Part shown: in pieces, positions 1 through 64,000 of the stretch
Layout: each line of letters opens with the position of its first letter
Position numbering within the stretch: position 1 is the stretch's first letter
Origin: an uncultured Candidatus Bathyarchaeia archaeon
GTDB taxonomy: Archaea > Thermoproteota > Bathyarchaeia > 40CM-2-53-6
Reading direction: 5' to 3'
Assembly: GCA_964601325.1 (NCBI GenBank)
Contig: CAZRNA010000001.1
Span: forward strand, 4,042-68,041
Length of the DNA stretch: 64,000 nt
Position numbers and translations under genes: made by a program
Notes under the pieces: generated by a model
What the model saw: only the letters and a program-made list of their open reading frames with translations
Told to the model about the DNA's origin: nothing
Database searches by the model: none

Positions 1-793
1 AACGAAAGTGGTAACGGTCACAGCCGCATCGAACGCGCTTGGCACCAAGACCGAACTGGATGAGGTGAGGAAGATTGCAGGAGCAACGAATGCTTACTTC
101 GTGGTGGACGCAGTACATCACATCGCTCATGGTCCGATGGACGTACAAGCCATCGACTGTGACTTCCTGGTCTTCTCCGGATACAAGATCTTCAGCTCAC
201 ATGGAAGCTTTCTCTACGGAAAGGAACATCTTCTCAAGGCACTCAAGCCATACAAAGTCGCCCCAGCACCAAATGAGCCACCTCACAACTGGGAGTGGGG
301 CACTCGCGACCAAGCGAAGTTTGCTGGCATAAAAGGCGTGACAGACCATTTGGTCTGGCTTGCCGGACAAATCGACACGAAACAGAAGAGAGATGCCAAC
401 GTTCATTCAGACCGCGCACGATCCCTGAAAGTCGCGATGCACGCTATCGAGGAATATGGCCGAGACCTGTCCAAGGCAGTACTGGAGGGACAAGGGAATG
501 CCCCGGGACTGCTCCAAATGCGGCACATGAAGCTCTACGGACCTGCGGAGCCGAAGCGTCTGGAGGAGCGAGATCCGACCTTCTCATTCAGATTCCAGAA
601 CACGTCGGATCAAGCAGTGGTGGAACACCTTTGGACGAAGCACGGTATCGCTCTGCGTGCCGACAACTTCTATTCGAGGGTTCCTGAAGTCTACGATGTC
701 CCGACCATGATACGGATCAGCCTCGTACACTACAATACGCCGGAAGAAGTCGAAAGGCTGCTCAAAGGACTGGATCAACTCGACCAGTCCTAG
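1..793 (+). CDS. Class V aminotransferase-fold PLP enzyme (cysteine desulfurase-like), C-terminal fragment; the gene begins upstream of the window
   Basis: The reading frame stays open to nt 2 of the window. 'FSGYKIFSSHGSFLYGK' resembles the class V aminotransferase PLP-lysine region ('SxHK'). Confidence 0.55.
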   Translation, partial: TKVVTVTAASNALGTKTELDEVRKIAGATNAYFVVDAVHHIAHGPMDVQAIDCDFLVFSGYKIFSSHGSFLYGKEHLLKALKPYKVAPAPNEPPHNWEWGTRDQAKFAGIKGVTDHLVWLAGQIDTKQKRDANVHSDRARSLKVAMHAIEEYGRDLSKAVLEGQGNAPGLLQMRHMKLYGPAEPKRLEERDPTFSFRFQNTSDQAVVEHLWTKHGIALRADNFYSRVPEVYDVPTMIRISLVHYNTPEEVERLLKGLDQLDQS

Positions 794-964
794 AGCCAAA
801 GCACCAACAGGTTAGCCCTACAGCACAGAAAGACGACTGTCCGTTGCAGAACTTCCCCGTCCCGCTAACGCGAGTGCACACGAATCGGCGAATCCCGGCT
901 ATCTTGCTCAACAATCAGAAAACTAATCAATCGAGCTGAAGCACCCTTCCTTAGGTTTCAAAAG

Positions 965-2017
965 ATGCCCGTCCAATGGAATCGCACAGGGTACGTACAG
1001 GAGAGTGTGTTCGACTGCATCGGAAGAACGCCACTCGTTGAACTCAGAAGGATCTGCAAGGCGGAGAGGATCACGACCAAGATCCTCGCTAAACTTGAGT
1101 ACATGAATCCAACCGGGAGCCTCAAGGACAGAATCTACCACGAGATGATCACACGCGCAATCGCGCGACGCGACCTTAAACCCGGCATGGAGATACTTGA
1201 GGCATCAACAGGGAACGCAGGTATCGCCTGCGCGTTTGTCGCAAAATTGCTCGGCTACCCGGCAACGATTGTCCTTCCGTCAGGTATGAGCCAAGAACGG
1301 ATGAAACTGATTCGAGCGTACGGCGCAACGATAGTCAACACACCTGGCGCGGAGAGCGACGTTGACCTCTGCATCAAGAAGATCGAGGAACTCAAACGAG
1401 ACAATCCCGGCAAGTACTGGGAACCCGCTCAGTTCGCAAACCCTGACAATGTCAGCGCTCACTACAAGACGACTGGACCGGAAATCTGGGAGCAGACGAA
1501 GGGGAAAGTGGATTGTTTCGTGGCCTCGCAAGGAACCGGCGGGACGCTTACTGGCGTAGGAAAATTCCTACGAAAGCGGAACCGCAAAGTGCTACTTTAC
1601 GCGGTCGAGCCTGCTGAGGCACCTATCCTCGCAAAGCGAAGGTGGGGAACCCACAAGATCGAAGGGATAGGCGACGGATTTGTTCCACGGAACTTGCACC
1701 TCAAGCTGATGACCGGCGTCGTTACAACGAGCTCAGAGGAAGCACTCAACATGGCACGTCGGCTCTCAACAACCGAAGGCATCTTCTGCGGAATCTCATC
1801 TGGATGCAACGTTGCAGCGGCGGTGAAGATCGCGCGGAAACACCCCAAGCTTCGCGCTATCGTGACGATGATCAACGATACAGGCCAGAGATACTTCTCC
1901 ACAGAGCTGTGCGGCGAAGCCAAATCTGTTGACATACCGGAACGCGAGCATCCTCTCGACGACTACAGTCTGTCGGAGCTGGACAAGTATCAGCCATCTT
2001 GGGAGATCATCGAATAG
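965..2017 (+). CDS. PLP-dependent cysteine synthase / cystathionine beta-synthase family enzyme (O-acetylserine or O-phosphoserine sulfhydrylase-like)
   Basis: 'NPTGSLKDR' carries the PLP lysine motif. 'STGNAGIACA' is the glycine loop. Length is 350 aa, with the typical 'GxTPLVEL' N-terminus. Confidence 0.75.
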   Translation: MPVQWNRTGYVQESVFDCIGRTPLVELRRICKAERITTKILAKLEYMNPTGSLKDRIYHEMITRAIARRDLKPGMEILEASTGNAGIACAFVAKLLGYPATIVLPSGMSQERMKLIRAYGATIVNTPGAESDVDLCIKKIEELKRDNPGKYWEPAQFANPDNVSAHYKTTGPEIWEQTKGKVDCFVASQGTGGTLTGVGKFLRKRNRKVLLYAVEPAEAPILAKRRWGTHKIEGIGDGFVPRNLHLKLMTGVVTTSSEEALNMARRLSTTEGIFCGISSGCNVAAAVKIARKHPKLRAIVTMINDTGQRYFSTELCGEAKSVDIPEREHPLDDYSLSELDKYQPSWEIIE

Positions 2018-2079
2018 CACGCTGAACTGGTCGAGGAAAGCCTATATCAGCTCTTGGAGCTGTCAAGCCCGGAGCGGAA

Positions 2080-2340
2080 TTGGCGGACAGCTTCTTCTTC
2101 AACATCGGACTACTTCTAGGCCTCGCCGGGGTCGCGCTGGCAATAGTTGCGATCTTCATCGCGATTATGAGATCAGCGAGAGGAACCGGGAAAGTCCGCG
2201 GCGGGGGAGTTGTGATGATAGGCCCGGTACCAATAGTCTTCGGGACTGACAAGGAGTCCGCTCGGATCCTGATATTGCTCGGCATCGTCTTGATGATTGT
2301 GCTACTGCTCTTTTCATTGCTCCCGGTTGTGTGGAGGTAG
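2080..2340 (+). CDS. Small two-TM membrane protein with a 'GGxVxxIGPxPIxFG' core, paralogous to the C-terminus of the next gene
   Basis: Two hydrophobic helices flank a conserved G/P-rich loop. The next ORF repeats the same module. Confidence 0.4.
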   Translation: MADSFFFNIGLLLGLAGVALAIVAIFIAIMRSARGTGKVRGGGVVMIGPVPIVFGTDKESARILILLGIVLMIVLLLFSLLPVVWR

Positions 2341-2344
2341 ATGT

Positions 2345-2755
2345 TTGTCTCAACGCTGCGAGATCTGTGGGAACCAGGAAGCACGTTTCGTGTGCAGTAG
2401 GTGTGGCAGGCGAGTGTGCTTGCAAGACTTCCGACAGAAACAGTGGCTCTGCGTAACTTGCGAAACGAGCGCACAGAGGGAGGCACCGGAATTCAGGAGC
2501 GCCTTTCCCGCGGGGCTCTCTTGGATCTTTCTTGCTAGTTTCGCGCTGATATTCATTGGCATGGTCGTGATGATGATCGCTTCTTCCACACAGGGCCATG
2601 GCATCGCGAGCGGTGGCGCGGTGATTCTGATCGGACCGATTCCGATATTCCTAGGAAGCGGACCTGAGTCAAGCTGGTTGATTCTTTTGGCTGCAATAGT
2701 CACAGCGATCGCGTTGGTGGTATCCCTGCTCGCGCGCAGGAAGATGCGCAGCTAG
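2345..2755 (+). CDS. Zn-ribbon (CxxC...CxxC...CxxC) fused to the same two-TM 'IGPIPIFLG' module
   Basis: 'CEICGNQEARFVCSRCGRRVCLQDFRQKQWLCVTCE' is followed by TM-loop-TM homologous to ORF 2080..2340. The start is probably a TTG at about 2345, since the ATG at 2297 overlaps the upstream gene. Confidence 0.4.
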   Translation: MSQRCEICGNQEARFVCSRCGRRVCLQDFRQKQWLCVTCETSAQREAPEFRSAFPAGLSWIFLASFALIFIGMVVMMIASSTQGHGIASGGAVILIGPIPIFLGSGPESSWLILLAAIVTAIALVVSLLARRKMRS

Positions 2756-3344
2756 AAGGCCACTTGCCCGCGTTCTCCAATCTGCCGAAGTTTGGTTTAG
2801 ATAACGACCCAATTACCGCGCCATGGGAGAGAACAGACCTTGGCCACCTAGGCCGAACAACCGTCAGTCTTCTCATCCTAGAAGCTCTCTGCATATGGCT
2901 TGCACAGCTCAATTCAATGGCTACAGGCCTGCGAGTCACACAAGGAAGTGGGACTCGCCTCTTCTTCAGGCAAGTGGGTTCCGTCCTAAATAGTCCCCAG
3001 GTAGTGAACCGTCGGTCTCGATATGACCACACGCGTGGCACCGCTTCAGGCCTGGGGCGTCTTCGTGAAGCTCCCGCAGCCCGCAGGATGGGCAAACCAT
3101 CTGCTCTTGCTCTTCCATGGGAGACCCCGTGCCATCGAAATCTTCCCCTAGCATCCCTCTATCCTTTTTGTCACGCATCCCCGTCGCGCAGGACCGTCGT
3201 CGTGCGTCGACAAAGGGTCGCAAAGGGGCGTTAGGGGGTTCCTTGTAGACGCAGCAGAGTCAAGCTATTTCTACGATCCCAGACTCGGCCACATTCGCTC
3301 GCGAGTTCAACATCGTGATGACTGAGACCATGATGGAATTGAAA

Positions 3345-3611
3345 CTATCGCTTGGGTACGTTCTCGTAGCCTATTACGTCGCCCGTCTCCGCGTCAATCT
3401 GGAAGCGAAACGACTTGCGATCCTTTAGAATCCCTGCTTTCCTCATCGATAGGATGCCTTCTACTTCCCAGACATCCTTTCCTTTTCCGCCGACGAACCA
3501 GATCTTGCTGAACTTGACCTCGACGGGCTTGCCCGGGTATTGCGACTCAAGATAGCGTCTAGCCGCAAACTCCGCCGCCGTGGCATGCTCAACCCGGACA
3601 TCATCGCTCAT
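3345..3611 (-). CDS. Small PepSY-like domain protein
   Basis: The pattern 'KPVEVKF...WEVEG...FQIDAETGDVIGYE' matches the PepSY beta-hairpin consensus. No signal peptide is seen. Confidence 0.35.
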   Translation of the reverse strand: MSDDVRVEHATAAEFAARRYLESQYPGKPVEVKFSKIWFVGGKGKDVWEVEGILSMRKAGILKDRKSFRFQIDAETGDVIGYENVPKR

Positions 3612-3770
3612 GTTGCGACCACTGCCAGTCTACCTATCAGGGCCAGTTCATTTATGGTTTGCATCTGCCCGTGCCTTCGCAGAGCATTCCGCGCTCGCTC
3701 TGTGCATGGCCGGTGCAACCACTCAGCTGTGATACGACGGGAAGGCCGCGGGTAGAACTGGATTCAGATC

Positions 3771-4274
3771 TCATTTTTGCGGCGCTGGACCTTGCTTTCC
3801 GCTAGTCGACTCAACAGAGATTCGCACTATCCCGACTTTGTGCACCGCTTCGTCGTTGCCTGCGAAGCGAGCGAGGATGGCCTCTGGTTGGCGTTCGTGC
3901 TTACGAGCGAGAAGCTCGAGCGCTCGTCGCTTCTCAGAGAGATCTGTGACCACGCTTGCCTTTCCTTCCAGGACCAGTGAGCGATAGGCGTGGTCGCATT
4001 CGCCATCTATGTAGCCCCGGTCTTCGACCACTGTTACGCAGACGCGAGGGTTAGCTTGGAGAATCTTGATTTTGCGACCTTCGGTTGCGCAATGGAACCA
4101 TAGCTGACGTGTCCGCGGATCCCAAGCGAAGTCCACTGTGAAAAGGTACGGTTCGTTTCCCGAACAGCAGGCGACCGTCATGATCCTAACGGAAGCGAGC
4201 ACCTGCTCGATCTCTTTTGGATCGTTCAATGCTTTGTCGGAGCGGCGAAGGTGATAATGTGTCATGTGGAGCAT
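3771..4274 (-). CDS. Pyridoxamine 5'-phosphate oxidase-like FMN-binding split-barrel protein
   Basis: 167 aa. 'IMTVACCSGNEPYLFTVDFAWD...LWFHCATEGRKIKIL' is typical of the PNPOx-like / general stress protein 26 fold. Confidence 0.5.
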   Translation of the reverse strand: MLHMTHYHLRRSDKALNDPKEIEQVLASVRIMTVACCSGNEPYLFTVDFAWDPRTRQLWFHCATEGRKIKILQANPRVCVTVVEDRGYIDGECDHAYRSLVLEGKASVVTDLSEKRRALELLARKHERQPEAILARFAGNDEAVHKVGIVRISVESTSGKQGPAPQK

Positions 4275-4285
4275 CCTTCTCGTCT

Positions 4286-5236
4286 TCAGCCTGAGGTGAA
4301 CATGAAGTCTTTGACCCGGTTCCCGTCGATATCCAAGAGCACGCCTCGGAGGATACGTTCGGCGTATTCCGAGCCTGGATTGAGGCAGAGTGTCCGACCG
4401 ATCTTGAATGTGCCCTTTGACTCATGAATGTGACCGTGTAGCGCCAAGAGAGGCTGATGTTTCTGAATGGCGTCTCTGACGGCGGTGCTTCCTGCGGGAG
4501 CCATCTCAAATCCCCCTCCAGGCTGAACGGAAGGATTAAGGTCCTTGTCTAGTTTGGGGGCTTGGTCAAGTCCGCTGTTGTATGGCGGACAGTGCAGATT
4601 GAAGATGCATCGCTCCATCTCTTGGACTTGAGAGGTCATGCTTGCGACTTTCCCGGCAAGCTCGTCTTCAGGTATGTCTCTTGGGCATTTCCAAGGTGTC
4701 ATGTTGCTGTAGCCGCAACTGATCATCTCGTGCTGATCGTCTATCATGACGACCTTTCCTTCCGGAAATACAACATAGTTGGATGATTGAATGATCGGGT
4801 CGATTGCGAATGTGTCATCGTTGCCGGGGGAGATGTAACACTTAACGCCAGAAACCTTGAGCCGCTCTTCAGCTAACTTCATCCAACTGGCTACCGACTC
4901 GCTCATCAGTCGAGAGAAGAGGGCATCCACCTTCTGTTGGTCGGTCTGTATCTCCTCCGCTTCTTTGCGTGGCGCGCGATATGTGTAGTATCCGATGGCA
5001 CGTATCTTCTTCTCCACAGCCTGAATCTCCGTCTCGTTCCGCATAGACAAGCGTTCGCCCAGGAATGTAGTCGTCCACTCTGATTGCGTCTCAGCAACGA
5101 TAGGGATTATCATCTTCCCGGTTATGTCTCCGCCCAAGATCAGCACGTTGGGCTTGTACTCCTTCGCGGCCGCTAGGAACTTTCTGAAGCAGTCCTCAGA
5201 CCCGTGTATGTCGGTCGCATAGAATATTCTGGTGCG
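4286..5236 (-). CDS. Calcineurin-like metallophosphoesterase
   Basis: Motifs 'ATDIHGS' (DxH), 'ILGGDITGK' (GD), 'GNDD' and 'LHGHIHE' are present. The ORF extends upstream of the annotated Met with no ATG/GTG/TTG but a strong AAAGGAGG SD, so the start is uncertain. Confidence 0.6.
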   Translation of the reverse strand, partial: RTRIFYATDIHGSEDCFRKFLAAAKEYKPNVLILGGDITGKMIIPIVAETQSEWTTTFLGERLSMRNETEIQAVEKKIRAIGYYTYRAPRKEAEEIQTDQQKVDALFSRLMSESVASWMKLAEERLKVSGVKCYISPGNDDTFAIDPIIQSSNYVVFPEGKVVMIDDQHEMISCGYSNMTPWKCPRDIPEDELAGKVASMTSQVQEMERCIFNLHCPPYNSGLDQAPKLDKDLNPSVQPGGGFEMAPAGSTAVRDAIQKHQPLLALHGHIHESKGTFKIGRTLCLNPGSEYAERILRGVLLDIDGNRVKDFMFTSG

Positions 5237-5310
5237 AGTCGTCTTCAGCAGGCCTCCTTTGTTCTATGGTTGCAGAAAAACGGGAGGCCGGAGTAGGCGA
5301 AATCTTTCGC

Positions 5311-6894
5311 CTACTCTGGCGGGAGTTGTTTGAACGAGAGTTCGAGTGGGATTCCCTTGCGGTGGTAGAGCGATGAAACGTAGTAGAGGATAGCTCCCAA
5401 GATGAAGAGGCCTATTGTGAACTCCATCGTGGAGGGGTTTATTGTTCCCACCATTGCTGGCGAGACGCTTGCGTATCCGATCCAGATCGATATCAGCAGC
5501 GTGATGAATCCGAGTATAGTGATCACTGGAACGGGTCCGACCTTCATCTTGACGACCTTTGGTGAAGCCTCGAAGATGTCCTTGCGTCTCCACGGGAAGA
5601 TCATGCCTGAGATTGACGCTATTCCTTGCATGATCATCCAGCCGAAGACAGCGTAGGCGAAGAGGCTCGTCCAGGGCGTCCACAGCCAGATCGCCGTCAT
5701 GATGACTGTGACGATGCTCACGACTATCAGCGCAATATATGGTGATCCGTATCGTGAATCCACCTTCGAAAGTGAGGTTGGGGCGACTCGATCAAACGAC
5801 CATGCGAAGAGGAGCCGCACGCAGACGAAGATGTATGTCATCGAAGACGAGAGTGTCATCATCGCGAACCCGAACAGAGCGACGCCATAGACCAAGGGCG
5901 AGGAAGTTGCAAATCTGAACAGGTTCTCGAAGAACGGTGGATATGCGAGTTTGTAGGCTGCGTCACCTGTTCCGAACAAGAACGCAAGCGAACCGATGAA
6001 CTGTCCACCCATTGTGTAGTATGTTACGGCATAGATGACCCACATTATCGCGCCGAAGAGTACTACGCTCACAGGTATTGCGATCAGCTGTGACCTCTGG
6101 ACTTCCTTTATCTCGCCTGACATGTACACGGACGAGTTGAAACCTAGGAAGTTCATGAAGGTGAAGGCTAAGCCCAAGAGCGTGGCAGACCAAACCATGC
6201 CGGTTGGATATCCGCCTGCTGTCGCGATTGAGATAGCCTGATCGTAGTCCATTCCGGATTGAGCGTTGAAGTTGGCTTTGAATCCGGCTGGACCCACATA
6301 CAGCAGCGCAACGATGTACGCTACAACTCCGATGGCAATCAATGCAAAGAAGACCCAGAAGGCTTTGTGTGAGGCTTTGGCTCCTCGAGAGATGATCACT
6401 GCCGAGATGATGAAGAAGACTACCGAGAAAGCAAAAATGAATTCGGGAGTGACCACAACAGCTGCAAGGTCTGGGTATCCACCTACTTCGAGCATCGGCC
6501 CTAGCGCATACTGGGTGAACCAGGGCATGTAGGATCCTGCAATTCCGAGAATAGCCACGAAGAAGAAGAAGTTGATACTGAATCCCACGGCTGGGTGAAT
6601 GACTCGACTAACCCAGACGTAATCTCCCCCGGACCGAGGCATGGAGGCGGAGTATATTGCGTAGAACAGGCCGATTGGTATGGAGATCAATATGCCCACG
6701 ATGGCCGTGATTGGTAGGTCTGTTCCCGGATACGTGAGCAGTGCCCAGATGCCGTAGACGAACACCGCCGTCGGCGCCATGAAGACAACGTTATAGATCA
6801 TGGCGTCCCAGGCAGAGAGTCGTCGTATCAATCCTGAAGTTCTTCTTGCATACACCAGAGGTTGTTTGCTGGATTCCGAACCTGCATTGCTCAA
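5311..6894 (-). CDS. APC-superfamily amino acid permease
   Basis: 527 aa with about 12-14 TM helices and the typical N-terminal 'LKRxLSxWDxxxxxVGxxIGTGIF'-like segment ('LIRRLSAWDAMIYNVVFMAPTAVF'). Confidence 0.7.
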   Translation of the reverse strand: MSNAGSESSKQPLVYARRTSGLIRRLSAWDAMIYNVVFMAPTAVFVYGIWALLTYPGTDLPITAIVGILISIPIGLFYAIYSASMPRSGGDYVWVSRVIHPAVGFSINFFFFVAILGIAGSYMPWFTQYALGPMLEVGGYPDLAAVVVTPEFIFAFSVVFFIISAVIISRGAKASHKAFWVFFALIAIGVVAYIVALLYVGPAGFKANFNAQSGMDYDQAISIATAGGYPTGMVWSATLLGLAFTFMNFLGFNSSVYMSGEIKEVQRSQLIAIPVSVVLFGAIMWVIYAVTYYTMGGQFIGSLAFLFGTGDAAYKLAYPPFFENLFRFATSSPLVYGVALFGFAMMTLSSSMTYIFVCVRLLFAWSFDRVAPTSLSKVDSRYGSPYIALIVVSIVTVIMTAIWLWTPWTSLFAYAVFGWMIMQGIASISGMIFPWRRKDIFEASPKVVKMKVGPVPVITILGFITLLISIWIGYASVSPAMVGTINPSTMEFTIGLFILGAILYYVSSLYHRKGIPLELSFKQLPPE

Positions 6895-7012
6895 GTATGA
6901 TCACATTCCTGCCTGCGCTGCTGTCTGACTTCATAAAGCTTGTTAAGAAAACAGGCTTATCTGTGAGCCGACGCAACAAATCGTTTTCCAATCGTTTGGG
7001 GAGACCGCAGAA

Positions 7013-7825
7013 ATGCCAAGCACCACTGATGATGCCATTCTGGACGATGCAGTTCGCATTGTGAATCAGGCCCAAGAAGCCGGTTTGACGGTTCGCCTCC
7101 TAGGTGCACTAGCGGTAAGAGTTCAGGCCGGCGCGAATGCGGATCTTTTCTATCGACTAGACCGACTAGGTTCCGCAGGGAAGAACTTCACCGACATAGA
7201 CTTAGTTGCGTACAGTAAGCAACGCTCGAACCTGCACAAGTTCCTTGAGGGCGCGCTCCGTTACAAGCTCGATCAGTACGCTGTCTTGATGCATGGTCGC
7301 GATCGGACGATACTCCATCACCCGGAAGGGAAGTACTCGATAGATGTCTTCTTTGACAAGCTGCGTTACAGTCACGAGATCCAATTCGGCTCGAACCCTG
7401 ATGGCGGAAGGTTGTCCTTGGATCCGGTCACGATTTCACCGACTGATCTTGTCCTCGAGAAGATCCAGATCCACGAGATAAATGAAAAAGACATCAAAGA
7501 TCTTGTCACCCTATTCGCATCATGCGGAATCTCTGATCAAGAAGGGCCAGGCAAGACAAATTGCAAACACATCGGGCAGGTCCTCGCCGAAGATTGGGGA
7601 TTCTGGTACGACGCCAACTCGAACCTCGACAAGATCATCCATTTCGCGCAGAAATACCGGAAAGATGGTAAGCTAGATTCAGAACGTCTCAACAGTGTCT
7701 TGACAAGAATCAGCGATCTGAGAAAGACCATCGAAGAGACGCCGAAGACCAAACAGTGGAAGAAACGAGAGAAAGATGGCACAAGAAAGAAGTGGTGGAA
7801 CGATGTTGAGGAACGTACCCGCTAG
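7013..7825 (+). CDS. Putative nucleotidyltransferase-fold protein (minimal NTase-like 'GS...DIDLV' motif) with a Lys/Trp-rich C-terminus
   Basis: 'RLGSAGKNFTDIDLVAY' resembles the pol-beta superfamily hG[GS]x(n)DhDh motif, but the spacing is short. Nothing else is recognisable. Confidence 0.3.
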   Translation: MPSTTDDAILDDAVRIVNQAQEAGLTVRLLGALAVRVQAGANADLFYRLDRLGSAGKNFTDIDLVAYSKQRSNLHKFLEGALRYKLDQYAVLMHGRDRTILHHPEGKYSIDVFFDKLRYSHEIQFGSNPDGGRLSLDPVTISPTDLVLEKIQIHEINEKDIKDLVTLFASCGISDQEGPGKTNCKHIGQVLAEDWGFWYDANSNLDKIIHFAQKYRKDGKLDSERLNSVLTRISDLRKTIEETPKTKQWKKREKDGTRKKWWNDVEERTR

Positions 7826-7834
7826 GAGCCGCGA

Positions 7835-8776
7835 GTGGGCATGATAAGAATACCAAAGAAACCTACGGAGAGGATGACGCAGCAAGGCGACTGTGTCTTC
7901 GGACCGAACGTCAAACCAATCGCTTCCGTCGTGGATGGTGAAACGGTCGAGATTGAGGCCTACGACTGCTTCGCAGATACCGTACGACCAGAACACGACT
8001 GGAAGAAAGCGCTAGAGTCGGGCCAGGAGATATTCGAAAATCCAGTAACAGGCCCCATTCATGTGGACGGAGCAGAACCAGGAGACACGCTCGCGGTAGA
8101 TATCGTCAACATTGAAGTGGGAGAACGAGGCGTCACAGCTCTCGTTCCCGGTTTCGGCGTCCTGGAAGGTTGGTTTACTCAGGTTCCTCCTCTATCAAGG
8201 TTCAGCGAAATCAAGGATGGAGAGGTGACTTTCCCGACATCGGGAGGCAAATCAATCAAAATGCCAGTGCGACTCATGATCGGAACGATTGGCGTTGCGC
8301 CTGCAACGGAAACCATTGCGACCGTGACTCCATCAAGACACGGAGGGAATCTGGACACACCGGAAATTACAGTGGGAAACAGACTGTACTTGCCGGTCAA
8401 CGTTGAGGGAGCCCTGTTTGCGCTAGGCGACGTTCATGCTACCCAAGGACATGGCGAAGTCTGTGGAACAGGCGTGGAAGTCCCAGCTCGTGTGACAGTG
8501 AAGTTCAACGTGTTGAAGGGCAAGAGAATTGAGTGGCCGAGAATCGAGTCCTCCAGCGAGATAATGACTGTCTGCTCCGCGAGGCCGCTTGAGGATGCCG
8601 CTAGGCTTGCTGTTCGAGAACTGGTAAATTGGCTCGTTGCTGATTATGGTCTTGAAGCGTACGACGCCTACATGTTACTAAGTGTCGCAGGCGATGTTGA
8701 GATCTCGCAGATTGTCGATCCCATGTACACGGTGATTGCGAAGATTCGAAAGCAGCTACTCTCGCAACTGAAGTGA
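7835..8776 (+). CDS. Formamidase / acetamidase (FmdA_AmdA family)
   Basis: 313 aa. 'NPVTGPIHVDGAEPGDTLAVDI' and 'LGDVHATQGHGEVCGTGVE' are hallmark segments of the family. It is paralogous to 20888..21805. Confidence 0.7.
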   Translation: MGMIRIPKKPTERMTQQGDCVFGPNVKPIASVVDGETVEIEAYDCFADTVRPEHDWKKALESGQEIFENPVTGPIHVDGAEPGDTLAVDIVNIEVGERGVTALVPGFGVLEGWFTQVPPLSRFSEIKDGEVTFPTSGGKSIKMPVRLMIGTIGVAPATETIATVTPSRHGGNLDTPEITVGNRLYLPVNVEGALFALGDVHATQGHGEVCGTGVEVPARVTVKFNVLKGKRIEWPRIESSSEIMTVCSARPLEDAARLAVRELVNWLVADYGLEAYDAYMLLSVAGDVEISQIVDPMYTVIAKIRKQLLSQLK

Positions 8777-8861
8777 TGCCGAGCATTCTGGTCACTCTCG
8801 GTCCGTCCAAGCTTGGGGAATGCGTCGTCTGCGTGGATTGAAGCCTCAACGCTTCGGAAGC

Positions 8862-9407
8862 CTATGAAAACGGCCAGAAATGTATTGGTGGGATGTAACC
8901 TATCAAGCTCGTTCCCATCAGAACGAGAATCGCTTGCAGAATGCATGCGATGCCGATGATGATGGCGATCGGAGCAAATGACAATATTCCACCGATACTT
9001 CCGAGCAGATCCTCAGCAAACTTGAACAGCAAATACAGAAGCAGCGTCGCCGCGACGAACACTATGATTAGCACAATCATTGTGACTTGGAAGGTGGTGT
9101 AGGCGTAGTATGATGCCAGCAAGCCTACAGCCAAAGCCACCAGCGCGGCCCAACGGACTCCCCTGACTGGCCTTAGGAAGAGCATCAGCCCCGCGACTCC
9201 GAGGATGACTAGTGTGAACACGTCATAGTGCCCGCTTGAGAAGACTACGTACACGAGCACGAGGGCAAGGACCCCAAGGAAGAATCCAATTACGACGAGA
9301 ACACGAGAGACCGGCTTCAGGGGGCCCCTAAACAAGGGTGCAAGACACACGAAACCGACGGCTAGGAGGACGATTGGAAGGTTCTGGACAAAGAGTCCAA
9401 GATCCAA
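8862..9407 (-). CDS. Hypothetical polytopic membrane protein
   Basis: 181 aa with 5-6 hydrophobic helices and no motif. Confidence 0.35.
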   Translation of the reverse strand: MDLGLFVQNLPIVLLAVGFVCLAPLFRGPLKPVSRVLVVIGFFLGVLALVLVYVVFSSGHYDVFTLVILGVAGLMLFLRPVRGVRWAALVALAVGLLASYYAYTTFQVTMIVLIIVFVAATLLLYLLFKFAEDLLGSIGGILSFAPIAIIIGIACILQAILVLMGTSLIGYIPPIHFWPFS

Positions 9408-9483
9408 TCAGTCTGCCTTCTTCTTGCAGCATTCCGCTGCGGCTTGGTAGAGACGACGCGTGGGCGAGTTGCTACACAGTCCT

Positions 9484-10044
9484 TCACTGGGGGCTGGGCG
9501 CAGGCGTGGCTGGTTCCGCCGGTTGCCCTTTGAGGGATTGGCGTGCAGGGTGTTCACTCTTCGCGAGAGGGCTCGCACCAGCGTAATTCACTCGCTCCTG
9601 ATCCGCCTTTGCTACCAGATATCCTGAAACTGAGACTACGCGTCCGCCAATGGCGATGTGACCGTGTGATATCAGTTGTCTAGCTTGCGAGGGGGAGCCC
9701 GCAAGTCCACCGCGGAAGACAATCGTCTGCAGCCTTCGTTCAAGCAGGTCCCTGATGTCTAGGTCGAGGGTATCGTCGATGCTCGCTGTCTCTCCAGCTA
9801 GCCCCATCCTTCTTAATCGTGAGAGAAAGTCCCGCTCGGATTTCTCTCGTTCCGTGCCAGATTTGGCAAGCAGTGAACGAGCAATTCCACGCATTTCGGA
9901 GAGCATCGTCTTGTACCGCCACAGCTCCCGCTTGTTCCTCAGCCCATATTCACCCATCAGTCTGAGTTCCACATCGAGCTGGTCTCGACGCCATGGATGA
10001 CGTGGTGTCGCGTACTTCTTTCTCTGCTTCTTTGGATCTCCCAA
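9484..10044 (-). CDS. rps4: 30S ribosomal protein S4 (uS4, archaeal)
   Basis: 'KKQRKKYATPRHPW...LRNKRELWR' matches the archaeal S4 N-terminus and S4 RNA-binding domain. Confidence 0.85.
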   Translation of the reverse strand: MGDPKKQRKKYATPRHPWRRDQLDVELRLMGEYGLRNKRELWRYKTMLSEMRGIARSLLAKSGTEREKSERDFLSRLRRMGLAGETASIDDTLDLDIRDLLERRLQTIVFRGGLAGSPSQARQLISHGHIAIGGRVVSVSGYLVAKADQERVNYAGASPLAKSEHPARQSLKGQPAEPATPAPSPQ

Positions 10045-10066
10045 ATCACGTTCCCCTGTCCGGTTG

Positions 10067-10567
10067 TTACTTCTTGTCCTCAGCCCTTCCTTCTCTTATG
10101 GCAGCTCTGGCGGCTTCGATCGCGGCCTTCTTCTTCACTCCGACCGCTCGGCCCTTGCGGCCTGTGCTCTTGGTGCGTTGGCCTCGAACCTTCAGGCCAA
10201 GCGAGTGCCGCACACCTTTCCATGTGCGTATTTCCTTGACGAAGTCAATGTCAGCCTTCGTCCTCAAGGCTAGGTCGGGGCCGATCAAGTGTGCATCTCT
10301 GCCTGTCTCAAGATCCTTCCTGCGATTGAAAAGTCTTGATGGAAGGTTGTATTTCGCAGGATCCGTTACCACGTCCTCTAGGCGGTCAACGTCATCTTCT
10401 GAGAGGTTGCCAACTCGCATCTCGGCTTTCAGCTCCGCGGCCTTCACAACTGCAGCTGCAAAGCTCGGGCCTATTCCGCGAATCCTCGTAATACCGTAGA
10501 CGAGCTTCTTGGATCCGTCTATGTCGGTACCTGCGACACGGACGATGTGCCTAAACTCTCTGGACAT
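10067..10567 (-). CDS. rps13: 30S ribosomal protein S13 (uS13)
   Basis: 'FRHIVRVAGTDIDGSKKLVYGITRIRGIG' is the S13 signature. The start is probably the internal Met ('MSREF'). Confidence 0.85.
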   Translation of the reverse strand: MSREFRHIVRVAGTDIDGSKKLVYGITRIRGIGPSFAAAVVKAAELKAEMRVGNLSEDDVDRLEDVVTDPAKYNLPSRLFNRRKDLETGRDAHLIGPDLALRTKADIDFVKEIRTWKGVRHSLGLKVRGQRTKSTGRKGRAVGVKKKAAIEAARAAIREGRAEDKK

Positions 10568-10627
10568 CACTTGAACCGGCAAGCGGCTAACGCAGAACAA
10601 ATCAGGAATTAAACCTTCCCCAAGGAG

Positions 10628-11155
10628 CTAGTCGTGCTCGTGCTGGGCCGTCGTCTTTGTCAGAGGCTTCCTTAGGAGAAGCCTGTCATCGCCGCTCGGA
10701 TACCATTTCCTGTCAACCCGAACGTCTGAGAAGCCTAGAGCATGATAGAAGCTTCGGGTTCTGGCGTAGGGCTCGTACTCAACCGAGTCAGCGACAGTAG
10801 ACACTTCGAGCGCTGAGACACCTGACTTCACGAGGACCTCCTCAAGGGCCTTCACGAGACGGCGACCGACCCCTTTCCGGTGAGACCCTGGATGAACCGC
10901 GATCCAAGTCAACTCGGCAACTTTCTCGCCCGCTGTGATGACGTAGGTGACGAAGCCAATCATGCTCTCGTCTTCCAATGCAACCAGTCCCTTCTGAGTC
11001 TGGAGATCTTTTGCAATATGTTGTACTCCAAGTTCAGTGAACCATTGATGAAGTGCCTTCGCCATCTCGACTATCGCCGTGTGATCTTCCTGAATGATGC
11101 GTCTGATGCCCAGGGTCATGTTATCCTCGGAGCTTGTGGCATAGGGCTCCTTCAT
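10628..11155 (-). CDS. GNAT-family N-acetyltransferase (RimI-like)
   Basis: 'HPGSHRKGVGRRLV' corresponds to acetyl-CoA-binding motif A (Q/RxxGxG/A). Confidence 0.6.
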   Translation of the reverse strand: MKEPYATSSEDNMTLGIRRIIQEDHTAIVEMAKALHQWFTELGVQHIAKDLQTQKGLVALEDESMIGFVTYVITAGEKVAELTWIAVHPGSHRKGVGRRLVKALEEVLVKSGVSALEVSTVADSVEYEPYARTRSFYHALGFSDVRVDRKWYPSGDDRLLLRKPLTKTTAQHEHD

Positions 11156-11226
11156 GTCTCTTAGGCTGACTATCAGAATCTTAATTGAAGAGCCGTCCCT
11201 CTAGCGAAAGTACGTGGCGTATTCTC

Positions 11227-12639
11227 TTGGGCGAGTCATCTAGGGTTGAACATGATACAATGGGAAGTGTCACGGTGCCGGCAAGCGCATACTACGGCGC
11301 TCAGACACAGAGAGCGCTCGACAACTTCCGGATATCCGGACTGGTGTTCCCTAGGAGGTTCATCAGAGCCCTCGGAATCGTCAAGGAGGCCGCGGCCCAC
11401 GTTAACATGCAGTTGGGTCTTCTTGATGAGAAGAAGGGAAAGGCGATCGTTCAGGCTGCTCAGGAAGTAACCGATGGAAAACTGGACCGGCAATTCATCG
11501 TTGATGTCTTTCAAACAGGATCTGGAACGTCAACGAACATGAATGCGAACGAGGTGATAGCGAATCGTTCGATAGAACTCCTAGGTGGCACTAAAGGCGA
11601 TAAGCAGGTTGTTCATCCAAATGACCATGTGAACATGAGCCAGTCCTCAAATGATGTCTTCCCGACAGCAATTCACATATCAGCTGCAGAGGCGCTTGTG
11701 GCCGATCTCCTGCCAGCACTGAAGAAGCTCGTTCTGGCCCTTGAGGAGAAGGCTGACGAGTTTTCCGACGTTGTGAAGCCCGGAAGGACACACCTGCAGG
11801 ATGCAGTCCCCGTGACGTTGGGACAGGAGTTGAGCGGATACGCTAGCATGATAGCTCACGGAATAGAGCGAATTGAGAAAGCGAAGAGTTCACTTTTGGA
11901 ACTTCCAATCGGTGGAACCGCTGTCGGGACAGGCTTAAACGCGGACCCAGATTTCGGAAGGCTTGTTGTGCAGAGAATTAACGAGATGACTGGACTTCAG
12001 TTCTGTCCTTCCAAGAACAAGTTTGAGGCACTCCAGAATCGTGATGCCGCTGTTGAGACGAGCGGGGCGCTCCGATCAGTAGCGGTTAGCCTCATGAAGA
12101 TCTGTAATGACCTTCGGCTGCTCAGTTCTGGACCAGAGACCGGACTCGGTGAAATCGAGCTTCCCGCGGTTCAACCCGGTTCCAGCATCATGCCGGGAAA
12201 GGTGAATCCTGTCGTGCCTGAGTCTGTGAACATGGTTTGTGCGCAGGTCATCGGGAACGACTTGGCGATCACAGTCGCCGGACAGTCCGGAACGCTCGAA
12301 CTGAATGTCATGATGCCTCTGATCGCATTCAACTTGCTCCAATCAATAGCGATCGAGACAAATGGGGCAAAACTGTTGGCTGAGAAATGCATAGCAGGGA
12401 TCAAAGCGAACCGTGGCCGATGTGAGAACCTAGCTGAGAGAAGCTATGCACTAGCAACCGCCGTTGCTCCGTCAATTGGCTATGACCGAGCTGCGCAGAT
12501 AGTGAAAAAGGCCCAAGGCGAGAGCAAGACGATTCGTGAAGTAATGTTGGAGGAAGGTATTCCCAAAGATGAAGTCGACCGAATCCTAGACTTGAAGAGA
12601 ATGACGCAAGGGGGGAAGGTGGAGAACAGGGATTCATAA
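11227..12639 (+). CDS. fumC: Class II fumarate hydratase (fumarase C)
   Basis: 'GSSIMPGKVNP' is the fumarate lyase signature. 'QSSNDVFPTA' and 'GSGTSTNMNANEVIANR' are FumC-like. The start is probably the TTG at 11227 ('(M)GESSRVEHDTMGSV'), and the ORF track starts at 11185. Confidence 0.8.
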   Translation: MGESSRVEHDTMGSVTVPASAYYGAQTQRALDNFRISGLVFPRRFIRALGIVKEAAAHVNMQLGLLDEKKGKAIVQAAQEVTDGKLDRQFIVDVFQTGSGTSTNMNANEVIANRSIELLGGTKGDKQVVHPNDHVNMSQSSNDVFPTAIHISAAEALVADLLPALKKLVLALEEKADEFSDVVKPGRTHLQDAVPVTLGQELSGYASMIAHGIERIEKAKSSLLELPIGGTAVGTGLNADPDFGRLVVQRINEMTGLQFCPSKNKFEALQNRDAAVETSGALRSVAVSLMKICNDLRLLSSGPETGLGEIELPAVQPGSSIMPGKVNPVVPESVNMVCAQVIGNDLAITVAGQSGTLELNVMMPLIAFNLLQSIAIETNGAKLLAEKCIAGIKANRGRCENLAERSYALATAVAPSIGYDRAAQIVKKAQGESKTIREVMLEEGIPKDEVDRILDLKRMTQGGKVENRDS

Positions 12640-12669
12640 GCTGGCCATTACGATTCGAGACTGCGTACA

Positions 12670-13311
12670 GTGCTCTACGCGGTTCCCCACCGAAGGACCG
12701 ATAAAAGCCCGCTGTCAGACTACGTCTCGAAGAGTAATCGACAGAGCGGCTTCATGTTGGCAAGCAGGTTCAGAACAGCCGTGCACGCATCGGCCCTATT
12801 GATCCCGTTCATCGCGGAGGTCACATCAAAATCCACAGTCGCCGTGGCTCTTGTAGCTACGACCGCTGCTTACATTCTGTCGGAGGTACTACGTCTCAGA
12901 TCCAAGAACGTCCCATTGATCACGCGATTCACACTGGCAATGAGTCGTGAGGACGAAAGTCCCCGTTTGGTCGTTGCACCGATCTACCTAGCAGTTGGTG
13001 TGGTTCTCTCTCTGCTCGCTTTTCCGAAGAACATCGCATACGCTTCAATCACCATCGTCGCGGTGGGCGACCCGGTGGCATCGTACCTTGGCAGAAAGCT
13101 CGGTCGAATACATGTGAGGCAGAAGACGTTGGAGGGTTTCGCTGGCGGCTTGATTGTTTCATTTGCGGCCGCGTTGCTCTGGGTTCCTCCTCATCTTGCG
13201 CTGGTAGGCTCAATTGGTGGGATGTTATTCGAGCTTCTCGGACTCCTTGATGATAACCTTACGATTCCAGTTGGTGCGGGGTCAGCAATGCTGATCACGA
13301 GCATTCTGTAG
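12670..13311 (+). CDS. CTP-dependent polyprenol/phosphatidate transferase-kinase family membrane protein (CDS / dolichol kinase / DUF92-like)
   Basis: 213 aa with about 6 TM helices. 'VGDPVASYLGRKLGRIHVRQKTLEGFAGG' resembles the C-terminal signature of the cytidylyltransferase / dolichol kinase family. Confidence 0.4.
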   Translation: MLYAVPHRRTDKSPLSDYVSKSNRQSGFMLASRFRTAVHASALLIPFIAEVTSKSTVAVALVATTAAYILSEVLRLRSKNVPLITRFTLAMSREDESPRLVVAPIYLAVGVVLSLLAFPKNIAYASITIVAVGDPVASYLGRKLGRIHVRQKTLEGFAGGLIVSFAAALLWVPPHLALVGSIGGMLFELLGLLDDNLTIPVGAGSAMLITSIL

Positions 13312-13397
13312 CCCTTCACGTTTCTTGATGCAGAAGAAAGTTTGCGAGCAACCGCCTTCGACAGCTTGACCAGTTCGTTGCGGACAGCAAACGGAGA

Positions 13398-14132
13398 TCA
13401 GACTCCTAGGTGCAGTCGGTCGGCTAGTAGTTTTGGAAGTCCGGCTGCAACTATCTTGCTCGCAGCCGCGTCGATGTCGTAGGCGACTCTGTGTATCTGG
13501 AATTCGGGTTCTGCAAATGGTTCAAGAATCGCATAACTTGCCCGCGCGTTCCCGTCTCTGGGTTGACCGACACCGCCAGGATTCCCAAGCAACATTGAGT
13601 CAAACTTACGAAAGAAGGGGACGTGCGTGTGTCCGAGCAGGAGCATAGTCCCTCCGGAGCCTTCGACCAGACTCCTGAGAATGAACTCCGCAGTATCCGG
13701 GTAGACATACTCGTTGAGAGGATCCCTTGGACTTCCGTGCGCTAGGGCAATCTTGATGCCGTCCACAACGTAAGTTGTCTTCGTGCGCAGGCTCGCGATA
13801 TACCGTAGGTTTTCAGGTGAAATCTTCTTGCGTGTCCATTCGACAGCTTGCACTGCATACTGCACAAACCCTGACGTGTCGCCAGTCGAGACTGCATAGT
13901 CATGGTTTCCCATTACGATGGCCATTGGTCTCAACGATCTGATCTCGGATACGACTTCGTTTGGCTGGGCACCGTACCCGACAAGATCGCCGAGGCACAC
14001 CAAGGCTTCATAGTCACCTATTGCTGACAGAACCGCTTGCAAGGCATCGTAGTTAGAGTGGATATCTGAGATCACTGCGATCCGCGTTGTCTGTTCCGTG
14101 TTCGCGAAGAACTTGGGCGTCTCCTGATCCAT
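13398..14132 (-). CDS. Metallophosphoesterase (YfcE/MJ0936-like)
   Basis: 'IAVISDIHSN' (DxH), 'CLGDLVGYG' (GD), 'MGNHD' and 'GHTHVP' are present. The start is probably the second Met, which abuts the AAA gene stop. Confidence 0.6.
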   Translation of the reverse strand: MDQETPKFFANTEQTTRIAVISDIHSNYDALQAVLSAIGDYEALVCLGDLVGYGAQPNEVVSEIRSLRPMAIVMGNHDYAVSTGDTSGFVQYAVQAVEWTRKKISPENLRYIASLRTKTTYVVDGIKIALAHGSPRDPLNEYVYPDTAEFILRSLVEGSGGTMLLLGHTHVPFFRKFDSMLLGNPGGVGQPRDGNARASYAILEPFAEPEFQIHRVAYDIDAAASKIVAAGLPKLLADRLHLGV

Positions 14133-16735
14133 TAGGCTCTTTCGCCGTATGTTTCTAGGAATCCCCGACATTCTTCAATAGATTCCTTGGTTATCGAAGG
14201 CTTGATTCCCTTGACGGCGTTCTGAAGGTCTCGCGTTGTGATCTTCTCGTGTTCTATCCCCTTTACCGTATCGCGTACTGCTGTCATCTTGGCTTCTCTG
14301 ACGATCGCTGCTATGTCTGCGCCGCTGTAGCCCTCCGTTGACCTTACTAAGACGTCATAGTCGAGGTCGGCCATTGGAGATTCACGCAGTTCAATCTGGA
14401 ATATTGCCCTTCTTGCCTCATGGTCGGGCGGGGGAACGTACACTATCTTGTCAAATCGCCCAGGTCGCAGCAAAGCTGCATCGACCCAATGCGGTTTGTT
14501 TGTTGCTGAGAGCACCATCACATTTCGCAGATCTTTGATCCCGTCCATCTCAATCAGCAGTTGTGAGATAGGCTTGACTGCTTGTGTACCTGCTTCCCGT
14601 GAAGAGGCAAGACTCTCTATCTCGTCTATGAAAACTATCGCGGGAGTGTTTTCTCGAGCTCTATAGAAGAGCTCTTTTATCGCTGCGGCTATTTCTCCCG
14701 CCGACTTGTGAGAAAGTTCCCCTCCACTTGTAGTCAGAAAAGTGGCCTCTAATGAACCCGCGGCTGCTTTCGCAATCAGCGTTTTCCCACATCCTGGGGG
14801 TCCGAAGAGAAGCAGGCCCTTCGTGGACTGAAGACCATATTTCTTCATGAGTTCAGGGCGTTTGAGTGGCAGCTCTATCGTCTCCATGATAATCCGCTTG
14901 ACGTTGTCCAATCCTGCGATGTCTGCGAAGGTCACTCGAGGCTTCAGTTCCTCTTCTTTTCTTGACGTTCTTCTTTCGAAGTCTAGCCTCAACTTCTCGT
15001 AGTCTTCGAGCATTTGGATCGTGATGCTGGGCTTGTAGGTGCGAATGGTCTGTGCGAGTTCACTCATTCCGATCGGTACGACTTCTCCTCCTTTCATTGC
15101 TCTCTTGGCGACGTCAACTGCAGTCATCTGCACAGCATTTCGAATGTCGGCACCAGAGAATCTCTCGGATAGGGCAGCCAACTTGTCGTAGTCCACATCT
15201 GCCGCCATCGGTTTGTCTTTGCAGTGTACTTGGAAGATCGCTTTCCTAGCTTCTTTGTCTGGCGGCGCAATGTAGATCACTCTATCGAAACGTCCGGGCC
15301 TTAGAATGGCCTCGTCTAGAAGTTCTGGCTTGTTTGTGGCGCCCACGACCAAGAGCATTGCCTTCTCCTTCTCCAAGCCGTCCATTTCAGAGAGCATCAA
15401 GCTCAGCAGGCGGGGCGTAATATCGTCTGAACCATACAGGTCTCTCTTCTTGGCTATTGAATCGATCTCGTCAAAGAATAGGACCGATGGCGCGGTGGAT
15501 CGCGCGAGTTTGAATACCTCCGTGACTCGCTTCTCGCTTTCCCCGTACCACTTCGAGACGATGTCAGAAGTCTTCACATAATAGAAATTCGACTTCAGAG
15601 TCTGTGCGAGGGCTTTCATCAGAAGGGTCTTTCCACAACCTGGAGGGCCAAAGAGGAGAATTCCTCTAGGGGGTTCCGCTCCGTACGTTCTTGCAACATC
15701 AGATTTCTGTAGTGGCATCAGCACGGAGTCGTGGATCTCCTGCTTGAGCTGGCTGTAGCCTCCTATCTGGTCCCAGGCCAATTCCGGCTTGGCCTCTCTC
15801 TTCTCGAGTACGGGTTGAGCCACGGTCGTTGTTTGCGCCGCCCTAGCCTTCTGAAGAGCTGTCATCCTCGAGAGGTCCGTTCTTGCGAGTTGAAGAGAGA
15901 AAGTCACGAAGAGACCAAACGCTAATCCAAACATCATCTCGAACCCAAAATTCGATACAAAGATTGAAGATCCATAGGTGTAGGCAGCGGCCAATGGCAA
16001 GAAGCCTAACGCAGTCGCCACCGTCCACGGGTAAGCTCGTGTCCACTTCTTGGCGACCATCCCTGTAACGTATCCCGCTAGGCCCCAGCAGGCCGTCTCG
16101 ATGTAGAACGTCACATCGTCTATGAGATTCCTGAGCAACGTGGCTTGAAGTTGCCCGTATGCCGCCGGACTAGGACTTCGTGAATCATAGATGAATGATA
16201 GAGGAAGCCATGGATCCGGCAGTGGCTGAGGTGGCTGAACAGTAGGGACGTAGGGCACCACCAACAGTGCAAAGTTCGTTGTTCCCTTCATCCAGCCTAG
16301 CAAGAAGAGAGAAACCGCTAGACTCACTCCAGCCAATGCTCCATCCTTCGATCCAATGACCAAGCCACAAACAATCAGGGGCACGAACGCGATGATTGAG
16401 AGCGGGGAAAGAGCCAACGCCCATGCCAAGACCACCAGAGAGAGCGAGGGCCAAGTTCTATTCAACGCAAGCACGAGAAGGCATAGGGAGGCATAGACTA
16501 GTCCGAAGAACGTATTCTGGTAGTAGGCCGGGAGGATCGACAAAAACAGTCCCGTCGCAAGCGCGGCCATTGGATACTTCAAAGAAAGGATGAAAATGCC
16601 GATAACGAGAATGGCGACGATGAATAACGGGAAATACGGGAAAAGAAGCAAGACATAGAGGGACAGACAGACTGCAACCAGGCCACGAAAACTCCTGATC
16701 AGAATCGGAGAGCCAAGGAGGTCCATTCTCGTCAA
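14132..16735 (-). CDS. Membrane-anchored Cdc48/VCP-like tandem AAA+ ATPase. The first about 290 aa form a polytopic membrane domain, followed by D1 and D2 AAA modules
   Basis: Two 'GPPGCGKT' Walker A motifs are each followed by 'DEID/DEIE' Walker B and second-region-of-homology Arg ('RPGRFD'). The N-terminal 290 aa are almost entirely hydrophobic helices. Confidence 0.8.
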   Translation of the reverse strand: MTRMDLLGSPILIRSFRGLVAVCLSLYVLLLFPYFPLFIVAILVIGIFILSLKYPMAALATGLFLSILPAYYQNTFFGLVYASLCLLVLALNRTWPSLSLVVLAWALALSPLSIIAFVPLIVCGLVIGSKDGALAGVSLAVSLFLLGWMKGTTNFALLVVPYVPTVQPPQPLPDPWLPLSFIYDSRSPSPAAYGQLQATLLRNLIDDVTFYIETACWGLAGYVTGMVAKKWTRAYPWTVATALGFLPLAAAYTYGSSIFVSNFGFEMMFGLAFGLFVTFSLQLARTDLSRMTALQKARAAQTTTVAQPVLEKREAKPELAWDQIGGYSQLKQEIHDSVLMPLQKSDVARTYGAEPPRGILLFGPPGCGKTLLMKALAQTLKSNFYYVKTSDIVSKWYGESEKRVTEVFKLARSTAPSVLFFDEIDSIAKKRDLYGSDDITPRLLSLMLSEMDGLEKEKAMLLVVGATNKPELLDEAILRPGRFDRVIYIAPPDKEARKAIFQVHCKDKPMAADVDYDKLAALSERFSGADIRNAVQMTAVDVAKRAMKGGEVVPIGMSELAQTIRTYKPSITIQMLEDYEKLRLDFERRTSRKEEELKPRVTFADIAGLDNVKRIIMETIELPLKRPELMKKYGLQSTKGLLLFGPPGCGKTLIAKAAAGSLEATFLTTSGGELSHKSAGEIAAAIKELFYRARENTPAIVFIDEIESLASSREAGTQAVKPISQLLIEMDGIKDLRNVMVLSATNKPHWVDAALLRPGRFDKIVYVPPPDHEARRAIFQIELRESPMADLDYDVLVRSTEGYSGADIAAIVREAKMTAVRDTVKGIEHEKITTRDLQNAVKGIKPSITKESIEECRGFLETYGERA

Positions 16736-16984
16736 GACCAGACTGCAGTAGGACGATCAGACGCCCTGTGCCTTTAAGGCTTGGTGATTGACCTATCGTC
16801 GGAGCTCTGCTGATCAGGGCAGAAGTGCGCACACAAGAGCAAGGCATACAACGGTATCAAGATAGCAAGCGGAGTATGGAAGATGTTCATCAACAACTCA
16901 GAGCTGAAGACTTGGCCAAGATCTGGCATGACGCCAAAAGCTTGATCTGTTCATGACTCAGGACTTCCTGACTGGGAGATCGGG

Positions 16985-18319
16985 ATGAAGAGGACTCAGG
17001 TCAAAGTACTCGCTCTCTTCGTCATCCTCTGTTCCCTCACTCTGTTAGGTCAGATGCCACGCGAAACACTTGCTCAAACAGGAGAGATTGAGGTTGATAA
17101 CCTTCGAGGTGTGCAGTACCAAACCTCCGAGGACGTGTTCTCCAATGCAGCGGTGAACGGCACATTCTATTGGTGGGTTCCGGTGAAGAACCAGGAGAGC
17201 GGCACCCTGAACGGCGCCACTGTCGAAGTCGTGACCCGATTACCTTCTACATGGTTTGAATATTTCGGGCCAGATCCCAACTCAACTCTTCAGAAGGGAG
17301 ACGATTATCTCTACACATGGAAGATGGGGTCGATAGCTCCTCGTGGCGAGCAGGGGATTTCGCTTGGAAGCAAGTCCGTAGAGAAATTCGCACCCGGATT
17401 CGACTCTCGAAGAGTTTTGATTCCTGGCATAATCGAGTCCCAGATTTCGAACCAGACAGTTGTTGTGTCGGTCACACCGCGTGAGAGTCTGCAGCGAATC
17501 GAGGCTGAAGTATATCTTGAGCAAGGCACTGGTGTTTCGGCGGCTTTCATTCTCTCCACCGCGCTCCCCAAAGTTGACTGGACTTGGGATGATGGAAGAG
17601 GGTTAGGTTGGGGGCTCGATAATCCCAAACCTAATCATGAATACACGTTCAGAGTCATGCTTCAGCTGAAGAACCCAACCTACCCGAACAAGATGTTCTA
17701 CAAGCCCAGGGTTACGGTACGTTCGATAGAAGGGAGAGAGCAGACGAGATCTAGAGGCTCATCTCTCGTGGCCAAGGATGAGGTTCTAGGTACAATCACG
17801 TACTCTCTGCCTGGTAATCATGAATGGTTCTACTACCATGATCACAGGAAGGAGGTTGTGCATCGGTACTCATTAGGGGTGCCGTTCGTTGCGTTGATGA
17901 TTGATAGTCCGACAGCTTTGTCGGTGGTGAAAGGGGTTATGAACATCTCAGCCTCAGCTGTCTCTTCGAGTGGAACGGTACTGGCCATGCAGTGTCGAAT
18001 TGATGGAGGAGAATGGATGCCCTTGAACCCCGGTAACGAGACTCAGAAGGAGTATGGATATGGGGCTCTGGGTGCAAAGTCAGCCTATGTCGGCTCGATC
18101 GACTGGGATACCACTCCCTTGCCGGACGGCCCCCATGAAATCACTATTAGAGCAGAAGACTCAAACGGCATAGCCGACAACAAGACCATCACCGTCATAG
18201 TCGACAACTCTGGGCCAAGGTTCGTCGGGTACTCGCAGATCATCAACTTCGTCTATGTCGTCGCAATAGTCATCGGAATTGTCGGGTTAGTATGGATAGT
18301 GGACAGAAAACGTCGATAG
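16985..18319 (+). CDS. Secreted/cell-surface protein with N-terminal signal peptide and C-terminal TM anchor ending in RKRR
   Basis: 'MKRTQVKVLALFVILCSLTLLGQ' is a signal peptide. The C-terminal 'VYVVAIVIGIVGLVWIVDRKRR' is a TM anchor. It is divergent from the AAA gene. Confidence 0.45.
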   Translation: MKRTQVKVLALFVILCSLTLLGQMPRETLAQTGEIEVDNLRGVQYQTSEDVFSNAAVNGTFYWWVPVKNQESGTLNGATVEVVTRLPSTWFEYFGPDPNSTLQKGDDYLYTWKMGSIAPRGEQGISLGSKSVEKFAPGFDSRRVLIPGIIESQISNQTVVVSVTPRESLQRIEAEVYLEQGTGVSAAFILSTALPKVDWTWDDGRGLGWGLDNPKPNHEYTFRVMLQLKNPTYPNKMFYKPRVTVRSIEGREQTRSRGSSLVAKDEVLGTITYSLPGNHEWFYYHDHRKEVVHRYSLGVPFVALMIDSPTALSVVKGVMNISASAVSSSGTVLAMQCRIDGGEWMPLNPGNETQKEYGYGALGAKSAYVGSIDWDTTPLPDGPHEITIRAEDSNGIADNKTITVIVDNSGPRFVGYSQIINFVYVVAIVIGIVGLVWIVDRKRR

Positions 18320-18462
18320 TTCCAGAGGACGCGTCACGAAGAGATACGTGGCTCTGTCGAACTACCGATTCATCTGCTATGATTCTCTGAACCAATTATG
18401 ATGAGCGACCAAAAGTTGCACTCCGTGGTCGAGACGGGTCAAGGGCGTAGACATATCCAAGA

Positions 18463-18849
18463 GTGAGACACACATCCCATGGGAGAAGGTGGAGTGTCAT
18501 GCGTGCGTTGGAATCCATAGACGAGAAATTCGAGCGCAGTGGAGTCACGTTTCATGCCAGCTTGGTCAAGCTTGAGAATGCTGTCCTCATTCTCTTCTAC
18601 GAAGGATCTAGTAAGCTTGGGACGGTGGCCTTGGCTATGCCAGGGATCTTAGAGGAGAAAGTGGGACGATCATCAGTCCTCTTGGGTGGCAAGTACCTAA
18701 TGGTGAGCAGAGCGCTCGCCGAAAGGGCAGCTGGATCTTTCGGCAAACTAGCACTCGTTTCAGTGAACACATCCATTGAGGAGCCTGAAGCGCTCAGAAT
18801 CTACGCGAAACTGCTAGACGACTTGAAGCAGCCCCAGACGGCCGGCTAG
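18463..18849 (+). CDS. Hypothetical small soluble protein
   Basis: 128 aa with no motif recognised. It is convergent with the HD phosphohydrolase. Confidence 0.3.
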   Translation: MRHTSHGRRWSVMRALESIDEKFERSGVTFHASLVKLENAVLILFYEGSSKLGTVALAMPGILEEKVGRSSVLLGGKYLMVSRALAERAAGSFGKLALVSVNTSIEEPEALRIYAKLLDDLKQPQTAG

Positions 18850-20123
18850 TATGAGACGAGACTCGACAGCGCCGATTCTCCGAGCACGCTTGCCGAGGCT
18901 CTTTGAACCTCATCTCTGTACTGTTCATCCGTATAGACTCGAATGATGTTCATATAGGCCGTCAGCACGTCAACGATTTTCGAGACCTCTGAGATCTTCT
19001 GTGGCAGTTTCTCGCCGTTTGGGCCCCGGTAGAAGACCGGGATATCCATAGGTTCCAGTTCTGCTGCCGAGTGGTATGGTACCGACGGAAGAGACGGCAA
19101 GTCTATGCTGACATCTTCGACGGCAACTTTCGCCTTATGCGCAATCTCCTCCTCCATCTTGACTCGAACCGTGTCCTTCGTGAAGAGACTTGAGAGAAAC
19201 TCGTCTTTCACGAAGAAAGTCTTCTCGTATGCACACTTGAGCAGCCTACGGCGGTCAAGGTCATCAACTATCGTTCTGGATTTCGCGCTCCTACGGAGTG
19301 CAGCCCACACGACATCGTCGTCGAGTGCAAGATACTCGTCAACAGAGCCAAGCTGGGTGATGTCGAGATCGTCCTTTGCATACTCCAGAGCCTTCAGTAG
19401 CATTAACTGGGCTGCGCGTGAAGTCTTGTGGAAGTAGATTGTTCTGAACGATTCCAGCCTCGCCAGTATGAAGCTCTCAAGTGTTGAAAGAGCCGTCACA
19501 TCCACGGCCAGGTTGCCGTTGAGAACATCCATCGTGTAGATTAGACGGAAAATGTCGACACCACCGTACCCGGCGCCGGTGTGGTACGAGTCTCGAAGCA
19601 CAAAGTCCATCTTATCGACATCCACTGAGCTCCGAATGATTTGATCAAGATAGGCACGTTTCGGATCCTCGAATCTTCCAACACATAGTCTGCTGACGAG
19701 ATTCGGATCCAGCCCTTCGTGTTGGAGCACCTTAGAGAGTTCTGAGTTGAGGATGATGCTTGTGGACATGTCCTCGTGGGTCTTCCCAACATACTTCTGC
19801 AGTAGCGGTTCGAAGAGATGTGAGAATGGTGCGTGACCCACATCATGCAGCAATGCGGCAACCTTCACGGCCTTCTTCTCACCTTCATCAAGTCTCACAG
19901 GGAGATTCTCAGACACGACTCCAGCCAAGTACATTGTTCCCAGCACATGCTCAAAGCGAGTGTGCGTAGCCGCAGGATACACGTACTCGGCCCCAGAAAG
20001 CTGTCTGATTCTTCTCAGCCGCTGAACTGGGCCGGTGTCGAGTATTCTCTTCTCGGTTTCTGTGAGCCTAATGTAACCATAAATCGGATCTTTGATGAAG
20101 CCCCAGAAGCCCTTTTCGCTCAA
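18846..20123 (-). CDS. HD-domain phosphohydrolase (dNTP triphosphohydrolase / dGTPase-like)
   Basis: 'RFEHVLGTMYLAG' and 'LLHDVGHAPFSHLFE' form the H...HD motif of the HD superfamily. 425 aa. Confidence 0.7.
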   Translation of the reverse strand: MSEKGFWGFIKDPIYGYIRLTETEKRILDTGPVQRLRRIRQLSGAEYVYPAATHTRFEHVLGTMYLAGVVSENLPVRLDEGEKKAVKVAALLHDVGHAPFSHLFEPLLQKYVGKTHEDMSTSIILNSELSKVLQHEGLDPNLVSRLCVGRFEDPKRAYLDQIIRSSVDVDKMDFVLRDSYHTGAGYGGVDIFRLIYTMDVLNGNLAVDVTALSTLESFILARLESFRTIYFHKTSRAAQLMLLKALEYAKDDLDITQLGSVDEYLALDDDVVWAALRRSAKSRTIVDDLDRRRLLKCAYEKTFFVKDEFLSSLFTKDTVRVKMEEEIAHKAKVAVEDVSIDLPSLPSVPYHSAAELEPMDIPVFYRGPNGEKLPQKISEVSKIVDVLTAYMNIIRVYTDEQYRDEVQRASASVLGESALSSLVSY

Positions 20124-20246
20124 AGTTGCTCCGTCTCACAGAATACGTATGCCATTCTCTGCTCTGCTTGTCCTTAAAAGGCAAGAAGCTGCCATGTGGA
20201 TACTTGAGAGAGTGGAAGCCCGACCGACACCATTTTCTATACGACC

Positions 20247-20891
20247 TTGGCGGAGACCTCAAAACGACAGGAGCGGCAGGTTGTGAATAGACCCCACAAA
20301 GGGGCATTCATAGTTCTCGAGGGTGGCGATGGTTCTGGAAAGACCACTCAGGCAAGATCGCTCCAATCTGCGCTGAGACACGGGGGTTACAAGGTCCACT
20401 CGACAGCTGAGCCAAGCCTAAGCACAGTAGGCAGACTGATTCGGCGAAGGATACTCCATGGGAAGAAGACTTCGCCGGAGGTCGAGGCCCTTCTATTCGC
20501 CGCTGACCGATTCCTGCACCTAGAGTCCGAGATATTCCCTGCGCTCGCTGACGGAAAGATTGTCGTGTGTGACCGCTACATGTATGCCTCCTTCGCCTAT
20601 CAAGGCGCCCAAGGTGTAAACGCAGATTGGCTTCGCGAGATCAACCGGTTCGCCGTGAAACCAGACCTCGTACTCTACTTGGACGTTCCCGCTGAGACTG
20701 GTATGAGCAGGATAAGGAGAAAGAAGAGCATCTTGGAGAAGCTGGAACTTCAACGGCGTGTGAGAGACGAGTACCTGAGACTGGTTCGAGCGGGAGAACT
20801 CACGCTCGTTGATTCAACCCAACCGATCACGAAAGTAAGTGAGAATATCCTAGACTTGGTCGCACAGAAGATACGAGAACTGGAAATCTAG
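20247..20891 (+). CDS. tmk: Thymidylate kinase
   Basis: P-loop 'LEGGDGSGKTTQ', 'DRY' motif 'CDRYMYAS' and a LID region with R/K residues. Confidence 0.8.
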   Translation: MAETSKRQERQVVNRPHKGAFIVLEGGDGSGKTTQARSLQSALRHGGYKVHSTAEPSLSTVGRLIRRRILHGKKTSPEVEALLFAADRFLHLESEIFPALADGKIVVCDRYMYASFAYQGAQGVNADWLREINRFAVKPDLVLYLDVPAETGMSRIRRKKSILEKLELQRRVRDEYLRLVRAGELTLVDSTQPITKVSENILDLVAQKIRELEI

Positions 20892-21805
20892 AGGTACTTC
20901 TTCGGGAATTTCGCAATGATCGTCCAAACGTTTCCAAGGTTAGCCTTCGCGATCTGGGTGCAGAGCTGATACGCGTCCCACCGATCATAACCGTACTCGC
21001 TCTCAAGCCACCGGATCAACTCTACAAAAGCAATTCTCACCGCCTCGTCTAGTGGCATGCCGGTGCCAGAGCACGCGACGGCAGCGATGAATTCTCCGGA
21101 CTCGATTCGAGGCCAACCTATCTGCTTCTTCTTGATCACCTCGACAGTTGCCTCAACTTCAGCAGGCATCTCTATTGCCGTTCCACATAGTTCCGCGTCG
21201 CCTTGAGTTGCATGAACATCGCCGATGTAGAGGTAGGCGCCGCTGATGTTGACCGGCAAGTAGAGCGTGTTTCCACATGCGATGTCCGGCACGTCCATGT
21301 TTCCTCCATGAGGACCAGGCTTCTCGCTCGAGATCGATTCGATCTCGGGAGCAGTCCCGATCGTACCAATCATTGGACTATATGGAAGCGTGTGCTTATC
21401 ATCAAAGACCACCTTGCCGTCGCGTATCGGGCAGACGCGTGTTCCGTGCGGAGGATTCACTCCGAGGAAATCTTGGTATGCGTACTTTGCTTGGTCGCAC
21501 AGGTACCACCACCAAGACGGGATACGTGTCGCACCCTGACCTATTCTCGGGCGAATATCTTTGATCTTCACTGCGAGCGTGTCGCCCTTCTCGGCGCCGT
21601 CAACATAGATCGGTCCGACTACGGGGTTCGAGAAAGGCATGGCCTTTGTGTCCCGTCTATCTTGTGGACTCCTGATCTGGCCTGAGAAGGCATCCTCGGT
21701 CTCGACAAGAACGGTCTCTCCTGATCCTATTCGAAGAGTAGGTTCGTAGAATGGCCCTAGCGAGTACCGTAGTACCTTCTGATCAGCCAGGGTCAATCGC
21801 TTCAT
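20888..21805 (-). CDS. Formamidase / acetamidase (FmdA_AmdA family), second paralogue
   Basis: 'NPVVGPIYVDGAEKGDTLAVKI' and 'IGDVHATQGDAELCGTAIE' are present. It is collinear with 7835..8776. Confidence 0.7.
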   Translation of the reverse strand: MKRLTLADQKVLRYSLGPFYEPTLRIGSGETVLVETEDAFSGQIRSPQDRRDTKAMPFSNPVVGPIYVDGAEKGDTLAVKIKDIRPRIGQGATRIPSWWWYLCDQAKYAYQDFLGVNPPHGTRVCPIRDGKVVFDDKHTLPYSPMIGTIGTAPEIESISSEKPGPHGGNMDVPDIACGNTLYLPVNISGAYLYIGDVHATQGDAELCGTAIEMPAEVEATVEVIKKKQIGWPRIESGEFIAAVACSGTGMPLDEAVRIAFVELIRWLESEYGYDRWDAYQLCTQIAKANLGNVWTIIAKFPKKYL

Positions 21806-22831
21806 CTAAGTTTCCCTTCGAACCATGAATCGAGCAAGGCCCTCAATGGTATCTCTAGCGCTCGATTTCGGGAGTCTCTTGAGGGCGCTCAACCCGTCTT
21901 CGATGTATCTATCTGCTAGGCTCTTCGCGTGATCTAAGCATCCGTATTTCCTGTACAGGTCAATTGCTTCACCGATCTCTTCTTGTGAAATCGTCGACTT
22001 TCCGAGCACTTTCATGAACCGTTCCCTGTCTTCTGCCGAGGCGGATTTGACAAGGTGTGCGGCCATGATGGTCCGCTTGCCTTCTCTGATGTCGCCGCCG
22101 ATCTCCTTCCCGTACTTGTGAACGTCACCAGTGACATTCAATAGATCGTCAACGATCTGAAAGCCCACGCCTGTGGCTTCGCCGAACTTGGTTGCAGCAG
22201 ACAGCTGACTCTTTTTTCCGCCTGCTGCGATCACGCCCGCCTCACAGGCCAAAGCAATGAGCGCGCTTGTCTTGTTCCGGAGCACTTCGATAACGTCCTC
22301 TTCAGTGAAGTCCTGTCGGTTATTGAGTTCGAATTCCAGTGCTTGACCTTTGGTAATCTGGAACGCCCTGTCAGCGAATCGCTGAATGAGCTTGTTCTTG
22401 GTCGTCGCGTCAAGTGATCCGCCTGTGGCGGCTTCGAAGACTTTGATCAGCATCGCGTCGCCGGAGTTGATTGCTGTCGATTGCCCGAACATTATGTGGA
22501 TGCACGGTTTCCCTCGTCTTAGTTCGCTCTGGTCCTCGATGTCGTCATGAATCAACGTCATGTTGTGGAGGATCTCAATTGCGCCTGCGGCTGGAAGGGC
22601 TCTTCGTTCTTGACCTCCAACTACTTTGCAGAAGAGAAGTGTGAGGGCTGGCCTGAACCTCTTTCCTCCACGATCGAGTAGTTCCCACATCGGCTGATGA
22701 AGCGTGCCGGGTTGGCCGGCCCGCGGAATGTATTCTTCGATTTGTCGATTCACCATAGTTGCGTACTTTTCAAGCACAGAATTTAGTTCGCTCATGGGTA
22801 ACTGACGCTCTTGAGGCATTAGTGTTGTCAA
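21806..22831 (-). CDS. Geranylgeranyl diphosphate synthase (short-chain trans-prenyltransferase)
   Basis: First DDxxD motif is 'LIHDDIEDQSELRRGKP' and second is 'FQIVDDLLNVTGD'. Confidence 0.8.
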   Translation of the reverse strand: MTTLMPQERQLPMSELNSVLEKYATMVNRQIEEYIPRAGQPGTLHQPMWELLDRGGKRFRPALTLLFCKVVGGQERRALPAAGAIEILHNMTLIHDDIEDQSELRRGKPCIHIMFGQSTAINSGDAMLIKVFEAATGGSLDATTKNKLIQRFADRAFQITKGQALEFELNNRQDFTEEDVIEVLRNKTSALIALACEAGVIAAGGKKSQLSAATKFGEATGVGFQIVDDLLNVTGDVHKYGKEIGGDIREGKRTIMAAHLVKSASAEDRERFMKVLGKSTISQEEIGEAIDLYRKYGCLDHAKSLADRYIEDGLSALKRLPKSSARDTIEGLARFMVRRET

Positions 22832-22865
22832 AGACCATATGTCTTTGCTGGGGCTCGATCTGTGG

Positions 22866-25146
22866 CTAGTCGTGGGAGGTTGTGTCGTCTTCCCTGTATG
22901 GGGCTGTGAGTAACTTTCTGATCCGCTCAGAGATCTTCTTGCCTATGCCCTCTACGTTTTGAAGTTCCTTGTCTGATGCCAAGAAGACCCTCTCCACTGT
23001 GCCGAATGCATTCAGCAGCCGCCTTGCGATGACCGTGTCGACTAGCGGCAGACCTGCCACAACGAATTCCTGTTCGCGCGCGAGTGAGTCGGGCTTGCGT
23101 TCCATTCTTATTCGGGGCCGGCGCTCTCCCTTTGACTGCTCACGCCTTGCGATTGAGAGCAGCAGGAGAGCGGTCTCAGAGGGGCTTCTAGTCCACACCA
23201 CGGGTACACCGAAGTCTACGATGATGCTTGCAAGTGCCCCCATGACAGCCTCTGGTGCGATGTTACGCGCGGTCTGGAAACCCTCTCCCTCGATCAGCAG
23301 GATCGGCATCTCGTACGCTGACTTGAGGTTGGAGATCTGCTCGAACAATCTCCCATCGATTATAGATGCAACAAAATCCTCAACGGTCTTTCGTTCTATC
23401 GCCGTTCGGTCTGAAATCACGAAGTCGCCTATGCTGAGCGTCTCCTGGGTGATGAGGATGTCGTACTTGGAAAGTTCCCTAGTAGTCGGTGAACCTAGTT
23501 CACGCGCGTCAACGATTATCGTCGGCTTCTGCGATGTCACTATCACAGGTTCCTCCTTCAGGAACTCCTCCAAGTTAGGCTGGTCGAGGTCCGTTTCGGT
23601 CGCCTGAGACGCGACCTGCTTCAACGCAACGGCCATCATCCTTTCTCTTCGTCGAGAGATGTAATAGTATGCCTCATCCCTAGTTCCAATGGCCATGAGC
23701 ACTGTTGCCTTGCCAGGACCCTTCCTGCCCGTCCTTCCCCTCCGCTGAATGTATCGGATCGCGCTCGGCACTGTGTCGTAGAATATGACCTCGTCACATT
23801 CAACGATGTCTAGACCTTCTTCACCGATCTGGGTGGCGACCAAGACATTGTATTCGCCTGACTTGAAGTCCTCAAGAAGCATCGTCTGCTGCTTCTGAGA
23901 AAGGCCCTTGTCGGCGCTCTTCGTCTGCTGCCCCACAAGCCTTACGGCGGAGATGCCTGGCTGCTTGCTCAGCTCTTCAACAAGCCTAGCTGCGGTTGCT
24001 CTATAGTTGGTGAATACCATGACGCGCCTCGAACCGAGCGCAAATGTCTCTGTGATCCTCTTGAGGAGAACTTGCAATTTCGGATGCTCGTTCCCTTTGT
24101 CTATTTCCTGCGATGCTACTCTCGAAATATCTACGATCCTTGAATCCTCAAGAAACGCTCTGAGCCAGGGCATTGCTCGCTTCTTCAGTCGTTCTTGCAA
24201 GCTGTCAAGGTAGGCTTTCAGCGGGGAGAATCCCTGTGTCTCGAGGAGTTCCATCGCCTTGAGCGCATGAATTGAGGAATACAGGCCGAACGATATTCTT
24301 CGAAGCAGGTTCTTTGCAGCCGGCTCATGTATTGTGTCATGGCGTATCTTCTCTCTTGCTTCGAGAATATCGCGTAGACGAATTCGGTCCGCGTCAGCGG
24401 TGGGCAGATAGCCATAGTCTCTGGCTCCCTTCAGCACGTCCTTCACGTAGTCATCGAGCAACCGTTTGACTTCTCGGAAAACGGGGGGCAGTTCCACGGG
24501 GACCCAGTCGACCTTGATTCCTCCGACGAAAGGTTTCACGTCTTGATCTGAGATCGTGCGGGCCTCAATCCGTTTGATGTTGAGACGGTTGCAGACTTCC
24601 TGTATTGCCTCCTTGGTTGATCCCGGAGAAGCGGTGAGTCCAAGCACGAGGCCATGCGGGACTTTGCTGTATCGCTCTCCGATGTACGTGTAGGCGTAAT
24701 CGCCGACAGCTCTATGTGCCTCATCGAAAACGAGGAGACATATCCCAGCCAAGTCGATCTTGCCGGATATGAGATCATTAACGAAGACCTGAGGCGTTGA
24801 GACGACTAGGCGTTTCGCCCAAGCCTGACTCCTGTCATCCGGGGAGGTCTGTCCTGTTATGCAGGCGAATTCTTCAGGATCAAGTCGAAGCAAGCCTTTG
24901 AACGTCTTGTAGTGTTGTTCGACTAGTGGGCGTGTCGGCGCCAGCACCACCACGTGCCTTGCAGGGTACTGTTCTAGTCTCTTTGCGGCGACTAGAGCAG
25001 CGATCAGGGATTTCCCCAATCCTGTTGGTATGGAGACGAGTGTGTTGGCACGAAGTGCGTTCTCGGCTACCCTCTCTTGATACGTTCGCCTCTCGACCGA
25101 CTCTGCATTGATCAGAGGATGATCGAAGAGGCTGAGGTGAGCCAAG
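22866..25146 (-). CDS. hef: Hef-type helicase-nuclease (FANCM/XPF-like): DEAH helicase plus ERCC4 nuclease plus HhH2
   Basis: 'IPTGLGKS' (motif I), 'FDEAHRAVG' (DEAH) and 'RRGRTGR' (motif VI) mark the helicase. 'GDFVISDRTAIERKTVEDF' is the ERCC4 nuclease motif, and the C-terminus carries helix-hairpin-helix. The ORF-track start at 25256 overlaps the divergent DHH gene, so the likely start is a TTG near 25146. Confidence 0.8.
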
Positions 25147-25231
25147 TCTATCAACTCACAGCGTGATGTCGAGCGAATTAAGAATTGCCAAGCGGATCGC
25201 GGAGAAACACCCTGCCTGAAATACTTGAGGC

Positions 25232-26203
25232 TTGCATGGTGAGTTGGGAACGGCAATGCAGATCATAGCGCATGAGGATGCTGACGGAATCTGTAGCGCA
25301 GCAATTGTGAGGATGACTAACCCGTCTGCAAGGGTATTCTTCAGCAAGCCATGCAGTCTGCTGCATGATCTTGATCAGATGGAGACTCGAAGAGATCTTG
25401 TCGTACTCGATCTGGCACTGTGCGAACTTGCGAAGGAACAGATCGTAAGCAGACTGTCTCGCTGGGGTGGCAGAGTCCTCTACATCGATCACCATCCCGA
25501 CACTGCAATCTCCTTCCCAAGGCGGTCCAGCGTCGAGGTTGTCGCCGGCGACGTTTCAGCCTCGGAGTTGACGTTCACTCACCAGGGATCAGGCCTCAGA
25601 AGAGAAGCTGAGCGCATTATGCTGATGGGTGCAATCGGCGATTATGCGGATCTGACACCATTCTGCGTCGATCGTCTGAACAGGTGGGATAAGCGCTCTG
25701 TCTTCCTCCAAGCAGGCTTCCTGTGTGGAGCATTGGAGGTTACGCGACCCGATCACGAGTTTCATAGGCAGATTGTGGATCTCCTAGCTAGCTGTAGACC
25801 TCCCTGCGAAGACAGTAGAATCGTAGCATATGCGGTCAAGGCGAGCGAGCTAGAGGAATCGTTCAGGCAACGTGTAGAGAAGAGTGCTCAGAAGCTTGGG
25901 AGGATAGGTGTTGCCTATGACTTGAACGGTCCTGCCGGGAAGGGCGCAACCTATGCTGCTGCCGCTGCGGCCGTTAGCATCGGAGCTTACGTCGACAAGG
26001 ACATGCGTCGTGGCTCTGCGGATATTTCCTTTCGTGTCATTGACCGATCGGTTGACATGAACAGGATCCTTCGAACAGTCGCCCCCAAGCTGGGCGCCTC
26101 AGGAGGAGGACATCCGGAGGCCTGTGGCGCTCGGGTTCCTCTCGACAAGCTCGATGAGTTCTTCCAAGCGGTAAATGACATGCTGGCACCTAGCACGAAC
26201 TAG
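25232..26203 (+). CDS. DHH/DHHA1 phosphoesterase (NrnA/RecJ-like nuclease)
   Basis: 'IAHEDADGICSAAI' (motif I), 'YIDHHPD' (DHH) and C-terminal 'SGGGHPEACG' (DHHA1 GGGH). Confidence 0.7.
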   Translation: MHGELGTAMQIIAHEDADGICSAAIVRMTNPSARVFFSKPCSLLHDLDQMETRRDLVVLDLALCELAKEQIVSRLSRWGGRVLYIDHHPDTAISFPRRSSVEVVAGDVSASELTFTHQGSGLRREAERIMLMGAIGDYADLTPFCVDRLNRWDKRSVFLQAGFLCGALEVTRPDHEFHRQIVDLLASCRPPCEDSRIVAYAVKASELEESFRQRVEKSAQKLGRIGVAYDLNGPAGKGATYAAAAAAVSIGAYVDKDMRRGSADISFRVIDRSVDMNRILRTVAPKLGASGGGHPEACGARVPLDKLDEFFQAVNDMLAPSTN

Positions 26204-26246
26204 CACTATCCGGTCAATACCGTAGACATCCACGACAGTTCGTGAG

Positions 26247-26591
26247 CTACGCAGATCTGAGCTTTCTGATCTGCTCCAACGCAGAAAGGTACGTCTTGAC
26301 GGCTTCTCCAAGTTCTCGAAGGGGCGCGAGTCCATGCTCGCTCTTGATCGCCGCGTTCAGTTCAGCGATCTTCTCAAGGATCGCCTGATCAAGGTTGTCA
26401 AGCACTTGCTGACTGGCGAGCCTGACTTCTTCCTCAGCCGACTTGACGATCGCGACGGGACGATTGCACTTTGGACAGAACGTGTCTTTTCCGAGCCTGA
26501 ATAGTGGAGTTGCGCATACTGGGCATGTTTCTTGCAGCATTGTTGCGCCAGATCTGAGGAGATCTGCCATTCGCTTCACTTCTGCGCCCAT
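26247..26591 (-). CDS. UPF0148-family Zn-ribbon protein (archaeal homologue of the Sjogren/scleroderma autoantigen p27 family)
   Basis: 'LRSGATMLQETCPVCATPLFRL...FCPKCN' is the family signature. Confidence 0.55.
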   Translation of the reverse strand: MGAEVKRMADLLRSGATMLQETCPVCATPLFRLGKDTFCPKCNRPVAIVKSAEEEVRLASQQVLDNLDQAILEKIAELNAAIKSEHGLAPLRELGEAVKTYLSALEQIRKLRSA

Positions 26592-26631
26592 CCAAGATCG
26601 CCTGTCTAAGGGAAGGTTTTTGGGCGGGACC

Positions 26632-26640
26632 TATAAAATG
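26632..26640 (+). promoter_or_regulatory. Archaeal TATA-box-like element upstream of the UPF0147 gene
   Basis: 'CCTATAAAATG' lies at -45 from the ATG at 26677, spacing compatible with an archaeal box A / TSS arrangement. Confidence 0.25.
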
Positions 26641-26676
26641 CGTGAATCAGCGAGTTAGCGATGCGGGGCGCAGGGA

Positions 26677-26955
26677 TTGTCGAAGGCAAAGCGCAAGGAA
26701 GAATACGAGGAACGAACAAAACAAGCCATGGCCGTTCTTAACGAAGTTTCCCAAGACACAACGACCCCTAGAAACATAAGACGAGCCGCCAAGACCGCCA
26801 TGGATTCACTTCAGACGCCGGGCGTCAGCTTAGGCGTGAGGGCCGCGAACTCCATATCAATCCTCGACGATATCAGTCAGGATCCGAACATGCCACAATA
26901 CACTAGAGTGAAGATCTGGAACGCCGTGAGCCTGCTCGAAGCAATCAAGGACTAA
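26677..26955 (+). CDS. UPF0147-family protein
   Basis: 'PRNIRRAAKTAMDSL...ILDDISQDPNMP...RVKIWNAVSLLEAI' matches the conserved UPF0147 pattern. A TATA-like 'CTATAAAAT' lies about 45 nt upstream. Confidence 0.55.
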   Translation: MSKAKRKEEYEERTKQAMAVLNEVSQDTTTPRNIRRAAKTAMDSLQTPGVSLGVRAANSISILDDISQDPNMPQYTRVKIWNAVSLLEAIKD

Positions 26956-27091
26956 CACATCACCAAAACGACGATACCGTTTCAGCAGTTCGCATGGCCG
27001 CTAACGTGAGCAGATCCGGCCACAGCTGAGATTTCTCGGCAGCAACGAAGGCTTAAATTCAACAAAATCAAGCCCGGTGCAAGTGACGTGA

Positions 27092-27505
27092 TTGGGCTTT
27101 CTTGGAAATCATGCACCCTACGCGGCAGACTTGAATCTCGTCATCCAAATAGTCGTGCTTTCCATGTTGCTGGCTGGAGCATACTTTGTGAGAGCGTCGA
27201 AACTCAAAACTCATAGTCGTCTTATGAAATCGGCAATTATCACCCAGCTTGGTGCGCTGATCCTTTGGATGGGCCCATCCTTGGTGCTCAACATCGAGGC
27301 GTTGAGGTCGTTCACGTCTGGTGTGATCATTACAGCTCTGCATGCTCTAGGGGGCGTTTTGGCGCTGGCTCTCGCGATCAGTGCCTCTTACCATAGAACA
27401 ATTGGCTCTTTGCAGTTGAAATGGACTATGTGGTCAGCTTTCATCGTGTGGACTTCGACCGTAGTTCTCGGAATAGGCTTCTACGTTTACTACTACTTGC
27501 ACTGA
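27092..27505 (+). CDS. Hypothetical four-TM membrane protein
   Basis: 137 aa with four hydrophobic helices. Confidence 0.35.
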   Translation: MGFLGNHAPYAADLNLVIQIVVLSMLLAGAYFVRASKLKTHSRLMKSAIITQLGALILWMGPSLVLNIEALRSFTSGVIITALHALGGVLALALAISASYHRTIGSLQLKWTMWSAFIVWTSTVVLGIGFYVYYYLH

Positions 27506-27558
27506 AACTGCCTCGCAGCCACAAAGAGAGGCAATGCATTCCAGTGGTCTTTTGGAGC

Positions 27559-28419
27559 ATGAGCCTAATGAAACGACTCCAGCTTGACGAAAAAATCGAT
27601 CTCAGGCTTGCCTCAAGACTCGCGCTCCGATTCTACGCTGACACTAGACCACACACTCTTCAGACAGGAGGACTTCACAAGGGTGCCATTGTTGTCTGTA
27701 ACGGTACAGAACTTGTCGAAGAGGCACTTGGAATCGGTGTCCCGGTGTGCAGGTATCAGGACGGTGCGCGATTCTCACTTAGCGCGGACACATTTCTCGA
27801 CGATTCCAACGAGAATCCAACACTGATCAAGATCTATGACATGAATGGGATAGCTTCGAAGAGATTCCGCGGATTGCCAATACGACGCGGAAGTTCCCTT
27901 GCGAGCCTTCTCAAGGCCCTGGAGAAAAGATATCGCGTCTTGCACAGGTTCAGAACCGTAGCAACCGTGATGCTGGACATTCTTAGTCTGTTTGGGATGA
28001 GAAATGAGTACTTAGAGTCCCCCTCAAAAGGACAAGTCGCGGTTACTTATCGAAGGAAGGGTAGAGGCTTGCAGATCGAGGCCACTCTCGACGAACTGTC
28101 CCGCGAAGGTCTACAGAACATCGTCTTTGCGAATGAGCAAGGAGGAAGGCTATTCAATGAATATGAGGATTCAACCGGGATCAGGCTTCATGACACACAA
28201 ATTGAACCTTGGCGAACGACCCAAGCAGAGTGGGCGAGTCTGCGTTCCCGAGTGTTCGGTGTTGGATTCAGACTAAACCGGCCAAGCGGGTGGCTCATGG
28301 TGAGGGGAAGAGAGGTCGTCAGAAACCGCATTTCTTGGTCCGGTCTAGACTTGTCTTGTGGGGAGTTGCCTCAGAAATTGGAGTATCTGGTAGAGATAGC
28401 CGGAGAATGTGTTAGTTGA
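27559..28419 (+). CDS. Hypothetical protein. The start is probably the internal Met at about 27559, and the gene is cotranscribed with the downstream B12-radical SAM gene
   Basis: The long ORF has a 4-nt overlap (28416) with the next gene. No motifs are recognised. Confidence 0.4.
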   Translation: MSLMKRLQLDEKIDLRLASRLALRFYADTRPHTLQTGGLHKGAIVVCNGTELVEEALGIGVPVCRYQDGARFSLSADTFLDDSNENPTLIKIYDMNGIASKRFRGLPIRRGSSLASLLKALEKRYRVLHRFRTVATVMLDILSLFGMRNEYLESPSKGQVAVTYRRKGRGLQIEATLDELSREGLQNIVFANEQGGRLFNEYEDSTGIRLHDTQIEPWRTTQAEWASLRSRVFGVGFRLNRPSGWLMVRGREVVRNRISWSGLDLSCGELPQKLEYLVEIAGECVS

Positions 28420-29792
28420 CTGACGTTGCTCTCGTCTATCCATACTTTCGGCCACCACGGGATGGATCTCCATTCAGATTTCCTCCTCTGGGACTTGGCT
28501 ACATCGCGTCCCACCTCAGGAATCACGGACTATCCGTGGGACTCGTTGACTGCACCTTCAAATCAGAAGATTCAGTGCTTCGCGCCGTCAGGGGTCTGAA
28601 CCCGTCGATCATTGGAGTCTACTCGATGTTTTCCATGAGCGCATCCACACTTCGCTTGGCCGGACTGTTGAAGGACGACTGCGATCTGCTCGTTGCCGGA
28701 GGCCCGCTTCCCACACTCTTCCCCGAAGACTACCTGAAGGTGTTTGACGCTGTCTGTATCGGGGAAGGAGAGGAAACGATGCTCGAACTCGCAGAAGCAC
28801 AGCTTGAACGACGAAAGCTCTCTGAGGTCAAAGGAATCTGTATCAGAACGGATCACGAGTCGAATACGACGAGCGAATCTATCATACGGACGCCTGCTCG
28901 GCCTCCAATTCATGATCTTGACTCCATTCCATTTCCCTCAAGAGATCTATTCGACAACGCGGAATACAAGGAGTATTTTAGGAGACGTTTCGGTCGTGAA
29001 GAGACTTCAATTATCACAACTCGGGGATGCCCATTTGATTGCGATTTCTGTAGCAGACCTATCTTCTCAAACCAGTTCAGAGCGAGATCCGCAGGAAATG
29101 TGGTCGATGAGCTAGAGCAGATTTCTGAACTCGGGTACGATTCTGTGTGGTTCTCCGATGATTGCTTCACACTAATCCCGAGCAGAGTTCTACATGTCTG
29201 TCGAGAGATCAAGAGCAGAGGCCTTGAACTGAAGTGGGAGTGCCTTTCAAGAGTCGACGGTTTTAGCGTTGACATGGCGAGGGAGATGAAAGCGGCTGGA
29301 TGCGAACGAGTATTCTTTGGAATCGAGTCCGGCGACGATGGAATTCTCAGGCAAATGAACAAACGAATTGATATCGATCAAGCACGCAAGGCCGTCGAGG
29401 CAGCTGCGAAGGCAGAGTTGAGGGCCGCCGCATTCTTCATCGTCGGCTATCCAGGAGAGACTGACTCAACGATACTACGGACGATTAGGTTCGCAAGTAG
29501 GCTTCCTCTCGACTACGCTTCATTCAGCCTTCCGTATCCGATTCCCGGGACCGGTCTCTATGACAAAGTCAAGGATAGACTGCGTGAACGGGATTGGCGG
29601 TATTCAAGTTGGAGACTGATCGACCATTCACTGCTGTATGACTCTGATTTCTCGGAGTTCAAACTGAAGTTCGCGATTGCCAAGGCAGCTATTCAACACC
29701 GAGTGAGGAAGCACGGCGGCAAATGGGGATACAGATTGTTCGGCACGCCCTTCGAAGCGCTTACGGACTTGGCCTTCAGGAGCCTGAGCTAG
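28416..29792 (+). CDS. Cobalamin-binding radical SAM enzyme (class B radical SAM)
   Basis: The N-terminal domain looks like a B12-binding Rossmann fold ('VALVYPYF...LGLGYIASHL...CDLLVAGGP'). Radical SAM motif 'CPFDCDFC' (CxxxCxxC). Confidence 0.75.
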   Translation: MTDVALVYPYFRPPRDGSPFRFPPLGLGYIASHLRNHGLSVGLVDCTFKSEDSVLRAVRGLNPSIIGVYSMFSMSASTLRLAGLLKDDCDLLVAGGPLPTLFPEDYLKVFDAVCIGEGEETMLELAEAQLERRKLSEVKGICIRTDHESNTTSESIIRTPARPPIHDLDSIPFPSRDLFDNAEYKEYFRRRFGREETSIITTRGCPFDCDFCSRPIFSNQFRARSAGNVVDELEQISELGYDSVWFSDDCFTLIPSRVLHVCREIKSRGLELKWECLSRVDGFSVDMAREMKAAGCERVFFGIESGDDGILRQMNKRIDIDQARKAVEAAAKAELRAAAFFIVGYPGETDSTILRTIRFASRLPLDYASFSLPYPIPGTGLYDKVKDRLRERDWRYSSWRLIDHSLLYDSDFSEFKLKFAIAKAAIQHRVRKHGGKWGYRLFGTPFEALTDLAFRSLS

Positions 29793-31087
29793 AGATCGAT
29801 TTCGATAGGCACATTCGGGTGATAGCGTCGAGGATCCGTTACTTGATTCTTCTGAGTGCGGGGATTCAACTCGCGCTCGGCGCCTTCACGGCACACCCCT
29901 ATGATGGACGAGTGTTCATGGCTGCTGGATACTTGGTGGCTCATGGCAATTCGCCCTATGTCCTCACGAGCGTTTCCAGCGTCTTTGGGAATTCACTCTT
30001 CCCCGACCCCGTTCCAGGCATCGGCTATCCTCCTCCTTGGGGCCTAGTATTGGCGTTATCCTATCTTGTCAGCTACAATATTGTCCCTAACCTGATCCTG
30101 TACAACTTCGCCATCAAGATCCCCATAGTCATCGGCAATATCCTTCTGGCTTTGCTAATCGGAAAAATGATCCTCAGCGCGACTTCTGATTCAACCAAGT
30201 CAGCAAACGCAACTCGCTTCATGCTGTTCAACCCATTTGTCATCTACACTACAGCCATCTGGGGACAATTTGATACGCTCAGTGCACTTCTGATGTTGCT
30301 CGCCATTTTCGAACTCACTCAAGGCAAGCGGCGTCTTTCAGCCTTGGCCTTGGGAGGAGCTATTGCATTCAAGTTGATCCCTGTTGTCCTGCTTCCTCTT
30401 CTGATCTTGCACGTAAGAAAACGCGAAAACTGGTTCCGTGCGTTCGAGTATTTTGCGTTCGTCGCTGCCGTTGTTGGGCTCTCATTTTTCCCGTTCTTGA
30501 TCGGTTGGAGTCCCCAACCCATCATCGATAACTGGAACATCCATTTTGTCCGAATCGGGGCGTTCTCGCCGATGAACGTATTACTTCTCCTTGGATTAGC
30601 CGGCGCCACAAATGGATTCAGCTTCCTGGGATTCCTCTGGTTGCCCTCTCTAGCGTTGGTCTACTTCATTCTCATTAGAAGAGGGACCATCAGATCCACG
30701 GACCTTGTGCTTCCAGCTCTCGCCGTGATGTTGGGAGTCTTTCTCACCAGATCATGGGTATCTGAACAGAACCTGAACTTTGTCGTTCCCCTTGTTCTCT
30801 TATCCTCCGTTAGGCAGGGCTGGTCTAAGAAGTGGGTTTCATCTACGTGGTTGCTCCCGCTGATATTCGCAGTGGTCCATACTTCGCCCACGAGCATGCT
30901 CTTCCTAACAGCGCCTCAGCCACTCATAGAACATACCCAACTCCAGCTGCAGCTCTTCTTCACGTCAGAGTTGGGCAGCGTAATACGAGCTTCGATAACG
31001 CTTGTGTGGCTCGCCGTGGGCCTTTCGCTCCTCCGAAAGTCGGTTCATTCCACCGGTCCCTCTCTTTCTGAAAGAATACCACAATAG
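29723..31087 (+). CDS. GT-C fold polyprenyl-phosphate-sugar-dependent membrane glycosyltransferase (DUF2029 / GT87-like)
   Basis: About 12 TM helices with a DUF2029-like N-terminal region. The start is uncertain because the ORF overlaps the radical SAM end by 70 nt. Confidence 0.5.
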   Translation: MGIQIVRHALRSAYGLGLQEPELEIDFDRHIRVIASRIRYLILLSAGIQLALGAFTAHPYDGRVFMAAGYLVAHGNSPYVLTSVSSVFGNSLFPDPVPGIGYPPPWGLVLALSYLVSYNIVPNLILYNFAIKIPIVIGNILLALLIGKMILSATSDSTKSANATRFMLFNPFVIYTTAIWGQFDTLSALLMLLAIFELTQGKRRLSALALGGAIAFKLIPVVLLPLLILHVRKRENWFRAFEYFAFVAAVVGLSFFPFLIGWSPQPIIDNWNIHFVRIGAFSPMNVLLLLGLAGATNGFSFLGFLWLPSLALVYFILIRRGTIRSTDLVLPALAVMLGVFLTRSWVSEQNLNFVVPLVLLSSVRQGWSKKWVSSTWLLPLIFAVVHTSPTSMLFLTAPQPLIEHTQLQLQLFFTSELGSVIRASITLVWLAVGLSLLRKSVHSTGPSLSERIPQ

Positions 31088-31196
31088 ATGTTCAGAATAG
31101 CCCTTCATGAAAGCGCTGCATCCTTGACGAACTTACGAATGAAAGCTTCCCTGTGAAATAGGTTCACGTTCAAACTGGTTCCCTGTTTAAGCTCGT

Positions 31197-31730
31197 GTGC
31201 CTCGTTTGAACGACATGTTGCTTGGAGGATCTGGAATGAACGCGAAATCTATGGTAGTTGTCGCGACGCTTCTTGCTATGGTAATCTTGGCTTACAACGC
31301 AAGCGCCTATGCATGGAACTCTTCTCCTCAGATAACGAATTCTCTTGACGGTTCTGGGAACACAGTTCTCACTATCCAATTCGATTTCTCGCAAATGTCG
31401 GATCCGCCCACGGCGAGTCACCACCCGACTGACTTCCAGGTTCGCACCTCTACAGACGGATCTTCATGGACCGAGCAGGCTGTCGTCCACATCACATCGA
31501 TACCGGCAACAACCGTATTCACCGTGACCTATTCTCTCGGGAAAGTCACAGGCGATCTTCAAGCCCAAGCAAGACTCAATTGTAACGTCCATGGATGGAG
31601 TAACTGGGGACCGGACCCGGCAGTCCCTGTTCCGGAATTTCCCTTCGGAATGGTCACTGTGACCTCACTGTTGCTCCTGGTGGGAAGCCTCCTACTGGTC
31701 CGCAGGGAACGCCCAGCGTATTCGTCCTAA
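31197..31730 (+). CDS. Secreted protein with signal peptide and PEF-CTERM-like C-terminal sorting signal
   Basis: N-terminus 'MNAKSMVVVATLLAMVILAYNASAYA'. C-terminus 'PVPEFPFGMVTVTSLLLLVGSLLLVRRERP' has a PEF tripeptide, then a TM helix, then an Arg-rich tail. Confidence 0.45.
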   Translation: MPRLNDMLLGGSGMNAKSMVVVATLLAMVILAYNASAYAWNSSPQITNSLDGSGNTVLTIQFDFSQMSDPPTASHHPTDFQVRTSTDGSSWTEQAVVHITSIPATTVFTVTYSLGKVTGDLQAQARLNCNVHGWSNWGPDPAVPVPEFPFGMVTVTSLLLLVGSLLLVRRERPAYSS

Positions 31731-31829
31731 GCATTGAAATCGAAGGGACCTGCAAGGATCCATTCTTGTTTCTTTGTCTGCCACCACGTTCAACTTCGTT
31801 ATTGGTTGCGCGATAGGCAGCTCGTTATG

Positions 31830-32711
31830 CTAGGCGCTCTGCTCTCTTAGTCTCTTTTCGGCTAACCGGCAGTAGTCTCGATTAATTTCCACGCCTATTC
31901 CAATTCTATTGGTCTGCAGGCATGCAATCAGTGTGGTTCCGCTACCGAGGAATGGGTCCAAGACGACGTCTCCTTTGTAGCTGAACAGTTTGATGCATCG
32001 TTTCGGCAGTTCGATGGGGAACGGTGCCGGGTGCCCAATCTTGGTTTTGCTTTCGCCGCTGAAGTTCCACACACCATTCGTCCATTGGATGAACTCATCG
32101 CGTGTGACATCTGATTCTCCTTTCCGCATCTTCTCCCACCTAGCTTTGTACATGACCAATATGGTCTCAACTGGCGCGATCACATAGGGTGCGGAAGCGC
32201 TCATCCACGATCCCCATGCTGTGCGTCTAGAGATGTTTTGCTCATTCCAGACGATTGTTGAGTGATACTTCCATCCAACTTCCTTCGCGATGGTCGTGAT
32301 GTCGGCGCACACGCTCTGCTGACCACCCTTGTTCTTGTCTAGCGGGATATTCAGGCACAGGCGCCCGTCAGGTCTGGCCAAGCCTAGAATCTTCGACAGC
32401 CACTTCCTGGTGAAATCGAGATACTGATCATACGGCAGATTGTCGTCATAGCCCCGGTACTTGATGTTGATGTCGTATGGAGGCGATGTCACGATGAGGT
32501 CTATACTCTCGTCTTGTATCGCATCGATCTCCAAGATGTCCGTATTGTAGATGCGTAGCGAGCTTGCCTCTGAGAACGGTTTCGTAGCTTTTTCAGGCGC
32601 CATTTGCTTCAGGCTTCTTCGAGCGATCCATCTGTTCACTGACGGCTTTACTCGTGGCAATGTCAAGGTATAAGAGTTTGACAAGGACTCCGGGGCGTTC
32701 ATACACTTCAA
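31830..32711 (-). CDS. Beta-class DNA methyltransferase (N4-cytosine or N6-adenine), apparently orphan
   Basis: 'IVTSPPYDINIKY' (motif IV, SPPY) precedes 'LDPFLGSGTT' (motif I, FxGxG), the beta-class order. No restriction endonuclease candidate is adjacent. Confidence 0.75.
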   Translation of the reverse strand: MKCMNAPESLSNSYTLTLPRVKPSVNRWIARRSLKQMAPEKATKPFSEASSLRIYNTDILEIDAIQDESIDLIVTSPPYDINIKYRGYDDNLPYDQYLDFTRKWLSKILGLARPDGRLCLNIPLDKNKGGQQSVCADITTIAKEVGWKYHSTIVWNEQNISRRTAWGSWMSASAPYVIAPVETILVMYKARWEKMRKGESDVTRDEFIQWTNGVWNFSGESKTKIGHPAPFPIELPKRCIKLFSYKGDVVLDPFLGSGTTLIACLQTNRIGIGVEINRDYCRLAEKRLREQSA

Positions 32712-32723
32712 GTAAGGTCTCTA

Positions 32724-33605
32724 ATGCCCATGCACTCTCACGCTTCCACCACCAAAGCGTTAGTGGTAGCCGTGGGCATAACCGCCTGTTTCTTTGTCAT
32801 TGAATTGGTCGGGGGAATTCTAACAAACAGCTTGGCTCTCCAAACTGACGCATTTCACATGCTGACCGACGTTGTGGCTCTTGCGTATGCCTTGGTTGCC
32901 GTTCGGCTTGCACAACGACCAGTAAGTTTGAGGAGAACCTACGGATATTATCGTGTCGAGATTCTTTCAGCGTTCTTGAACGGCATATTGCTTTGGGCCG
33001 TTGTGATATTCGTGTTCTACGAGGCCATCCAACGAATCCAATATCCGTCAGATGTCCAAAGCCTGAATATGCTGATTATCGCGGTTCTCGGACTCGTAGC
33101 GAACGGCCTAGTTGCAGCAACTCTCTCACGATCTAGAAATGCGAGCCTGAATCTCAAGGGCGCGTTCTTACATGTGATGGCTGATGCCTTGGGCTCGGTA
33201 GGGGCTATTTCTGCTGGGATAATTATGTTCTTCACTGGCTGGTACCAGGCCGACCCCATAGCTAGCATCATGATTGGCGTGCTGGTCTTCTACAGTTCCG
33301 GAAAACTGGTTCGCGACTCTGTGAACGTCCTCCTCGAAGGAGTCCCCAGCCATATCGACGTGTCCGCAGTTGAGCGCAGGATACTCGGGATGAAGGGCGT
33401 GAAGAACATCCACGATCTCCACGTATGGTCCATAGCCGACACCAAGATGTGCTGCATGAGCAGCCACGTGGTTGTGGAAGATGACACAAACGGCAAGGAC
33501 TTGGTCACGAAGCTCATTCACATTCTCAAGGAAGAGTTCGGAATCGATCACACAACTTTTCAGCTGGAAGACGAGAACTATCCGAAGGCTGCTGGCGAAC
33601 ACTAG
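32724..33605 (+). CDS. Cation diffusion facilitator family metal efflux transporter (CzcD-like)
   Basis: 'SLALQTDAFHMLTDVVAL' carries the H/D metal-site residues in TM2, and 'FLHVMADALGSVGA' the corresponding residues in TM5. Six TM helices plus a C-terminal cytoplasmic domain. Confidence 0.8.
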   Translation: MPMHSHASTTKALVVAVGITACFFVIELVGGILTNSLALQTDAFHMLTDVVALAYALVAVRLAQRPVSLRRTYGYYRVEILSAFLNGILLWAVVIFVFYEAIQRIQYPSDVQSLNMLIIAVLGLVANGLVAATLSRSRNASLNLKGAFLHVMADALGSVGAISAGIIMFFTGWYQADPIASIMIGVLVFYSSGKLVRDSVNVLLEGVPSHIDVSAVERRILGMKGVKNIHDLHVWSIADTKMCCMSSHVVVEDDTNGKDLVTKLIHILKEEFGIDHTTFQLEDENYPKAAGEH

Positions 33606-33674
33606 AAGAATTGAGAACGCCCAAAACCTTAACGCCGCCCCTCAAGTAGGTCTGGAATAAGGAGGGAAACTGGC

Positions 33675-34646
33675 ATGCCTGAAAGCGCGATTAGAACACG
33701 CGGCCTCACAAAAGTCTTCGGAAAATTCACTGCTGTAGACGGCTTGAACTTGGATGTCAAACAGGGTGAATTGTTTGGCCTGCTTGGTCCAAACGGTGCC
33801 GGGAAGACTACTACCGTTCGCATGCTCTGTACCCTTATCGAACCGACAAGCGGCACGGCGACCGTTGCCGGTTACGACCTCGCAAGGGAGGCCGCCAAAG
33901 TCAGACGTGAGATCGGCGTTGTCTCGGAGGGTGTCATGCTCTACAAGGAGCTGACTATTGAGGAGAATCTGAGATTTCTCAGCAGACTGTACAACCTCCC
34001 TAGCGGAGAAGCAGAGAACAGGATAGCGCACTTGCTCGAGATGTTCAGGTTCGAAGACAAAGCAAAACGAATGGTGAAGGCCCTCTCGTCAGGTTGGACC
34101 AAGAAAGCACTGATTTGTGCAGCCCTCCTTCACAATCCGAAGATACTCTTCCTTGATGAAGTGACCTCTGGCCTAGATCCGCAGTCGGCAGCAGCCCTTC
34201 AAGACTTCACTAAGAGCCTTTGCAAGGAAGGTGTCACAGTCATCTGGACAACTCACTACATGACGGAGCCCGAGAAGATCTGCGACCGCGTGGGAATCGT
34301 GTTTGCGGGGAGACTGATCCAGGTAGGCTCGCCCAGTGATCTGAAGCGCAAGGTAAGCGAGCTCTCCGTCATGGAGGTTGAGACGCCAGGATTGTCAACA
34401 CAACAGCTGGAGAAGATCAAGAACATAGAAGACGTAGCCAACATCTCTTACAGTGATCCGGTCCTCAGAATCACGTGCGTGCATGATCACGCACTTGCAG
34501 AAAACGTAACGAGAATCCTTCTGTCCGAAGGTGCCAAGATCAGATCGATCAACACGAAAGGACCGACACTGGAAGAAGCTTTCATCAAACTGACTGGTGG
34601 CGAAGAAGAGATCGACCGCTTCCTCGAGAAAGGCCGGACAGAATAG
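33675..34646 (+). CDS. ABC transporter ATP-binding protein (ABC-2 / DrrA-like exporter ATPase)
   Basis: Walker A 'GPNGAGKTT', signature 'LSSGWTKKA', Walker B 'ILFLDEVTSGLD' and an H-loop. Confidence 0.85.
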   Translation: MPESAIRTRGLTKVFGKFTAVDGLNLDVKQGELFGLLGPNGAGKTTTVRMLCTLIEPTSGTATVAGYDLAREAAKVRREIGVVSEGVMLYKELTIEENLRFLSRLYNLPSGEAENRIAHLLEMFRFEDKAKRMVKALSSGWTKKALICAALLHNPKILFLDEVTSGLDPQSAAALQDFTKSLCKEGVTVIWTTHYMTEPEKICDRVGIVFAGRLIQVGSPSDLKRKVSELSVMEVETPGLSTQQLEKIKNIEDVANISYSDPVLRITCVHDHALAENVTRILLSEGAKIRSINTKGPTLEEAFIKLTGGEEEIDRFLEKGRTE

Positions 34647-34692
34647 ACGCAACAAGCGAGCGAAGCCAAATCACACAGACGTGGATGCATTA

Positions 34693-35846
34693 ATGTCTAC
34701 TAGGACGTTCCTCGGCGATCTCTTGGCAGTCATGACCAACGAATTTCGCCTTTTGAGGCGTAATCGTTCCGCGATCATAATCTCCCTTGTCATTCTGCCG
34801 ATCTTCTTCACAATATCTCTTGGAGGAGCTAGTGGCGGGGCGGGTGAGCACTTCACACCGACAGCACATATAGCCATCGCCTACGTTGATAATGATCTGA
34901 CGATTGCTTCAGGTCGCCTCTTCGCGACGCTTTCAAGCTCGGGGAATTTCAACAATCTAGTTCAAGGTTACAGCGAAGAGAGCGCCATTAGAACACTAGG
35001 AACCGGAAAGATCTACGCAGCAATCATAGTACCCAAGGGCTTTGAAGGTAACCTTGCAAAGGACAAGCAAGTCACCTTGGTAGTCTACGTGGATGACAGC
35101 ATAAACGAGCTAGGAGGCCAAGTCGTCTCAAGCCTACAGACCAGCCTGCAGAACTTCAGCCCGCGTGCTGAGGTAGGACCCCTTCTCAGCAAGGGTGCGT
35201 CACAAGTCGAGATTATTCAGAAAGGAGCCAAGTTCTCGAGTTTCAACATAGGCCTGACGATCATTCTAGCTTTGGTCATAATATTCGCAACATTCTACGA
35301 AATCGCGGGGGGCATGTCACGCGAGAGCGAGGAGGGAACCTATGTGGCCTGCTCATGAGCCCTATCAGTCTTGGAGCTGTAATGCTTGGAAAGACAACGT
35401 ATGATGTGGCTCTCAACATAGCACGTACGCTCATAGTTTTCGCACTCGCCTTCTACGCTTACGGAGCGAGGCCGAGTACCGACTTCGCTACAATCTTAGC
35501 GATCTCACTCCTCATAGCTTTGCTGACGATGGGGTTTGGATTCTTGATTTCTGCGATTGGAATAGGGGTGAGAGCGGTCATCATCATCGAGTTTTTCCTC
35601 GTGTTGTTCCTTTTCGCGTTCAGCGGGTTCATTATCGATAGAGAACTGCTGAGAGGGATATCAAGCACAATCTCGTACCTGCTGCCATGGGCGTATGGCA
35701 TCGAGATATTGAAGCGTACCATACTCATTGGACAACCTCTGCTTACCCTGGCGACCCCGCTCGGATTCATCATAGTATCGATCGTGACGTTCTACGGCAT
35801 TGCCTACGTTCTTCTGAGGTTGTCGCGAGAGAGGCTTGTCACATGA
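34693..35846 (+). pseudogene. ABC-2 family permease split into two ORFs (34597..35358 and 35355..35846) by an apparent -1 frameshift near 35340
   Basis: The conserved TM2-TM3 linker motif 'IAGExExGTLExLLxSP' is read as 'IAGGMSRESEEGT' in frame 1 and continues as 'LCGLLMSPIS' in frame -1. The two halves together make about 416 aa with 6 TM helices. Confidence 0.45.
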
Positions 35847-36955
35847 ATCGTTTCGCTCGCGACACGACAACTGTCACTCTCAAGGAACTGAAACAGCTCC
35901 TGCGCGATCCGCTTTCCTTGGCTCTGACGATAATGTTCCCGATATTCTTGATCCAAATCTTTGTTGTCATAGTCACAGCATTCGGTGCCCCTAGCTACAA
36001 CGTGGCTGTGGTCGTTTCAGATCTTGATGGCTCACCCATGTCGAAGAGTCTGGTAGACAAACTGGCCAACTCACGTTTGATCAAGGTGACACAATTCGTT
36101 CAAACAGAAGAACAGGCTTTGCATTCCGTCGAATCAGGAGCGGCGACAGGAGCAGTAATCATTCCAAAGGGCTTCGGCGACGCACTACTCAATAATCGGC
36201 AGGCCTTCGTTGTTCTTCAGACTGACAACTCGAAGATCACATCTTCTTCCTTGGTTCAGAGCGCCGTAAGCGAGAGCACGCAGAGCCTTCTGGAGCTGGT
36301 GAGCGCCCGCCTCGGCGCAACGCCTGTGGAGGTGATACTGAGGCCCATCTCGGGTCGTCCTCCATCAGGAGATTTTATTCTGCCGGGCATGCTGGGTATG
36401 ATTACGATACTCGGCGCCTTCGACGATATTGTGAACGCCATAACAAGGGAACGCGAACGCGGCACATTTCCACGCCTCGTTCTTACGCCCACGAGTATTC
36501 TATCAATCTATAGCGGAAAGATATCTGCGACAGTTGTCCTTAACGCAATCCGAACAACTCTCATGATCGTAATCTTTGTGCTGACTGGCTTGGTAATAAG
36601 GGGGAATGTGCTCTTGGTCTATTTGACGACTACTCTGATCGCGGTATTCACCATGTCGTTGGGCTTGTTGCTTTCCACAAAGGTTCATAGTTCAGCAACA
36701 CTGACGATCCTCGAAATCGCCATCACGTTTCCGCTTTTCCAGCTTGCAGGCGCGATACAGGCCCCGGAGTCATTGGCGTCAGGAGGAAGAGCGATTGCGG
36801 CAATGTTGCCGTGGACATACGGGAACGACGCCCTAAGACGTGTCATCTACCTTGGAGTTGGGTTCGACGCGTTAGCTGTCGACTTCGTGGTTCTCTTGTT
36901 GAGCAGCCTTGTCTTGTTGCCAATTGCAACCCTGCTGTCAAAACGCACCATGTAG
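35843..36955 (+). CDS. ABC-2 family permease (second membrane subunit)
   Basis: An ATGA start overlaps the previous stop. N-terminus 'LKELKQLLRDPLSLALTIMFP', a large extracytoplasmic loop, then five C-terminal TM helices. Confidence 0.65.
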   Translation: MNRFARDTTTVTLKELKQLLRDPLSLALTIMFPIFLIQIFVVIVTAFGAPSYNVAVVVSDLDGSPMSKSLVDKLANSRLIKVTQFVQTEEQALHSVESGAATGAVIIPKGFGDALLNNRQAFVVLQTDNSKITSSSLVQSAVSESTQSLLELVSARLGATPVEVILRPISGRPPSGDFILPGMLGMITILGAFDDIVNAITRERERGTFPRLVLTPTSILSIYSGKISATVVLNAIRTTLMIVIFVLTGLVIRGNVLLVYLTTTLIAVFTMSLGLLLSTKVHSSATLTILEIAITFPLFQLAGAIQAPESLASGGRAIAAMLPWTYGNDALRRVIYLGVGFDALAVDFVVLLLSSLVLLPIATLLSKRTM

Positions 36956-37032
36956 AATCCAGAGGCCAGCACTGGCAGGAGAATTGATATACACGGACTC
37001 GAAGGCTGAATGCAAGCCATGCTGGAGATGAT

Positions 37033-38289
37033 GTGATCTTGACTCGGCGAGTATTGGTTCTCTCGATCATGCTGATCACCGTGATGGCCATGCCTTTTGT
37101 TAGCAGCATCGGAGCGGTCTCTGAACCAAACGTTGTTGTTACGTCGGTGTATTGGGGAACCAACCCGCTAGGGGGCATCTCTGTGCATCCGGGTGACACG
37201 AACATACCCCTGTCGATTGATCTGTCCAACGCCGGAGATGCAGCAGCCCGCGATGTCAGTGCTACGCTTGTGTTGGCGTCTCCGTTCAGCTACGCCTACA
37301 ACGTTAACGGAAGCGAAGTGAACGCTGGAACAGTTGACCAGAGCGCCGGCGATATTCAAGCAGGCTACTCCTTCACTTTGCGGTATGCTTTGACAGTTGC
37401 TTCGGATGCGATTGCGGGGATTCACAGGCTCACGCTCATAGTTGATTACAAGACTGCCAGGGAACTGCTGCCCGTGGAGAAGACCCTCTCCGTGGACGTG
37501 CCCGTGTGGACGGGTGATGTTCGCGTTCAAAACGTCGTGACCGTACCCGCGAAAGTCTACCCAGGCGACAATCAAATCACCGTGAAGGCGTGGCTCGTGA
37601 ACTCGGGGACTGGATCAACGGCCGACTTTCAAGTGCGCCTCGTTCTGCAGGACCCGTTCCAAGCGTCCTCCGGAGGGTCGGACACGTTCTTTCTCGGAAC
37701 GATGCAGCCAGGACAGGTCAGCGAAGCAGACTTCTACGTTGACATCAGCAAATCGGCCCAGTTCGGAAGCTACAACCTCAAACTCGTCACCGTCTCAGCT
37801 GGATCCAGCGGACAGGTGGAGATTGGACAGATCCCGATCTACGTGAGCGAGAAAGTAGTATTCGAAGTCGTTCAGTTGGAGCCTAAGGTTGTTCACGCCG
37901 GCGACTCTGGCGTCAGCATACAAGTAACTATCAAGAACACTGGAACCGTCGCTGCAGATTCAGTTAGGGCACAGCTGATGGTCGGCAACTACTTCTCAGG
38001 AACGCTCACCGACTTCCTCGGGACGATGCAACCAGGCGAATCAAAGACCGCATACCTGACAGTTGACGTAGACTCAAAGGCCACCTCTCAAGTATACAAG
38101 ATGGATTTGCGCCTTGACTGGACCCAATCAGACAACAGCCTCGACAACACTCTCCCAGTGGAACTGCAGGTAGCCTCTGCTGAACTTCCACTGCCATTGA
38201 TTGCAGTGGCCGTCGTGTTGCTCGTGCTTGTAGCTGCAGTTCTCGTTCGCAGAAGAAGAAAGGCTCAAGAACAGAAGCTCAAGACTTGA
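37033..38289 (+). CDS. Cell-surface (S-layer-like, COG1361/CARDB-like) protein with signal peptide and C-terminal TM anchor
   Basis: A signal peptide is followed by repeated beta-rich segments ('DFQVRLVLQDPF', 'DFLGTMQPGE...AYLTVDV'). The C-terminus 'LPLIAVAVVLLVLVAAVLVRRRRK' is a TM anchor. The gene is adjacent to the ABC-2 operon. Confidence 0.5.
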   Translation: MILTRRVLVLSIMLITVMAMPFVSSIGAVSEPNVVVTSVYWGTNPLGGISVHPGDTNIPLSIDLSNAGDAAARDVSATLVLASPFSYAYNVNGSEVNAGTVDQSAGDIQAGYSFTLRYALTVASDAIAGIHRLTLIVDYKTARELLPVEKTLSVDVPVWTGDVRVQNVVTVPAKVYPGDNQITVKAWLVNSGTGSTADFQVRLVLQDPFQASSGGSDTFFLGTMQPGQVSEADFYVDISKSAQFGSYNLKLVTVSAGSSGQVEIGQIPIYVSEKVVFEVVQLEPKVVHAGDSGVSIQVTIKNTGTVAADSVRAQLMVGNYFSGTLTDFLGTMQPGESKTAYLTVDVDSKATSQVYKMDLRLDWTQSDNSLDNTLPVELQVASAELPLPLIAVAVVLLVLVAAVLVRRRRKAQEQKLKT

Positions 38290-38312
38290 TGCCGCCTATC
38301 ACGAACCCCAAG

Positions 38313-38873
38313 TCAACTCGATAGCGGCCGTGAGGCCCACTTCTTTTCCTCAACGCCCGCGCGTTTGTCCACGACTCTGGCCAATACAAACAGCAGGGAG
38401 GATAGGCGATTCAAGTACGGAACAAGCGGAGGATCCAGTTTCTCTTCTTGCGCGAGCGTAATAGTTCTGCGTTCTGCGCGCCTGGCGATGGTCCTAGCCA
38501 CATGTAATGCGGCGGCAGGGCCGGTTCCATTCGGAATTATGAAGGCCGACAGTGGCGACAGTTCGGCGTCGAGTCTGTCGATCTCTTGCTCAAGATGCTT
38601 AACCATATCTTGAGTGACCTGTGCCTTCTGTGCACGGGACTTCTTCTGACGCGTGGCGAGTCCTGCGCCGACGAGAAAGAGGTCTTGCTGAACCCCCTCC
38701 AGTATAGTGTCGATCTCATCGTCTTCAATCAGTGATCGCGTGTATCCTATCCAGCATGACAACTCATCCACGGTGCCGTACGCCTCAACCCTGAGGGAAT
38801 CCTTCGCAACCCTCTCGCCTGAGAAGAGACCAGTCTCTCCGCCATCTCCGGTCCGCGTGTACATTCTCGGCAT
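38313..38873 (-). CDS. ATP:cob(I)alamin adenosyltransferase, PduO/MMAB type
   Basis: 'MYTRTGDGGETGLFSGERVAKDSLRVEAYGTVDEL' is the canonical PduO-type N-terminus. 186 aa. Confidence 0.75.
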   Translation of the reverse strand: MPRMYTRTGDGGETGLFSGERVAKDSLRVEAYGTVDELSCWIGYTRSLIEDDEIDTILEGVQQDLFLVGAGLATRQKKSRAQKAQVTQDMVKHLEQEIDRLDAELSPLSAFIIPNGTGPAAALHVARTIARRAERRTITLAQEEKLDPPLVPYLNRLSSLLFVLARVVDKRAGVEEKKWASRPLSS

Positions 38874-39097
38874 TGATATCTACACGGAGAAAGTCACGTG
38901 ACTACCAATTCAGAGTTTTGATTCAAACCCCCCAGGAACAGGATACGGGACCACGCAAGGTGGACTCACCCATTCGCCCACGCCCTGCGCCCGTGGTCGC
39001 GCTTCAAGTGAAATGATTAAGAGCACTTTCTCCTCCTAGAACGTTCCGAGCGGTGGCATTCGTAGGCAGCTCACGCCACGGATCCTGCCACGTGGGA

Positions 39098-39922
39098 ATG
39101 AACATGGAATCACCAGATCACAGCATTTACTTGGGTGGCCGGCCGCTTCGAAGGCTGGGTCAGAACTTCCTTGTTGACAGGACGACGCGAGATCTGATGG
39201 TGAGCTCATCCGATCTGCAACCATCGGACGTTGTCCTTGAGGTGGGGCCCGGGAAAGGGTTTCTGACTGAGGCGCTCCTTGCCCACGCAGGAAAGGTTAT
39301 CGCTGTTGAGAAGGACCCAAGACTCGTGACCATTCTCAGACACAAGTATGGACGAGATCGAAGGCTACGTATCATCGAGGGCGACATACTGAAAGTGAAG
39401 ATTCCTCGCTTCAACAAAGTCGTTTGTACTCCTCCCTACTACATTTCTTCCCGACTAGTTCTCCTCATAGTTTCCAAGAGGTTTCGTTGCGCGGTTCTGA
39501 CTCTTCAGAGGGAGTTTGCTGAACGACTGGCGGCGAAGCCGGGCTCGCCAGACTATGGGAGGATTAGCGTCATGGTGCAGCACAGGTCTTCAGTAGAGCT
39601 GGTTGGAGTGATTCGAAGGGATTCGTTCAGGCCCGTACCGAAGGTGGATTCCGCCGTCGTCGTGATCCGAAGGAAAGGGTCCGAAGTGCCGGTTAGGAGC
39701 GAGCGACTTTTTGTGGATGTGGTTCGGTTCATGTTCACCCAAAGAAGAAAGAGAGCCAAGAAGGTTCTCCGTCAATACCTTGAGACGTCCCTCGGGCACA
39801 TGGATCTGACGAATCAAGCGTCTTCATCCCTACGAGACGTGCGGGTGTTTCAATTGAGCGTTAGTGATTTCGAGCATCTGTCAAACGAGATCTCGATGAT
39901 GGAGCGTGAACGCCGTGAATGA
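39098..39922 (+). CDS. ksgA: 16S/18S rRNA (adenine-N6,N6)-dimethyltransferase KsgA/Dim1
   Basis: 'LGQNFLVD', 'VLEVGPGKGFLT' (motif I) and 'VCTPPYYISS' (NPPY-like motif IV). Confidence 0.8.
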   Translation: MNMESPDHSIYLGGRPLRRLGQNFLVDRTTRDLMVSSSDLQPSDVVLEVGPGKGFLTEALLAHAGKVIAVEKDPRLVTILRHKYGRDRRLRIIEGDILKVKIPRFNKVVCTPPYYISSRLVLLIVSKRFRCAVLTLQREFAERLAAKPGSPDYGRISVMVQHRSSVELVGVIRRDSFRPVPKVDSAVVVIRRKGSEVPVRSERLFVDVVRFMFTQRRKRAKKVLRQYLETSLGHMDLTNQASSSLRDVRVFQLSVSDFEHLSNEISMMERERRE

Positions 39923-40688
39923 TCCGGCGCCTATGAAGGGAAGACTCTCCTGTGTAGGAAAGCTTGGTGCACGTTTTCGCGTCGTGCTTGTGCAGCCCGA
40001 GAAGGAGGGAAACATCGGCTCTGTTGCTCGGTCAATGAGAAACTTTGGCCTAACAGATCTCTGTCTTGTCTCGCCGAAGGTATCTCTTGGAGACGAGGCC
40101 TATCGATATGCCACAAAAGGCAAGGAGATTCTCAAGAAAGCCCGAAAAGTGAAGACGCTCCCCGACGCTTTGAGAGGAATCGACCGCGTCGTCGGCACAA
40201 CCGCAATTGTGGGCACGAGCAGTCGGAACATACTCAGACTAGTTATCGATCCATCACAACTCGCATCACGTCTAGCAGAGACATCAGGTTCTGTCGCGCT
40301 ACTTTTCGGGAGAGAAAGCACGGGGCTCAGCAACCGAGAGCTGCAGCAGTGCGACATAATCGTCAGCATTCCGGGAAGCGAGGACTACAATGTGCTCAAT
40401 GTCGCGACAGCAGCATCAATCATATTCTACGAACTCTTCAAGGTTAGGCAAATGCATCCATCTTCGCTCGAACCCTCGCAATTATCGATGGATCGTCTAG
40501 TATCCATCTTCAACCAGCTTGCGGACATTGCAGACCTTCCACCGCACAGGAAACGCTTAGCGAATCGAGCCTTCAGGAACATTCTCGCAAGATCGATCAT
40601 CTCAAGAAGAGAACTATCATTGATCATGGGGGTGCTGAGAAAAGCCAAAGACAAGACACATCCCGTCCCCAGCCCACTGGGTGGGTAG
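39906..40688 (+). CDS. SpoU/TrmH-family RNA 2'-O-methyltransferase (SPOUT)
   Basis: 'FRVVLVQPEKEGNIGSVARSMRNFGL', 'ALLFGRESTGLS' and 'SIPGSEDYNVLNVATAASIIFYE' are the SPOUT trefoil-knot motifs. Confidence 0.7.
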   Translation: MNAVNDPAPMKGRLSCVGKLGARFRVVLVQPEKEGNIGSVARSMRNFGLTDLCLVSPKVSLGDEAYRYATKGKEILKKARKVKTLPDALRGIDRVVGTTAIVGTSSRNILRLVIDPSQLASRLAETSGSVALLFGRESTGLSNRELQQCDIIVSIPGSEDYNVLNVATAASIIFYELFKVRQMHPSSLEPSQLSMDRLVSIFNQLADIADLPPHRKRLANRAFRNILARSIISRRELSLIMGVLRKAKDKTHPVPSPLGG

Positions 40689-40702
40689 CATGAAACTGGA
40701 TC

Positions 40703-41602
40703 TCAACCAGTCGTGGGCGCTCGGCTCAGCAACATGACCCCGACCAGAATCAAAGAACCGCCTGCGGCGACGTTGATATCCACGCTCTCGCCGAGAATGA
40801 CCCATCCCAGGATCACAGCGACGATCGGGGTGATGAATGTGAAAAGCGAGATCCGTGTAACCTGCATGCGAGTGAAGAGCCAGTAGAGAGCGACAAAGGC
40901 AAAAGTCGACCCTAGCACGGCAAGATACAGGATCGCGAATACTGATGTGTAGTCAAAGTTCAAGGGCTCTCCGTGTTCAAGAAGGAGCCCGGCTGCGACT
41001 AGGAGAATGGCGCCAACACCCATCTGAACAACGACATTGACTGTGGAGTTGATGGCCTGAGAGTACTTCTTGCCGACCACGTTCGCGCATCCAGCAATTC
41101 CAGCACTTGCGACCACCGCAACGCCGCCCCAGAAGGAATTGACCGTGAACATCAACTCTCTAGAGAAGATGACTGCGACCCCGACAAAACACAGCAACAT
41201 GGCCGAGACCTTCCTAGCGGTCACGCGCTCGCCAGGTATCATGAAATGAGCGAAGACGACCACGAAGAAAGGCAGCGTAGCAAAGAGCAGGGAGGTTAGG
41301 CCTGCTGTCATGTATTGTTCTCCCCAGAACGCAAGAGCATATGGCACGGCGATCTGGGATAGGCTGAGAAATAGCATGACTCGCCAACTGTTCGCGTCTC
41401 TCGGAAACTTGGTCCTCCTTACAATCGCGTAACTAGCGAGCAAAACGGAAGCTATGACAAATCGAATCCCTGCGAACGTGATGGGCGGGAGAGAACCCAA
41501 TCCCACCTTTATCGCGAGCCATGTCGACCCCCAGACGAAGCAGAGGAATGCGAAGACCAATCCAGGCAGAGGGCCTCCATTCGTCCGGTGTCCCATGGTC
41601 AA
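40703..41602 (-). CDS. EamA/DMT-family transporter
   Basis: 299 aa with ten TM helices in two repeated halves, typical of EamA. Confidence 0.65.
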   Translation of the reverse strand: MTMGHRTNGGPLPGLVFAFLCFVWGSTWLAIKVGLGSLPPITFAGIRFVIASVLLASYAIVRRTKFPRDANSWRVMLFLSLSQIAVPYALAFWGEQYMTAGLTSLLFATLPFFVVVFAHFMIPGERVTARKVSAMLLCFVGVAVIFSRELMFTVNSFWGGVAVVASAGIAGCANVVGKKYSQAINSTVNVVVQMGVGAILLVAAGLLLEHGEPLNFDYTSVFAILYLAVLGSTFAFVALYWLFTRMQVTRISLFTFITPIVAVILGWVILGESVDINVAAGGSLILVGVMLLSRAPTTG

Positions 41603-41698
41603 CTCCTGTATTCCGGTGATAGTCTACGTTACATCTTACAACTAGAAATAGTATCGCCAACCTTTCAGTGAGACGACAATAGACGGACGAGAAAGACG

Positions 41699-42904
41699 AT
41701 GGATTCCACAGCAAGGCGCGGCCGCTCCAGCGCGGAGAGCCAAATAATCCTCTTGATTGCAGTGAACGCGCTATTCGGTTTCGCGGTTGGATTCAGCTCG
41801 CCCTCGGTTGCCCCGCTCATAGTCGCTCTTGGAGTGAGCATATCCTTCGTGGGCCAAGCACAGACTGTCGGTGGCTTGGCGACGACGTTTCTACGTCTCC
41901 CAATAGGTGTCGCAATGGACAGAATTGGAAGAAAACCCTTCCTCATTCTTGGCGGCTTGGTGACGCTCCTCGGATTCGTCTCATACTCGTACGCCACGTT
42001 CTGGCTCCTGCTGGGTTCAGGAATAGTGCTTGTCGCGCTTGACTACACAATTCGAGGAACTGCTTCTTCGGCGTCGTTGGGCGACGCCGCAAAGGCTGGA
42101 AGAATCGGCCGAGTATTCAGCCTCGACCTAGGCGTGACAGAATCCGCCGCCACTATCGCCCCGATCTTGGGCGGGTATGTCGCGACCGTGATGGCGGTCC
42201 CATCGCGTTTCATGTTCGCAACATCAGCAGTCATGGTCCTAATCGCGATCGCCGTAGTCTCAATCTCCTACAAACCCGCACCAGTGCAACAGGCACGAAC
42301 GAGAACTGTTGATTCATGGAGGGAGTATGTTCGTGTAGATAAGCGCATTTTGCCCTTGGTAATTGTAGTAGCGCTTGACGCGGCTGCGTGGAGAATCTCG
42401 TTCCCATTCTGGGCGCTCTACATCTTCAAAGAGATGAACGCGACTCAGGAGCAGCTTGGAATCGCCCTAGCCATTTCTGCAGGGATCCCCGCGCTGACCG
42501 GACTGACGCTGGGGAAGAAGCTTGACAAGGCGGGCAGAAAGCCATTCCTGGCCCTGAGCGAATGGAGCTCTATCGGAGCGTTCTTACCACTGTTGCTGAG
42601 TTCGCGACCTGAGTTCGCGTACATCTCCGCAGTCTTTTGGGGTCTTGTCTACAGTCTCTACGTGCCCGCCCTCAACGCCTACGTGGTGGATCATTTTGGG
42701 AGCGAGAGATTCGGGCAGACCTTGGGAACCCTGAGCCTCGTAGCCGGCCTCGCCTCCATAGCCTCGCCCGCGCTGGGAGGCTGGATGTGGGACAACATAT
42801 CTCCGAAATCGCCGTTCATCCTCACGCTAGTGCTGGCCAACATTATCGGCGTGATAATCTGGTTCAAGATCGTAGAAAAGAAAGATGATGCGGCTAGGCT
42901 TTGA
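41699..42904 (+). CDS. Major facilitator superfamily transporter
   Basis: 401 aa with 12 TM helices. 'MDRIGRKP' and 'KKLDKAGRKP' are the MFS D-R/K-x-G-R-R/K loop motifs between TM2-3 and TM8-9. Confidence 0.7.
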   Translation: MDSTARRGRSSAESQIILLIAVNALFGFAVGFSSPSVAPLIVALGVSISFVGQAQTVGGLATTFLRLPIGVAMDRIGRKPFLILGGLVTLLGFVSYSYATFWLLLGSGIVLVALDYTIRGTASSASLGDAAKAGRIGRVFSLDLGVTESAATIAPILGGYVATVMAVPSRFMFATSAVMVLIAIAVVSISYKPAPVQQARTRTVDSWREYVRVDKRILPLVIVVALDAAAWRISFPFWALYIFKEMNATQEQLGIALAISAGIPALTGLTLGKKLDKAGRKPFLALSEWSSIGAFLPLLLSSRPEFAYISAVFWGLVYSLYVPALNAYVVDHFGSERFGQTLGTLSLVAGLASIASPALGGWMWDNISPKSPFILTLVLANIIGVIIWFKIVEKKDDAARL

Positions 42905-42989
42905 CTGACAACATGACTACATGATCCCCGCGGGATGAGGCAGTCCAGCCCTCGTCATTAGCGCCGTATGCGGCTAGGATATTGGACTG

Positions 42990-43658
42990 ATGGAGCCTCA
43001 GGGTTATATTCTACGGCAAGCCCAACATCTAGACGGGACGCTCTTGAAGAGGCAGGACGCGATCAGAGCCATCGTTATCGTCTGCGTGACCCTCGCAGCA
43101 CTCGGGATTCTTGTTCCGGCCATGGCACCGGCAATTACCCCAATGCAGGGACCCGTGACAACCACGGTCACGACGACATATTCTTCTGGTACCACGACGG
43201 CGCAAGTCGTTCTCACATTCATTTTCTCGAACATAACGACGGGTATGACGTATACGTCGTACACAGGCACAACTACGAGCACTGTGCCAACTGTCACGAC
43301 CTACCCCGTGACTGTGACTGTTTCCACGACATCTTGGACTGCAGTGTCAACTCGCACTTGGAAATCGACACTAGGGACGAAGACTGTCCCGTCCACGTCC
43401 ACAACCTTGACGACGGAAACCGTGACCACAACTGGTCAAACGATAGCGACTACGGCGAACCAAACCATAACTTCGACATATTACACGACGACGAGCAACA
43501 TCTCGACGAGCGTGCTTACTGTGACGGGAGCGCCGACGCCTACTCCTCCGCCTATACCCGGTTTTCCCTTGGAATCGATTCTAGCTGGACTTGGATTAGG
43601 CTTGCTGGGCGTGCATCTGGTCTACCGAAATCGCCGAGCAGGGAGGGGACACTCTTGA
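42990..43658 (+). CDS. Thr-rich secreted surface protein with signal peptide and PGF-CTERM archaeosortase sorting signal, tandem copy 1
   Basis: The signal/TM segment 'AIVIVCVTLAALGILVPAMAPA' is followed by more than 120 aa of T/S/V-rich low complexity. C-terminus 'PPPIPGFPLESILAGLGLGLLGVHLVYRNRRAGR'. Confidence 0.55.
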   Translation: MEPQGYILRQAQHLDGTLLKRQDAIRAIVIVCVTLAALGILVPAMAPAITPMQGPVTTTVTTTYSSGTTTAQVVLTFIFSNITTGMTYTSYTGTTTSTVPTVTTYPVTVTVSTTSWTAVSTRTWKSTLGTKTVPSTSTTLTTETVTTTGQTIATTANQTITSTYYTTTSNISTSVLTVTGAPTPTPPPIPGFPLESILAGLGLGLLGVHLVYRNRRAGRGHS

Positions 43659-44272
43659 AGAGACGGGACGCGATCAGAGCCCTCGTTATCGTCTGCGTGA
43701 CCCTCGCAGCACTCGGGATTCTTGTTCCGGCCATGGCACCTGCAATGACCCCCATGCAGGGAGTCGTGACAACCACAGTCACGACGAGCTATAATACGGG
43801 ATACGGTTGGTGGAATTTCACTTTCACATTCATTTTCCACAACAGCACAACATCCACGATATCTACCGCGACGACTACCTCAGGTACGTCCTGGCGCTCA
43901 AGTATCACGTATTACACTACGACCATGGTTTCTCCATCAACCTCTTGGACTACATCCACCACATACAAAACGACCACCACCAGTGGGACCACGATTGTCC
44001 CTTCGACATCCACGACTCGGATAACAACAGGCGCGATTACGACCAATCGAACGATATCGACAACTGTGAGCCAAACGATAACCTCAACATTTCACACGAC
44101 CACAAGCCTAACCACAACGAGTACCTATTCCGTAACCGCGACTACGCCGCCTACTCCCCCACCTATTCCTGGCTTCCCGTTGGAATCGATCTTAGCGGGA
44201 CTCGCGTTAGGCCTACTGGGCGTGCATCTCATCTATCGAAATAGGCGAGCAAACAGGAAACGCTCATCATAA
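43656..44272 (+). CDS. Thr-rich PGF-CTERM surface protein, tandem copy 2 (TTG start after a GGAGGGG SD)
   Basis: The signal-peptide DNA and PGF-CTERM DNA are nearly identical to copy 1, and the middle is diverged and Thr-rich. The annotated 434-aa ORF 42968..44272 reads copy 1 in the wrong frame. Confidence 0.5.
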
Positions 44273-44356
44273 CCGACTTCCAGACCGGGGTCGCCGCGGC
44301 ACCCAAGGACGCTGCACTCCTATACAGCACAGTGTGCGTGGATCATACGAACACAT

Positions 44357-44956
44357 CTACTGGGCGATTTGTTGATAGCACCTGACCGACGGGAACTCCT
44401 CAAGTAGATTGTTCAGCTGACCTCGGAAGAGTGAAGTCGGCTGGGTCGTGAGAAGCAAGAGGAATCTCCCCTTGGCCGGGACCTCATTCTTCTCGTCGCT
44501 CAGTTTCAGCAGATCGTTCCGAATTCGAACCGCCCAGTTCTCTGGAACGACCGGGATGTATTCTATCTCGACTGCGAAGGAGAGCCGCTGTGTGACGTTG
44601 TTCCAAGTGGTGGGAATTGAGGCTGCCCATCCCGCCAATGCGAAATGATCGTTCCTTCCTGTTAGAGACGGTGTCAGCGAGCCGTCCTCGCGCTGCTCAT
44701 ATCTGTTCTTTGTAGGGAAACTGAGAAAAACGTTGCCAAGCGACCCTTTCTTGAAGAGTCTCCCTTTCAGGAGTTGTACCTTCAAGTGGCATCGGATGTC
44801 ATCAGTTGACCAAAAGGACCTTGGGCTTTCCCTGAACTTCCTCATCGTCTTGATTATGGATTTCTCGATAAGCGCAAGTTCCTTCGCGTCTGTCGCTGGC
44901 TTGCTGTTCAACGTTCGGCCACGTCCACGTGCGCGCTCCCACGATCTTGGTTTCAA
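44357..44956 (-). CDS. Hypothetical protein downstream of Clp1
   Basis: 199 aa, basic N-terminus, no motif recognised. Confidence 0.3.
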   Translation of the reverse strand: MKPRSWERARGRGRTLNSKPATDAKELALIEKSIIKTMRKFRESPRSFWSTDDIRCHLKVQLLKGRLFKKGSLGNVFLSFPTKNRYEQREDGSLTPSLTGRNDHFALAGWAASIPTTWNNVTQRLSFAVEIEYIPVVPENWAVRIRNDLLKLSDEKNEVPAKGRFLLLLTTQPTSLFRGQLNNLLEEFPSVRCYQQIAQ

Positions 44957-44984
44957 CTAATATGTACGGCTTGCTTTCGCACCG

Positions 44985-46157
44985 TTATCGTTGTCCCAAG
45001 TAGCCCAATTCGCGGCCGTCACTGTTCAGTTTGACATCTCCAACCTCGATCTTGGCAGGGAGACTCGGGATTCTGGACCATATCTTGACCATTCTGGTAG
45101 AGGGAATGATGTCCTTGAGAATGCCAATCTCCTGCAGCAAATCATCCGCGTCCAAGAGACCGATGACCGTATCCTTCAGGTTCTCGACCCACGATCGTGA
45201 GGCGCGATCTAGACTCAGATCTCCCATCGTTGTATAGTGACGCAGCCGAGTTCCGCTCATGCTGAAGGTTCTGAGGGAAGCTCCTGCAAGGTACTTCTGG
45301 TAACCCAGTGATCTGAGCTCTCTACGATCGACGCGGCTTCTCTCCTTGATCGTGTCGGGGGAGCCTACAAGCAGCGTCGTGCGGTTTCCCGCTTGAAGAA
45401 TAGGAGAGAGGTCACTGCCTCCAATTCCTAACGTGATGTCTGGTTGGAGTTCGTCGATCATCTGGAGCTTGTAGAGAACCGCTTCGTTTCCGGAGACCCA
45501 GCCATCGGTGTTCACGAGCGCTATCTTCCCAGGTGTGGTGTGGTAGCCGACGAGTCTCTTGGTGCTACGGATCACCTTGTCTTTGGCACGCCCGGGGCTA
45601 GTGAGACCGATGAATAGACGCTCAGACGGCATGATCTGTGAGAGGCTTGTCACCCTCGCCTTGACCTCTCCTGCAGCCATCGTTGTTGGCGGGCCAAGGT
45701 CAGTCTGACCTATGTCCGCGTCGACAACTGCGACCTTTCTGTTTTCGGCAAGTAGATAGTTTGAGAGGAAAGTGCATAGGGTTGTCTTTCCTGTGTCCGC
45801 TCCACCCACCACGACCGCTACGCCTTCTCCGAGTTCAACGAGGGCTGAGCCGGCTTCACGCCAGGAGAGCGGAATCGTGCTTCCGTCGAGCACCTCCACG
45901 CCAGCGTCCTCGCCCAGACTGACTCTGAATGACGAGAGAGAATGAATCTCGACCGGGGTCTGTTTTCCACGCGGTACGATGTTCCTAGCGGAGTCTAATG
46001 GAGCGCCTAGTACGCTTGCTTCGCCCTCAGTCAGCTCGAATGAGGCCGGACCCGCTATCACGACCGTCTTCCCAGCGTCGGCGCGGATCGTCCTCCCGGC
46101 TCCGACCATAGAGAGCGGCGCCATCGTGGATAACGAGAGAAGATCACCAGCTATCAC
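44985..46157 (-). CDS. Clp1/Grc3-family polynucleotide 5'-hydroxyl kinase
   Basis: P-loop 'VVVGGADTGKTTLC' and 'VAVVDADIGQTDL' form the Clp1 Walker A/B pair. The three-domain length of about 390 aa is typical of archaeal Clp1. Confidence 0.6.
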   Translation of the reverse strand: MIAGDLLSLSTMAPLSMVGAGRTIRADAGKTVVIAGPASFELTEGEASVLGAPLDSARNIVPRGKQTPVEIHSLSSFRVSLGEDAGVEVLDGSTIPLSWREAGSALVELGEGVAVVVGGADTGKTTLCTFLSNYLLAENRKVAVVDADIGQTDLGPPTTMAAGEVKARVTSLSQIMPSERLFIGLTSPGRAKDKVIRSTKRLVGYHTTPGKIALVNTDGWVSGNEAVLYKLQMIDELQPDITLGIGGSDLSPILQAGNRTTLLVGSPDTIKERSRVDRRELRSLGYQKYLAGASLRTFSMSGTRLRHYTTMGDLSLDRASRSWVENLKDTVIGLLDADDLLQEIGILKDIIPSTRMVKIWSRIPSLPAKIEVGDVKLNSDGRELGYLGQR

Positions 46158-46305
46158 TCGTTAAGCTTTCCATTGGCTAGAGGCGAGTCGCTTAGAATCG
46201 TCCTGAGATGCCTGAGAGAACTGGCGAGTTGCCAGCGAATGATTCTATATATCCAGGCGAGATACAGAACAACGAGAGCAACCGACAGGGACAGGCGAGA
46301 TCTGA

Positions 46306-46716
46306 ATGGTTGAGGGAAAAGAAATCCTGGGCGAGCTGAAATACACGAGGGAACATGAGTGGGTTCGCGTTGAAGGCGCCAACTGCAGAATCGGAATCAC
46401 AGACTACGCACAGAATTCCCTTCATGAGGTTGTCTATGCTGACCTCCCGAAGGTCGGAAGAGTGCTGGGCAAAGGGGAGTCATTCGGCACGGTTGAATCG
46501 GTAAAAGCGGTGTCCGAAGTCTACTCTCCCGTGTCGGGCGAAGTCGTGGAGGCGAATCAGAAACTTATTGATGCCCCAGAACTCGTCAACCAGCAACCCT
46601 ACGGAGAGGGATGGCTCATATTGTTGAAGCCTTCGAAGCTAGGAGAGGAACTCAGCTCACTGATGCCCGCGAAGGAATATGGAGAACTGCTCGAGAAACT
46701 GTCGAAAGAGAAGTAG
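46306..46716 (+). CDS. gcvH: Glycine cleavage system H protein
   Basis: The lipoyl-lysine motif 'VESVKAVSEVYSPVSGEV' is present. 136 aa. Confidence 0.8.
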   Translation: MVEGKEILGELKYTREHEWVRVEGANCRIGITDYAQNSLHEVVYADLPKVGRVLGKGESFGTVESVKAVSEVYSPVSGEVVEANQKLIDAPELVNQQPYGEGWLILLKPSKLGEELSSLMPAKEYGELLEKLSKEK

Positions 46717-46797
46717 AACATCACATGGGCGAGTGCATCCATTGTCAAGGTAAGACATAAAAAGCGAAGCCATGGCCGATCATAGCGAGATACCAAG

Positions 46798-47160
46798 ATG
46801 GAAGCGGACACAGCAGATCTCTTCGCCAGCAGACATGCACAGGCACGCTACCTGAAACGATTCGTTCTAAGGAGAATCGCAAAGGGAAAACCTAGCGAGC
46901 CCAATGCAAACTTCTGGGATTGGGAGATAGCGTCAAGATTCATGGAATTTCCATCACTTGAGAATGTCCACCACCTGTGCCTCTTCTATGGCTACGCCAA
47001 AGTGCGCAGCGCACTCATCAAAGTCGAGAGAGCAATCTTCGAGGAGTTCTTCTACGGCAAAATCTTCCTATACCCGTTGTGGTTGAAGAGATTCAGCAGA
47101 ATATTCGACGCCGCAAAACCTAGAGCCCAAATCAGAGAACTACTCTCAAGCCAAGAATGA
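46798..47160 (+). CDS. Hypothetical protein
   Basis: 120 aa with no motif. Confidence 0.3.
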   Translation: MEADTADLFASRHAQARYLKRFVLRRIAKGKPSEPNANFWDWEIASRFMEFPSLENVHHLCLFYGYAKVRSALIKVERAIFEEFFYGKIFLYPLWLKRFSRIFDAAKPRAQIRELLSSQE

Positions 47161-47280
47161 GATCTCTAAAAAAGGAGATTCAGGAGCCACCGGCTCGAAC
47201 GAAACACAACCTAGCCTCAGGCTCGCAGTGGTACGATTCGTTATAGTAGGAGAAGCTTTGAGATCACTGCGGGAGGTCCG

Positions 47281-49431
47281 TTGAGCAAAGTAGTTCTTGC
47301 CGGTTGTACGCTGCTTGCACTTCTCATTCTGCCAATTGTTCCGATCACAATAGCTCCCTCGCTCACACTTGGGATGGAGCCAGTAAGGAACCCTGCCGCT
47401 ATGGGGCATGGTGTGGATAGATCCTCGCCTCAAAGCTCAGTGAACATTGGGAAACTGGGTGGTGACTTCAGACTCATTGTGATCCTGGTGGAATTCGCCG
47501 ATATCAAGCACAAGACATCTGCTGATCAAATTCAGAAGTTAAGCGTGGAACGGATGAACAAGTACTGGCTTGAAGTCTCATACGGCCAATTCAATGTCAT
47601 CAGCGACACTGTCGGATGGTTCGAACTAAGTCATGATGAAGCATACTACGGTAGGGACATGAGCCCCAAAGACCCTGGAAGCGATCAAAATGATCTCGAT
47701 GTAGTCGCCGACGCGTGCAAGTTAGTAGGGAACATAGACTTCAACCAGTATCAGTCTATAATGGTGATTTTCGCGGGGCACGGTCAGGATTCAGATGCCA
47801 AGAACACCGACCTGCTCTGGCCGAGCGCATGGTGGGATGGACTTGAGGCGAAATGTGGAAGCAAGACCTTCGCTAACGGAGGATTCGCTCCTGAGGTTAC
47901 GTCGTACGATACGGTCGATTTCGGGGGTGTCACGCACGAATTCGGCCACACAATCAACTTGCCTGATCTCTACGACGCCGGCCCCAACGCTCCCGACTAT
48001 TGGAAGACACGCGTAGACTTTGTGGGCATGTGGTCTCTGATGGCATCTGGCAGCTGGGGTGGGCCTGACGAGGACGGGACAGATCCTACAGGACTTGAAT
48101 CGTGGAGCAGGATCAAGCTTGGCTGGCTCTCAACCGTATCCATCCCCTTGGCCCCGGGCGGGTTCGTCCAGCAACTCAATCAATTAGGCGATACGACTGG
48201 CCCAAGGGCATTGAAGCTACTAGCAGCAAGCGGCAGATACTATCTGTTCGAGGCCAGGGCCAAGGTCGGAGTGGACAAGTACCTACCCGACTCGGGAGTC
48301 CTCATCACGCTCATAGACGAGTCGAGGGATTCGGGACAGGGCATCGTCAAAGTTGTGGACTGCCACCCTGGGACAAGATCCATTGACGACGCGACCTGCG
48401 GAGTGAACGAGTCATGGTCAGACGCAGCAAACAACATCTACATGAAGGTCATTGGGCAACAGGGAACTAGCTACACTGTCGCGTTCGCAAGCAAACCAAT
48501 AACGACTCTGAAGGTATACACAGCCGAGTTTTCATTGACGGGTGTTCCATCTTCAGCTTCTGCAAACGTCACGGTTGACGGCGCAGAATACGCAGAGATT
48601 ACAGGGAGCGAGAGGCTCGTGCTGGTCTTCCCGCTCGGCTCAACTCACACTGTCACGCTCTCCCAGTGTGCCACGGTTGGTGAGGACACGCGTTATTGCA
48701 CAACCGAAAACACGATCGCAGTCGCGACGCAGGGCACCTATTCAGTTCACTATGACACGAAACAGTATAGACTCCTCGTCGAGACACAGCCCTCATTCAT
48801 CGCATGGCCGATTGAGAAATGGTTCACAGCCGGCCAGACTGAGACGGTCGGACCATACGACGAAACTGTACCCGTGAGTGCCGGCATTCGCTACTTCCTT
48901 CCGGGATTGACAGTAGACGACACTCAACTCAAGGAAAGGACAGTGACTTTGCACATGGACCAACCACACATTGTCAAAGTCAGTTACGTTACCCAATACT
49001 TCCTCAAGATTACCTCGGCTTTCGGAAACCCGAAAGGCGAGGACTGGTATACGTCAGGCGACGTTGCCGAATATTCCGTGACTACTCCCTATGGCGTCCT
49101 GATACAGCACTTCTTCGTCTCATGGACGGGCGATGTGACTTCGGCCCAATCAAAGGGAACGCTGACAATGACAGGACCCTATGCAATTGAGGCCAAATGG
49201 CGGGACGACTACACTCAGCTTTGGGTCGCACTGGTTGTGTTGGCTGCGGTTGCGGCCGGATTCTTGGGCTTGAGACACCGCAAGGCAAAGAAGATCACGC
49301 CGACCACATCCGTTAGCGGTGCTCCCACCTCACAGGCAATACCAACAGAATCAGGCTGGTTCTGCATCAAGTGCGGAGCACCTCTTCCTCCAGATTCGAG
49401 CTTCTGCGAGATCTGTGGCTCTCGACAATAG
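47281..49431 (+). CDS. Secreted M6-like (immune inhibitor A-like) zinc metalloprotease domain protein with a C-terminal TM helix and a cytoplasmic Zn-ribbon tail
   Basis: TTG start after a GGGAGGT SD, then a signal peptide. 'VTHEFGHTINLPDLYD' matches the M6 'HEFGHxLGLPDxYD' motif. Near the C-terminus 'LWVALVVLAAVAAGFLGL' is a TM helix, followed by 'CIKCGAPLPPDSSFCEICG'. Confidence 0.6.
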   Translation: MSKVVLAGCTLLALLILPIVPITIAPSLTLGMEPVRNPAAMGHGVDRSSPQSSVNIGKLGGDFRLIVILVEFADIKHKTSADQIQKLSVERMNKYWLEVSYGQFNVISDTVGWFELSHDEAYYGRDMSPKDPGSDQNDLDVVADACKLVGNIDFNQYQSIMVIFAGHGQDSDAKNTDLLWPSAWWDGLEAKCGSKTFANGGFAPEVTSYDTVDFGGVTHEFGHTINLPDLYDAGPNAPDYWKTRVDFVGMWSLMASGSWGGPDEDGTDPTGLESWSRIKLGWLSTVSIPLAPGGFVQQLNQLGDTTGPRALKLLAASGRYYLFEARAKVGVDKYLPDSGVLITLIDESRDSGQGIVKVVDCHPGTRSIDDATCGVNESWSDAANNIYMKVIGQQGTSYTVAFASKPITTLKVYTAEFSLTGVPSSASANVTVDGAEYAEITGSERLVLVFPLGSTHTVTLSQCATVGEDTRYCTTENTIAVATQGTYSVHYDTKQYRLLVETQPSFIAWPIEKWFTAGQTETVGPYDETVPVSAGIRYFLPGLTVDDTQLKERTVTLHMDQPHIVKVSYVTQYFLKITSAFGNPKGEDWYTSGDVAEYSVTTPYGVLIQHFFVSWTGDVTSAQSKGTLTMTGPYAIEAKWRDDYTQLWVALVVLAAVAAGFLGLRHRKAKKITPTTSVSGAPTSQAIPTESGWFCIKCGAPLPPDSSFCEICGSRQ

Positions 49432-49568
49432 AGCTACACAACAGACTAGAGGAACGAGCTCTCGGCATCAATTGCTTGATTCCGCTCGTTTCCGGCATGA
49501 TATCAGTTCACCTTTTACGCGCTAGACAGTCGATAGATTCGACTACGATGTCCGGCAGGGAAACATGA

Positions 49569-50267
49569 TTGACACAGGTCGAGGATGTGATTCCTTCCCG
49601 ATGCGAGCCCCTTGACGCCCTGCTAGATGGCGGTTTCACGATTGGAGAGATCGTCGTCGTCTACGGTGAGGCGAGGACGGGCAAGACCACCCTCACGATC
49701 CAGACCAGCGTAGAAGCTGCGCGTCGCGGTTCAAAGGTTCTCTATATCGACACTGACCACTCTTTCACTCATCAACGGTTCGCGCAGTTGACAGGAGAAG
49801 ACTCCGATGCCGTGAGCGAACGGATACTCCTGTTCTTCCCGGATACCTTTTCGGACCAAACCAGCCTTGTGGAAAGCGTTGAGAACTACTTGACAAAGTC
49901 GACACGGCTGATCGTCGTGGATTCGATCACGTCACTATACAGAGTCAGCCTCGGTCCTGCGCAACAGACATTCGCTCTCAACAGGGAGTTAAACAGACAA
50001 CTTGCCTATCTAAGTGAAGTTGCGGTGCGCGGCAAACTCGTCGTGCTCTTGACAAGCCAAGTACATGCAAGAATGGACTTTCCTTTCGGACGGATTGAAC
50101 CGGTCGCGCGTCGAACACTTGCACATTGGCCTCGCACAATCATAAGACTGAAGAACACGCCAGAGCAATCAAGGAAAGATATCATAGTGGAACGCCGAAA
50201 AGGAAGACAAACCGGCTCATTGAGATGCTCAGCGAAACTCACAGCTCGAGGATTCGAGCCAATCTGA
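49569..50267 (+). CDS. radB: RadB-like RecA-superfamily ATPase
   Basis: 'VVVYGEARTGKTTLTIQ' is Walker A and 'LVVLLTSQV' is Walker B-like. A RadB-like length of about 230 aa with no N-terminal HhH domain. Confidence 0.6.
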   Translation: MTQVEDVIPSRCEPLDALLDGGFTIGEIVVVYGEARTGKTTLTIQTSVEAARRGSKVLYIDTDHSFTHQRFAQLTGEDSDAVSERILLFFPDTFSDQTSLVESVENYLTKSTRLIVVDSITSLYRVSLGPAQQTFALNRELNRQLAYLSEVAVRGKLVVLLTSQVHARMDFPFGRIEPVARRTLAHWPRTIIRLKNTPEQSRKDIIVERRKGRQTGSLRCSAKLTARGFEPI

Positions 50268-50334
50268 CCTTTATTACAACCCAGCTCATCACAGAGATTT
50301 TGAGAGGCTGAGAGCGCAAGAGAGCGAAAACCAC

Positions 50335-50835
50335 ATGTTCGACTTGAACGATCTACTGATCGCAATCTACGTGGCAATTCCAACGTATGTCGCGAACTCC
50401 ACTCCCGTCTTGCTTGGAGGAGGAGTCCCCATTGATCGAGGGAGAGAGTTCGTTGACGGCCGCCAGATACTCGGAACCAACAAGACGGTGAAAGGATTCG
50501 CGTATGGACTATTGCTAGGCAGCGTGGCAGCTGCGGCAGAAGCCATCTTATTCGGGAACCACTTGCTCGTGCTTGTCGGAGTTCTCGCTAGCCTCGGAGC
50601 GTTGCTCGGAGACCTTTTCGGAGCCTTCGTTAAGAGGAGGCTGGACATTCCGCCTGGACACCCTCTACCTGTGGTCGATCAGCTAGATTTCATCTTGGGT
50701 GCGCTCGTCCTGGTTTCTCCGTTGCTAAACGTAACGGTAGGCGCGGTCTTGATCCTAGTGATAGCAACTGTCCCGATTCACTTGTTATCCAATGCGGTAG
50801 CGTACGTGCTACGATTGAAGAAGCGTCTCTGGTAA
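50335..50835 (+). CDS. carS: CDP-archaeol synthase (CarS, UPF0290/DUF46 family)
   Basis: 166 aa with 5 TM helices. 'YVANSTPVLLGGGVPIDRGREFVDGRQILGTNKTVKGFAYG' matches the conserved CarS N-terminal segment. Confidence 0.5.
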   Translation: MFDLNDLLIAIYVAIPTYVANSTPVLLGGGVPIDRGREFVDGRQILGTNKTVKGFAYGLLLGSVAAAAEAILFGNHLLVLVGVLASLGALLGDLFGAFVKRRLDIPPGHPLPVVDQLDFILGALVLVSPLLNVTVGAVLILVIATVPIHLLSNAVAYVLRLKKRLW

Positions 50836-50848
50836 GGTCTAGGTCAGC

Positions 50849-51322
50849 CTAGCCGCCCTTTTGTGCAAGAAGTTGCCCTGAGTAGTAGATCACGATGACT
50901 GTAGTCACGAACCCGATGATTAGGAGAATGTATGCATTTCTGGGGCGATAGGCGAATCTCGTGCTCCTATATAGCATGTAGAAGCCTGACAGGCCGAGAA
51001 GATAGAGTATGCCGGAGAGAATGCTCTCGTTCAGCGTCTGGGCTCCGAGCCCGCCGGGATATATGAACGTCCAGCCCTGCGAGGTCGATCTTGGAAGGAG
51101 GGAAACGGGCCTTTCAAGGAGATCGTAGATTCCCCCAGCCAGAAAGAACGTGGCTAGGCTAATCGCCACGAGAAACAGGACCGTCCATGAACCCTTGAGT
51201 CCTGCCGCCCCGGGGGCGCGAACTAAGCGAAGTCTGTATGCAACGTTTCCGAGGCTCCGCCTGATTCTCCACGGCGCACGCCTAAGCCAATTCCTGAGCC
51301 CTACAGACATCGTTCGTCGCAC
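50849..51322 (-). CDS. Hypothetical membrane protein
   Basis: A basic N-terminus is followed by 3-4 TM helices. Confidence 0.3.
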   Translation of the reverse strand: MRRTMSVGLRNWLRRAPWRIRRSLGNVAYRLRLVRAPGAAGLKGSWTVLFLVAISLATFFLAGGIYDLLERPVSLLPRSTSQGWTFIYPGGLGAQTLNESILSGILYLLGLSGFYMLYRSTRFAYRPRNAYILLIIGFVTTVIVIYYSGQLLAQKGG

Positions 51323-51387
51323 GCGGATAATGGCAAGAAGTTAAAATACGTTGCCTCACTTCCCGATGCTCTACCGAGGCTACTTGG

Positions 51388-51561
51388 ATGCCCCAACGCG
51401 TCTTCTGTCACGCATGCGGCGCTACCCTCTATGATGGACTCGAGCTTGAATCACCCACCGAGATAATCCAGCGATACAACGGAACCTGCCCCAAATGTCA
51501 GAAGAAGCTCTCATTCGAACCTGAGGCAGTAAGAATAATCCCGTCCGAAGACAAAACATAA
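51388..51561 (+). CDS. Small (57 aa) Zn-ribbon protein, missed by the 60-aa ORF cutoff
   Basis: 'MPQRVFCHACGATLYDG...TCPKCQKK' carries CxxC...CxxC. It lies just upstream of gcvT. Confidence 0.35.
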   Translation: MPQRVFCHACGATLYDGLELESPTEIIQRYNGTCPKCQKKLSFEPEAVRIIPSEDKT

Positions 51562-51622
51562 CAGTTCGCGAACAGGCAGCTTCAATGCACGGACCTGACA
51601 AGAGTGCAGACAGAGGCTAGCG

Positions 51623-52768
51623 TTGTGGGAGTATGTTCCTATGCCGTTGAAGACCCAACTGCATGACTACCATCTACAGAATGGTAAGGTCGTTGACTTT
51701 GCAGGATTCGAGATGCCAATATGGTACAAAGGGATAATCCCCGAGACGTTGGTGGTTAGAAACCAGGTTGGCATTTTCGATGTCTCGCACATGGGCAGAG
51801 CGATAGCTCGAGGCACAAATGCCGAAGCATTCCTCAACTTCGTAACCACCAACGATGTCAGCGCGCTTAAGCCCGGACAAGCACACTACACGTTACTATG
51901 TAACGATAGAGGGGGCATCAAGGATGATATCATCGTGCTTCGCCTCGAGCCGGAGCGATTCGTCGTCATCTTCAACGCTGGCAACCGGAAGAAGGATGCA
52001 GACTGGCTGAAGGCACAAGCTGCGCGAAGCGACGCAGATCTCACAGACGTATCAGATGAGACAGCTCTAATCTCACTTCAAGGCCCGAAAGCTCAAGCCA
52101 CACTCGGAAAACTGTCGAAGATAGAACCGTCGAAGGTTCCGCGGTTCGGATGCGTAGAGACAGAGGTCGATGGCATTGGATGTCTTGTCTCTCGAACAGG
52201 CTACACGGGTGAGGATGGGTTTGAGATACTGGTGTGGGAATGCCCGATCTCCAATCCCGGAAAAGCTGAACGTGTTTGGAACTCTTTGCTTGCCGGTGGT
52301 AAAGAGTTCGGGATAGAACCCTGCGGGTTGGGCTCCAGGGACGCTCTGAGATTAGAGGCAGGGATGTGCCTCTACGGAAACGATATTGACGAAGAAGTTA
52401 GCCCGTACCAGGCGCGTCTTGGGTTCACGGTGAAGCTCACGAAGTCGGACTTCATCGGCAAGAAGGCTCTTGAGAAACAGAAGGCTGAAGGCGCGAGACT
52501 TCTGCGAATAGGCCTGAAGGCTACAGCTCAAGGCATACCAAGACCCGGATATGAGATCGTGAAGGATACTACCGCTATTGGAAAGTTGACGAGCGGAACC
52601 TTCTCGCCGACTCTGAACCTGGGCATCGCGATGGGATACGTTCCTCGTGAACACGCAACTGAAGGTCAAACGCTTGGAATCATGATCCGAGGAAGACGAG
52701 TAGATGGTGTTGTCACAAAGTTCCCATTCTATCCTACCGACAAGTACGGCTGGCAGAGAAAGACATAG
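51623..52768 (+). CDS. gcvT: Glycine cleavage system T protein (aminomethyltransferase)
   Basis: The N-terminal signature 'FAGFEMPIWYKG...DVSHMG' and a GcvT_C barrel of about 370 aa are present. Confidence 0.8.
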   Translation: MWEYVPMPLKTQLHDYHLQNGKVVDFAGFEMPIWYKGIIPETLVVRNQVGIFDVSHMGRAIARGTNAEAFLNFVTTNDVSALKPGQAHYTLLCNDRGGIKDDIIVLRLEPERFVVIFNAGNRKKDADWLKAQAARSDADLTDVSDETALISLQGPKAQATLGKLSKIEPSKVPRFGCVETEVDGIGCLVSRTGYTGEDGFEILVWECPISNPGKAERVWNSLLAGGKEFGIEPCGLGSRDALRLEAGMCLYGNDIDEEVSPYQARLGFTVKLTKSDFIGKKALEKQKAEGARLLRIGLKATAQGIPRPGYEIVKDTTAIGKLTSGTFSPTLNLGIAMGYVPREHATEGQTLGIMIRGRRVDGVVTKFPFYPTDKYGWQRKT

Positions 52769-52801
52769 CTTCGAAGCGGGAGACGAGCTGCGACGGTCGC
52801 C

Positions 52802-53917
52802 GTGAAGCGCCTCGGATTGATCGTCAACCCGATCGCGGGCATGGGAGGAAAAGTCGGCCTAAAAGGCACCGACGGACCGGAAATCCTTGAACGCGCAATT
52901 AGGCTCGGCGCAGCACCCGTTGCGCCCCAGCGAGCTGTCGAAGCTATGCGGACTCTCCGCACCCACTACACGTCCTCACTAGAACTAATCACATGCTCTC
53001 AGAAGATGGGAGAGGAGTCTGCGAAAGAGGCTGGTTTCAGTCCAGAAGTCGTCGACGGACCATCCAGTCAGCAAACAACATCCGATGACACGAAGAGAGC
53101 AGCCGAGGTCCTACAGACGCGCAGGGTTGACTTGCTTCTCTTCGTTGGCGGCGACGGCACCGCTCGAGATATCTGCCACGTGATCGACCAGGAAACCCCA
53201 TGCCTTGGTATTCCAGCCGGAGTCAAAGTCTACTCTTCTGTGTTCTCAACCAATCCTCGAACCGGCGGCGACTTGACCGCCAGCTACTTGGATGGCGAAG
53301 CCAGACTCGCGGATGCCGAAGTATTGGACATTGACGAATCCGAGTTCAGGGCGGACAGAATATCGGTTCGCCTCTACGGATATCTCCGAGTTCCATTCCA
53401 CGCCGCGAATCTTCAGAACTCCAAGACCGGTTCCCTCTTGGATGAGGTCTCTGCACAAAACGCGATAGCGAAGTTCGTGGGCGAGGAACTCAAGGATGAC
53501 CGGACGTACATCATCGGACCAGGATCCACAACCGCAGCACTCGGCAGACGTCTAGGATTCGAGAAGACGATGCTCGGGGTCGACGCTATTCGTGGGAGAG
53601 CTCTCATCGAGAAAGACCTTTCCGAAAAAGGCATCATGCAACTGCTGGCTCAGAGCCGAGCATCGATAATTGTGACCCCGATCGGCGGACAGGGTTTCAT
53701 CTTCGGCCGAGGCAATCCTCAGATCAGCGCACAGGTGATCAGACGAGTTGGTAAGGAGAATATCATAGTCATCGCCACGGAACGCAAGATACACTCACTC
53801 AAGACCAAACGCCTACTGGTCGATACAGGAGATACAGAACTGGATAAGGAGTTGGGCGGATACATGAAGATCATAACAGGATACAGAGAATTCTCCGTTC
53901 TTCCAGTCAACGCGTAA
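52802..53917 (+). CDS. ATP-NAD kinase / diacylglycerol-kinase catalytic-domain family protein (COG3199-like)
   Basis: 'GLIVNPIAGMGG' and 'LLLFVGGDGTARDI' carry the GGDG motif. Confidence 0.5.
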   Translation: MKRLGLIVNPIAGMGGKVGLKGTDGPEILERAIRLGAAPVAPQRAVEAMRTLRTHYTSSLELITCSQKMGEESAKEAGFSPEVVDGPSSQQTTSDDTKRAAEVLQTRRVDLLLFVGGDGTARDICHVIDQETPCLGIPAGVKVYSSVFSTNPRTGGDLTASYLDGEARLADAEVLDIDESEFRADRISVRLYGYLRVPFHAANLQNSKTGSLLDEVSAQNAIAKFVGEELKDDRTYIIGPGSTTAALGRRLGFEKTMLGVDAIRGRALIEKDLSEKGIMQLLAQSRASIIVTPIGGQGFIFGRGNPQISAQVIRRVGKENIIVIATERKIHSLKTKRLLVDTGDTELDKELGGYMKIITGYREFSVLPVNA

Positions 53918-54046
53918 CAGTCGCGCCTAGGACCAAGGTGCACTATTGTCAAAGAATTTCAGAAACTGCACAGCGATCGCAAAGAGACAATCTTAGATAC
54001 AACAACGGGGCTTGAACCGCAGAAACTGTCTGGAGGTGGATTCTCA

Positions 54047-54562
54047 ATGAGAGGTTTCGAGGTCAACCGTAATGAGTCTCATGGAGAATTCCCACTATCT
54101 CGGATATTCATCGGCCTTGAGAACTCTGAAGTCATTCAATCACTATTCGGAGGCAAGGAACACGCAGCTGAAACCTTACGGAACCTGCGTGTGAAGCTGG
54201 ACGATTCAGCGGAGTACATGTACGTGAACGACACGGACGGAAGTATCATTGTTAGAGGAGGGTACCTGCGGTCTGCCAGCGAGAAGCTTCTCTATCTTGA
54301 CATCATTCACGAGCTTGTTCACGTCAAGCAATATCGACAGGGGCGAGACCTGTTCGATTCAAAGTTCTCATATGTGGATCGACCGACAGAGCTCGAAGCA
54401 TACAAGATCACGCTGGATGAAGCACGCAAGATCGGCATGACCGAAGAAGAGATCGAGGACTATCTCTACGTAGAATGGATAACCAAGAAGGAACATAAGA
54501 AACTGGCGAAGACTCTAGGCGTGAACGGCCAGCGACGAAGAAAGAGCAAACCTACTTCTTAG
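54047..54562 (+). CDS. Small putative zincin-like protein with HExxHxxQ motif (DUF4157-like)
   Basis: 'LDIIHELVHVKQYRQG' carries the motif, and a downstream 'ELEAYKIT' may supply the third ligand. Confidence 0.35.
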   Translation: MRGFEVNRNESHGEFPLSRIFIGLENSEVIQSLFGGKEHAAETLRNLRVKLDDSAEYMYVNDTDGSIIVRGGYLRSASEKLLYLDIIHELVHVKQYRQGRDLFDSKFSYVDRPTELEAYKITLDEARKIGMTEEEIEDYLYVEWITKKEHKKLAKTLGVNGQRRRKSKPTS

Positions 54563-55066
54563 CGAGCTTTCTTGACGCTTGCATCCCTCAAGTATGCTTC
54601 CACTAGGTTTCTCGTAAACGATTCCAAGTCCATGTGAAGCGCATCACTGGGGGTTGTCCAAACGTACTCCTGTATCTCTTTCCCATCCAACTTCACTCCT
54701 GATGAGTTGGTTCGACAGAGATAGTCCAGGAAGATGTAGTGTTCGTGCTTGATGTAGTCCGCGGGGTAGATCGCTTCTTGAACTAGAAGCAACTTGACGG
54801 GTTCGGTGTCAAGTCCGACTTCCTCCTTGATCTCTCTCTTGACAGCTGTCTCGGATCGTTCACCAAGTTCGATGTGTCCTCCTGGTACTGTGTATTTGGT
54901 TCCCCATTTGTGCGACCGCACGAGCAGTATCTCCTCTTTCTCGTTGATGACGAGTCCGCCAACGGTGGCTTCGGGGTAATTCTGAACCAAGGGCAAATCC
55001 ATCCTAGGCGTAGTTCCAGGTTCTCCGTAGGCAATGGGACCGATATTCTTGTCTTTCCGTATCATC
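54559..55066 (-). CDS. NUDIX hydrolase
   Basis: Nudix box 'GGHIELGERSETAVKREIKEEVGL'. The real start is probably 'MIRKDKNIG', and the longer ORF-track N-terminus overlaps the divergent MBL gene. Confidence 0.7.
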
Positions 55067-55102
55067 AACCTACGGGGCGAGCGGCGTGGGGGGGAAGAAC
55101 GG

Positions 55103-55747
55103 ATGCCAGAAAGCTTAGGTGAACATGATCCGCGGCTGAGGGACATCCATTTCATCGAAGGAATCGGTCTCTGCTCGAACATTTTCATATTTGCTGAAGG
55201 CGACACTATCTCACTTGTTGATACCGGGTCGGGAATGGAGCCTAACGCGGTCCGTCCCCAGCTCGAACAGCTTGGCTTGAAGATCGATGGTGTTAGCAGA
55301 ATTGCCATTACTCATGGGCACATAGATCACATAGGAGGGCTCACCGAGATATGCGAGAATTCCTCACCCGAGATCTTCGTCCATCAGAACGACGCGGACG
55401 ACTTGAAATCCTTGGGGATAAGATCAATCGTCTACATGAAGGATGGGGACAATGTCAGACTTGGTCGACGAAACCTAAGAGTAATTCATACTCCTGGCCA
55501 CACAGAAGGGAGCGTGTGTCTACACGACAACGAAATCATACTCACAGGGGACACTGCTTTCCCAGGCGGATACTTCGGAAGAACTGACCTCCCATCCGGG
55601 GACTGGAGAAAGCTCATCGACTCACTCGACAAGCTATCCCGTTTGGACGTTCGAGTCATGCTGCCAGGACATGGCGAACCGCTCCTGTCAGAGGCATCCT
55701 CGCATCTTAGGCTGGCTCGGAAAACCGTCGAACTTGTCAGATACTGA
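55103..55747 (+). CDS. MBL-fold metallo-hydrolase
   Basis: 'IAITHGHIDHIGG' is the HxHxDH motif, with downstream 'HTPGHTEGS' and 'LPGHG'. Confidence 0.7.
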   Translation: MPESLGEHDPRLRDIHFIEGIGLCSNIFIFAEGDTISLVDTGSGMEPNAVRPQLEQLGLKIDGVSRIAITHGHIDHIGGLTEICENSSPEIFVHQNDADDLKSLGIRSIVYMKDGDNVRLGRRNLRVIHTPGHTEGSVCLHDNEIILTGDTAFPGGYFGRTDLPSGDWRKLIDSLDKLSRLDVRVMLPGHGEPLLSEASSHLRLARKTVELVRY

Positions 55748-56061
55748 CCAACCTGCCTTGTGCTGACCGAATCCAAAACTAACACCGCAAATCATGGACT
55801 CGCTCGGAATCTACGGATGGTCTGGAATTGCAGGCTGGAATGCTCGCGAACTCCCGCGCCTGTGTTCATTCTGACTGCTTCATCAGTTGACTAGGATGTG
55901 AAAGACCCCTGAAACCAACCACTGAGCGACCTCTGAACCTTCGTGAGCTTTCTGAGAGGTTCAAGTTCTCAGAGGAGACACTCGGAGAACTTCTCCCAGT
56001 CTACGGTTCCGAGCTTGAGAGAGTAGTCCGAGCGCTGAAGTCACCTGGTAAGCGTTACTAT

Positions 56062-57114
56062 GTGAGAGTAAACATCCTCAGAACAACACCGGAGAAAGTA
56101 AGAAAGAGGCTTGCCGAGAGGGAATTCGACGTTTCACAGCACGAATTGATACCTGAAGCTTTGTGGGTTCCCATTGAAGGACCGTTCGAAGTCCCAGCGC
56201 GCCTGAAGAAAGTGATGGTTGACAAATTCACAGCGGAATCAGTTCTACAAGGAGCCAACGTCTACGCGCCTGGAATCGTGCGATGCAGCAGAATCCGAAT
56301 CAGTGACAACGTGAGCATAATCGATGACGAAGGAGAAACACTCGCATCTGGAATCGCCCGAATGAATGAGACTCAGATCCTGACTTTCAGAAAAGGACTC
56401 GCAGTAGAAGTGACCGAATCGAAGTATAGAGTTCCCAGCTTCCGCGAGACACCTGAGTATCAGGAAGGACTCATCTATCCACAGTCACTGCCAGCGATTG
56501 TCACCAGCCGAGTACTTGACCCGAAACCGAACGAGGTCGTCCTTGACATGACTTGCTCGCCAGGCGGCAAACTCTCGCACATCTCTCAACTCATGGAAAA
56601 CCAAGGTCGCGTCATTGGCGTGGATCGTAATAGACGCAAAACTGAGGAAACGATGCAGACTTGCGCCCGTCTGGGTTGTTCGAATGTGACTCTCTTCGTG
56701 CACGACAGCAGGTATCTCTCGAGCGACTTCTCGACGCTCAAACCGGACAAGATCCTCGTTGACCCACCCTGCAGCGCGCTCGGAATAATGCCCAAGGTCT
56801 ACGAGTACGCTCCAAAGAGTGAGATCGAGGCTCTCGCCAGATACCAGAAACAGTTCCTTGAGGAGGCGTCCAAGATCGTGAAGCCAGGAGGACGGATCGT
56901 CTACAGTGTATGTACACTCACCCTACAGGAATGCGAACGGAATGCACTTCATGCTAGTACAAACTGCAACCTCTCAATTCAAGCGCAGTCACCTATGCTC
57001 GGTGACAGGGCGATTCCGATCGATGACGGATCTACAGAGCAATGTCAGAGATTCCACCCGCACAAACACGACGCTGGCTTCTTCATAGCCTGCTTCAAGA
57101 GACATGCCCAATGA
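56062..57114 (+). CDS. NOL1/NOP2/Sun-family RNA m5C methyltransferase with N-terminal PUA-like domain
   Basis: 'DMTCSPGGK' is motif I. 'DPPCSALG' is motif IV with the catalytic Cys, and 'CTL' is motif VI Cys. The frame stays open about 160 nt upstream with no ATG, so the start is uncertain. Confidence 0.7.
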   Translation: MRVNILRTTPEKVRKRLAEREFDVSQHELIPEALWVPIEGPFEVPARLKKVMVDKFTAESVLQGANVYAPGIVRCSRIRISDNVSIIDDEGETLASGIARMNETQILTFRKGLAVEVTESKYRVPSFRETPEYQEGLIYPQSLPAIVTSRVLDPKPNEVVLDMTCSPGGKLSHISQLMENQGRVIGVDRNRRKTEETMQTCARLGCSNVTLFVHDSRYLSSDFSTLKPDKILVDPPCSALGIMPKVYEYAPKSEIEALARYQKQFLEEASKIVKPGGRIVYSVCTLTLQECERNALHASTNCNLSIQAQSPMLGDRAIPIDDGSTEQCQRFHPHKHDAGFFIACFKRHAQ

Positions 57115-57176
57115 ACGTGGCGACCGGACAGCAAGACTTAACCGGGGCAACAACAAGACCGGCGTTTCTGATCTAA

Positions 57177-57464
57177 ATGGGCTTCTCAGATGAAGTCCTG
57201 ACAAGAGGCAAATCCGGAAAACTCGAAGTCAGGGCGCTCCACTCACGTGGATCCTTCGTAATGTGCAAGTACCTGAACCCCGAGACGTTGAGGTTGGCTG
57301 ATAAGAAGACAAAGCTGACGCTGAAACGGGAAGATGGAACCGCCGAGGAATACTTCATCATACCGCTAAGAGATCCAATAAGATCACTCCTTGTGAAGGC
57401 CGCTGGTGAGGAGAAGAGTAGAAAGGTCTGGAACGAGCAGACTCAGCAGGAAGAAGAACTTTGA
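57177..57464 (+). CDS. Hypothetical small protein
   Basis: 95 aa with an acidic C-terminus. Confidence 0.3.
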   Translation: MGFSDEVLTRGKSGKLEVRALHSRGSFVMCKYLNPETLRLADKKTKLTLKREDGTAEEYFIIPLRDPIRSLLVKAAGEEKSRKVWNEQTQQEEEL

Positions 57465-57523
57465 ATCTCGTCGCCTATCAGAGCGATGGTTCTGGCTCCA
57501 CTCAGCTCTTCCGGTGAAGCGCG

Positions 57524-58447
57524 TTGCATGAGGAAATCGAGATCTCGCGAGAACAGATCTTGGGGCCGCTTGATCTTGAGGCCACCTTGCTGAGCGGTCA
57601 AACCAGCGAACCACAGTGGGACCTCGCAGATGGGTACTACTCAGACGCCGAGGATTTCGAAGGAAGAACCGCAAGATATCGCGTCCGCCAGATCGGGACC
57701 CGAGAGGAACCGCACCTCAAGATCGTGACAACCTCAAATGACGAGAACGCGAGTCTCGCGAGAACCGTAACTGATCACATAGCCAATGTGCTGAGGCTTC
57801 GTGATGATCTGAACGCGTTCTATCAGGCGTTCGACCCGGCGAAAGGAGACATAGTCTCCAAGACTTTTCCGCAGCTCATTGGCCTCAGACTGATGCGAGG
57901 CAATAACCCGTTCGAGAGCCTAATCAGTTCGATCTCGACACAGCACAACTCGATAGTGCTCTGGACGAAATCGGTGAAACTGATCAGAGACACCTTTGGA
58001 CTTCCTGTGCGCTTGTCTGACGGTTCAACAATCCATCTCTTTCCCAAACCGGACACACTGGCCTCTGTCGGAGAACGTGACCTTGAGACAACAGGACTGA
58101 CGTACCGTACGAAATACATCATCGAGGCAGCTCGCAGAGTACGAGATGGGGTACTGAGCTTGGAAGAACTTCAACGCGATAACTACGAGACCGCGAAGAC
58201 GAAACTAATGGACCTGCCTGGAATTGGACCGAAGGTCGCTGATTGCTTTCTCCTGTATGGCCTCGGAAAGACGGAAGCGGCTCCCGTGGATATTTGGATC
58301 CACAGGATCGTTCGCAAGCTGTATTTCCACGGCGCTAATGTCAGTATCGATAGGGTAGCCAAGTTCCTCCGAGAACGATATGGGCCTTGGGCCGGGTACG
58401 TCCAATTGTACCTATTCCACTACGCTCGCAAGACACGGCTCGTCTGA
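57524..58447 (+). CDS. HhH-GPD superfamily DNA glycosylase (AlkA/Ogg1-like)
   Basis: 'LMDLPGIGPKVADCFLLYGL...PVDIWIHRI' is the helix-hairpin-helix plus Gly/Pro-rich loop with the catalytic Asp. Confidence 0.65.
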   Translation: MHEEIEISREQILGPLDLEATLLSGQTSEPQWDLADGYYSDAEDFEGRTARYRVRQIGTREEPHLKIVTTSNDENASLARTVTDHIANVLRLRDDLNAFYQAFDPAKGDIVSKTFPQLIGLRLMRGNNPFESLISSISTQHNSIVLWTKSVKLIRDTFGLPVRLSDGSTIHLFPKPDTLASVGERDLETTGLTYRTKYIIEAARRVRDGVLSLEELQRDNYETAKTKLMDLPGIGPKVADCFLLYGLGKTEAAPVDIWIHRIVRKLYFHGANVSIDRVAKFLRERYGPWAGYVQLYLFHYARKTRLV

Positions 58448-58474
58448 ATAGATCGACAGATGGGTCCTTGATTC

Positions 58475-59113
58475 TCAGGTGCGGCCGATCTTTCTTGTCG
58501 CTTTCCCTTTTCTCACGACCTTCCTCTTCAGTGGGGTTCCGCAGACTCCGCACGTCTGATCAGCATCTTCGGTCGTGTATCTCCTGAAACAAGCGGGACA
58601 GTAGTAGATCCAGTCGAACTTCTCCGCTATCCCGAATGTTGCGAGCGAGGCGTGCTCCATCCCTAGTGTCTCGGACACATTCTGTATTGCATAGTCATCG
58701 CTAACGATGGCGGGCGAGAGGCCGTTCTCTTTCAGATCGAGGGCGAGGGCGAGAACCTCAATATCCGCTTTCGAGAGCACCGCTGCGTCACCGACTTTGG
58801 ATGAAGTCTCTTGCACAGTCTTCATGGAAGATGAGGTTGGTTTCTTCACTGTCAGCTGACCTGAATCTCGGGATGTGGCGAATCTGGTGTACGGCAGAGC
58901 GTCAGGCGTTAGCTCATCCAAGACGCTCGTGGCTGAGTAACTGGGCAGGCTGAGCGCAGAAGGATTAAGACCCATCACGAACGCAGAGGTGTCTAGCACC
59001 AAAACCTTCGTCTCAGTCTTCTCCGGGGCCAAACGACTTACGCTACCCGAGGCTTCTGATAGGCAGTCGAAGCCTACGATCGGATTAAGGTTTGGTCGAG
59101 CAGAAGTCGACAC
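58475..59113 (-). CDS. PIN-domain plus Zn-ribbon endonuclease (Nob1-like)
   Basis: 'VLVLDTSAFV' supplies the PIN Asp. 'IVSDDYAIQNV' is a PIN acidic motif. The C-terminal 'CPACFRRY...CGVCGTP' is a Zn ribbon. Confidence 0.5.
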   Translation of the reverse strand: MSTSARPNLNPIVGFDCLSEASGSVSRLAPEKTETKVLVLDTSAFVMGLNPSALSLPSYSATSVLDELTPDALPYTRFATSRDSGQLTVKKPTSSSMKTVQETSSKVGDAAVLSKADIEVLALALDLKENGLSPAIVSDDYAIQNVSETLGMEHASLATFGIAEKFDWIYYCPACFRRYTTEDADQTCGVCGTPLKRKVVRKGKATRKIGRT

Positions 59114-59230
59114 GGTACTTCACGTGAAAGCGACCCGCACCGTAGCGGTCATTTGATATTAACCGACAATTCAGTCTTCCCAGAACGCGGCGACGTCCAC
59201 GTCCAGATGTGGAGATGGGTCGTCCAACCC

Positions 59231-60481
59231 TCAGCGGTGCCTATTCAATGCCCAGGCGCTCAATGTGATTCCCGGCAACGCCGCCGAGGTGAGCGCTAGC
59301 AAGCTCGTGGACAGCTGCATTAGCAGGTCGAATCTTGTTACCTCTGAAATCACGATCAGAGTTGAAGCAGTGGCCAGCAGCACTAGCGACAATGATACGT
59401 GCTTGAACGTCAGTTTCTTCCGGAAAGCTCGTGAGACGGCAACCGAAAGACCATAGAATGGCAATGCGTAGAGTAACCCGATCATGCTGCCTGTGAGGAC
59501 GCCTGCTACCACGATGGCTCCTTCAGGGCTGAAAGCAAGTGCGGTATGGAGCTGCTGAGAAACCCAGAGAATCCCAATCAGCGGATACAGCACATACCGC
59601 ATGACCGTCCTGAGGTTCTCGTTCGAACTGATCGTCTGAGCAACCTGCGGACTGAACGAGTAGTAGATCAGATTGAAGACCTTCATTCCCTCACCGCCCG
59701 CGTATGTCTGAAGCACGTCGCGATCGCGGAAGTTGCGCAACAGCTGAACCTCAGGACTCAACTCAGATCCATAAGTCGCAGTAGCAATGTAGCAAGCCCC
59801 AAAGCAGTGCTTCATGTAGGGTGTCCAAAAACCGCCGGAACAGAAATAGCCATACTCACACTCGGGTTCTTTGAGTAAGTAGTTGCACGTCCTTATACAA
59901 TTGAGTTCGTTGGGCTTGCATTCTGGACAGCGCTCTGGGTTTGTCTCCCGCTGCCATGCCCCGTTCGTGCATACCTCTCGTGTATTCCATTTCTTCGGGT
60001 CTATCTTACAATTTACCACGTTCCTAGGTGGGTCTCCAGCGTTGCATTGCGGACAGGGCTGTGGGTTTGTCTCTTGCTGCCATTCCCCGTTCTTGCATAT
60101 CTGGCGTGTCTTCCACCCTGTGCCGCCCGGACACCACTCCGTAACTTTGGGTGCTTCCTCAGCACCGCATTGGGTAGACTGCGTTTGCGTTTCAGTCTGT
60201 GTCTCTGTAGGACAGTCCTGTGTTTCTAGAACCTGGACACCGTTGTGGCACACCATTGCTCTCTTCCATGTCTTGTACTCCTGTCCTGGACACCACTCCC
60301 AAACTGACGCTTGACCTTCTATACAGCCCGCTGGTGGGGGTCCCACACTTAGTGGATGAGGCTGTCCAGCGTTGACGTGAACAACATTGGCTCCAATCGA
60401 GACTATGAAAATGACTAGAATCGCAGTGGCGACAAGATAGGACAGACGCACTCCAACGTATCCCCCTTGATAGAACGCCAT
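59231..60481 (-). CDS. Membrane protein with three tandem Trp/Cys-rich repeats of about 40 aa and a conserved 'CxxCYIATATYGS...LRNFRD' module
   Basis: An N-terminal signal-anchor is followed by repeats 'WxWCPGxxxWKTRxxCxNGxWQxETNPxxCPxC' x3. 'CFGACYIATATYGSELSPEVQLLRNFRD' is followed by at least 4 TM helices. Confidence 0.5.
   Translation of the reverse strand: MAFYQGGYVGVRLSYLVATAILVIFIVSIGANVVHVNAGQPHPLSVGPPPAGCIEGQASVWEWCPGQEYKTWKRAMVCHNGVQVLETQDCPTETQTETQTQSTQCGAEEAPKVTEWCPGGTGWKTRQICKNGEWQQETNPQPCPQCNAGDPPRNVVNCKIDPKKWNTREVCTNGAWQRETNPERCPECKPNELNCIRTCNYLLKEPECEYGYFCSGGFWTPYMKHCFGACYIATATYGSELSPEVQLLRNFRDRDVLQTYAGGEGMKVFNLIYYSFSPQVAQTISSNENLRTVMRYVLYPLIGILWVSQQLHTALAFSPEGAIVVAGVLTGSMIGLLYALPFYGLSVAVSRAFRKKLTFKHVSLSLVLLATASTLIVISEVTRFDLLMQLSTSLLALTSAALPGITLSAWALNRHR
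59910..60320 (-). repeat. Three imperfect tandem DNA repeats of about 120 bp encoding the Cys-rich protein repeats
   Basis: The encoded repeats share the W/C/P/N/G skeleton. The antisense ORF 59883..60314 shows the same periodicity. Confidence 0.45.
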
Positions 60482-60517
60482 GGACTCTCCTATACGAATA
60501 AAACACTTGGCATCCTG

Positions 60518-61444
60518 CTACTTCTTCGACGACTCCGAGCAGTTGACGCCCTTTACAATCAGCATCTCCGCAAATAGGTTCAACACTGTCTCCCGCCGCT
60601 CAATCTTCTCGAAAACGGCCACAATCGGGGTCAGCAGGAGATCCCTTGCCTTCGCTACGGACCGGTCAGGAAACTGCTGGATCCAAAGATCTAGCCACCT
60701 CAACTGTTTCGGAAACAGATGATACCCGTTCACCTCGACATCTGAGAAGCCCGCCTCCAATATAGCGTTCCTAATCTCACTAGGCGTAAAATGTAGCTCA
60801 GGGCTAGTGAGCTTCCTCAAGGCCCCAATCTTGCTGAGGAACACGCAAGACCAATAACGCATCCAAAGATTCTGGACGTTCGGAACTCCGACTATGATGC
60901 AGCCTCCATTCTTCGTCGCATCTCGTTGCTCGTTCAGACATGTTCTCCATTCTCGTACGTGTTCTATGCTGCCGAAACTGCAGGCAACCCCGAATGATCC
61001 AGATCTGAAGGGCAAATAACGAAAATCCGCCAGAACCGGATGCGCCTTGTCGTAGAGTCCATCGTCCATCATTCTACGACGTGCCACTTCGATAACTCTA
61101 CGCGAAACATCAACATACGCAACGTCCAGACCTCTCTGCATGAAATAGTAGGCGTACTTCGTCAACGTAGCTTCATTGTAAACGTCGAGCTTGAGTATCC
61201 ACTCACCCTGTCTCGGCTTGGTCCATTTCAGAAAGTATCTCTCGACCAAGCTCCGGTAGGCACGATCGGTCGGCGTGGGAACGGTTTGCCTGAGGTGAAA
61301 CGAATGTTCGAACACGTTTTCCCATAGACGCCTCATCTCGGCGCCCGTCATTATTGTGAGATCCCTTTCACCGTGAGGCAAAGCTCTGACACCATTTGAG
61401 GCTGAGACGGCGACGAACGTACCAGCTGGCAGCTGAGATCCCAC
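60518..61444 (-). CDS. Class I SAM-dependent methyltransferase-fold protein (Methyltransf_11-like) with an atypical motif I
   Basis: 'LPFRSGSFGVACSFGSIEHV...KNGGCIIVGV' matches post-II/III motifs. The Gly-rich motif I is replaced by 'LKLDVYNEAT'. Confidence 0.4.
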   Translation of the reverse strand: MGSQLPAGTFVAVSASNGVRALPHGERDLTIMTGAEMRRLWENVFEHSFHLRQTVPTPTDRAYRSLVERYFLKWTKPRQGEWILKLDVYNEATLTKYAYYFMQRGLDVAYVDVSRRVIEVARRRMMDDGLYDKAHPVLADFRYLPFRSGSFGVACSFGSIEHVREWRTCLNEQRDATKNGGCIIVGVPNVQNLWMRYWSCVFLSKIGALRKLTSPELHFTPSEIRNAILEAGFSDVEVNGYHLFPKQLRWLDLWIQQFPDRSVAKARDLLLTPIVAVFEKIERRETVLNLFAEMLIVKGVNCSESSKK

Positions 61445-62618
61445 CGGGTCTTGACACGAGGCGTTTCCAGTGCCACAGAAACCGGAGTCTGTGCTTGTAC
61501 GGGTGTCGCCTCGCGCCTTCTAGTTGCTCGTCAACCACGCGTCTCGCCAGCTCTCCCGGAGTACTTCCGTTTGGGCGCTCGAGCACCAGCATAACTCCAT
61601 CGTGGATTTTCTCTCGAACAACGCTCCGCAGAACATCTGTTGGAACATTTAGTCTGCACAGGAAACCTCCTAGAACGCCTCCTGCGTTTGCGACGAAGTC
61701 AGGAATGACCAAGATGCCTCTCTCAGCGAGAGGGGCCTCGGCAGACTCACTCACAGGGGCGTTGGCACACGGGACAATCAACTTCGCTTGGACCTCGTCG
61801 ATGTTTGACCTCGTGACAAGTAGTGGCCGCGCGGATGGAATCAGTACGTCGACCGACTCATTGACTATCGCGGACGGTTCTCTAATCTCAGCCATAGGCG
61901 TAGTCCTCACGTATTCCTCGAATGCGGTGAGGCCCGGGCGTTGTTTGGAATCGGAGACAAGTCCGAGGTCAATCCCGCCTTCTTGGAATAGCGCCTGTTC
62001 TTCGTTCGATATGGCGGAGACCTTCAGACCGCGTTCGACCAACATCATTCCTATCAATCTGCCAAGCCTACCAAAACCCTCAATCGCAACTGAAGAATTC
62101 CCTATTCTGTTTCCTGTCATCCTGATGCTTGTCACTACTGCTTCGACTACACCCTCGGCTGTGCATAGCCGAGCCAAAGGGATACTATCTACAGTTTTCT
62201 TGAGGATGCTATTTCGAAGAAGGGACTCGCAACCAAGCTGTTTGTATATCGCTATTATGTCCGATTCCGTGGAGCCCATGTCTGGGCTAGGCACATAGCG
62301 TAACTCTCGAATCAGGTCAGACACAGCTTCGCCGAAGCCGGCAATTACCTTGACACGAGATCCGGATTTGGGATCAAAAGCGATTCCGGTTTTCGCTCCG
62401 CCGGCGGGAATGGCGAAGAAAGCATTCTTGCGAGTCATTGCCTGAGCGAGAAGTTTCACCTCCGCCTCACTAACATCTGGAAGGATTCGCACTCCTCCGG
62501 AGCTTGGTCCCAATAGTGTACTGTTGAGGACAAGTACGCCATCGAACCCGTGTTTCCAGTTCTCGAATCGAATGATGGCTTCTGAGTCATGCATCGTAAT
62601 CCACCTTGCCACGTTCAA
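61368..62618 (-). CDS. Glu/Leu/Phe/Val-family amino acid dehydrogenase (glutamate dehydrogenase-like)
   Basis: 'GPSSGGVRILPDVSEAEVKLLAQAMTRKNAFFAIPAGGAKTGI' carries the catalytic Lys-Gly-Gly region. A C-terminal NAD(P) Rossmann domain is present. Confidence 0.8.
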   Translation of the reverse strand: MNVARWITMHDSEAIIRFENWKHGFDGVLVLNSTLLGPSSGGVRILPDVSEAEVKLLAQAMTRKNAFFAIPAGGAKTGIAFDPKSGSRVKVIAGFGEAVSDLIRELRYVPSPDMGSTESDIIAIYKQLGCESLLRNSILKKTVDSIPLARLCTAEGVVEAVVTSIRMTGNRIGNSSVAIEGFGRLGRLIGMMLVERGLKVSAISNEEQALFQEGGIDLGLVSDSKQRPGLTAFEEYVRTTPMAEIREPSAIVNESVDVLIPSARPLLVTRSNIDEVQAKLIVPCANAPVSESAEAPLAERGILVIPDFVANAGGVLGGFLCRLNVPTDVLRSVVREKIHDGVMLVLERPNGSTPGELARRVVDEQLEGARRHPYKHRLRFLWHWKRLVSRPGGISAASWYVRRRLSLKWCQSFASR

Positions 62619-62629
62619 TGTATGTTAGG

Positions 62630-63925
62630 CTAGAACGGAACCAGCTTGATTGGGAACTGCAGAATCATCATGACAAGCAGGCAGGACAGATAGAGGCTCC
62701 TGACGTACGGGTTAATCGAACGATGACACGTCATGCTCGCCACCATTATCGAGATAGGTCCCATCGTTGGCAACATATAGAAGATGTACATGATACGACC
62801 GGCGAATGCTATTGGATACATTATCAGGTATGCCCAGCTCCACCAGACCAGCCCGAAGAGGTCGAGCCTTGCGCGAGTTCTCCAGTAGCTCCAGGCTGAG
62901 AACGCAAGTCCGGGAAGCATCATGTAGATCAGCATCGGATTCATCTCTCCCACATAGTTCACGGTGAGTCCGCTTACTGTGCCGCTGTAGTATTCGATAA
63001 CGTTGCGATTGAATATCCAAAGCCAAGGCGGACAGATGATCCCGAAGGTAGAACTGTTCGAGCTAACGGCAACATACGATCCGTCCAAGTTATAGTGGTC
63101 GACCCTGTATAGGCCCAGCCTAGCGATATTCTGCCACGGAGTCATTTGCCACCAGACCAACATCAAAGCCGAGAGTAGGGCAACTGGTACAGCGAGACCG
63201 AGCAGTACCTTTGCAGCCAGCACAGCTGACTCTCTTGTGATGAGTGTGCGCTTCGAAACGCGTTCGACAGCCAGAAAAGTCATGATGATCGCGATTCCGA
63301 TGACGCCCATCTCCTTGGAGAGCGCCGATAGTCCAATCGCCATTCCAGCGGCAACGTAGCGGCCACGCAGGAAGAGGTAGAATCCGAGCATCATGAATGA
63401 CATCATGAAGATATCGAGCGTGAATATGCGTGAATGAATCAACGTCAGCGTGTCTAGCGAAAGAAAAGTCGCTGCGTAGAACGCGACTTGATCGGATGCA
63501 AGCCTCTTCACCGCCAGATAGAGAAACAGTAGCAGAAGTGTCCCAAAGATCACGCTCGGCAACCTGTACGCGAGCGCATTTTCGCCGAGCGCCAATGCCG
63601 ATATGGCCACAATGAGCTTCGCGAGCGGGGGGTGTCCCGGATATGGATCTGTAAACTTTGGATAGATGTCAGTCACAGGATTGTCTGCGGGGCCGAAAAT
63701 CATTGGCCTGCCAATTATGTTCCTCGCGGCGTTGATGAAGTAAACTTCGTCGAAGACTAGGCCCAAATCCCACGAATCCACACAGGAAGCGGGCTCGCAA
63801 CGAGTTGTGAGTGGGGGAACACCAATGAATGCCAAACGAAGAGCGAGACTCGCGCACAATACGAAAAGAAATAGTCTATCCCAGTGACTGAGTCTCCGAT
63901 GCAAATGAAGGCCGGGCCAAGTCAT
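62630..63925 (-). CDS. GT-C fold dolichyl-phosphate-mannose-dependent glycosyltransferase (PMT/GT39/ArnT-like)
   Basis: 431 aa with about 11 TM helices and a first extracytoplasmic loop containing 'DEVYF' (DE motif). Confidence 0.6.
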   Translation of the reverse strand: MTWPGLHLHRRLSHWDRLFLFVLCASLALRLAFIGVPPLTTRCEPASCVDSWDLGLVFDEVYFINAARNIIGRPMIFGPADNPVTDIYPKFTDPYPGHPPLAKLIVAISALALGENALAYRLPSVIFGTLLLLFLYLAVKRLASDQVAFYAATFLSLDTLTLIHSRIFTLDIFMMSFMMLGFYLFLRGRYVAAGMAIGLSALSKEMGVIGIAIIMTFLAVERVSKRTLITRESAVLAAKVLLGLAVPVALLSALMLVWWQMTPWQNIARLGLYRVDHYNLDGSYVAVSSNSSTFGIICPPWLWIFNRNVIEYYSGTVSGLTVNYVGEMNPMLIYMMLPGLAFSAWSYWRTRARLDLFGLVWWSWAYLIMYPIAFAGRIMYIFYMLPTMGPISIMVASMTCHRSINPYVRSLYLSCLLVMMILQFPIKLVPF

Positions 63926-64000
63926 GTATGGCCTTTCCAGGAGTTATCCCGTGGGCTCAGGCTATCAATGCATGGGGCTGATTACGCTTTGTTCATGTTC

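Follow-up and report, generated by a model that had tools for sequence, protein, structure and literature searches.

Organization of the c1-c2 locus

Two adjacent paralogous genes, which we term c1 and c2, lie on the same strand of a 64-kb stretch of Bathyarchaeia DNA (the whole of the stretch analysed here, called the window below). They occupy 43044..43658 and 43655..44272, encode proteins of 204 aa and 205 aa, overlap by 4 nt and both start with TTG. The two ORFs bear out the earlier description of a signal peptide, a Thr/Ser-rich region and a C-terminal tail in each protein: both carry the signal-like N-terminal segment ...VTLAALGILVPAMAPA, and both tails read PIPGFPLESILAGL(G/A)LGLLGVHL(V/I)YRNRRA. 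Four other, independent public assemblies carry 42900-44360 with 100% identity, so the duplication is not an assembly artefact, the possibility that the original prediction had raised against itself. The relatives compared below are Bathyarchaeia MAGs, and a protein that clusters with the window's MFS protein is likewise assigned to Candidatus Bathyarchaeia archaeon. The features of the locus are listed below.

43002..43011, forward strand: TATA-box-like element GGTTATATTC, located some 40 nt 5' of the c1 start
43032..43642, forward strand: first duplication unit, 611 nt, made up of a 12-nt leader and c1 codons 1-199 and ending after the ...RNRRA codons
43643..44253, forward strand: second duplication unit, 611 nt, made up of the leader and c2 codons 1-199
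43032..43181 (c1 side) and 43643-43792 (c2 side), forward strand: gene-conversion tract, 91% identity over 150 nt versus 59% in the middle
43044..43658, forward strand: c1, 204 aa, TTG start, TGA stop
43044-43133, forward strand: c1 predicted signal peptide
43152-43538, forward strand: c1 Thr-rich ectodomain
43539-43655, forward strand: c1 Pro-rich hinge and sorting tail, PGF motif at 43557-43565
43642..43648, forward strand: Shine-Dalgarno-like GGAGGGG inside the last c1 codons, its GGAGG core 8 nt before the c2 start
43655..44272, forward strand: c2, 205 aa, TTG start overlapping the c1 stop (cTTGA)
43655-43744, forward strand: c2 predicted signal peptide
43763-44149, forward strand: c2 Thr-rich ectodomain
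44150-44269, forward strand: c2 hinge and sorting tail, followed by the stop at 44270-44272

Three families of direct repeats (D1-D3) link the two genes, all with a start-to-start spacing of 611 nt. Because c1 and c2 align without a single gap at this constant spacing, there is no length change between the copies, contrary to what had been claimed. Upstream similarity of the two genes starts about 12-15 nt 5' of the TTG, and the final five codons of c1, GRGHS, come from the duplicated leader. These features are consistent with an old tandem duplication of 611 bp, in which 43032-43642 was copied to 43643-44253. Such an event would have given c1 its new five-residue end, read out of the duplicated leader, would have left c2 without the TATA element, and would have created both the TTGA stop/start overlap and the Shine-Dalgarno-like site. 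We propose that, as a result of the last two changes, c2 shares a transcript with c1 and its translation is coupled to that of c1.

The expression signals agree with this proposal in relatives of the window. The sequence GGTTATAT(T/C)C was found upstream of c1 in five of five lineages, including L006 and L007, where the pair is relocated, and L008, which has a single copy; it is absent upstream of c2 in the upstream regions compared across lineages. The TATA-like element is presumed, from its sequence and position, to be the promoter of the two-gene unit. GAGGGG precedes c2 in all four pair-bearing lineages, with the full GGAGGGG in the window only, and may serve as the Shine-Dalgarno site of c2. 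The 4-nt overlap and the TTG start of c2 are conserved in L005, L006 and L007. A scan for bacterial promoters and terminators was uninformative for archaeal DNA.

The predicted start of c2 at TTG 43655, with GGAGGGG ahead of it at 43642-43648, is kept in these three other lineages. For c1 the predicted start at ATG 42990 was rejected in favor of the more likely homologous TTG 43044: in L005 and L007 an in-frame stop interrupts the ATG extension, and the c1 orthologues of L005, L006 and L007 have the identical TTG start. The apparent conservation of the extension is due to the TATA-like element located there. Two further ORFs were also rejected. A 434-aa ORF spanning both genes (42968..44272) stays open only because stops are absent from Thr-codon-rich DNA, and in relatives it is broken up. 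A 145-aa ORF (43807..44244) of the public assemblies is a wrong-frame artefact; gene callers skipped c2 in all four assemblies and called this ORF, of 144 or 145 aa, instead. In L005 and L006, c2 is correctly annotated as a 205-aa gene. This mis-annotation matters for counts of surface proteins in these genomes.

The C-terminal sorting tail

The tails of both copies have the layout PIPGF-PLESILAGLGLGLLGVHLVY-RNRR followed by 5-7 residues, that is, a PGF motif, a hydrophobic helix and a basic cluster at the extreme C-terminus. They had been predicted to be textbook PGF-CTERM signals. A PGF-containing tripartite sorting tail is indeed present, but the PGF-CTERM models do not recognize it: neither TIGR04126 nor PF18204 matched the full-length proteins at E<=1 or the isolated tails at E<=10. 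Judged by curated models, it is instead Loki-CTERM-like, a class related to PGF-CTERM. Loki-CTERM (NF033507) was the best and sole significant model match for the c2 tail, which scored 22.8 bits in isolation (cutoff 19.9); that cutoff was missed by the isolated c1 tail (15.4 bits) and by c2 at full length (18.3 bits). The name Loki-CTERM points to Lokiarchaeia, whereas the proteins identified here are from Bathyarchaeia and Methanomethylicus. In the literature library searched, no paper mentions Loki-CTERM, and hence none there documents a processing enzyme for it.

Similar tails occur on many other proteins. A search with a tail word returned only 13 short, fragmentary ORFs; more informative was an exhaustive profile search, with 92 matches, nearly all of the 89 representatives examined being matched via their extreme C-terminus. 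The pattern P[GE][FYW]PxE[ST] is present in 61 of these 89. Proteins with related tails have diverse N-terminal parts, including beta-propeller and beta-helix families, and 67 of 76 match Loki-CTERM (E<=0.01). Bathyarchaeia MAGs also encode proteins of 870-990 aa that bear the tail, and the genes neighboring the pair in L006 and L007 encode proteins of 754 aa and 749 aa that score 23.7 and 24.1 bits with the same model. Across the c1/c2 family IPGFPLES is invariant and the helix varies.

The PGF-CTERM/ArtA system of the Haloferax volcanii S-layer glycoprotein likewise has a tripartite tail of PGF, helix and terminal basic residues, and its cargo is a secreted surface protein with a Thr-rich stretch directly before the signal, as in c1 and c2. 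In the haloarchaeal glycoprotein this Thr-rich stretch is O-glycosylated. The c1/c2 system differs in its motif, the longer IPGFP(L/I/V/W)ESI in which a Glu behind PGF is conserved, in its host, which belongs to the Bathyarchaeia rather than the euryarchaea, and in its cargo, which has no globular domain and is essentially a Thr-rich linker alone. Cleavage of PGF-CTERM by ArtA is described in a preprint (bioRxiv 10.1101/2023.06.07.544157). The sorting signal of the lineage studied here appears to be a Loki-CTERM variant rather than canonical PGF-CTERM.

Archaeosortases and proposed membrane anchoring

The tail follows a PTPPP hinge and consists of IPGFPLESI, a hydrophobic helix about 16 residues long and RNRR. 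By analogy with ArtA and PGF-CTERM, we propose that an archaeosortase-family enzyme, whose gene would lie elsewhere in the genome, cuts this tail close to PGF and leaves a mature protein that would be attached to the outer face of the membrane, probably through a lipid. In the 64-kb window no archaeosortase was identified when essentially every ORF was scanned with Pfam and NCBIfam models, and tblastn with 10 sortases as queries, run on the window and on loci L001-L016, gave no match in the window. The 9.9 kb of left flank and about 6 kb of right flank also lack one, so that within about 80 kb of the c1/c2 locus (window plus flanks) no sortase, including ArtA (TIGR04125), was found. A metagenome scan with a sortase alignment yielded 65 loci, none from the JGI samples carrying the window's organism, L005 or L007. 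Literature searches for archaeosortases together with Bathyarchaeota or Thermoproteota found nothing specific.

Related tails do occur beside sortases, with a different cargo family and in genomes other than the window's. At L013, L014, L017 and L019, a gene of the exosortase/archaeosortase family lies directly beside, and convergent to, one whose product, about 370 aa long, carries an IPGFP(L/F)ESI tail; L020 is a second contig with the L019 sortase gene. In the sortase alignment the Cys of VK[DE]CTG, the Arg of NVxRIA and the His of AHYP do not vary. The L013 and L014 enzymes match TIGR04178 with 36.7 and 37.8 bits (cutoff 23), and sortases beside such tails reach 27-37 bits with the ArtA model (cutoff 75). 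Among named models, those nearest to the L013 and L014 sortases are archaeosortase H (NF041736) and heimdallarchaeosortase (NF045528); the scores of 46-58 bits are far under the equivalog cutoffs of 200 and 130, and these sortases thus form an unnamed subfamily. The related loci point to this unclassified archaeosortase subfamily as a candidate processing enzyme.

The proteins could instead be plain type I single-pass proteins, in which the C-terminal helix and basic stop-transfer residues form a permanent anchor and no sortase acts. The window and its flanks are indeed without a sortase, the c1 tail scores under the Loki-CTERM cutoff, and a helix followed by RNRR is the layout of any type I anchor. 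A plain anchor would, however, have no need of a conserved exoplasmic motif, and in this family it is IPGFPLES that is invariant and the helix that is variable. The motif also recurs on dozens of unrelated proteins at an equal distance from the C-terminus and, in L013, L014, L017, L019 and L020, adjoins a dedicated archaeosortase-family gene. We therefore consider a plain anchor unlikely, if still a serious competitor, and retain sortase processing as the working proposal.

The Thr-rich ectodomain

In both copies the ectodomain is 129 aa long, contains 42% Thr and 53-58% Thr plus Ser, and is almost uncharged. Its length is 128-131 aa in all eight paired copies, and it has positionally conserved aromatic and Thr residues (F61, N63, Y147 and others). 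Though labelled 'mucin-like' earlier, it is not a tandem-repeat mucin, as Tandem Repeats Finder detected no internal tandem repeats in the middle. AlphaFold2, run for both copies with an 11-sequence family alignment, gave no confident ectodomain model (pLDDT 40.9 and 40.2), with values above 50 in the terminal helices only. It is thus from composition that the ectodomain is judged to be probably extended and glycosylated. Each protein carries only 1-3 N-glycosylation sequons, and their conservation is partial.

The Ser/Thr-rich 'stalks' of sortase-anchored bacterial surface proteins, and mucin-like domains, resemble c1 and c2 in their extreme Thr/Ser content, near absence of charge and placement between a secretion signal and a C-terminal sorting signal. 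Unlike them, the c1/c2 middle lacks tandem repeats, has a fixed length and conserved positions, and carries no functional head domain.

As anticipated, the Thr-rich part is fast-evolving, with dN of 0.20-0.28 versus 0.03-0.05 in the flanking genes. It evolves 5-10 times faster than neighboring proteins, with dN/dS below 1. The diversifying selection that had been postulated for it was not demonstrated, with pairwise dN/dS values of 0.47-0.86 for the middle and no variation at the locus among the four assemblies.

Age of the duplication and gene conversion

The pair had been taken for a recent tandem duplication, a view refuted by c1/c2 orthology across genomes. The c1 and c2 pair with its TTGA overlap is also present in three diverged relatives, L005, L006 and L007; the c1 orthologues form a clade with a bootstrap of 1.0, and the c1/c2 split is older than the divergence of the four lineages. 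Paralogue dS is 0.76-1.24, versus 0.15-0.35 for flanking genes between species. Over the middle and 3' parts, identity tracks paralogue type (65-99% between orthologues, 57-77% between paralogues), and the paralogues of one genome are closest to one another only over the first 110-150 nt, not over the whole gene.

The ends of the two genes had been predicted to be more than 90% identical. This is true of the 5' end (91% over the first 150 nt of the repeat, and 94% between c1 and c2 over the first 108 coding nt) and not of the 3' end (77-78%). The high 5' identity results from gene conversion of about 110-150 nt. The L007 copies show no difference between -9 and +103, and those of L005 show one between -7 and +107; abrupt divergence follows in both. 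Within genomes pS is 0-0.21 in the 5' part versus 0.54-0.61 in the 3' part, and 5' identity is 94.4%, 99.1%, 93.5% and 99.1%, compared with 83-88% between the window and other genomes. The 5' segment groups by genome and the rest by paralogue, with sharp tract boundaries, as in concerted evolution. Bootstrap values for the within-genome paralogue as nearest neighbor are 0.76-0.90 for both window copies, L005_c1 and L007_c1, and 0.11-0.68 for L005_c2, L007_c2 and both L006 copies. The leader and signal peptide (the first 110-150 nt) appear to have been repeatedly homogenised by gene conversion since the duplication.

Similarity at the 3' end is attributable to purifying selection, with a paralogue dN/dS of 0.10-0.12 in the 3' part, and such selection would have kept the tail since the duplication. 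For c2, orthologue dN/dS values of 0.15-0.45 (tail) and 0.25-0.47 (5' part) indicate that this gene is under purifying selection as well.

The locus is variable between species. Of two relatives with about 92% flank identity, L005 has a pair like that of the window and L008 a single gene of a different type, and the more distant L009 (79-85%) has a longer single gene at the locus. This variation, together with the 5' identity and the fast middle described above, would fit a recent duplication whose middle has been driven apart by diversifying selection as a phage or predator receptor. Such a history is nevertheless improbable. Orthology of c1 and of c2 is clear and the pair is common to four lineages, paralogue dS of 0.8-1.2 is several times the species divergence, the 3' ends are just 77% identical, dN/dS in the middle never exceeds 1, and there are zero differences among the four assemblies.

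The idea that c2 is degenerating or silent, or that assembly produced the duplication, has already been largely refuted and is scarcely credible: although the callers of four public assemblies pass over c2, which starts with TTG and lacks a promoter element of its own, four lineages keep its reading frame intact and its ends have dN/dS values of 0.15-0.47, its Shine-Dalgarno-like site and TTGA overlap are conserved, the annotation of L005 and L006 includes it, and the independent assemblies agree in sequence.

The N-terminal signal

At the N-terminus the family conserves K2, R3, R8 and residues 9-24, while P25, P29 and A30 do not vary among 14 sequences. On inspection there is a basic n-region, a hydrophobic h-region and an A-P-A cleavage motif. 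The segment is thus predicted to be a Sec-type signal peptide, with a KR n-region and a P-x-x-x-P-A stretch ending in the A-P-A motif, where cleavage would occur.

We also considered a class III (type IV pilin-like) signal, cut at IR-A|LVIV, which would make the proteins pilin-like subunits instead of Sec-pathway, signal peptidase I substrates. Class III signals follow a FlaFind-type pattern, [KR][GA][L..][ILV]3, and R8-A9-L10-V11-I12-V13 fits it in the sequences inspected. The class III signal was rejected on family conservation and is highly improbable: position -1 is not kept as G or A (V in P0007, I in P0008 and P0009), L009 is without the basic residue, the P25, P29 and A30 residues of the A-P-A motif are invariant, and a pilin with an extra C-terminal sorting signal would be unusual.

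Glycosyltransferases

The two GT-C-type genes that had been predicted in the window are present, with profile matches at the expected places.

29723-31087, forward strand: GT-C-type gene matching GT87 and PIG-U
62630-63925, reverse strand: GT-C-type gene matching PMT_2 and PMT

They lie 12 kb and 18 kb from the pair and are not in an operon with it. No glycosyltransferase gene was found near the relocated pairs in L006 and L007. The suggested link between the PMT-like enzymes and c1/c2 is one of pure proximity.

Discussion

We interpret the locus, with a probability of roughly 60%, as a conserved two-gene operon of Bathyarchaeia that encodes two small, 'head-less', Loki-CTERM-tailed paralogous surface proteins and arose by an old duplication. 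Paired Thr-rich surface-protein genes are a modest and largely ordinary finding, here an old unit and not a recent duplication. The pair is a clean, small example of conversion keeping the signal-peptide end near-identical, so that tandem paralogues look recent though they are old. Such conversion-masked age is a useful caution for annotation.

A broader and rather doubtful interpretation is that the locus specifies an undescribed component of the Bathyarchaeia envelope: co-translated stalks that act together, half of each diversified as a receptor, and served by an unnamed archaeosortase subfamily. If so, c1 and c2 might, for example, form a heterodimer within a glycocalyx or one that anchors an S-layer, and the membrane-distal half would be swapped or diversified between close species as a receptor for a virus or a partner. 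The unnamed archaeosortases, if they recognize IPGFPxESI, would then be the Bathyarchaeia/Methanomethylicia counterpart of the ArtA/PGF-CTERM system, one that is experimentally unstudied. Bathyarchaeia are an abundant group with an essentially uncharacterised cell envelope, for which the c1-c2 locus offers a concrete, conserved pair of small surface proteins.

Organization of the gene pair

This Bathyarchaeia archaeon encodes a real and conserved pair of small Thr-rich surface proteins, which are probably co-expressed. Their genes, c1 and c2, are adjacent paralogs, as originally predicted, and lie on the same strand:

43044-43658, plus strand: c1, TTG start, 204 aa
43655-44272, plus strand: c2, TTG start, 205 aa

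Both genes start in the context ctcTTGAAGAG, with the c1 stop and the c2 start overlapping by 4 nt (cTTGA). Each protein has a signal-like N-terminus, KRxDAIRA(I/L)VIVCVTLAALGILVPAMAPA, a middle region of 129 aa (42% Thr, 53-58% Thr+Ser, only four charged residues), a PTPPP hinge, and the C-terminal tail IPGFPLESILAGL(G/A)LGLLGVHL(V/I)YRNRRA, followed by 5-7 residues. Every base of 42900-44360 is the same in four further assemblies, three from JGI samples and one from ENA, and the duplication is thus not an assembly artefact. The TTG start predicted for c2 was located at 43655. For c1, a start at the ATG at 42990 is unlikely, as the extension is interrupted by an in-frame stop in two diverged relatives (L005 and L007). 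The seeming conservation of this extension is due to a TATA-like element, GGTTATAT(T/C)C, at 43002-43011, which is kept upstream of c1 in five lineages and is missing before c2. Two other ORFs were rejected. A His/Asp-rich plus-strand ORF at 43807-44244 (144 or 145 aa), publicly called in place of c2 in the four assemblies carrying this locus (L001-L004), is in the wrong frame. A 434-aa ORF spanning both genes (42968..44272) is a product of other frames, which remain open because the sequence is rich in Thr codons.

Age and origin of the duplication

The family is very small: 5.8 billion proteins searched yielded nine clusters, and a set of 1.84 billion representatives gave two at 50% identity. 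The contigs of three homologs (L005, L006 and L007) carry the same pair, in which both genes begin at TTG and overlap by 4 nt. Synteny with the window is kept in L005. The L006 and L007 pairs are found elsewhere, behind a Loki-CTERM beta-propeller-like protein of 754 or 749 aa, and keep about 185 nt of upstream sequence:

L006:9197-9384 and L007:9244-9432: relocated upstream segment with a remnant of the 3' end of the MFS gene, ending ...WFKIEEKKDYAARS*

Since this remnant travels along, the pair moved as one segment from the MFS-linked site. In L007, the relocated pair is followed 7 kb downstream by a type I restriction-modification system.

Outside the 5' end, identity tracks paralog type. 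Orthologs of c1 are 80-88% identical in the middle and 92-99% in the 3' part, and those of c2 65-87% and 88-92%, whereas c1 and c2 are 57-60% and 73-77% identical in every genome. In a tree built without the 5' end, c1 orthologs form a clade in 100% of bootstraps. Between paralogs, synonymous divergence (dS) reaches 0.76-0.88 for the middle and 0.96-1.24 for the tail, versus only 0.15-0.35 for flanking genes compared between the window and L005 or L008 (a relative with a single gene). The shared orthology and the much higher paralog dS show that the duplication is older than these species by a wide margin, and refute the earlier view that it was recent.

The geometry of the repeat indicates how the pair arose:

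43032-43642, plus strand: duplication unit, copied to 43643-44253 (spacing 611 nt)

Start-to-start spacing is exactly 611 nt in all repeat families and the copies align without gaps, so the proposed length change between copies did not hold. Both ends had been thought more than 90% identical; this is true of the 5' 150 nt (91%) but not of the 3' part (only 77-78%), the middle being at 59%. The breakpoint lies directly 3' of the RNRRA codons, so that c1 takes its final five residues, GRGHS, from the duplicated leader. The leader also supplied a GGAGG core (43642-43646), placed 8 nt ahead of the TTG of c2, and the TATA-like element was left outside the unit. Thus c2 would rely on the c1 promoter and would be translationally coupled to c1.

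Behind the MFS gene, two relatives have one gene at this site in place of the pair:

L008:10001-10609: single gene, 202 aa, flank identity about 92%
L009:about 5250-6080: single gene, 277 aa with a longer Thr-rich region, flank identity 79-85%

In both, the end is of the c2 type (ANRKR), and neither falls within a paralog clade; these genes either retain the state before duplication or result from allelic replacement. Over its first half, the L008 ectodomain is unalignable with either window copy; the flanks of the locus and the last 235 nt are about 92% identical.

Gene conversion and selection

The pattern at the 5' end is opposite to that of the middle and 3' parts. Identity of c1 and c2 over the first 108 coding nt is 94.4%, 99.1%, 93.5% and 99.1% inside each genome, and 83-88% between the window and other genomes. 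Some residues are specific to a lineage and common to its two copies: AMAPA in the window, VCVIL in L005 and QGAIRG in L007. The L007 copies do not differ from -9 to +103 and diverge abruptly thereafter, those of L005 have a single mismatch between -7 and +107, and the window tract extends to about +133. Synonymous difference inside genomes is 0-0.21 in the 5' segment versus 0.54-0.61 in the tail. These near-identical 5' ends bear the sequence signature of gene conversion. Similarity of the tails reflects purifying selection, since their synonymous sites are saturated and dN/dS is 0.10-0.12.

For neither copy did AlphaFold2 yield a confident structure (pLDDT about 40), and no tandem repeats were found in the middle region, which had been described as mucin-like. 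Even so, the ectodomain is not free low-complexity sequence. It measures 128-131 aa in each of the eight paired copies, and paralogs share several invariant aromatic and Thr residues. Its amino acid change between species is 5-10x faster than that of neighbors (dN 0.20-0.28 vs 0.03-0.05), and the region forms a local identity trough within otherwise collinear DNA of about 92% identity. Pairwise dN/dS of 0.47-0.86 is compatible with relaxed constraint, or with constrained sites mixed with positively selected ones, and falls short of demonstrating the predicted diversifying selection. There are 1-3 N-x-S/T sequons per protein, and their conservation is only partial.

Glycosyltransferases and other genes of the window

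The two predicted GT-C/PMT-like genes were confirmed, at distances of 12 kb and 18 kb from c1 and c2:

29723-31087, plus strand: GT-C-type gene, GT87 and PIG-U match
62630-63925, minus strand: GT-C-type gene, PMT_2 and PMT match

The role earlier proposed for these enzymes, O-mannosylation of the c1 and c2 proteins, is hypothetical. No glycosyltransferase gene is near the relocated pairs of L006 and L007. The start of the GT87/PIG-U-like gene lies within the last 70 nt of a B12-binding radical SAM gene (28416-29792, plus strand), so the two may form one unit (28416-31087).

Three secreted proteins, all plus strand, have a helix anchor at or near the C-terminus without a PGF-type motif: a Big_7-domain protein (16985-18319, 444 aa), a CARDB-like protein (37033-38289, 418 aa, ending ...VLVRRRRK) and an M6-peptidase-like protein (47281-49431, 716 aa), whose transmembrane helix precedes a cytoplasmic zinc ribbon. 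A 416-aa membrane protein (59231-60481, minus strand) matches CFI-box-CTERM (NF041770; 75.9 bits, cutoff 40) in an internal position, residues 230-302, and not at its C-terminus. A small secreted protein of 177 aa (31197-31730, plus strand; also L005:1502-2011) matched no model and ends in PVPEFPFGMVTVTSLLLLVGSLLLVRRER, a second, PEF-type tail in this genome.

Sorting tail and candidate archaeosortases

The tails had been assigned to PGF-CTERM. They are PGF-CTERM-like, but neither full proteins nor isolated tails matched the PGF-CTERM models of NCBIfam and Pfam, and the class is Loki-CTERM (NF033507, cutoff 19.9 bits). This was the only significant match, at 22.8 bits for the isolated c2 tail; full-length c2 (18.3 bits) and the c1 tail (15.4 bits) score under the cutoff. 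The 754- and 749-aa proteins directly upstream of the relocated pairs end P(V/I)PGFPIESILVGL...RRRRR and score 23.7 and 24.1 bits.

Bathyarchaeia and Candidatus Methanomethylicus share a conserved cassette of three genes, which encode a DUF350 membrane protein, a secreted ~370-aa protein and, in convergent orientation, an archaeosortase-family protein:

L013:10111-10791, minus strand: cassette locus (Methanomethylicus)
L014:10115-10765, minus strand: cassette locus (Bathyarchaeota)
L017:6001-6630: cassette locus
L019:6001-6549: cassette locus; the cassette is also on L020, a second contig with the L019 gene

The ~370-aa protein ends LEIPGFP(L/F)ESI, a helix and basic residues, and in L013 and L014 (IPGFPLESI) is adjacent to the sortase gene. 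These two sortases carry the TIGR04178 signature (36.7 and 37.8 bits, cutoff 23). Their top named models, ArtH and heimdallarchaeosortase, are far under cutoff, and ArtA gives just 27-37 bits (cutoff 75). As only the general signature is passed, they constitute an unnamed subfamily. It has at least 248 homologs, and ten aligned members all keep the same Cys, Arg and His positions.

No sortase was found in the 64-kb window, 9.9 kb of left flank or about 6 kb of right flank, and none of the sortase loci from the metagenome scan came from the JGI samples carrying this organism or L005 and L007. Sortase processing of the c1 and c2 tails is for this reason proposed by analogy. Two multi-pass membrane proteins of the window, of 181 aa (8862-9407, minus strand, about 6 predicted helices) and 213 aa (12670-13311, plus strand, at least 4), matched no Pfam or NCBIfam model and showed no resemblance to sortases by tblastn.

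Adjacent large proteins (870-990 aa) with IPGFP(L/V/W)ESI tails form tandem pairs in Bathyarchaeia MAGs (L010, L011, L015 and L016), and are candidate major envelope or S-layer proteins:

L010:4178-7141 and 7472-10093: tandem large-protein genes, IPGFP(L/V/W)ESI tails

The L011 contig is labeled 'Candidatus Acidiferrales bacterium', yet has archaeal-type tails and may be mis-binned. In L010, L015 and L016, 184-aa proteins similar to the 177-aa protein, with PEF or PEY tails, adjoin the large proteins.

A profile search of the 1.84 billion representatives gave 92 matches, almost all through the extreme C-terminus alone, in proteins of 37-1282 aa. P[GE][FYW]PxE[ST] was present in 61 of 89 representatives examined, and Loki-CTERM matched 67 of 76 such tailed proteins, whose N-terminal domains are diverse. 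A scan of species-representative genomes located the signal in Bathyarchaeia MAGs and Candidatus Methanomethylicus. Judged by its sequence, the tail of c1 and c2 is a lineage-wide sorting signal, a relative of PGF-CTERM that is set apart from it by model.

Follow-up and report, generated by a model that had tools for sequence, protein, structure and literature searches.

A predicted surface-anchored M6 metalloprotease with a cytoplasmic zinc-ribbon tail in a Bathyarchaeia archaeon

The window analysed here is a 64,000-nucleotide stretch of DNA from an uncultured archaeon, and the gene at positions 47281..49431 of its forward strand encodes a protein that is best read as a type-I, cell-surface-anchored, predicted zinc endopeptidase of family M6, a real but fairly ordinary variant and not a special signalling device. 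The explanation that we consider probable is a surface-anchored nutritional protease carrying a generic, portable zinc-ribbon tag in the cytoplasm. A preliminary description, made from the DNA sequence alone, had reported the same architecture and taken it as a hint of signalling or regulated anchoring. Our analysis confirmed the observation and supported the interpretation in part, in that the architecture is borne out and the functional inference of signalling is not.

The gene and its family

The coding sequence is complete, with 716 codons and a stop in the open reading frame list, and begins with a TTG codon that is also the start in independent ENA gene calls. A Shine-Dalgarno-like GGAGGT, read from the sequence, lies 3 nt 5' of the TTG (47272..47277, forward strand). 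Further upstream, a TTATAG found ~35–40 nt before the start codon (47241..47246, forward strand) might, by a weak reading of the sequence, be an archaeal TATA-like element. The host is a Bathyarchaeia archaeon, and gene calls on two independent ENA metagenome contigs give an identical 716-aa product. The family comprises 46 close members (P0001–P0046) and the more distant P0047 and P0048; 32 homologues were aligned, and the counts of invariance and identity given below refer to this alignment. A scan of reference genomes with the single protein sequence gave no match. The family profile recovered only relatives of at most 40% identity (best segment) among the 80 reference-genome loci listed, from which the close family is absent.

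The M6 catalytic domain

Residues ~61–371 (47461..48393, forward strand) form a metzincin catalytic domain of the M6 (thuringilysin/InhA) type, as predicted by TIGR03296, PF05547 and Foldseek. TIGR03296, for which the preliminary description had asked for a search, scores 149.3 bits versus a cut-off of 110.8 and aligns residues 68–343 with model positions 2–285 of 286. PF05547 scores 50.5 bits versus a gathering score of 22 and also matches 32/32 aligned homologues. In a comparison of the family profile with the PDB, InhA2 from Bacillus anthracis (4YU5) was the sole sequence match (E = 9e-18); single-sequence phmmer returned noise only, so the family profile was needed to detect InhA2. Foldseek ranks 4YU5/4YU6 first (E = 1.7e-10 to 1e-9, probability 1.00), with fragilysin and ADAM/adamalysin metzincins next. 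The catalytic part of the AF2 model has pLDDT values mostly between 70 and 90, with three low-confidence loops. By these profile and fold comparisons, the assignment of the ectodomain to family M6 is statistically solid. The 'immune inhibitor A' identity that had been read from the motif is upheld, and the HExxH region aligns to an M6 peptidase (InhA2), not to a non-peptidase family.

The segment HEFGHTINLPDLYD (residues 219–232) holds the zinc-binding motif, HEFGHTINLPD (47935..47967, forward strand), with the residues H219, E220, H223, N226 and D229. The metzincin consensus is HExxHxxG/NxxH/D, with Asp as the third ligand in thuringilysins (PMC12237041), and the family motif aligns with HAFGHDLGLPD of the 4YU5 construct. 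The methionine of W-S-L-M, M254 (48040..48042, forward strand), is a candidate for the Met-turn of the metzincin site: the WSLMasGSW of the family lines up with the WSLMSGGSW of InhA2 in the profile alignment. Computation supports a predicted zinc endopeptidase with an apparently intact metzincin active site.

Position 226 is Gly in 23/32 homologues, Asn in the window protein, and Asp, Lys or Arg in close relatives, and the Asn could affect catalysis. If these replacements in the closest relatives mark relaxed constraint, the protein might be a catalytically impaired pseudo-protease that serves in binding or adhesion at the surface, a role that its stalk, which resembles pilin and adhesin domains, would suit. 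We consider this highly improbable. H219, E220, H223, D229 and M254 are invariant in 32/32 homologues, the sub-clade with the substitutions included, as are many surrounding residues, and no other region is as conserved as the catalytic domain (mean pairwise identity 0.64). Moreover, Asn in place of the metzincin Gly occurs in some active metzincins (PMC12237041).

Membrane topology, stalk and zinc ribbon

Kyte-Doolittle analysis finds two hydrophobic segments only, at residues 1–32 and 644–667. The first (47281..47376, forward strand) is a predicted Sec signal peptide or signal anchor, with 19-residue windows of 1.97–2.67; the AF2 model places a helix at residues 3–16 and a disordered stretch after it. 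From its hydropathy and a T-L-G/M site, a signal peptide would be expected to be cleaved. An L-A-G-C at residues 6–9 was considered as a lipobox and rejected, being too near the N-terminus and unconserved in the family consensus.

The second segment is a single transmembrane (TM) helix with a basic stop-transfer cluster (residues 645–667, ...LWVALVVLAAVAAGFLGLRHR; 49213..49281, forward strand), predicted from hydropathy and modelled by AF2 as a helix at residues 645–669. Its flanks are acidic before the helix and RHRKAKK after it, and the pI is 4.7 for the ectodomain versus 8.5 for the tail. A TM is present at the equivalent position in complete family members, ribbon-less ones included.

The catalytic domain and the TM are separated by a predicted β-sandwich stalk (residues 372–643; 48394..49209, forward strand) that consists of a short β element and three domains. 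In the AF2 model the stalk is all-β, with a pLDDT of 90.5 and pilin- and SlaB-like folds. The last two domains (residues 493–570 and 571–645) are homologous and InlB-B-repeat-like. A Pfam scan of the window protein's stalk alone gave no match, and PF18998 was found in only 9/32 relatives, not in the window protein. The fold similarity of the stalk to the Sulfolobus S-layer anchor SlaB (8QOX chain B) is weak and generic, and SlaB, unlike the window protein, has neither a protease domain nor a zinc ribbon.

Past the membrane, a basic, P/T/S/A-rich linker (residues 668–692; 49282..49356, forward strand) is predicted to be cytoplasmic and, from pLDDT and the alignment, disordered. Its pLDDT is below 50 for residues 668–691. 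It measures ~25–30 aa, depending on the TM end chosen, and its length in the family is mostly 25–33 aa (range 21–59). At the end of this P/T/S/A-rich stretch stands the putative C4 zinc ribbon (residues 693–716; 49357..49428, forward strand), whose segment CIKCGAPLPPDSSFCEIC (residues 695–712) runs from the first to the last of the four cysteines C695, C698, C709 and C712. The match to PF13240 (Zn_Ribbon_1), 25.5 bits versus a gathering score of 25 (E = 1.1e-5), is marginal alone but is backed by the tail alignments, in which all four Cys are invariant, as are the Gly residues that come after Cys 2 and Cys 4; the model matches 21/32 homologues at E ≤ 0.01. The four Cys probably bind zinc. The C-terminal part of the AF2 model comprises the TM helix, the disordered linker and a small terminal ribbon, and hydropathy, AF2 and PF13240 agree with the single C-terminal TM and cytoplasmic zinc ribbon reported earlier. 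The cytoplasmic tail is about 50 residues long (667–716) rather than the about 45 first given.

Membrane anchoring of archaeal M6 proteins

InhA is a soluble secreted bacterial zymogen. InhA2 (4YU5/4YU6; MEROPS M6) shares with the window protein the catalytic family, the HExxHxx(G)xxD motif, the Asp third ligand and the WSLM Met-turn region. It differs by a ~220-residue insertion (the alignment skips chain residues 374–592) and by other C-terminal domains, whereas the archaeal protein has a compact catalytic domain, a stalk, a TM anchor, a cytoplasmic ribbon and Asn for the motif Gly.

The earlier statement that full secretion is the norm for M6 peptidases fails in archaea. Reference genomes contain eleven archaeal M6 homologues whose C-terminus is formed by a TM with a short basic tail; they come from Bathyarchaeia (L001–L003), Thermoplasmata (L007/L009/L025), Methanomassiliicoccales (L017), Sigynarchaeum (L005), Woese-/Nanoarchaeota (L069/L073) and an unclassified archaeon (L048). 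At 23–37% identity to the window protein, they have the same M6 domain, N-terminal hydrophobic segment, single C-terminal TM and basic cluster, but end a few residues past that cluster, without linker or ribbon. Among archaeal M6 proteins, these sequences point to the ribbon, not the TM anchoring, as the only special feature of the window protein.

The type-I layout of signal peptide, metzincin, spacer, TM and cytoplasmic tail is also that of ADAMs and MT-MMPs, and the catalytic domains of ADAMs and adamalysins are among the Foldseek matches noted above. The analogy is functional only. ADAMs and MT-MMPs belong to other metzincin families (M12/M10), have a His third ligand and tails with SH3/PDZ-type motifs, and carry no zinc-ribbon tail; no homology is implied beyond the catalytic fold.

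Gene neighbourhood and a proposed nutritional role

Bathyarchaeia rank with the most abundant uncultured archaea of anoxic sediments and soils and have repeatedly been proposed as degraders of detrital protein. The window encodes an amino-acid permease, a Glu/Leu dehydrogenase, GcvH/GcvT, an aspartase/fumarase-class lyase and formamidases, and no peptidase was found among the 20 larger window ORFs scanned. What had been called the protein-degrading gene content of the window is really amino-acid uptake and catabolism. Bathyarchaeia are repeatedly predicted to use extracellular peptidases, with the caution that having a peptidase is no proof that protein is catabolised (PMC9123169). From this lifestyle literature we infer a nutritional role for the M6 protease.

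We propose that the protein is exported by Sec and that the stalk would keep the catalytic domain some distance off the membrane, where it may cleave extracellular proteins or peptides. The products could then be imported and catabolised by permease, dehydrogenase and glycine-cleavage type functions such as those of the window, and tethering would retain both enzyme and products at the cell. The conserved, surface-tethered M6 metalloprotease is a concrete, expressible candidate enzyme for protein degradation by Bathyarchaeia. A tethered rather than released enzyme changes models of extracellular proteolysis, because the cell then keeps hold of both enzyme and products.

Conservation of the tail and the case for signalling

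The TM-linker-ribbon tail is kept in 28/32 aligned homologues, down to 29–44% identity. The preliminary description had set conservation of the tail in orthologues as a test, and this result, together with the identical gene on independent contigs, rules out a fusion or assembly artefact. Mean pairwise identity is 0.55 in the ribbon, not far below the 0.64 of the catalytic domain, and 0.18 in the linker. Orthologues P0025, P0028, P0031, P0046 and P0048 lost the ribbon and kept the TM.

Purifying selection on the ribbon, clear from these values, would be expected of a signalling device in which an event at the ectodomain, or its shedding, leads to intramembrane cleavage and the ribbon, freed or tethered, regulates the transcription or translation machinery. 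For bacterial proteins that combine an ectodomain and a TM with a cytoplasmic ribbon of the PF13240 type, a role as membrane-tethered transcription factors has been proposed (PMC3355149), and archaea possess transmembrane transcription regulators (PMC10269533). The ribbon also bears a weak, non-significant resemblance to eL40 ribbons: the tail profile found nothing significant in the PDB, with the best match at E = 0.035 (a 'putative regulatory protein') and eL40 at E of about 0.3, and gave no solved homologue with a functional clue for the ribbon.

Signalling is nevertheless unlikely, in our judgement. With ~24 residues, the ribbon is very small for a sequence-specific regulator, the same type of tail is carried by a number of unrelated ectodomains, small ones included, and the five orthologues named above dispense with it. 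The substrate of regulated intramembrane proteolysis suggested earlier finds no partner in the gene neighbourhood. No S2P, rhomboid or presenilin-type protease was found among the ten multi-TM/membrane window ORFs scanned, which encode transporters, a glycosyltransferase or unassigned proteins, two of them without a Pfam match. No intramembrane protease is linked to the gene at the orthologous loci either, and no conserved regulator adjoins it across the window and six related loci, where the neighbours are housekeeping genes or other surface proteins. The analogy with anti-sigma factors fares no better. To our knowledge, archaea have no sigma factors, and with an archaeal host the literal analogy is inapplicable. 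The tail is of the form CxxC...CxxC, without a His ligand, and is not the HxxxCxxC of ZAS proteins; neither Pfam nor NCBIfam reported an anti-sigma family in the window protein.

In S. aureus TcaA, the ribbon is N-terminal. TcaA (PMC1687195) and bacterial YARHG-domain proteins (PMC3355149) resemble the window protein in combining a large ectodomain and a single TM with a small C4 ribbon in the cytoplasm, and for their ribbons the literature offers hypotheses only, a tethered transcription factor or a sensor (PMC3355149, PMC1687195). YARHG ribbons are N-terminal, in a type-II topology, and often paired (PMC3355149), whereas the window protein has a single ribbon at its extreme C-terminus, a type-I topology, a linker of ~30 aa and an enzyme as ectodomain.

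The ribbon tail as a putative portable module

Related loci L084, L085 and L087 were surveyed for further ribbon tails, which were found on a 683/702-aa HExxH protein, on several proteins of 210–300 aa and on an InlB-repeat protein. The genes form islands: L084 has six within its 13.7 kb, and L087 has four. A BLASTP comparison of the L087 M6 protein with the adjacent HExxH protein is significant across the tail only (E = 1e-13), and the ribbon of P0030, an M6 protein, shares 80% identity with the one on a neighbouring 293-aa protein versus only 36% with those of its closest M6 relatives. These comparisons are signs that tails have been swapped between genes. The arrangement of a TM and a C-terminal ribbon was seen in archaeal loci only, in the 1.25 Mb of loci sampled. 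In the window, the M6 protease is the only ribbon-tailed surface protein, the others having a plain C-terminal TM, and for this reason a lineage-wide tag is apparent in more distant relatives only. The ribbon tail thus appears, from sequence comparison, to be a portable module common to unrelated surface proteins of the lineage, and its occurrence on unrelated ectodomains in related contigs argues for a generic rather than a protease-specific role.

Wider searches returned other kinds of ribbon protein. A word-indexed search with the tail sequence alone gave no candidates, and with the tail alignment it gave only short ribbon proteins of at most 151 aa, which say nothing about architecture. 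In an exhaustive HMM search, the tail profile matched 21,885 representative clusters. The best 150 of these are mostly soluble poly-ribbon proteins (median of 8 ribbons, 110 without a TM) and, for that reason, are uninformative on a C-terminal tag.

Known sorting signals place their signature motif just outside the TM and leave a very short cytoplasmic tail. A sorting or processing tag, on the analogy of PGF-CTERM/archaeosortase and LPXTG/sortase, would have dedicated machinery remove the tail or steer the protein to an envelope site or a lipid anchor. In favour of such a tag are the portability of the C-terminal module, its presence on many surface proteins encoded in islands, the signs of its exchange between genes, as for P0030, and its restriction to archaea in the loci sampled. 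Even so, we hold this to be rather unlikely. The conserved element here is cytoplasmic, 25–45 residues from the membrane in a tail of about 50 aa, and no sortase-like gene was seen adjoining the islands. No NCBIfam sorting-signal model matches the window protein or nine neighbour proteins: the window protein matches TIGR03296 only, with no PGF-CTERM, PEF-CTERM or LPXTG match, and the neighbours' tails gave one sub-threshold LPXTG_anchor match (15.8 versus 15.9 bits), on the TM segment. A 'PAGFGLLF' at the TM start of neighbour proteins was tried as a PGF-CTERM-like archaeosortase signal and dropped, there being no NCBIfam match.

By exclusion, the most likely role of the ribbon is docking. It would act as a small protein-interaction knob on a flexible leash, through which the surface proteins would be joined to a partner that they share in the cytoplasm, for their placement, clustering or turnover. 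More tentatively, TM, linker and ribbon may together be an exchangeable tag that marks a set of Bathyarchaeia surface proteins and couples them to that partner, a possibility to which we give less than even weight. Two types of metalloprotease, with the window's M6 protease among them, would be its clients, as would small β-sandwich and InlB-repeat proteins, the genes often being grouped in islands. If so, the tag would belong to a hitherto undescribed archaeal system that positions or clusters surface proteins, controls their quality or serves their outside-in communication. Ribbons of the PF13240 type are found widely in the cytoplasmic parts of single-pass proteins, without an established function, and a lineage with many ribbon-tailed proteins in islands is a good place to hunt for a partner. 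A scan of viral contigs, in which no member of the protein's family was found, was prompted by the integrase and Prim-Pol genes that adjoin two of the ribbon-tail gene islands.

Domain organization of the M6 protein

The M6 gene occupies positions 47281–49431 of the forward strand (716 codons), with a GGAGGT motif ending 3 nt upstream of its TTG start codon. The 716-residue product is called identically on two independent ENA metagenome contigs. Direct reading of the sequence recovered all features assigned to it in the preliminary description: the ORF, the HExxH motif, the transmembrane (TM) helix, and the ribbon tail, with the correction that the cytoplasmic part spans ~50 residues rather than 45. 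A hydropathy scan identified two hydrophobic segments only, residues 1–32 and 644–667. A single HExxH motif is found at residue 219, within HEFGHTINLPDLYD, and the C-terminus reads ...WRDDYTQ-LWVALVVLAAVAAGFLGL-RHRKAKK-ITPTTSVSGAPTSQAIPTESGWF-CIKCGAPLPPDSSFCEIC-GSRQ.

The protein is an M6 peptidase on four lines of evidence: HMMs, the match of a family profile to the PDB, the fold, and invariant residues. TIGR03296, the model proposed earlier for this check, scored 149.3 bits (cut-off 110.8) over nearly all of its 286 positions, and Pfam PF05547 scored 50.5 bits against a threshold of 22. A PDB search with the single M6 sequence gave no match; a family profile built from 32 members (alignment A1) matched one distinct sequence, Bacillus anthracis InhA2 (PDB 4YU5/4YU6, E = 9e-18), with FTHEFGHTIGLPDLYDT opposite FAHAFGHDLGLPDEYDT and WSLMasGSW opposite WSLMSGGSW. 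Foldseek with an AlphaFold2 model (mean pLDDT 75) also returned InhA2 as the best hit (E ~1e-10, probability 1.0), followed by fragilysins and ADAM/adamalysin metzincins. Because all testable sequence and fold criteria agree, sequence and model together place the protein in family M6.

The residues H219, E220, H223, D229, and M254 are invariant in 32/32 aligned sequences. The HExxHxxNxxD motif agrees with the metzincin consensus HExxHxxG/NxxH/D, whose third ligand is Asp in thuringilysins (PMC12237041). Codon 226 (window 47956–47958) encodes Asn at the metzincin Gly of HExxHxxGxxD, and the remaining active-site residues are invariant; this position is Gly in 23/32 relatives and varies among N, D, K, R, or G within the protein's own sub-clade. 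Computation supports an intact active site and the domain layout; zinc binding and proteolytic activity are presumed, and it is most improbable that the protein is a pseudo-protease or adhesin. Four differences set it apart from InhA: the absence of the large insertion (~220 residues in InhA2), the anchoring, the ribbon, and an Asn where the motif normally has Gly.

The catalytic domain is followed by a stalk (residues 372–643), predicted with high confidence as an all-beta array (sub-model pLDDT 90.5). Its last two units, residues 493–570 and 571–645, are homologous repeats (hhalign E = 9e-5) and belong to the divergent InlB-B-repeat class; 9/32 relatives give a PF18998 match. In the more distantly related half of the family, the stalk is shorter and has two domains.

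Topology and membrane anchoring

Several sequence-based observations agree on a predicted exported ectodomain, a single TM, and a cytoplasmic C-terminus. The N-terminal segment is hydrophobic, the ectodomain is acidic (pI 4.7), and the TM is preceded by the acidic stretch WRDDYTQ and followed by seven residues of which five are basic; the tail beyond it is basic (pI 8.5) with four Cys. In the AlphaFold2 model, the TM helix spans residues 645–669, residues 668–691 come out as disordered (pLDDT <50), and a small ribbon takes up the final ~25 positions (pLDDT ~70–76). The signal peptide is probably cleaved.

The expectation that M6 peptidases are normally fully secreted fails for archaea, where membrane anchoring is not unusual. 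In a set of 80 M6 loci retrieved from reference genomes, 11 archaeal homologues have a C-terminal TM, mostly followed by just a short basic tail: loci L001–L003 (Bathyarchaeia), L005 (Sigynarchaeum), L007, L009, and L025 (Thermoplasmata), L017 (Methanomassiliicoccales), L048 (unclassified archaeon), L069 (Woesearchaeota), and L073 (Nanoarchaeota). Bacterial homologues in this survey carry mostly T9SS-type or other C-terminal domains. The anchored archaeal homologues share the working mode of the window protein, as do, by analogy, eukaryotic type-I membrane metzincins (ADAMs, MT-MMPs); the added linker and ribbon are specific to its family.

We consider it likely that the protein is a Sec-exported M6 zinc endopeptidase tethered at the cell surface, with a stalk that would keep the catalytic domain off the membrane and a probable role in extracellular protein or peptide hydrolysis for amino-acid uptake and catabolism. 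The ribbon, at the end of its flexible leash, would be a docking knob of generic function that other surface proteins also carry. A nutritional protease fits the predicted lifestyle of Bathyarchaeia (PMC9123169); the same paper cautions that possession of peptidases is no proof of catabolism.

Conservation and identity of the ribbon tail

A homologue search returned 69 proteins, with a common architecture in P0001–P0047. The succession of TM, basic cluster, linker, and C-terminal CxxC-x11-CxxC is present in 28/32 aligned members, including those of 29–44% identity, which answers the earlier question of whether orthologues keep the tail. Four aligned members (P0025, P0028, P0031, and P0048), as well as P0046, keep the TM and lack the ribbon. 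Mean pairwise identity is 0.64 in the catalytic domain, 0.47 in the stalk, 0.29 in the TM, 0.18 in the linker (mostly 25–33 residues long), and 0.55 in the ribbon; by these regional values, the ribbon is under selection and the linker behaves as a spacer. A local fusion artefact is excluded, as the ribbon tail is conserved across homologues.

The tail matched none of the known C-terminal sorting-signal models, and a role as a sorting or processing tag appears improbable. Its profile found nothing significant among solved structures (best E = 0.035; eL40 ribbons ~0.3), and the ribbon is not of the ZAS anti-sigma type. At E ≤ 1e-3 the profile matches 21,885 representative clusters, the generic PF13240-type ribbon being extremely common; the top matches are soluble poly-ribbon proteins, uninformative on a C-terminal tail. 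Cytoplasmic ribbons on single-pass proteins are the subject of literature hypotheses only: one sees such bacterial proteins as transcription factors tethered to the membrane (PMC3355149), the other casts TcaA as a sensor or transducer (PMC1687195). For the M6 protein, a signalling function or regulated intramembrane proteolysis, as suggested in the preliminary description, seems decidedly improbable.

PF05547 and PF13240 already occur together in precomputed database annotations, where the pairing has gone unremarked. In the searchable literature, we found no description of C-terminal ribbons as tags of surface proteins in archaea. Of potential interest is the shared, swappable TM-linker-ribbon tail; that such a tail defines a dedicated surface-protein system is a tentative idea.

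A portable tail

The analysis goes beyond the preliminary description chiefly in showing, with computational support, that the TM-linker-ribbon tail is a portable module. The same tail is found on unrelated ectodomains encoded by genes neighboring distant M6 members on contigs L084 (homologue P0044), L085 (P0045), and L087/L088 (P0033), always as a TM, a basic cluster, a P/A/S/T-rich linker, and a terminal ribbon. One such neighbor is a 683/702-residue protein with an HE(V/A)GHxxGLxHPH motif (L084:7962-10070 and L087:8129-10180), encoded directly 3' of the M6 gene in both contigs. Its matrixin, reprolysin, and serralysin matches are all sub-threshold, and it is a second putative metalloprotease, perhaps of an undescribed metzincin family. 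Further tail-bearing neighbors on these contigs are several 210–300-residue proteins and an InlB-repeat protein. Six ribbon-tailed surface-protein genes lie within 13.7 kb of L084 and four in L087; islands of such genes are located at L084:3468-11951, L087:1715-11206, and L085:3-4554. A Prim-Pol gene beside the L084 island, and genes for an integrase, DUF87, and MazE beside that of L087, hint at a mobile element. A scan of viral contigs gave no relatives.

The L087 M6 protein and the adjoining HExxH protein are significantly similar over the tail only (BLASTP, E = 1e-13). The ribbons come in two flavors, ...FC[IM]xCGAxLPxxAxFCxxCGx[KR]Q-end and [WH]CIxCGxxIxxESVFCE[HY]CGAxQPES.... The M6 homologue P0030 has the first and is 80% identical in its ribbon to a neighboring 293-residue protein (L087:10325-11206); its closest M6 relatives (cf. 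P0033) have the second, 36% identical to its own. This comparison of sequences suggests that tails are exchanged between surface-protein genes.

In a non-random sample of 1.25 Mb of loci, ORFs combining a TM with a C-terminal ribbon occur in archaeal loci only (0 of roughly 60 bacterial loci). A different C-terminal ribbon, CxxCG-x13-CPSCGE, lies ~35–40 residues past a strong TM in L017:1-1992 (Methanomassiliicoccales) and L022:2-856 (Thermoplasmata); the TM-then-ribbon arrangement therefore recurs in other archaeal lineages. Divergent from and immediately upstream of the L088 M6 gene, L088:4710-5669 (minus strand) encodes a cytoplasmic product in which three tandem zinc ribbons are joined to an unassigned, Cys-, His-, and Asp-rich C-terminal domain. 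This product may be a cytoplasmic partner, or its position may be coincidental.

In the window, the M6 protein alone carries the ribbon tail. Three other predicted surface proteins, all encoded on the forward strand, begin with a hydrophobic segment and are anchored by a plain C-terminal TM with no ribbon: 16985–18319 (Big_7), 37033–38289 (CARDB/NPCBM_assoc), and 31197–31730. A small membrane protein (2297–2755, forward strand) shows the opposite arrangement to the M6 tail, with an N-terminal CxxC...CxxC ribbon (weak zf-HIT match) followed by three TM (DUF131).

Gene neighborhood

Proteins at least 90% identical to the window RadB, CarS, and GcvT are annotated in Candidatus Bathyarchaeia MAGs, and in reference genomes the best M6 relatives likewise come from Bathyarchaeia. 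The gene order around the M6 gene is Clp1-like kinase, gcvH, a 120-residue unknown, M6, radB, carS, and gcvT; within 46306–52768, the 120-residue ORF, M6, radB, carS, and two small ORFs stand between gcvH and gcvT. Locus L083, whose M6 protein is 72% identical, keeps this order. The neighbors have housekeeping roles, and no functional connection with the protease is evident.

Another 30 window ORFs were scanned with Pfam. The matches were to an amino-acid permease, a lyase of the aspartase/fumarase class, two enzymes of the formamidase family, a Glu/Leu dehydrogenase, a PLP enzyme, and transporters; no further peptidase and no intramembrane protease was among them. The window had been credited with protein-degrading gene content; given these matches and the lack of a second peptidase, this content is more aptly called amino-acid uptake and catabolism, which remains compatible with a nutritional protease.

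Elsewhere in the window, an 867-residue double-AAA ATPase (14132–16735, minus strand), Cdc48/Vps4-like, has ~100 or more strongly hydrophobic N-terminal residues with several predicted TM in place of a recognizable Cdc48 N-domain. An ABC-2 permease (34597–35846, forward strand) is seemingly split over two overlapping ORFs, 34597–35358 matching the first half of PF12698 and 35355–35846 the second. The cause may be a frameshift or sequencing error, or the gene may truly be split; next comes another ABC-2 permease (35687–36955).

What the first reader, a model, noticed from the sequence alone, without database searches (positions are those of the whole stretch)
59231..60481. Membrane protein with three tandem Trp/Cys-rich repeats of about 40 aa and a conserved CxxCYIATATYGS module
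After a signal-anchor the protein carries three imperfect repeats with the skeleton W-x-W-C-P-G-x(3-4)-W-K-T-R-x-x-C-x-N-G-x-W-Q-x-E-T-N-P-x-x-C-P-x-C. Each repeat has four Cys, so disulfides or metal sites are plausible. A TETQTETQTQSTQ linker joins the first two. Then comes 'CFGACYIATATYGSELSPEVQLLRNFRDRDVL', a motif I recognise as recurring near the C-termini of unrelated secreted archaeal and bacterial proteins. In those proteins it looks like an anchoring or sorting module. Here it is followed by about 150 aa of TM helices rather than a single tail helix. The repeats are also visible as three DNA repeats of about 120 bp. The gene heads a same-strand run with an atypical SAM-methyltransferase-fold gene (60518..61444, degenerate motif I), GDH and a PMT-like GT-C glycosyltransferase.
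Basis: partly seen in the sequence, partly recalled or inferred. Interest (0 to 1): 0.65.

Follow-up and report, generated by a model that had tools for sequence, protein, structure and literature searches.

The report
Archaeal surface protein with CFI-box anchor
This gene encodes a small cell-surface protein of a Bathyarchaeia-like archaeon: four cysteine-rich mini-domains held on the membrane by a widespread, already catalogued but unstudied C-terminal "CFI-box" module, so it is a real but fairly ordinary member of a known class.

Summary
The ORF is real: 59231..60481, minus strand, 416 aa. About 20 intact orthologues exist, with dN/dS 0.13-0.49.

The "CxxCYIATATYGS" region is the curated NCBIfam domain NF041770, CFI-box-CTERM (75.9 bits, cutoff 40). 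No paper in the searched library mentions it.

The long hydrophobic tail is not an exception. In 112 of 114 motif-bearing relatives the conserved Cys lies 179-203 aa from the C-terminus. AlphaFold models box plus tail as one seven-helix domain (pLDDT 91). At least 574 copies occur in reference genomes, and the best 80 are all Thermoproteota. They carry unrelated cargo ectodomains.

The ectodomain has four repeats, not three. Each is a roughly 39-aa, four-Cys, three-stranded beta unit. No Pfam or NCBIfam model covers it, but 1-6 copies occur in 36 other protein clusters.

- The gene is last in its same-strand run, not first.
- It has its own conserved promoter-like element.
- Only two DNA repeats are clear.
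- The PMT/GDH/methyltransferase linkage holds only among close relatives.
- The CFI box also sits on cytoplasmic-type plasmid proteins, which argues against a pure secretion-sorting signal.

Best reading: a hypervariable, recombining surface protein on a polytopic membrane anchor. Interest is modest.

The parts
59231..60481 (-). Whole ORF, 416 aa, including the stop codon at 59231-59233.
   Evidence: An identical protein, P0001, and about 20 full-length orthologues at 38-68% identity were found. dN/dS is 0.13-0.49.
60491..60510 (-). Conserved upstream element CCAAGTGTTTTATTCGTATA. It is read as an archaeal BRE/TATA-like promoter (inference).
   Evidence: The CCAAGT-TTTTA core is invariant in six orthologous loci, including the two most divergent. 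Sequence.
60449..60468 (-). Shine-Dalgarno-like AAGGGGGA (60461-60468) followed by a GTG codon (60449-60451), the probable true start.
   Evidence: A GTG/TTG codon is conserved in 6 of 6 loci. The ATG at 60481 is present in only 2 of 6.
60368..60481 (-). N-terminal signal sequence, aa 1-38. It has a basic residue (R12), a hydrophobic core (aa 13-30) and a VNA|G site. A cleavable Sec signal peptide is inferred; an uncleaved signal anchor is not excluded.
   Evidence: The Kyte-Doolittle peak is at aa 16-34. GANVVxVxAG is conserved in orthologues.
60212..60325 (-). Cys-rich unit 1, aa 53-90 (C53, C64, C78, C90).
   Evidence: The cysteines are invariant in 18 orthologues. AlphaFold gives a three-stranded beta unit. 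The unit HMM hits it.
60170..60211 (-). Thr/Gln/Glu linker PTETQTETQTQSTQ, aa 91-104.
   Evidence: From the sequence. It is conserved in most orthologues. pLDDT is below 50 in the model.
60053..60169 (-). Cys-rich unit 2, aa 105-143.
   Evidence: It contains DNA repeat copy 60042-60115.
59927..60046 (-). Cys-rich unit 3, aa 146-185.
   Evidence: DNA repeat copy 59916-59989 is 84% identical to the unit 2 copy.
59804..59920 (-). Degenerate Cys-rich unit 4, aa 188-226, with six Cys.
   Evidence: AlphaFold strands at fragment positions 155-161, 169-177 and 180-185. C, G and W columns are invariant. The unit HMM hits aa 188-230.
59576..59794 (-). CFI-box proper, aa 230-302. It comprises the invariant Cys230, IATATYGS, LRxFRD, FNxxYYSFSP and LYPLxGIL.
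   Evidence: NF041770 matches model positions 1-69 of 69 at 75.9 bits, cutoff 40. Conservation across 91 relatives is shown.
59234..59575 (-). Hydrophobic tail, aa 303-416. It holds the end of helix 4 and three TM helices at aa 319-353, 359-382 and 385-415. There is a K/R cluster at aa 350-361 and a basic C-terminus.
   Evidence: AlphaFold models aa 222-416 as one domain with pLDDT 91.4 and pTM 0.82. No Pfam or NCBIfam model covers this part.
60518..61444 (-). Upstream neighbour: class I SAM-methyltransferase-fold protein with a degenerate motif I. The true start is probably near 61354.
   Evidence: Pfam Methyltransf_11 at 2.5e-11, matched from model position 10. LKLDxYNE[AS]T is invariant in five orthologues.
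61368..62618 (-). Upstream neighbour: divergent Glu/Leu/Phe/Val dehydrogenase-like protein.
   Evidence: Pfam ELFV_dehydrog and ELFV_dehydrog_N. NCBIfam scores are 127-140 bits against equivalog cutoffs of 620-750.
62630..63925 (-). First gene of the run: PMT_2 / GT-C glycosyltransferase-like membrane protein.
   Evidence: Pfam PMT_2 at 2.3e-14 and PMT at 6e-07.
58475..59113 (-). Downstream same-strand neighbour: PIN plus zinc-ribbon protein. PIN_6 is the Pfam label in the syntenic loci; a Nob1-like identity is my reading.
   Evidence: The ORF is. PIN_6 was called in the syntenic loci.

Best explanation
The gene encodes a cell-surface protein of a Bathyarchaeia-like (Thermoproteota) archaeon. 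It is built as signal sequence + variable cargo + standard anchor.

SHOWN
- The last 187 aa (Cys230 to the end) form one conserved, confidently modelled seven-helix domain.
- Its first roughly 70 residues are the curated CFI-box (NF041770).
- This long form is attached C-terminally to many unrelated extracytoplasmic domains in hundreds of Thermoproteota proteins.
- The cargo here is four tandem units of about 39 aa. Each has four conserved Cys (six in unit 4) and is modelled as a three-stranded beta unit. The units belong to an uncatalogued repeat family found in other proteins.

INFERRED
- The protein is exported through Sec and the ectodomain stays outside.
- Helices 5-7 cross the membrane out>in, in>out, out>in. 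This places the K/R-rich loop (aa 350-361) and the basic C-terminus in the cytoplasm.
- The CFI-box helices and the helix 3/4 hairpin pack against these TM helices at or in the outer leaflet. The module would therefore be a stable polytopic anchor, not a cleaved sorting signal.
- The 18 ectodomain cysteines form intra-unit disulfides and Cys230 is left unpaired.
- The Thr-rich linker is a flexible, possibly O-glycosylated spacer.
- The ectodomain is a binding or adhesion surface that diversifies by recombination while the anchor is conserved.
For: - NF041770 matches aa 230-302 over the full model at 75.9 bits against a cutoff of 40.
- All 91 aligned relatives hit the same model.
- In 112 of 114 motif-bearing relatives the Cys-to-C-terminus distance is 179-203 aa, median 188.
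- The AlphaFold model of aa 222-416 has pLDDT 91.4 and pTM 0.82 and is all-helical, with seven helices.
- The family-averaged profile shows three strongly hydrophobic helices. About two K/R per sequence sit in the helix 5/6 loop and 2.35 K/R in the last 12 residues.
- The cargo domains of relatives are typically extracytoplasmic: MG2, CARDB, Big_3_5, PQQ propellers and multihaem cytochromes. The sampled sequences have N-terminal signal sequences.
- The mid-form relatives P0020, P0030 and P0125 end just after helix 5 with an Arg-rich tail. This fits helix 5 running out>in.
- At least 574 relatives occur in species-representative genomes. The best 80 are all Thermoproteota, with several copies per assembly.
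- In the ectodomain, 16 of the 18 Cys columns are invariant across 18 orthologues. The model gives four beta units with pLDDT 86-91 within the units.
- An exhaustive profile search found 44 representative clusters, 22 of them at E<=1e-10. Thirty-six carry 1-6 units. Several end in a hydrophobic stretch followed by basic residues.
- dN/dS is below 0.5 in both halves of the gene.
- Synonymous divergence is mosaic along the gene.
Against: - No experiment or paper exists for the CFI-box.
- Topology rests on hydrophobicity, charge bias and a predicted model only. Helices 3 and 4 could be true TM helices or a re-entrant hairpin.
- The conservation is stronger than a passive anchor needs. G238, S239, R249, R252, Y273, Y274 and S277 are invariant. 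Cys230 and an acidic residue in TM helix 6 (E380) are at least 90% conserved. This hints at an additional activity.
- The box also occurs on proteins with cytoplasmic-type domains. One of them has no TM helix, so the box itself is not necessarily a membrane element.
- The taxon is inferred from named homologues only.
Confidence: 0.68

Rival explanations
1. The CFI-box module is a true sorting signal. An unidentified sortase-like enzyme recognises it, cleaves at or near the invariant Cys and attaches the ectodomain to a lipid or to the cell envelope, by analogy with PGF-CTERM and archaeosortase A.
For: - A near-invariant Cys sits exactly at the junction between cargo and module.
- The module is C-terminal in all 114 motif-bearing homologues of the subfamily.
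- Many paralogues occur per genome, with diverse cargo.
- NCBI curators named it '-CTERM'.
Against: - The module is 187 aa long. It is conserved throughout and folds as one seven-helix domain. Known sortase-type signals are about 25-35 aa, a figure I take from general knowledge.
- No other C-terminal-signal model matches at E<=1.
- No gene family recurs next to 80 such genes.
- The box occurs on Mrr_cat+WYL and cold-shock proteins that have no visible signal peptide.
Confidence: 0.12
2. The long CFI-box domain has an activity of its own, such as a lipid- or ligand-binding site, an oligomerising lattice element, a channel or an enzyme. The fused ectodomains would be accessories to that activity.
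For: - Polar residues are invariant or near-invariant in or near the membrane. These include YYSFSP, N270 (the N of the FNxxYYSFSP motif), R249, R252, D253 and the acidic residue in TM helix 6.
- The box is reused on defence-like cytoplasmic proteins, where a membrane-acting effector would make sense.
Against: - There is no similarity to any enzyme or transporter family by sequence or fold.
- The cargo is extremely diverse, as expected of a generic anchor.
- There is no conserved partner gene.
Confidence: 0.15
3. The four genes PMT_2, GDH-like, methyltransferase and target form a functional unit. The GT-C enzyme would O-glycosylate the Thr-rich linker or the ectodomain of this protein.
For: - The genes lie on the same strand with tight spacing.
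- The order PMT_2 > GDH > methyltransferase > target is kept in L001-L003, and in L007, where the downstream flank differs. L004 keeps GDH > methyltransferase > target; its upstream ORF at the contig end is unassigned.
- The methyltransferase is also upstream in L006.
- The TETQTETQT linker is conserved.
Against: - All these loci come from close relatives. Their methyltransferases are 77-90% identical and the whole neighbourhood is syntenic.
- The target has its own conserved promoter-like element and SD-like site.
- Among 80 other CFI-box loci, one has a PMT_2-like ORF and none has the GDH or the methyltransferase.
Confidence: 0.15
4. The four cysteines of each repeat bind a metal ion (a Zn or Fe knot) instead of forming disulfides.
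For: - Each unit has four invariant Cys.
- CPxC motifs occur at the unit 2/3 and 3/4 junctions.
- The lineage is thought to be anaerobic, which is my general knowledge. Extracellular disulfides are less favoured in such organisms.
Against: - Only one CxxC-like pair exists per junction, and it spans two units.
- Isolated units in other proteins, such as P0124, keep four Cys spaced about 10-13 residues apart without knuckles.
- Between units 1 and 2 a 14-aa linker separates the corresponding cysteines.
- There are no conserved His residues.
Confidence: 0.2

Closest known systems
NCBIfam NF041770, CFI-box-CTERM domain-containing protein
   Same: The full 69-position model matches aa 230-302 at 75.9 bits, against a cutoff of 40. 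All 91 aligned relatives match too, and one is named this way by NCBI. The signature is the same: C-[FYIL]-I-A-T-A-x-Y-G-S, then LRxFRD, then YYxxSP.
   Different: The curated model stops in the middle of helix 4. Here, and in the whole Thermoproteota subfamily, about 115 further residues with three TM helices belong to the same predicted domain. No Pfam or NCBIfam model covers that part. Other members end about 15-20 aa after the model (Haloquadratum, Comamonadaceae) or carry the box internally (Ralstonia), on non-secreted-type proteins. No published function was found.
Archaeosortase/exosortase-type C-terminal signals (PGF-CTERM with ArtA, PEF-CTERM, PEP-CTERM)
   Same: Both are recurrent C-terminal modules behind diverse exported cargo. 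Both occur as many paralogues per genome and carry a conserved signature at the junction.
   Different: Those signals are short. From general knowledge they are about 25-35 aa: a motif, one TM helix and a basic cluster, and they are removed by a dedicated enzyme. This module is 187 aa with seven helices and is conserved throughout. No such HMM matches and no candidate processing enzyme was found nearby.
Single-pass C-terminal TM anchors of archaeal surface proteins
   Same: The predicted role is the same: holding an exported ectodomain on the cytoplasmic membrane with a basic cytoplasmic end. Other proteins carrying the same Cys-rich unit appear to use this simple anchor, for example P0124, P0129 and P0138.
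   Different: This anchor is polytopic, with three clear TM helices plus a helical hairpin and cap. Its sequence is also conserved across classes of Thermoproteota.
Small tandem disulfide-rich extracellular modules (EGF/VWC-like repeats), by analogy only
   Same: Both are tandem units of about 40 aa with a fixed Cys pattern and a small beta-sheet core, arranged as beads on a string.

Membership tests
NCBIfam NF041770 CFI-box-CTERM | HMM score at or above the curated cutoff of 40 bits. | tested here: met
   75.9 bits, E=1.6e-21.
NCBIfam NF041770 CFI-box-CTERM | Full-length match that includes the Cys-[FYI]-I-A-T-A-x-Y-G-S box and the LRxFRD motif. | tested here: met
   Model positions 1-69 of 69 align to aa 230-302. 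The motif residues are invariant or near-invariant across 91 relatives.
NCBIfam NF041770 CFI-box-CTERM | Domain lies at the extreme C-terminus, as the name implies. | tested here: not met
   114 residues follow the match. The same holds in 112 of 114 relatives. The family as scored also includes an internal case in Ralstonia. This feature is therefore a naming convention rather than a scored criterion.
Archaeosortase/exosortase-type sorting signals (PGF-CTERM, PEF-CTERM, PEP-CTERM) | Short tripartite signal within about 35 aa of the C-terminus: a motif, one TM helix and a basic cluster. | tested here: not met
   The module is 187 aa with seven helices, three of them strongly hydrophobic.
Archaeosortase/exosortase-type sorting signals (PGF-CTERM, PEF-CTERM, PEP-CTERM) | Match to one of the curated C-terminal-signal HMMs. 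| tested here: not met
   The NCBIfam scan at E<=1 returns only NF041770.
Archaeosortase/exosortase-type sorting signals (PGF-CTERM, PEF-CTERM, PEP-CTERM) | A cognate sortase gene co-occurs in the genome. | tested here: inconclusive
   Only neighbourhoods were examined. No family recurs beside 80 CFI-box genes. Genome-wide co-occurrence was not tested.
Archaeosortase/exosortase-type sorting signals (PGF-CTERM, PEF-CTERM, PEP-CTERM) | The tail is removed proteolytically and the protein is attached to a lipid or the envelope. | not testable with these tools
   This needs proteomics or biochemistry.
Uncatalogued four-Cys repeat of about 39 aa (defined here) | Pattern C-x(10-12)-C-x(9-15)-C-x-x-G-x-[WV]-x(5-12)-C, modelled as a three-stranded beta unit. 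| tested here: met
   Four units lie at aa 53-92, 105-146, 146-188 and 188-230. The Cys, G and W columns are invariant and the model gives four beta units. The unit HMM was built partly from this protein, so its hits on the query are not independent evidence.
Uncatalogued four-Cys repeat of about 39 aa (defined here) | Homologous units occur in unrelated proteins. | tested here: met
   44 representative clusters at E<=1e-3 and 22 at E<=1e-10 among 1.84 billion proteins. Thirty-six carry 1-6 units. Six have none, and of these I judged P0123 and P0154 to be spurious low-complexity repeats.
Zinc-ribbon / rubredoxin-type metal knuckles | Two CxxC knuckles within one unit. | tested here: not met
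   The only CPxC motifs span unit boundaries. Within-unit Cys spacings are about 10-13 residues.
Functional operon with PMT_2 / GDH-like / methyltransferase | The adjacency is conserved beyond closely related genomes. | tested here: not met
   It is kept only in loci whose methyltransferase is 77-90% identical. It is absent from 80 other CFI-box loci, apart from one PMT_2-like ORF.

The most novel reading that the evidence does not exclude
The 187-aa long-form CFI-box domain may be the general surface-protein anchoring system of Bathyarchaeia and other Thermoproteota. On this reading it is an undescribed, self-contained membrane domain whose invariant junction Cys and intramembrane polar residues perform a specific step, such as lipid attachment, self-insertion or lattice formation. 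Its roughly 70-aa core would be the same module that bacterial and haloarchaeal plasmid proteins (Mrr_cat+WYL, cold-shock+zinc ribbon) use to reach or act on the membrane. The module would then link archaeal cell-surface biogenesis with defence-type effectors.
Probability: 0.2. Interest if true: 0.65.

Novelty: new member of a known kind. Interest (0 to 1): 0.35.

Why it matters
Bathyarchaeia are abundant, uncultured sediment archaea, and their cell envelope is essentially unknown.

This protein shows the standard way that lineage, along with Nitrososphaeria, Hecatellales and other Thermoproteota, appears to hold exported proteins on the cell. The device is a conserved polytopic domain of about 188 aa. 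The curated CFI-box model captures only its first third. Recognising the full domain would improve annotation of hundreds of surface proteins, including multihaem cytochromes and propeller proteins. It also defines a concrete target for topology and proteomics experiments.

The four-Cys repeat of about 39 aa is a small, uncatalogued extracellular domain family that could be added to the domain databases.

The gene itself is not exceptional. It is one cargo among many on a known, if unstudied, module.

Tried and rejected
- Tandem Repeats Finder on the gene found only an unrelated 10-nt repeat.
- Full-text searches for CFI-box-CTERM, CFIATAAYG and variants found no papers.
- Pfam gave nothing for the target at E<=1 and nothing for the repeat in nine other carriers.
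- PDB profile searches gave E=0.69 and E=0.48 only.
- The afdb50 fold library was not available.
- I chased NF058595 'invert_tail', which 10 of 91 relatives hit, to see whether it models the TM tail. It does not. The hits are below the cutoff and lie in Ig-like ectodomains upstream of the box.
- A word-index search with the tail alone (aa 303-416) returned only three short near-identical proteins. It is uninformative on whether the tail exists without the box.
- All-against-all clustering of ORFs around 80 CFI-box genes found no recurrent partner. Apart from the CFI proteins themselves, the larger clusters looked like antisense artefacts or local synteny.
- PADLOC gave no defence-system hit for the target.
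- Cluster look-ups gave no organism names.
- P0123 and P0154 from the exhaustive search were rejected as low-complexity artefacts. They have no units by the unit HMM.
- An intein/Hint-like reading of the Cys-Phe junction was considered and dropped, because the region is confidently helical.
Full report
**1. The observation**

A 416-aa ORF lies at 59231..60481, on the minus strand. Its translation shows:
- a hydrophobic N-terminus (aa 13-34);
- 19 cysteines;
- the linker TETQTETQTQSTQ (aa 92-104);
- the block CFGACYIATATYGSELSPEVQLLRNFRD, starting at aa 226;
- hydrophobic segments towards the end.

A fourth, degenerate unit follows at aa 188-226. An alignment of 18 orthologous ectodomains has 16 of the 18 ectodomain Cys columns invariant, together with the G-x-W after the third Cys of units 2 and 4. 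AlphaFold2 on that alignment gives four three-stranded beta units, with pLDDT 86-91 inside the units. Overall pLDDT is 80.2 and pTM 0.38, as expected for beads on a string.

At DNA level only units 2 and 3 are clearly repeated: 74 nt at 84% identity, 126 nt apart. Units 1 and 2 share just 21 nt, and Tandem Repeats Finder sees no array.

**2. The gene is real and maintained**

An identical protein and about 20 full-length orthologues (38-68% identity) exist in public metagenomes. Pairwise dN/dS against five of them is 0.13-0.49 in both halves of the gene.

**3. The C-terminal module**

NCBIfam NF041770, "CFI-box-CTERM domain-containing protein", matches aa 230-302 over its whole length (positions 1-69 of 69). 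The score is 75.9 bits against a cutoff of 40. Pfam has nothing. No paper in the searched library mentions the name or the motif.

It is not:
- Among the 120 best homologues, 114 carry the motif. In 112 of them the conserved Cys lies 179-203 aa from the C-terminus, median 188. The two exceptions have 136-137 aa.
- About 100 of these proteins share only this C-terminal 40-45% with the query. Their N-terminal domains are unrelated: MG2, CarboxypepD_reg, Big_3_5, CARDB, PQQ propellers and multihaem cytochromes.
- All 91 aligned members hit NF041770.
- Conservation runs through the whole module. G238, S239, V245, R249, R252, G262, Y273, Y274 and S277 are invariant. Cys230, LYPLxGIL and a Glu in the sixth helix are at least 90% conserved.

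AlphaFold2 with this alignment models aa 222-416 as one all-helical domain of seven helices, with pLDDT 91.4 and pTM 0.82. The box and the tail are thus one unit. The curated model covers only the first third, and no Pfam or NCBIfam model covers the rest. The NF058595 'invert_tail' hits in 10 relatives are below the cutoff and lie in the ectodomains, not in the tail.

**4. Topology (inference)**

Averaged over the family, helices 5-7 (aa 321-349, 361-382, 385-412) are strongly hydrophobic. Helix 4 is borderline and helix 3 is amphipathic. K/R residues cluster in the helix 5/6 loop and at the C-terminus.

The cargo domains are of extracytoplasmic types, and the sampled sequences begin with signal sequences. 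The simplest topology is therefore:
- cargo and CFI-box outside;
- helix 5 running out>in, helix 6 in>out, helix 7 out>in;
- C-terminus inside.

The mid-form relatives (P0020, P0030, P0125) stop right after helix 5 with an Arg-rich end, which fits this picture. Whether the helix 3/4 hairpin spans the bilayer or is re-entrant cannot be decided here.

**5. Distribution**

The best 80 are all Thermoproteota. Most are Bathyarchaeia. Others are Hecatellales, Nitrososphaera, Nitrosopumilales and Methanomethylicales. Several assemblies contribute more than one locus, and 108 CFI-box ORFs were found in the 80 loci. The window holds only this one copy. From the named homologues, the window's organism is inferred to be Bathyarchaeia-like.

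**6. The box outside this subfamily**

A tblastn search of the 77-aa box region against plasmids hit 137 records. Most are Ralstonia, followed by Burkholderia, Paracoccus and Acinetobacter. One hit is on a Haloquadratum walsbyi plasmid. Three were examined:
- The Haloquadratum protein is Mrr_cat + WYL + CFI-box (84 bits) and ends about 17 aa after the model.
- A Comamonadaceae plasmid protein is cold-shock domain + zinc-ribbon-like + CFI-box (90 bits), with no hydrophobic helix after it.
- The Ralstonia 'peptidase' carries the box internally, at aa 97-166 of 337 (45 bits).

None of the three translations shows a signal peptide. However, the box is not restricted to secreted proteins. That argues against a Sec-coupled sorting signal and for a more general helical module, whose role could be membrane association, docking or something unknown.

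**7. The repeat unit**

An exhaustive HMMER search with the ectodomain profile ran over 1.84 billion representative proteins. It found 44 clusters at E<=1e-3 and 22 at E<=1e-10. Two are low-complexity artefacts (P0123, P0154). Thirty-six carry 1-6 units by a unit HMM.

The consensus is C-x-E-G-x3-V-x-E-Y-C-P-D-G-x2-W-K-x-R-x2-C-x-N-G-x-W-V-x-E-x-Q-x-C-P. The carriers use different C-terminal ends:
- a single hydrophobic stretch plus basic tail (P0124, P0129, P0134, P0138);
- a mid-form CFI tail (P0125);
- a short, sub-threshold CFI-like end (P0126).

No Pfam model covers the unit, and there is no solved-structure relative by fold or sequence. It is a small, uncatalogued extracellular domain family. 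The protein has 18 ectodomain Cys (4+4+4+6) plus the family-wide Cys230. Intra-unit disulfides with a free Cys230 are therefore the economical reading.

**8. Genomic context**

On the minus strand the order is PMT_2/GT-C (63925..62630), GDH-like (62618..61368), methyltransferase (61444 or about 61354..60518), target, then a PIN_6 gene (59113..58475). The target is therefore the last of the four, not the head.

The order is kept in L001-L003, and from GDH onward in L004, but there the whole neighbourhood is syntenic. It is also kept in L007, and for the methyltransferase in L006, where the downstream flank differs. Even so, those methyltransferases are 77-90% identical to the window's, so these are still close relatives. 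Beside 80 other CFI-box genes there is one PMT_2-like ORF, and no GDH or methyltransferase.

Upstream of the target, a block CCAAGTGTTTTA is invariant in all six loci. It is followed by AAGGRGG and a conserved GTG/TTG at window position 60451. The ATG at 60481 exists in only two loci. The gene probably has its own promoter and starts at 60451. A glycosylation link between PMT_2 and the Thr-rich linker remains an untested idea.

**9. Evolution**

Synonymous divergence is mosaic along the gene:
- Against L001, dS is 0.06-0.56 across aa 232-416, but 1.1 to saturation across aa 105-230.
- Against L004, units 2-3 have dS 0.16-0.19, while unit 1, unit 4 and the tail reach 1.0-1.5.

Ectodomain dN (0.45-0.82 in units 2-4) far exceeds that of the flanking genes (0.02-0.20). 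Flanking genes also vary in dS, so recombination is common in this population. Even so, the ectodomain behaves like an exchangeable, fast-diversifying cassette on a conserved anchor. P0030 pairs the same ectodomain type with a different (mid-form) tail. P0021 pairs a 72%-identical tail with an unrelated ectodomain.

**10. Verdict**

The finding is real. Its core interpretation, a recurrent C-terminal anchoring module behind a Cys-rich repeat ectodomain, is largely right. The protein is nevertheless an ordinary member of an already curated, though unpublished and functionally unstudied, family.

Three things are worth recording beyond the annotation:
- The CFI-box is the first third of a seven-helix membrane domain of about 188 aa that is the common anchor of Thermoproteota surface proteins.
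- The same box sits on cytoplasmic-type plasmid proteins.
- The four-Cys unit of about 39 aa is an uncatalogued domain family.

Rival readings keep low to moderate probability: a processed sorting signal, an active membrane domain, metal knots, and a PMT operon.

Noticed in passing
L089:2218-3252, L090:2608-3249, L088:2713-3726 (plasmid loci): The CFI-box (NF041770) scores above its cutoff on proteins with cytoplasmic-type domains. These are Haloquadratum PL47 (Mrr_cat+WYL+CFI, next to a restriction endonuclease), a Comamonadaceae plasmid protein (cold-shock+zinc ribbon+CFI, no TM helix), and a Ralstonia megaplasmid 'peptidase' that carries the box internally.
   Followed up: partly
window 59231-60481 compared with L001, L002 and L004: Synonymous divergence is mosaic inside the gene. 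Against L001, dS is 0.06-0.56 in the anchor half but saturated in units 2-4. Against L004 the pattern is reversed for units 2-3. This indicates recombination or cassette exchange in the ectodomain.
   Followed up: partly
window 60449-60510 (minus strand): The upstream block CCAAGTGTTTTA is invariant in six orthologous loci. It is followed by an SD-like AAGGRGG and a conserved GTG/TTG at 60451. The annotated ATG at 60481 is present in only 2 of 6 loci, so the real start is probably 10 codons downstream.
   Followed up: yes
window 60518-61444 (minus strand): The methyltransferase-fold protein has LKLDxYNE[AS]T at motif I instead of a GxGxG loop. This is invariant in five orthologues, so it is a maintained feature and not decay. 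The longest ORF overlaps the GDH-like gene by 77 nt, and the true start is probably near 61354.
   Followed up: partly
window 61368-62618 (minus strand): The Glu/Leu/Phe/Val-dehydrogenase-like protein scores far below every NCBIfam equivalog cutoff (127-140 bits against 620-750). Its substrate is therefore unclear.
   Followed up: no
window 1-64000: The whole 64-kb window has no Rfam match at gathering thresholds, not even a tRNA.
   Followed up: no
L001:1-1745, L002:211-1341, L003:1-1707: In the syntenic loci, genes hit by the Pfam ThiF and (weakly) UQ_con models lie just beyond the PMT_2 end of the run, on the opposite strand. I read them as E1-like and E2-like genes of a ubiquitin-like system. 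This position falls outside the window.
   Followed up: no
P0088 (569 aa), found: A protein with multihaem c-type cytochrome matches carries the same long CFI-box anchor. Extracellular electron-transfer proteins in this lineage may therefore use this anchor.
   Followed up: no
L038 and L083 (MEZD01000039.1), and the 80 GTDB loci in general: CFI-box genes often occur as neighbours or within about 14 kb of each other. There are 108 such ORFs in 80 loci.
   Followed up: partly
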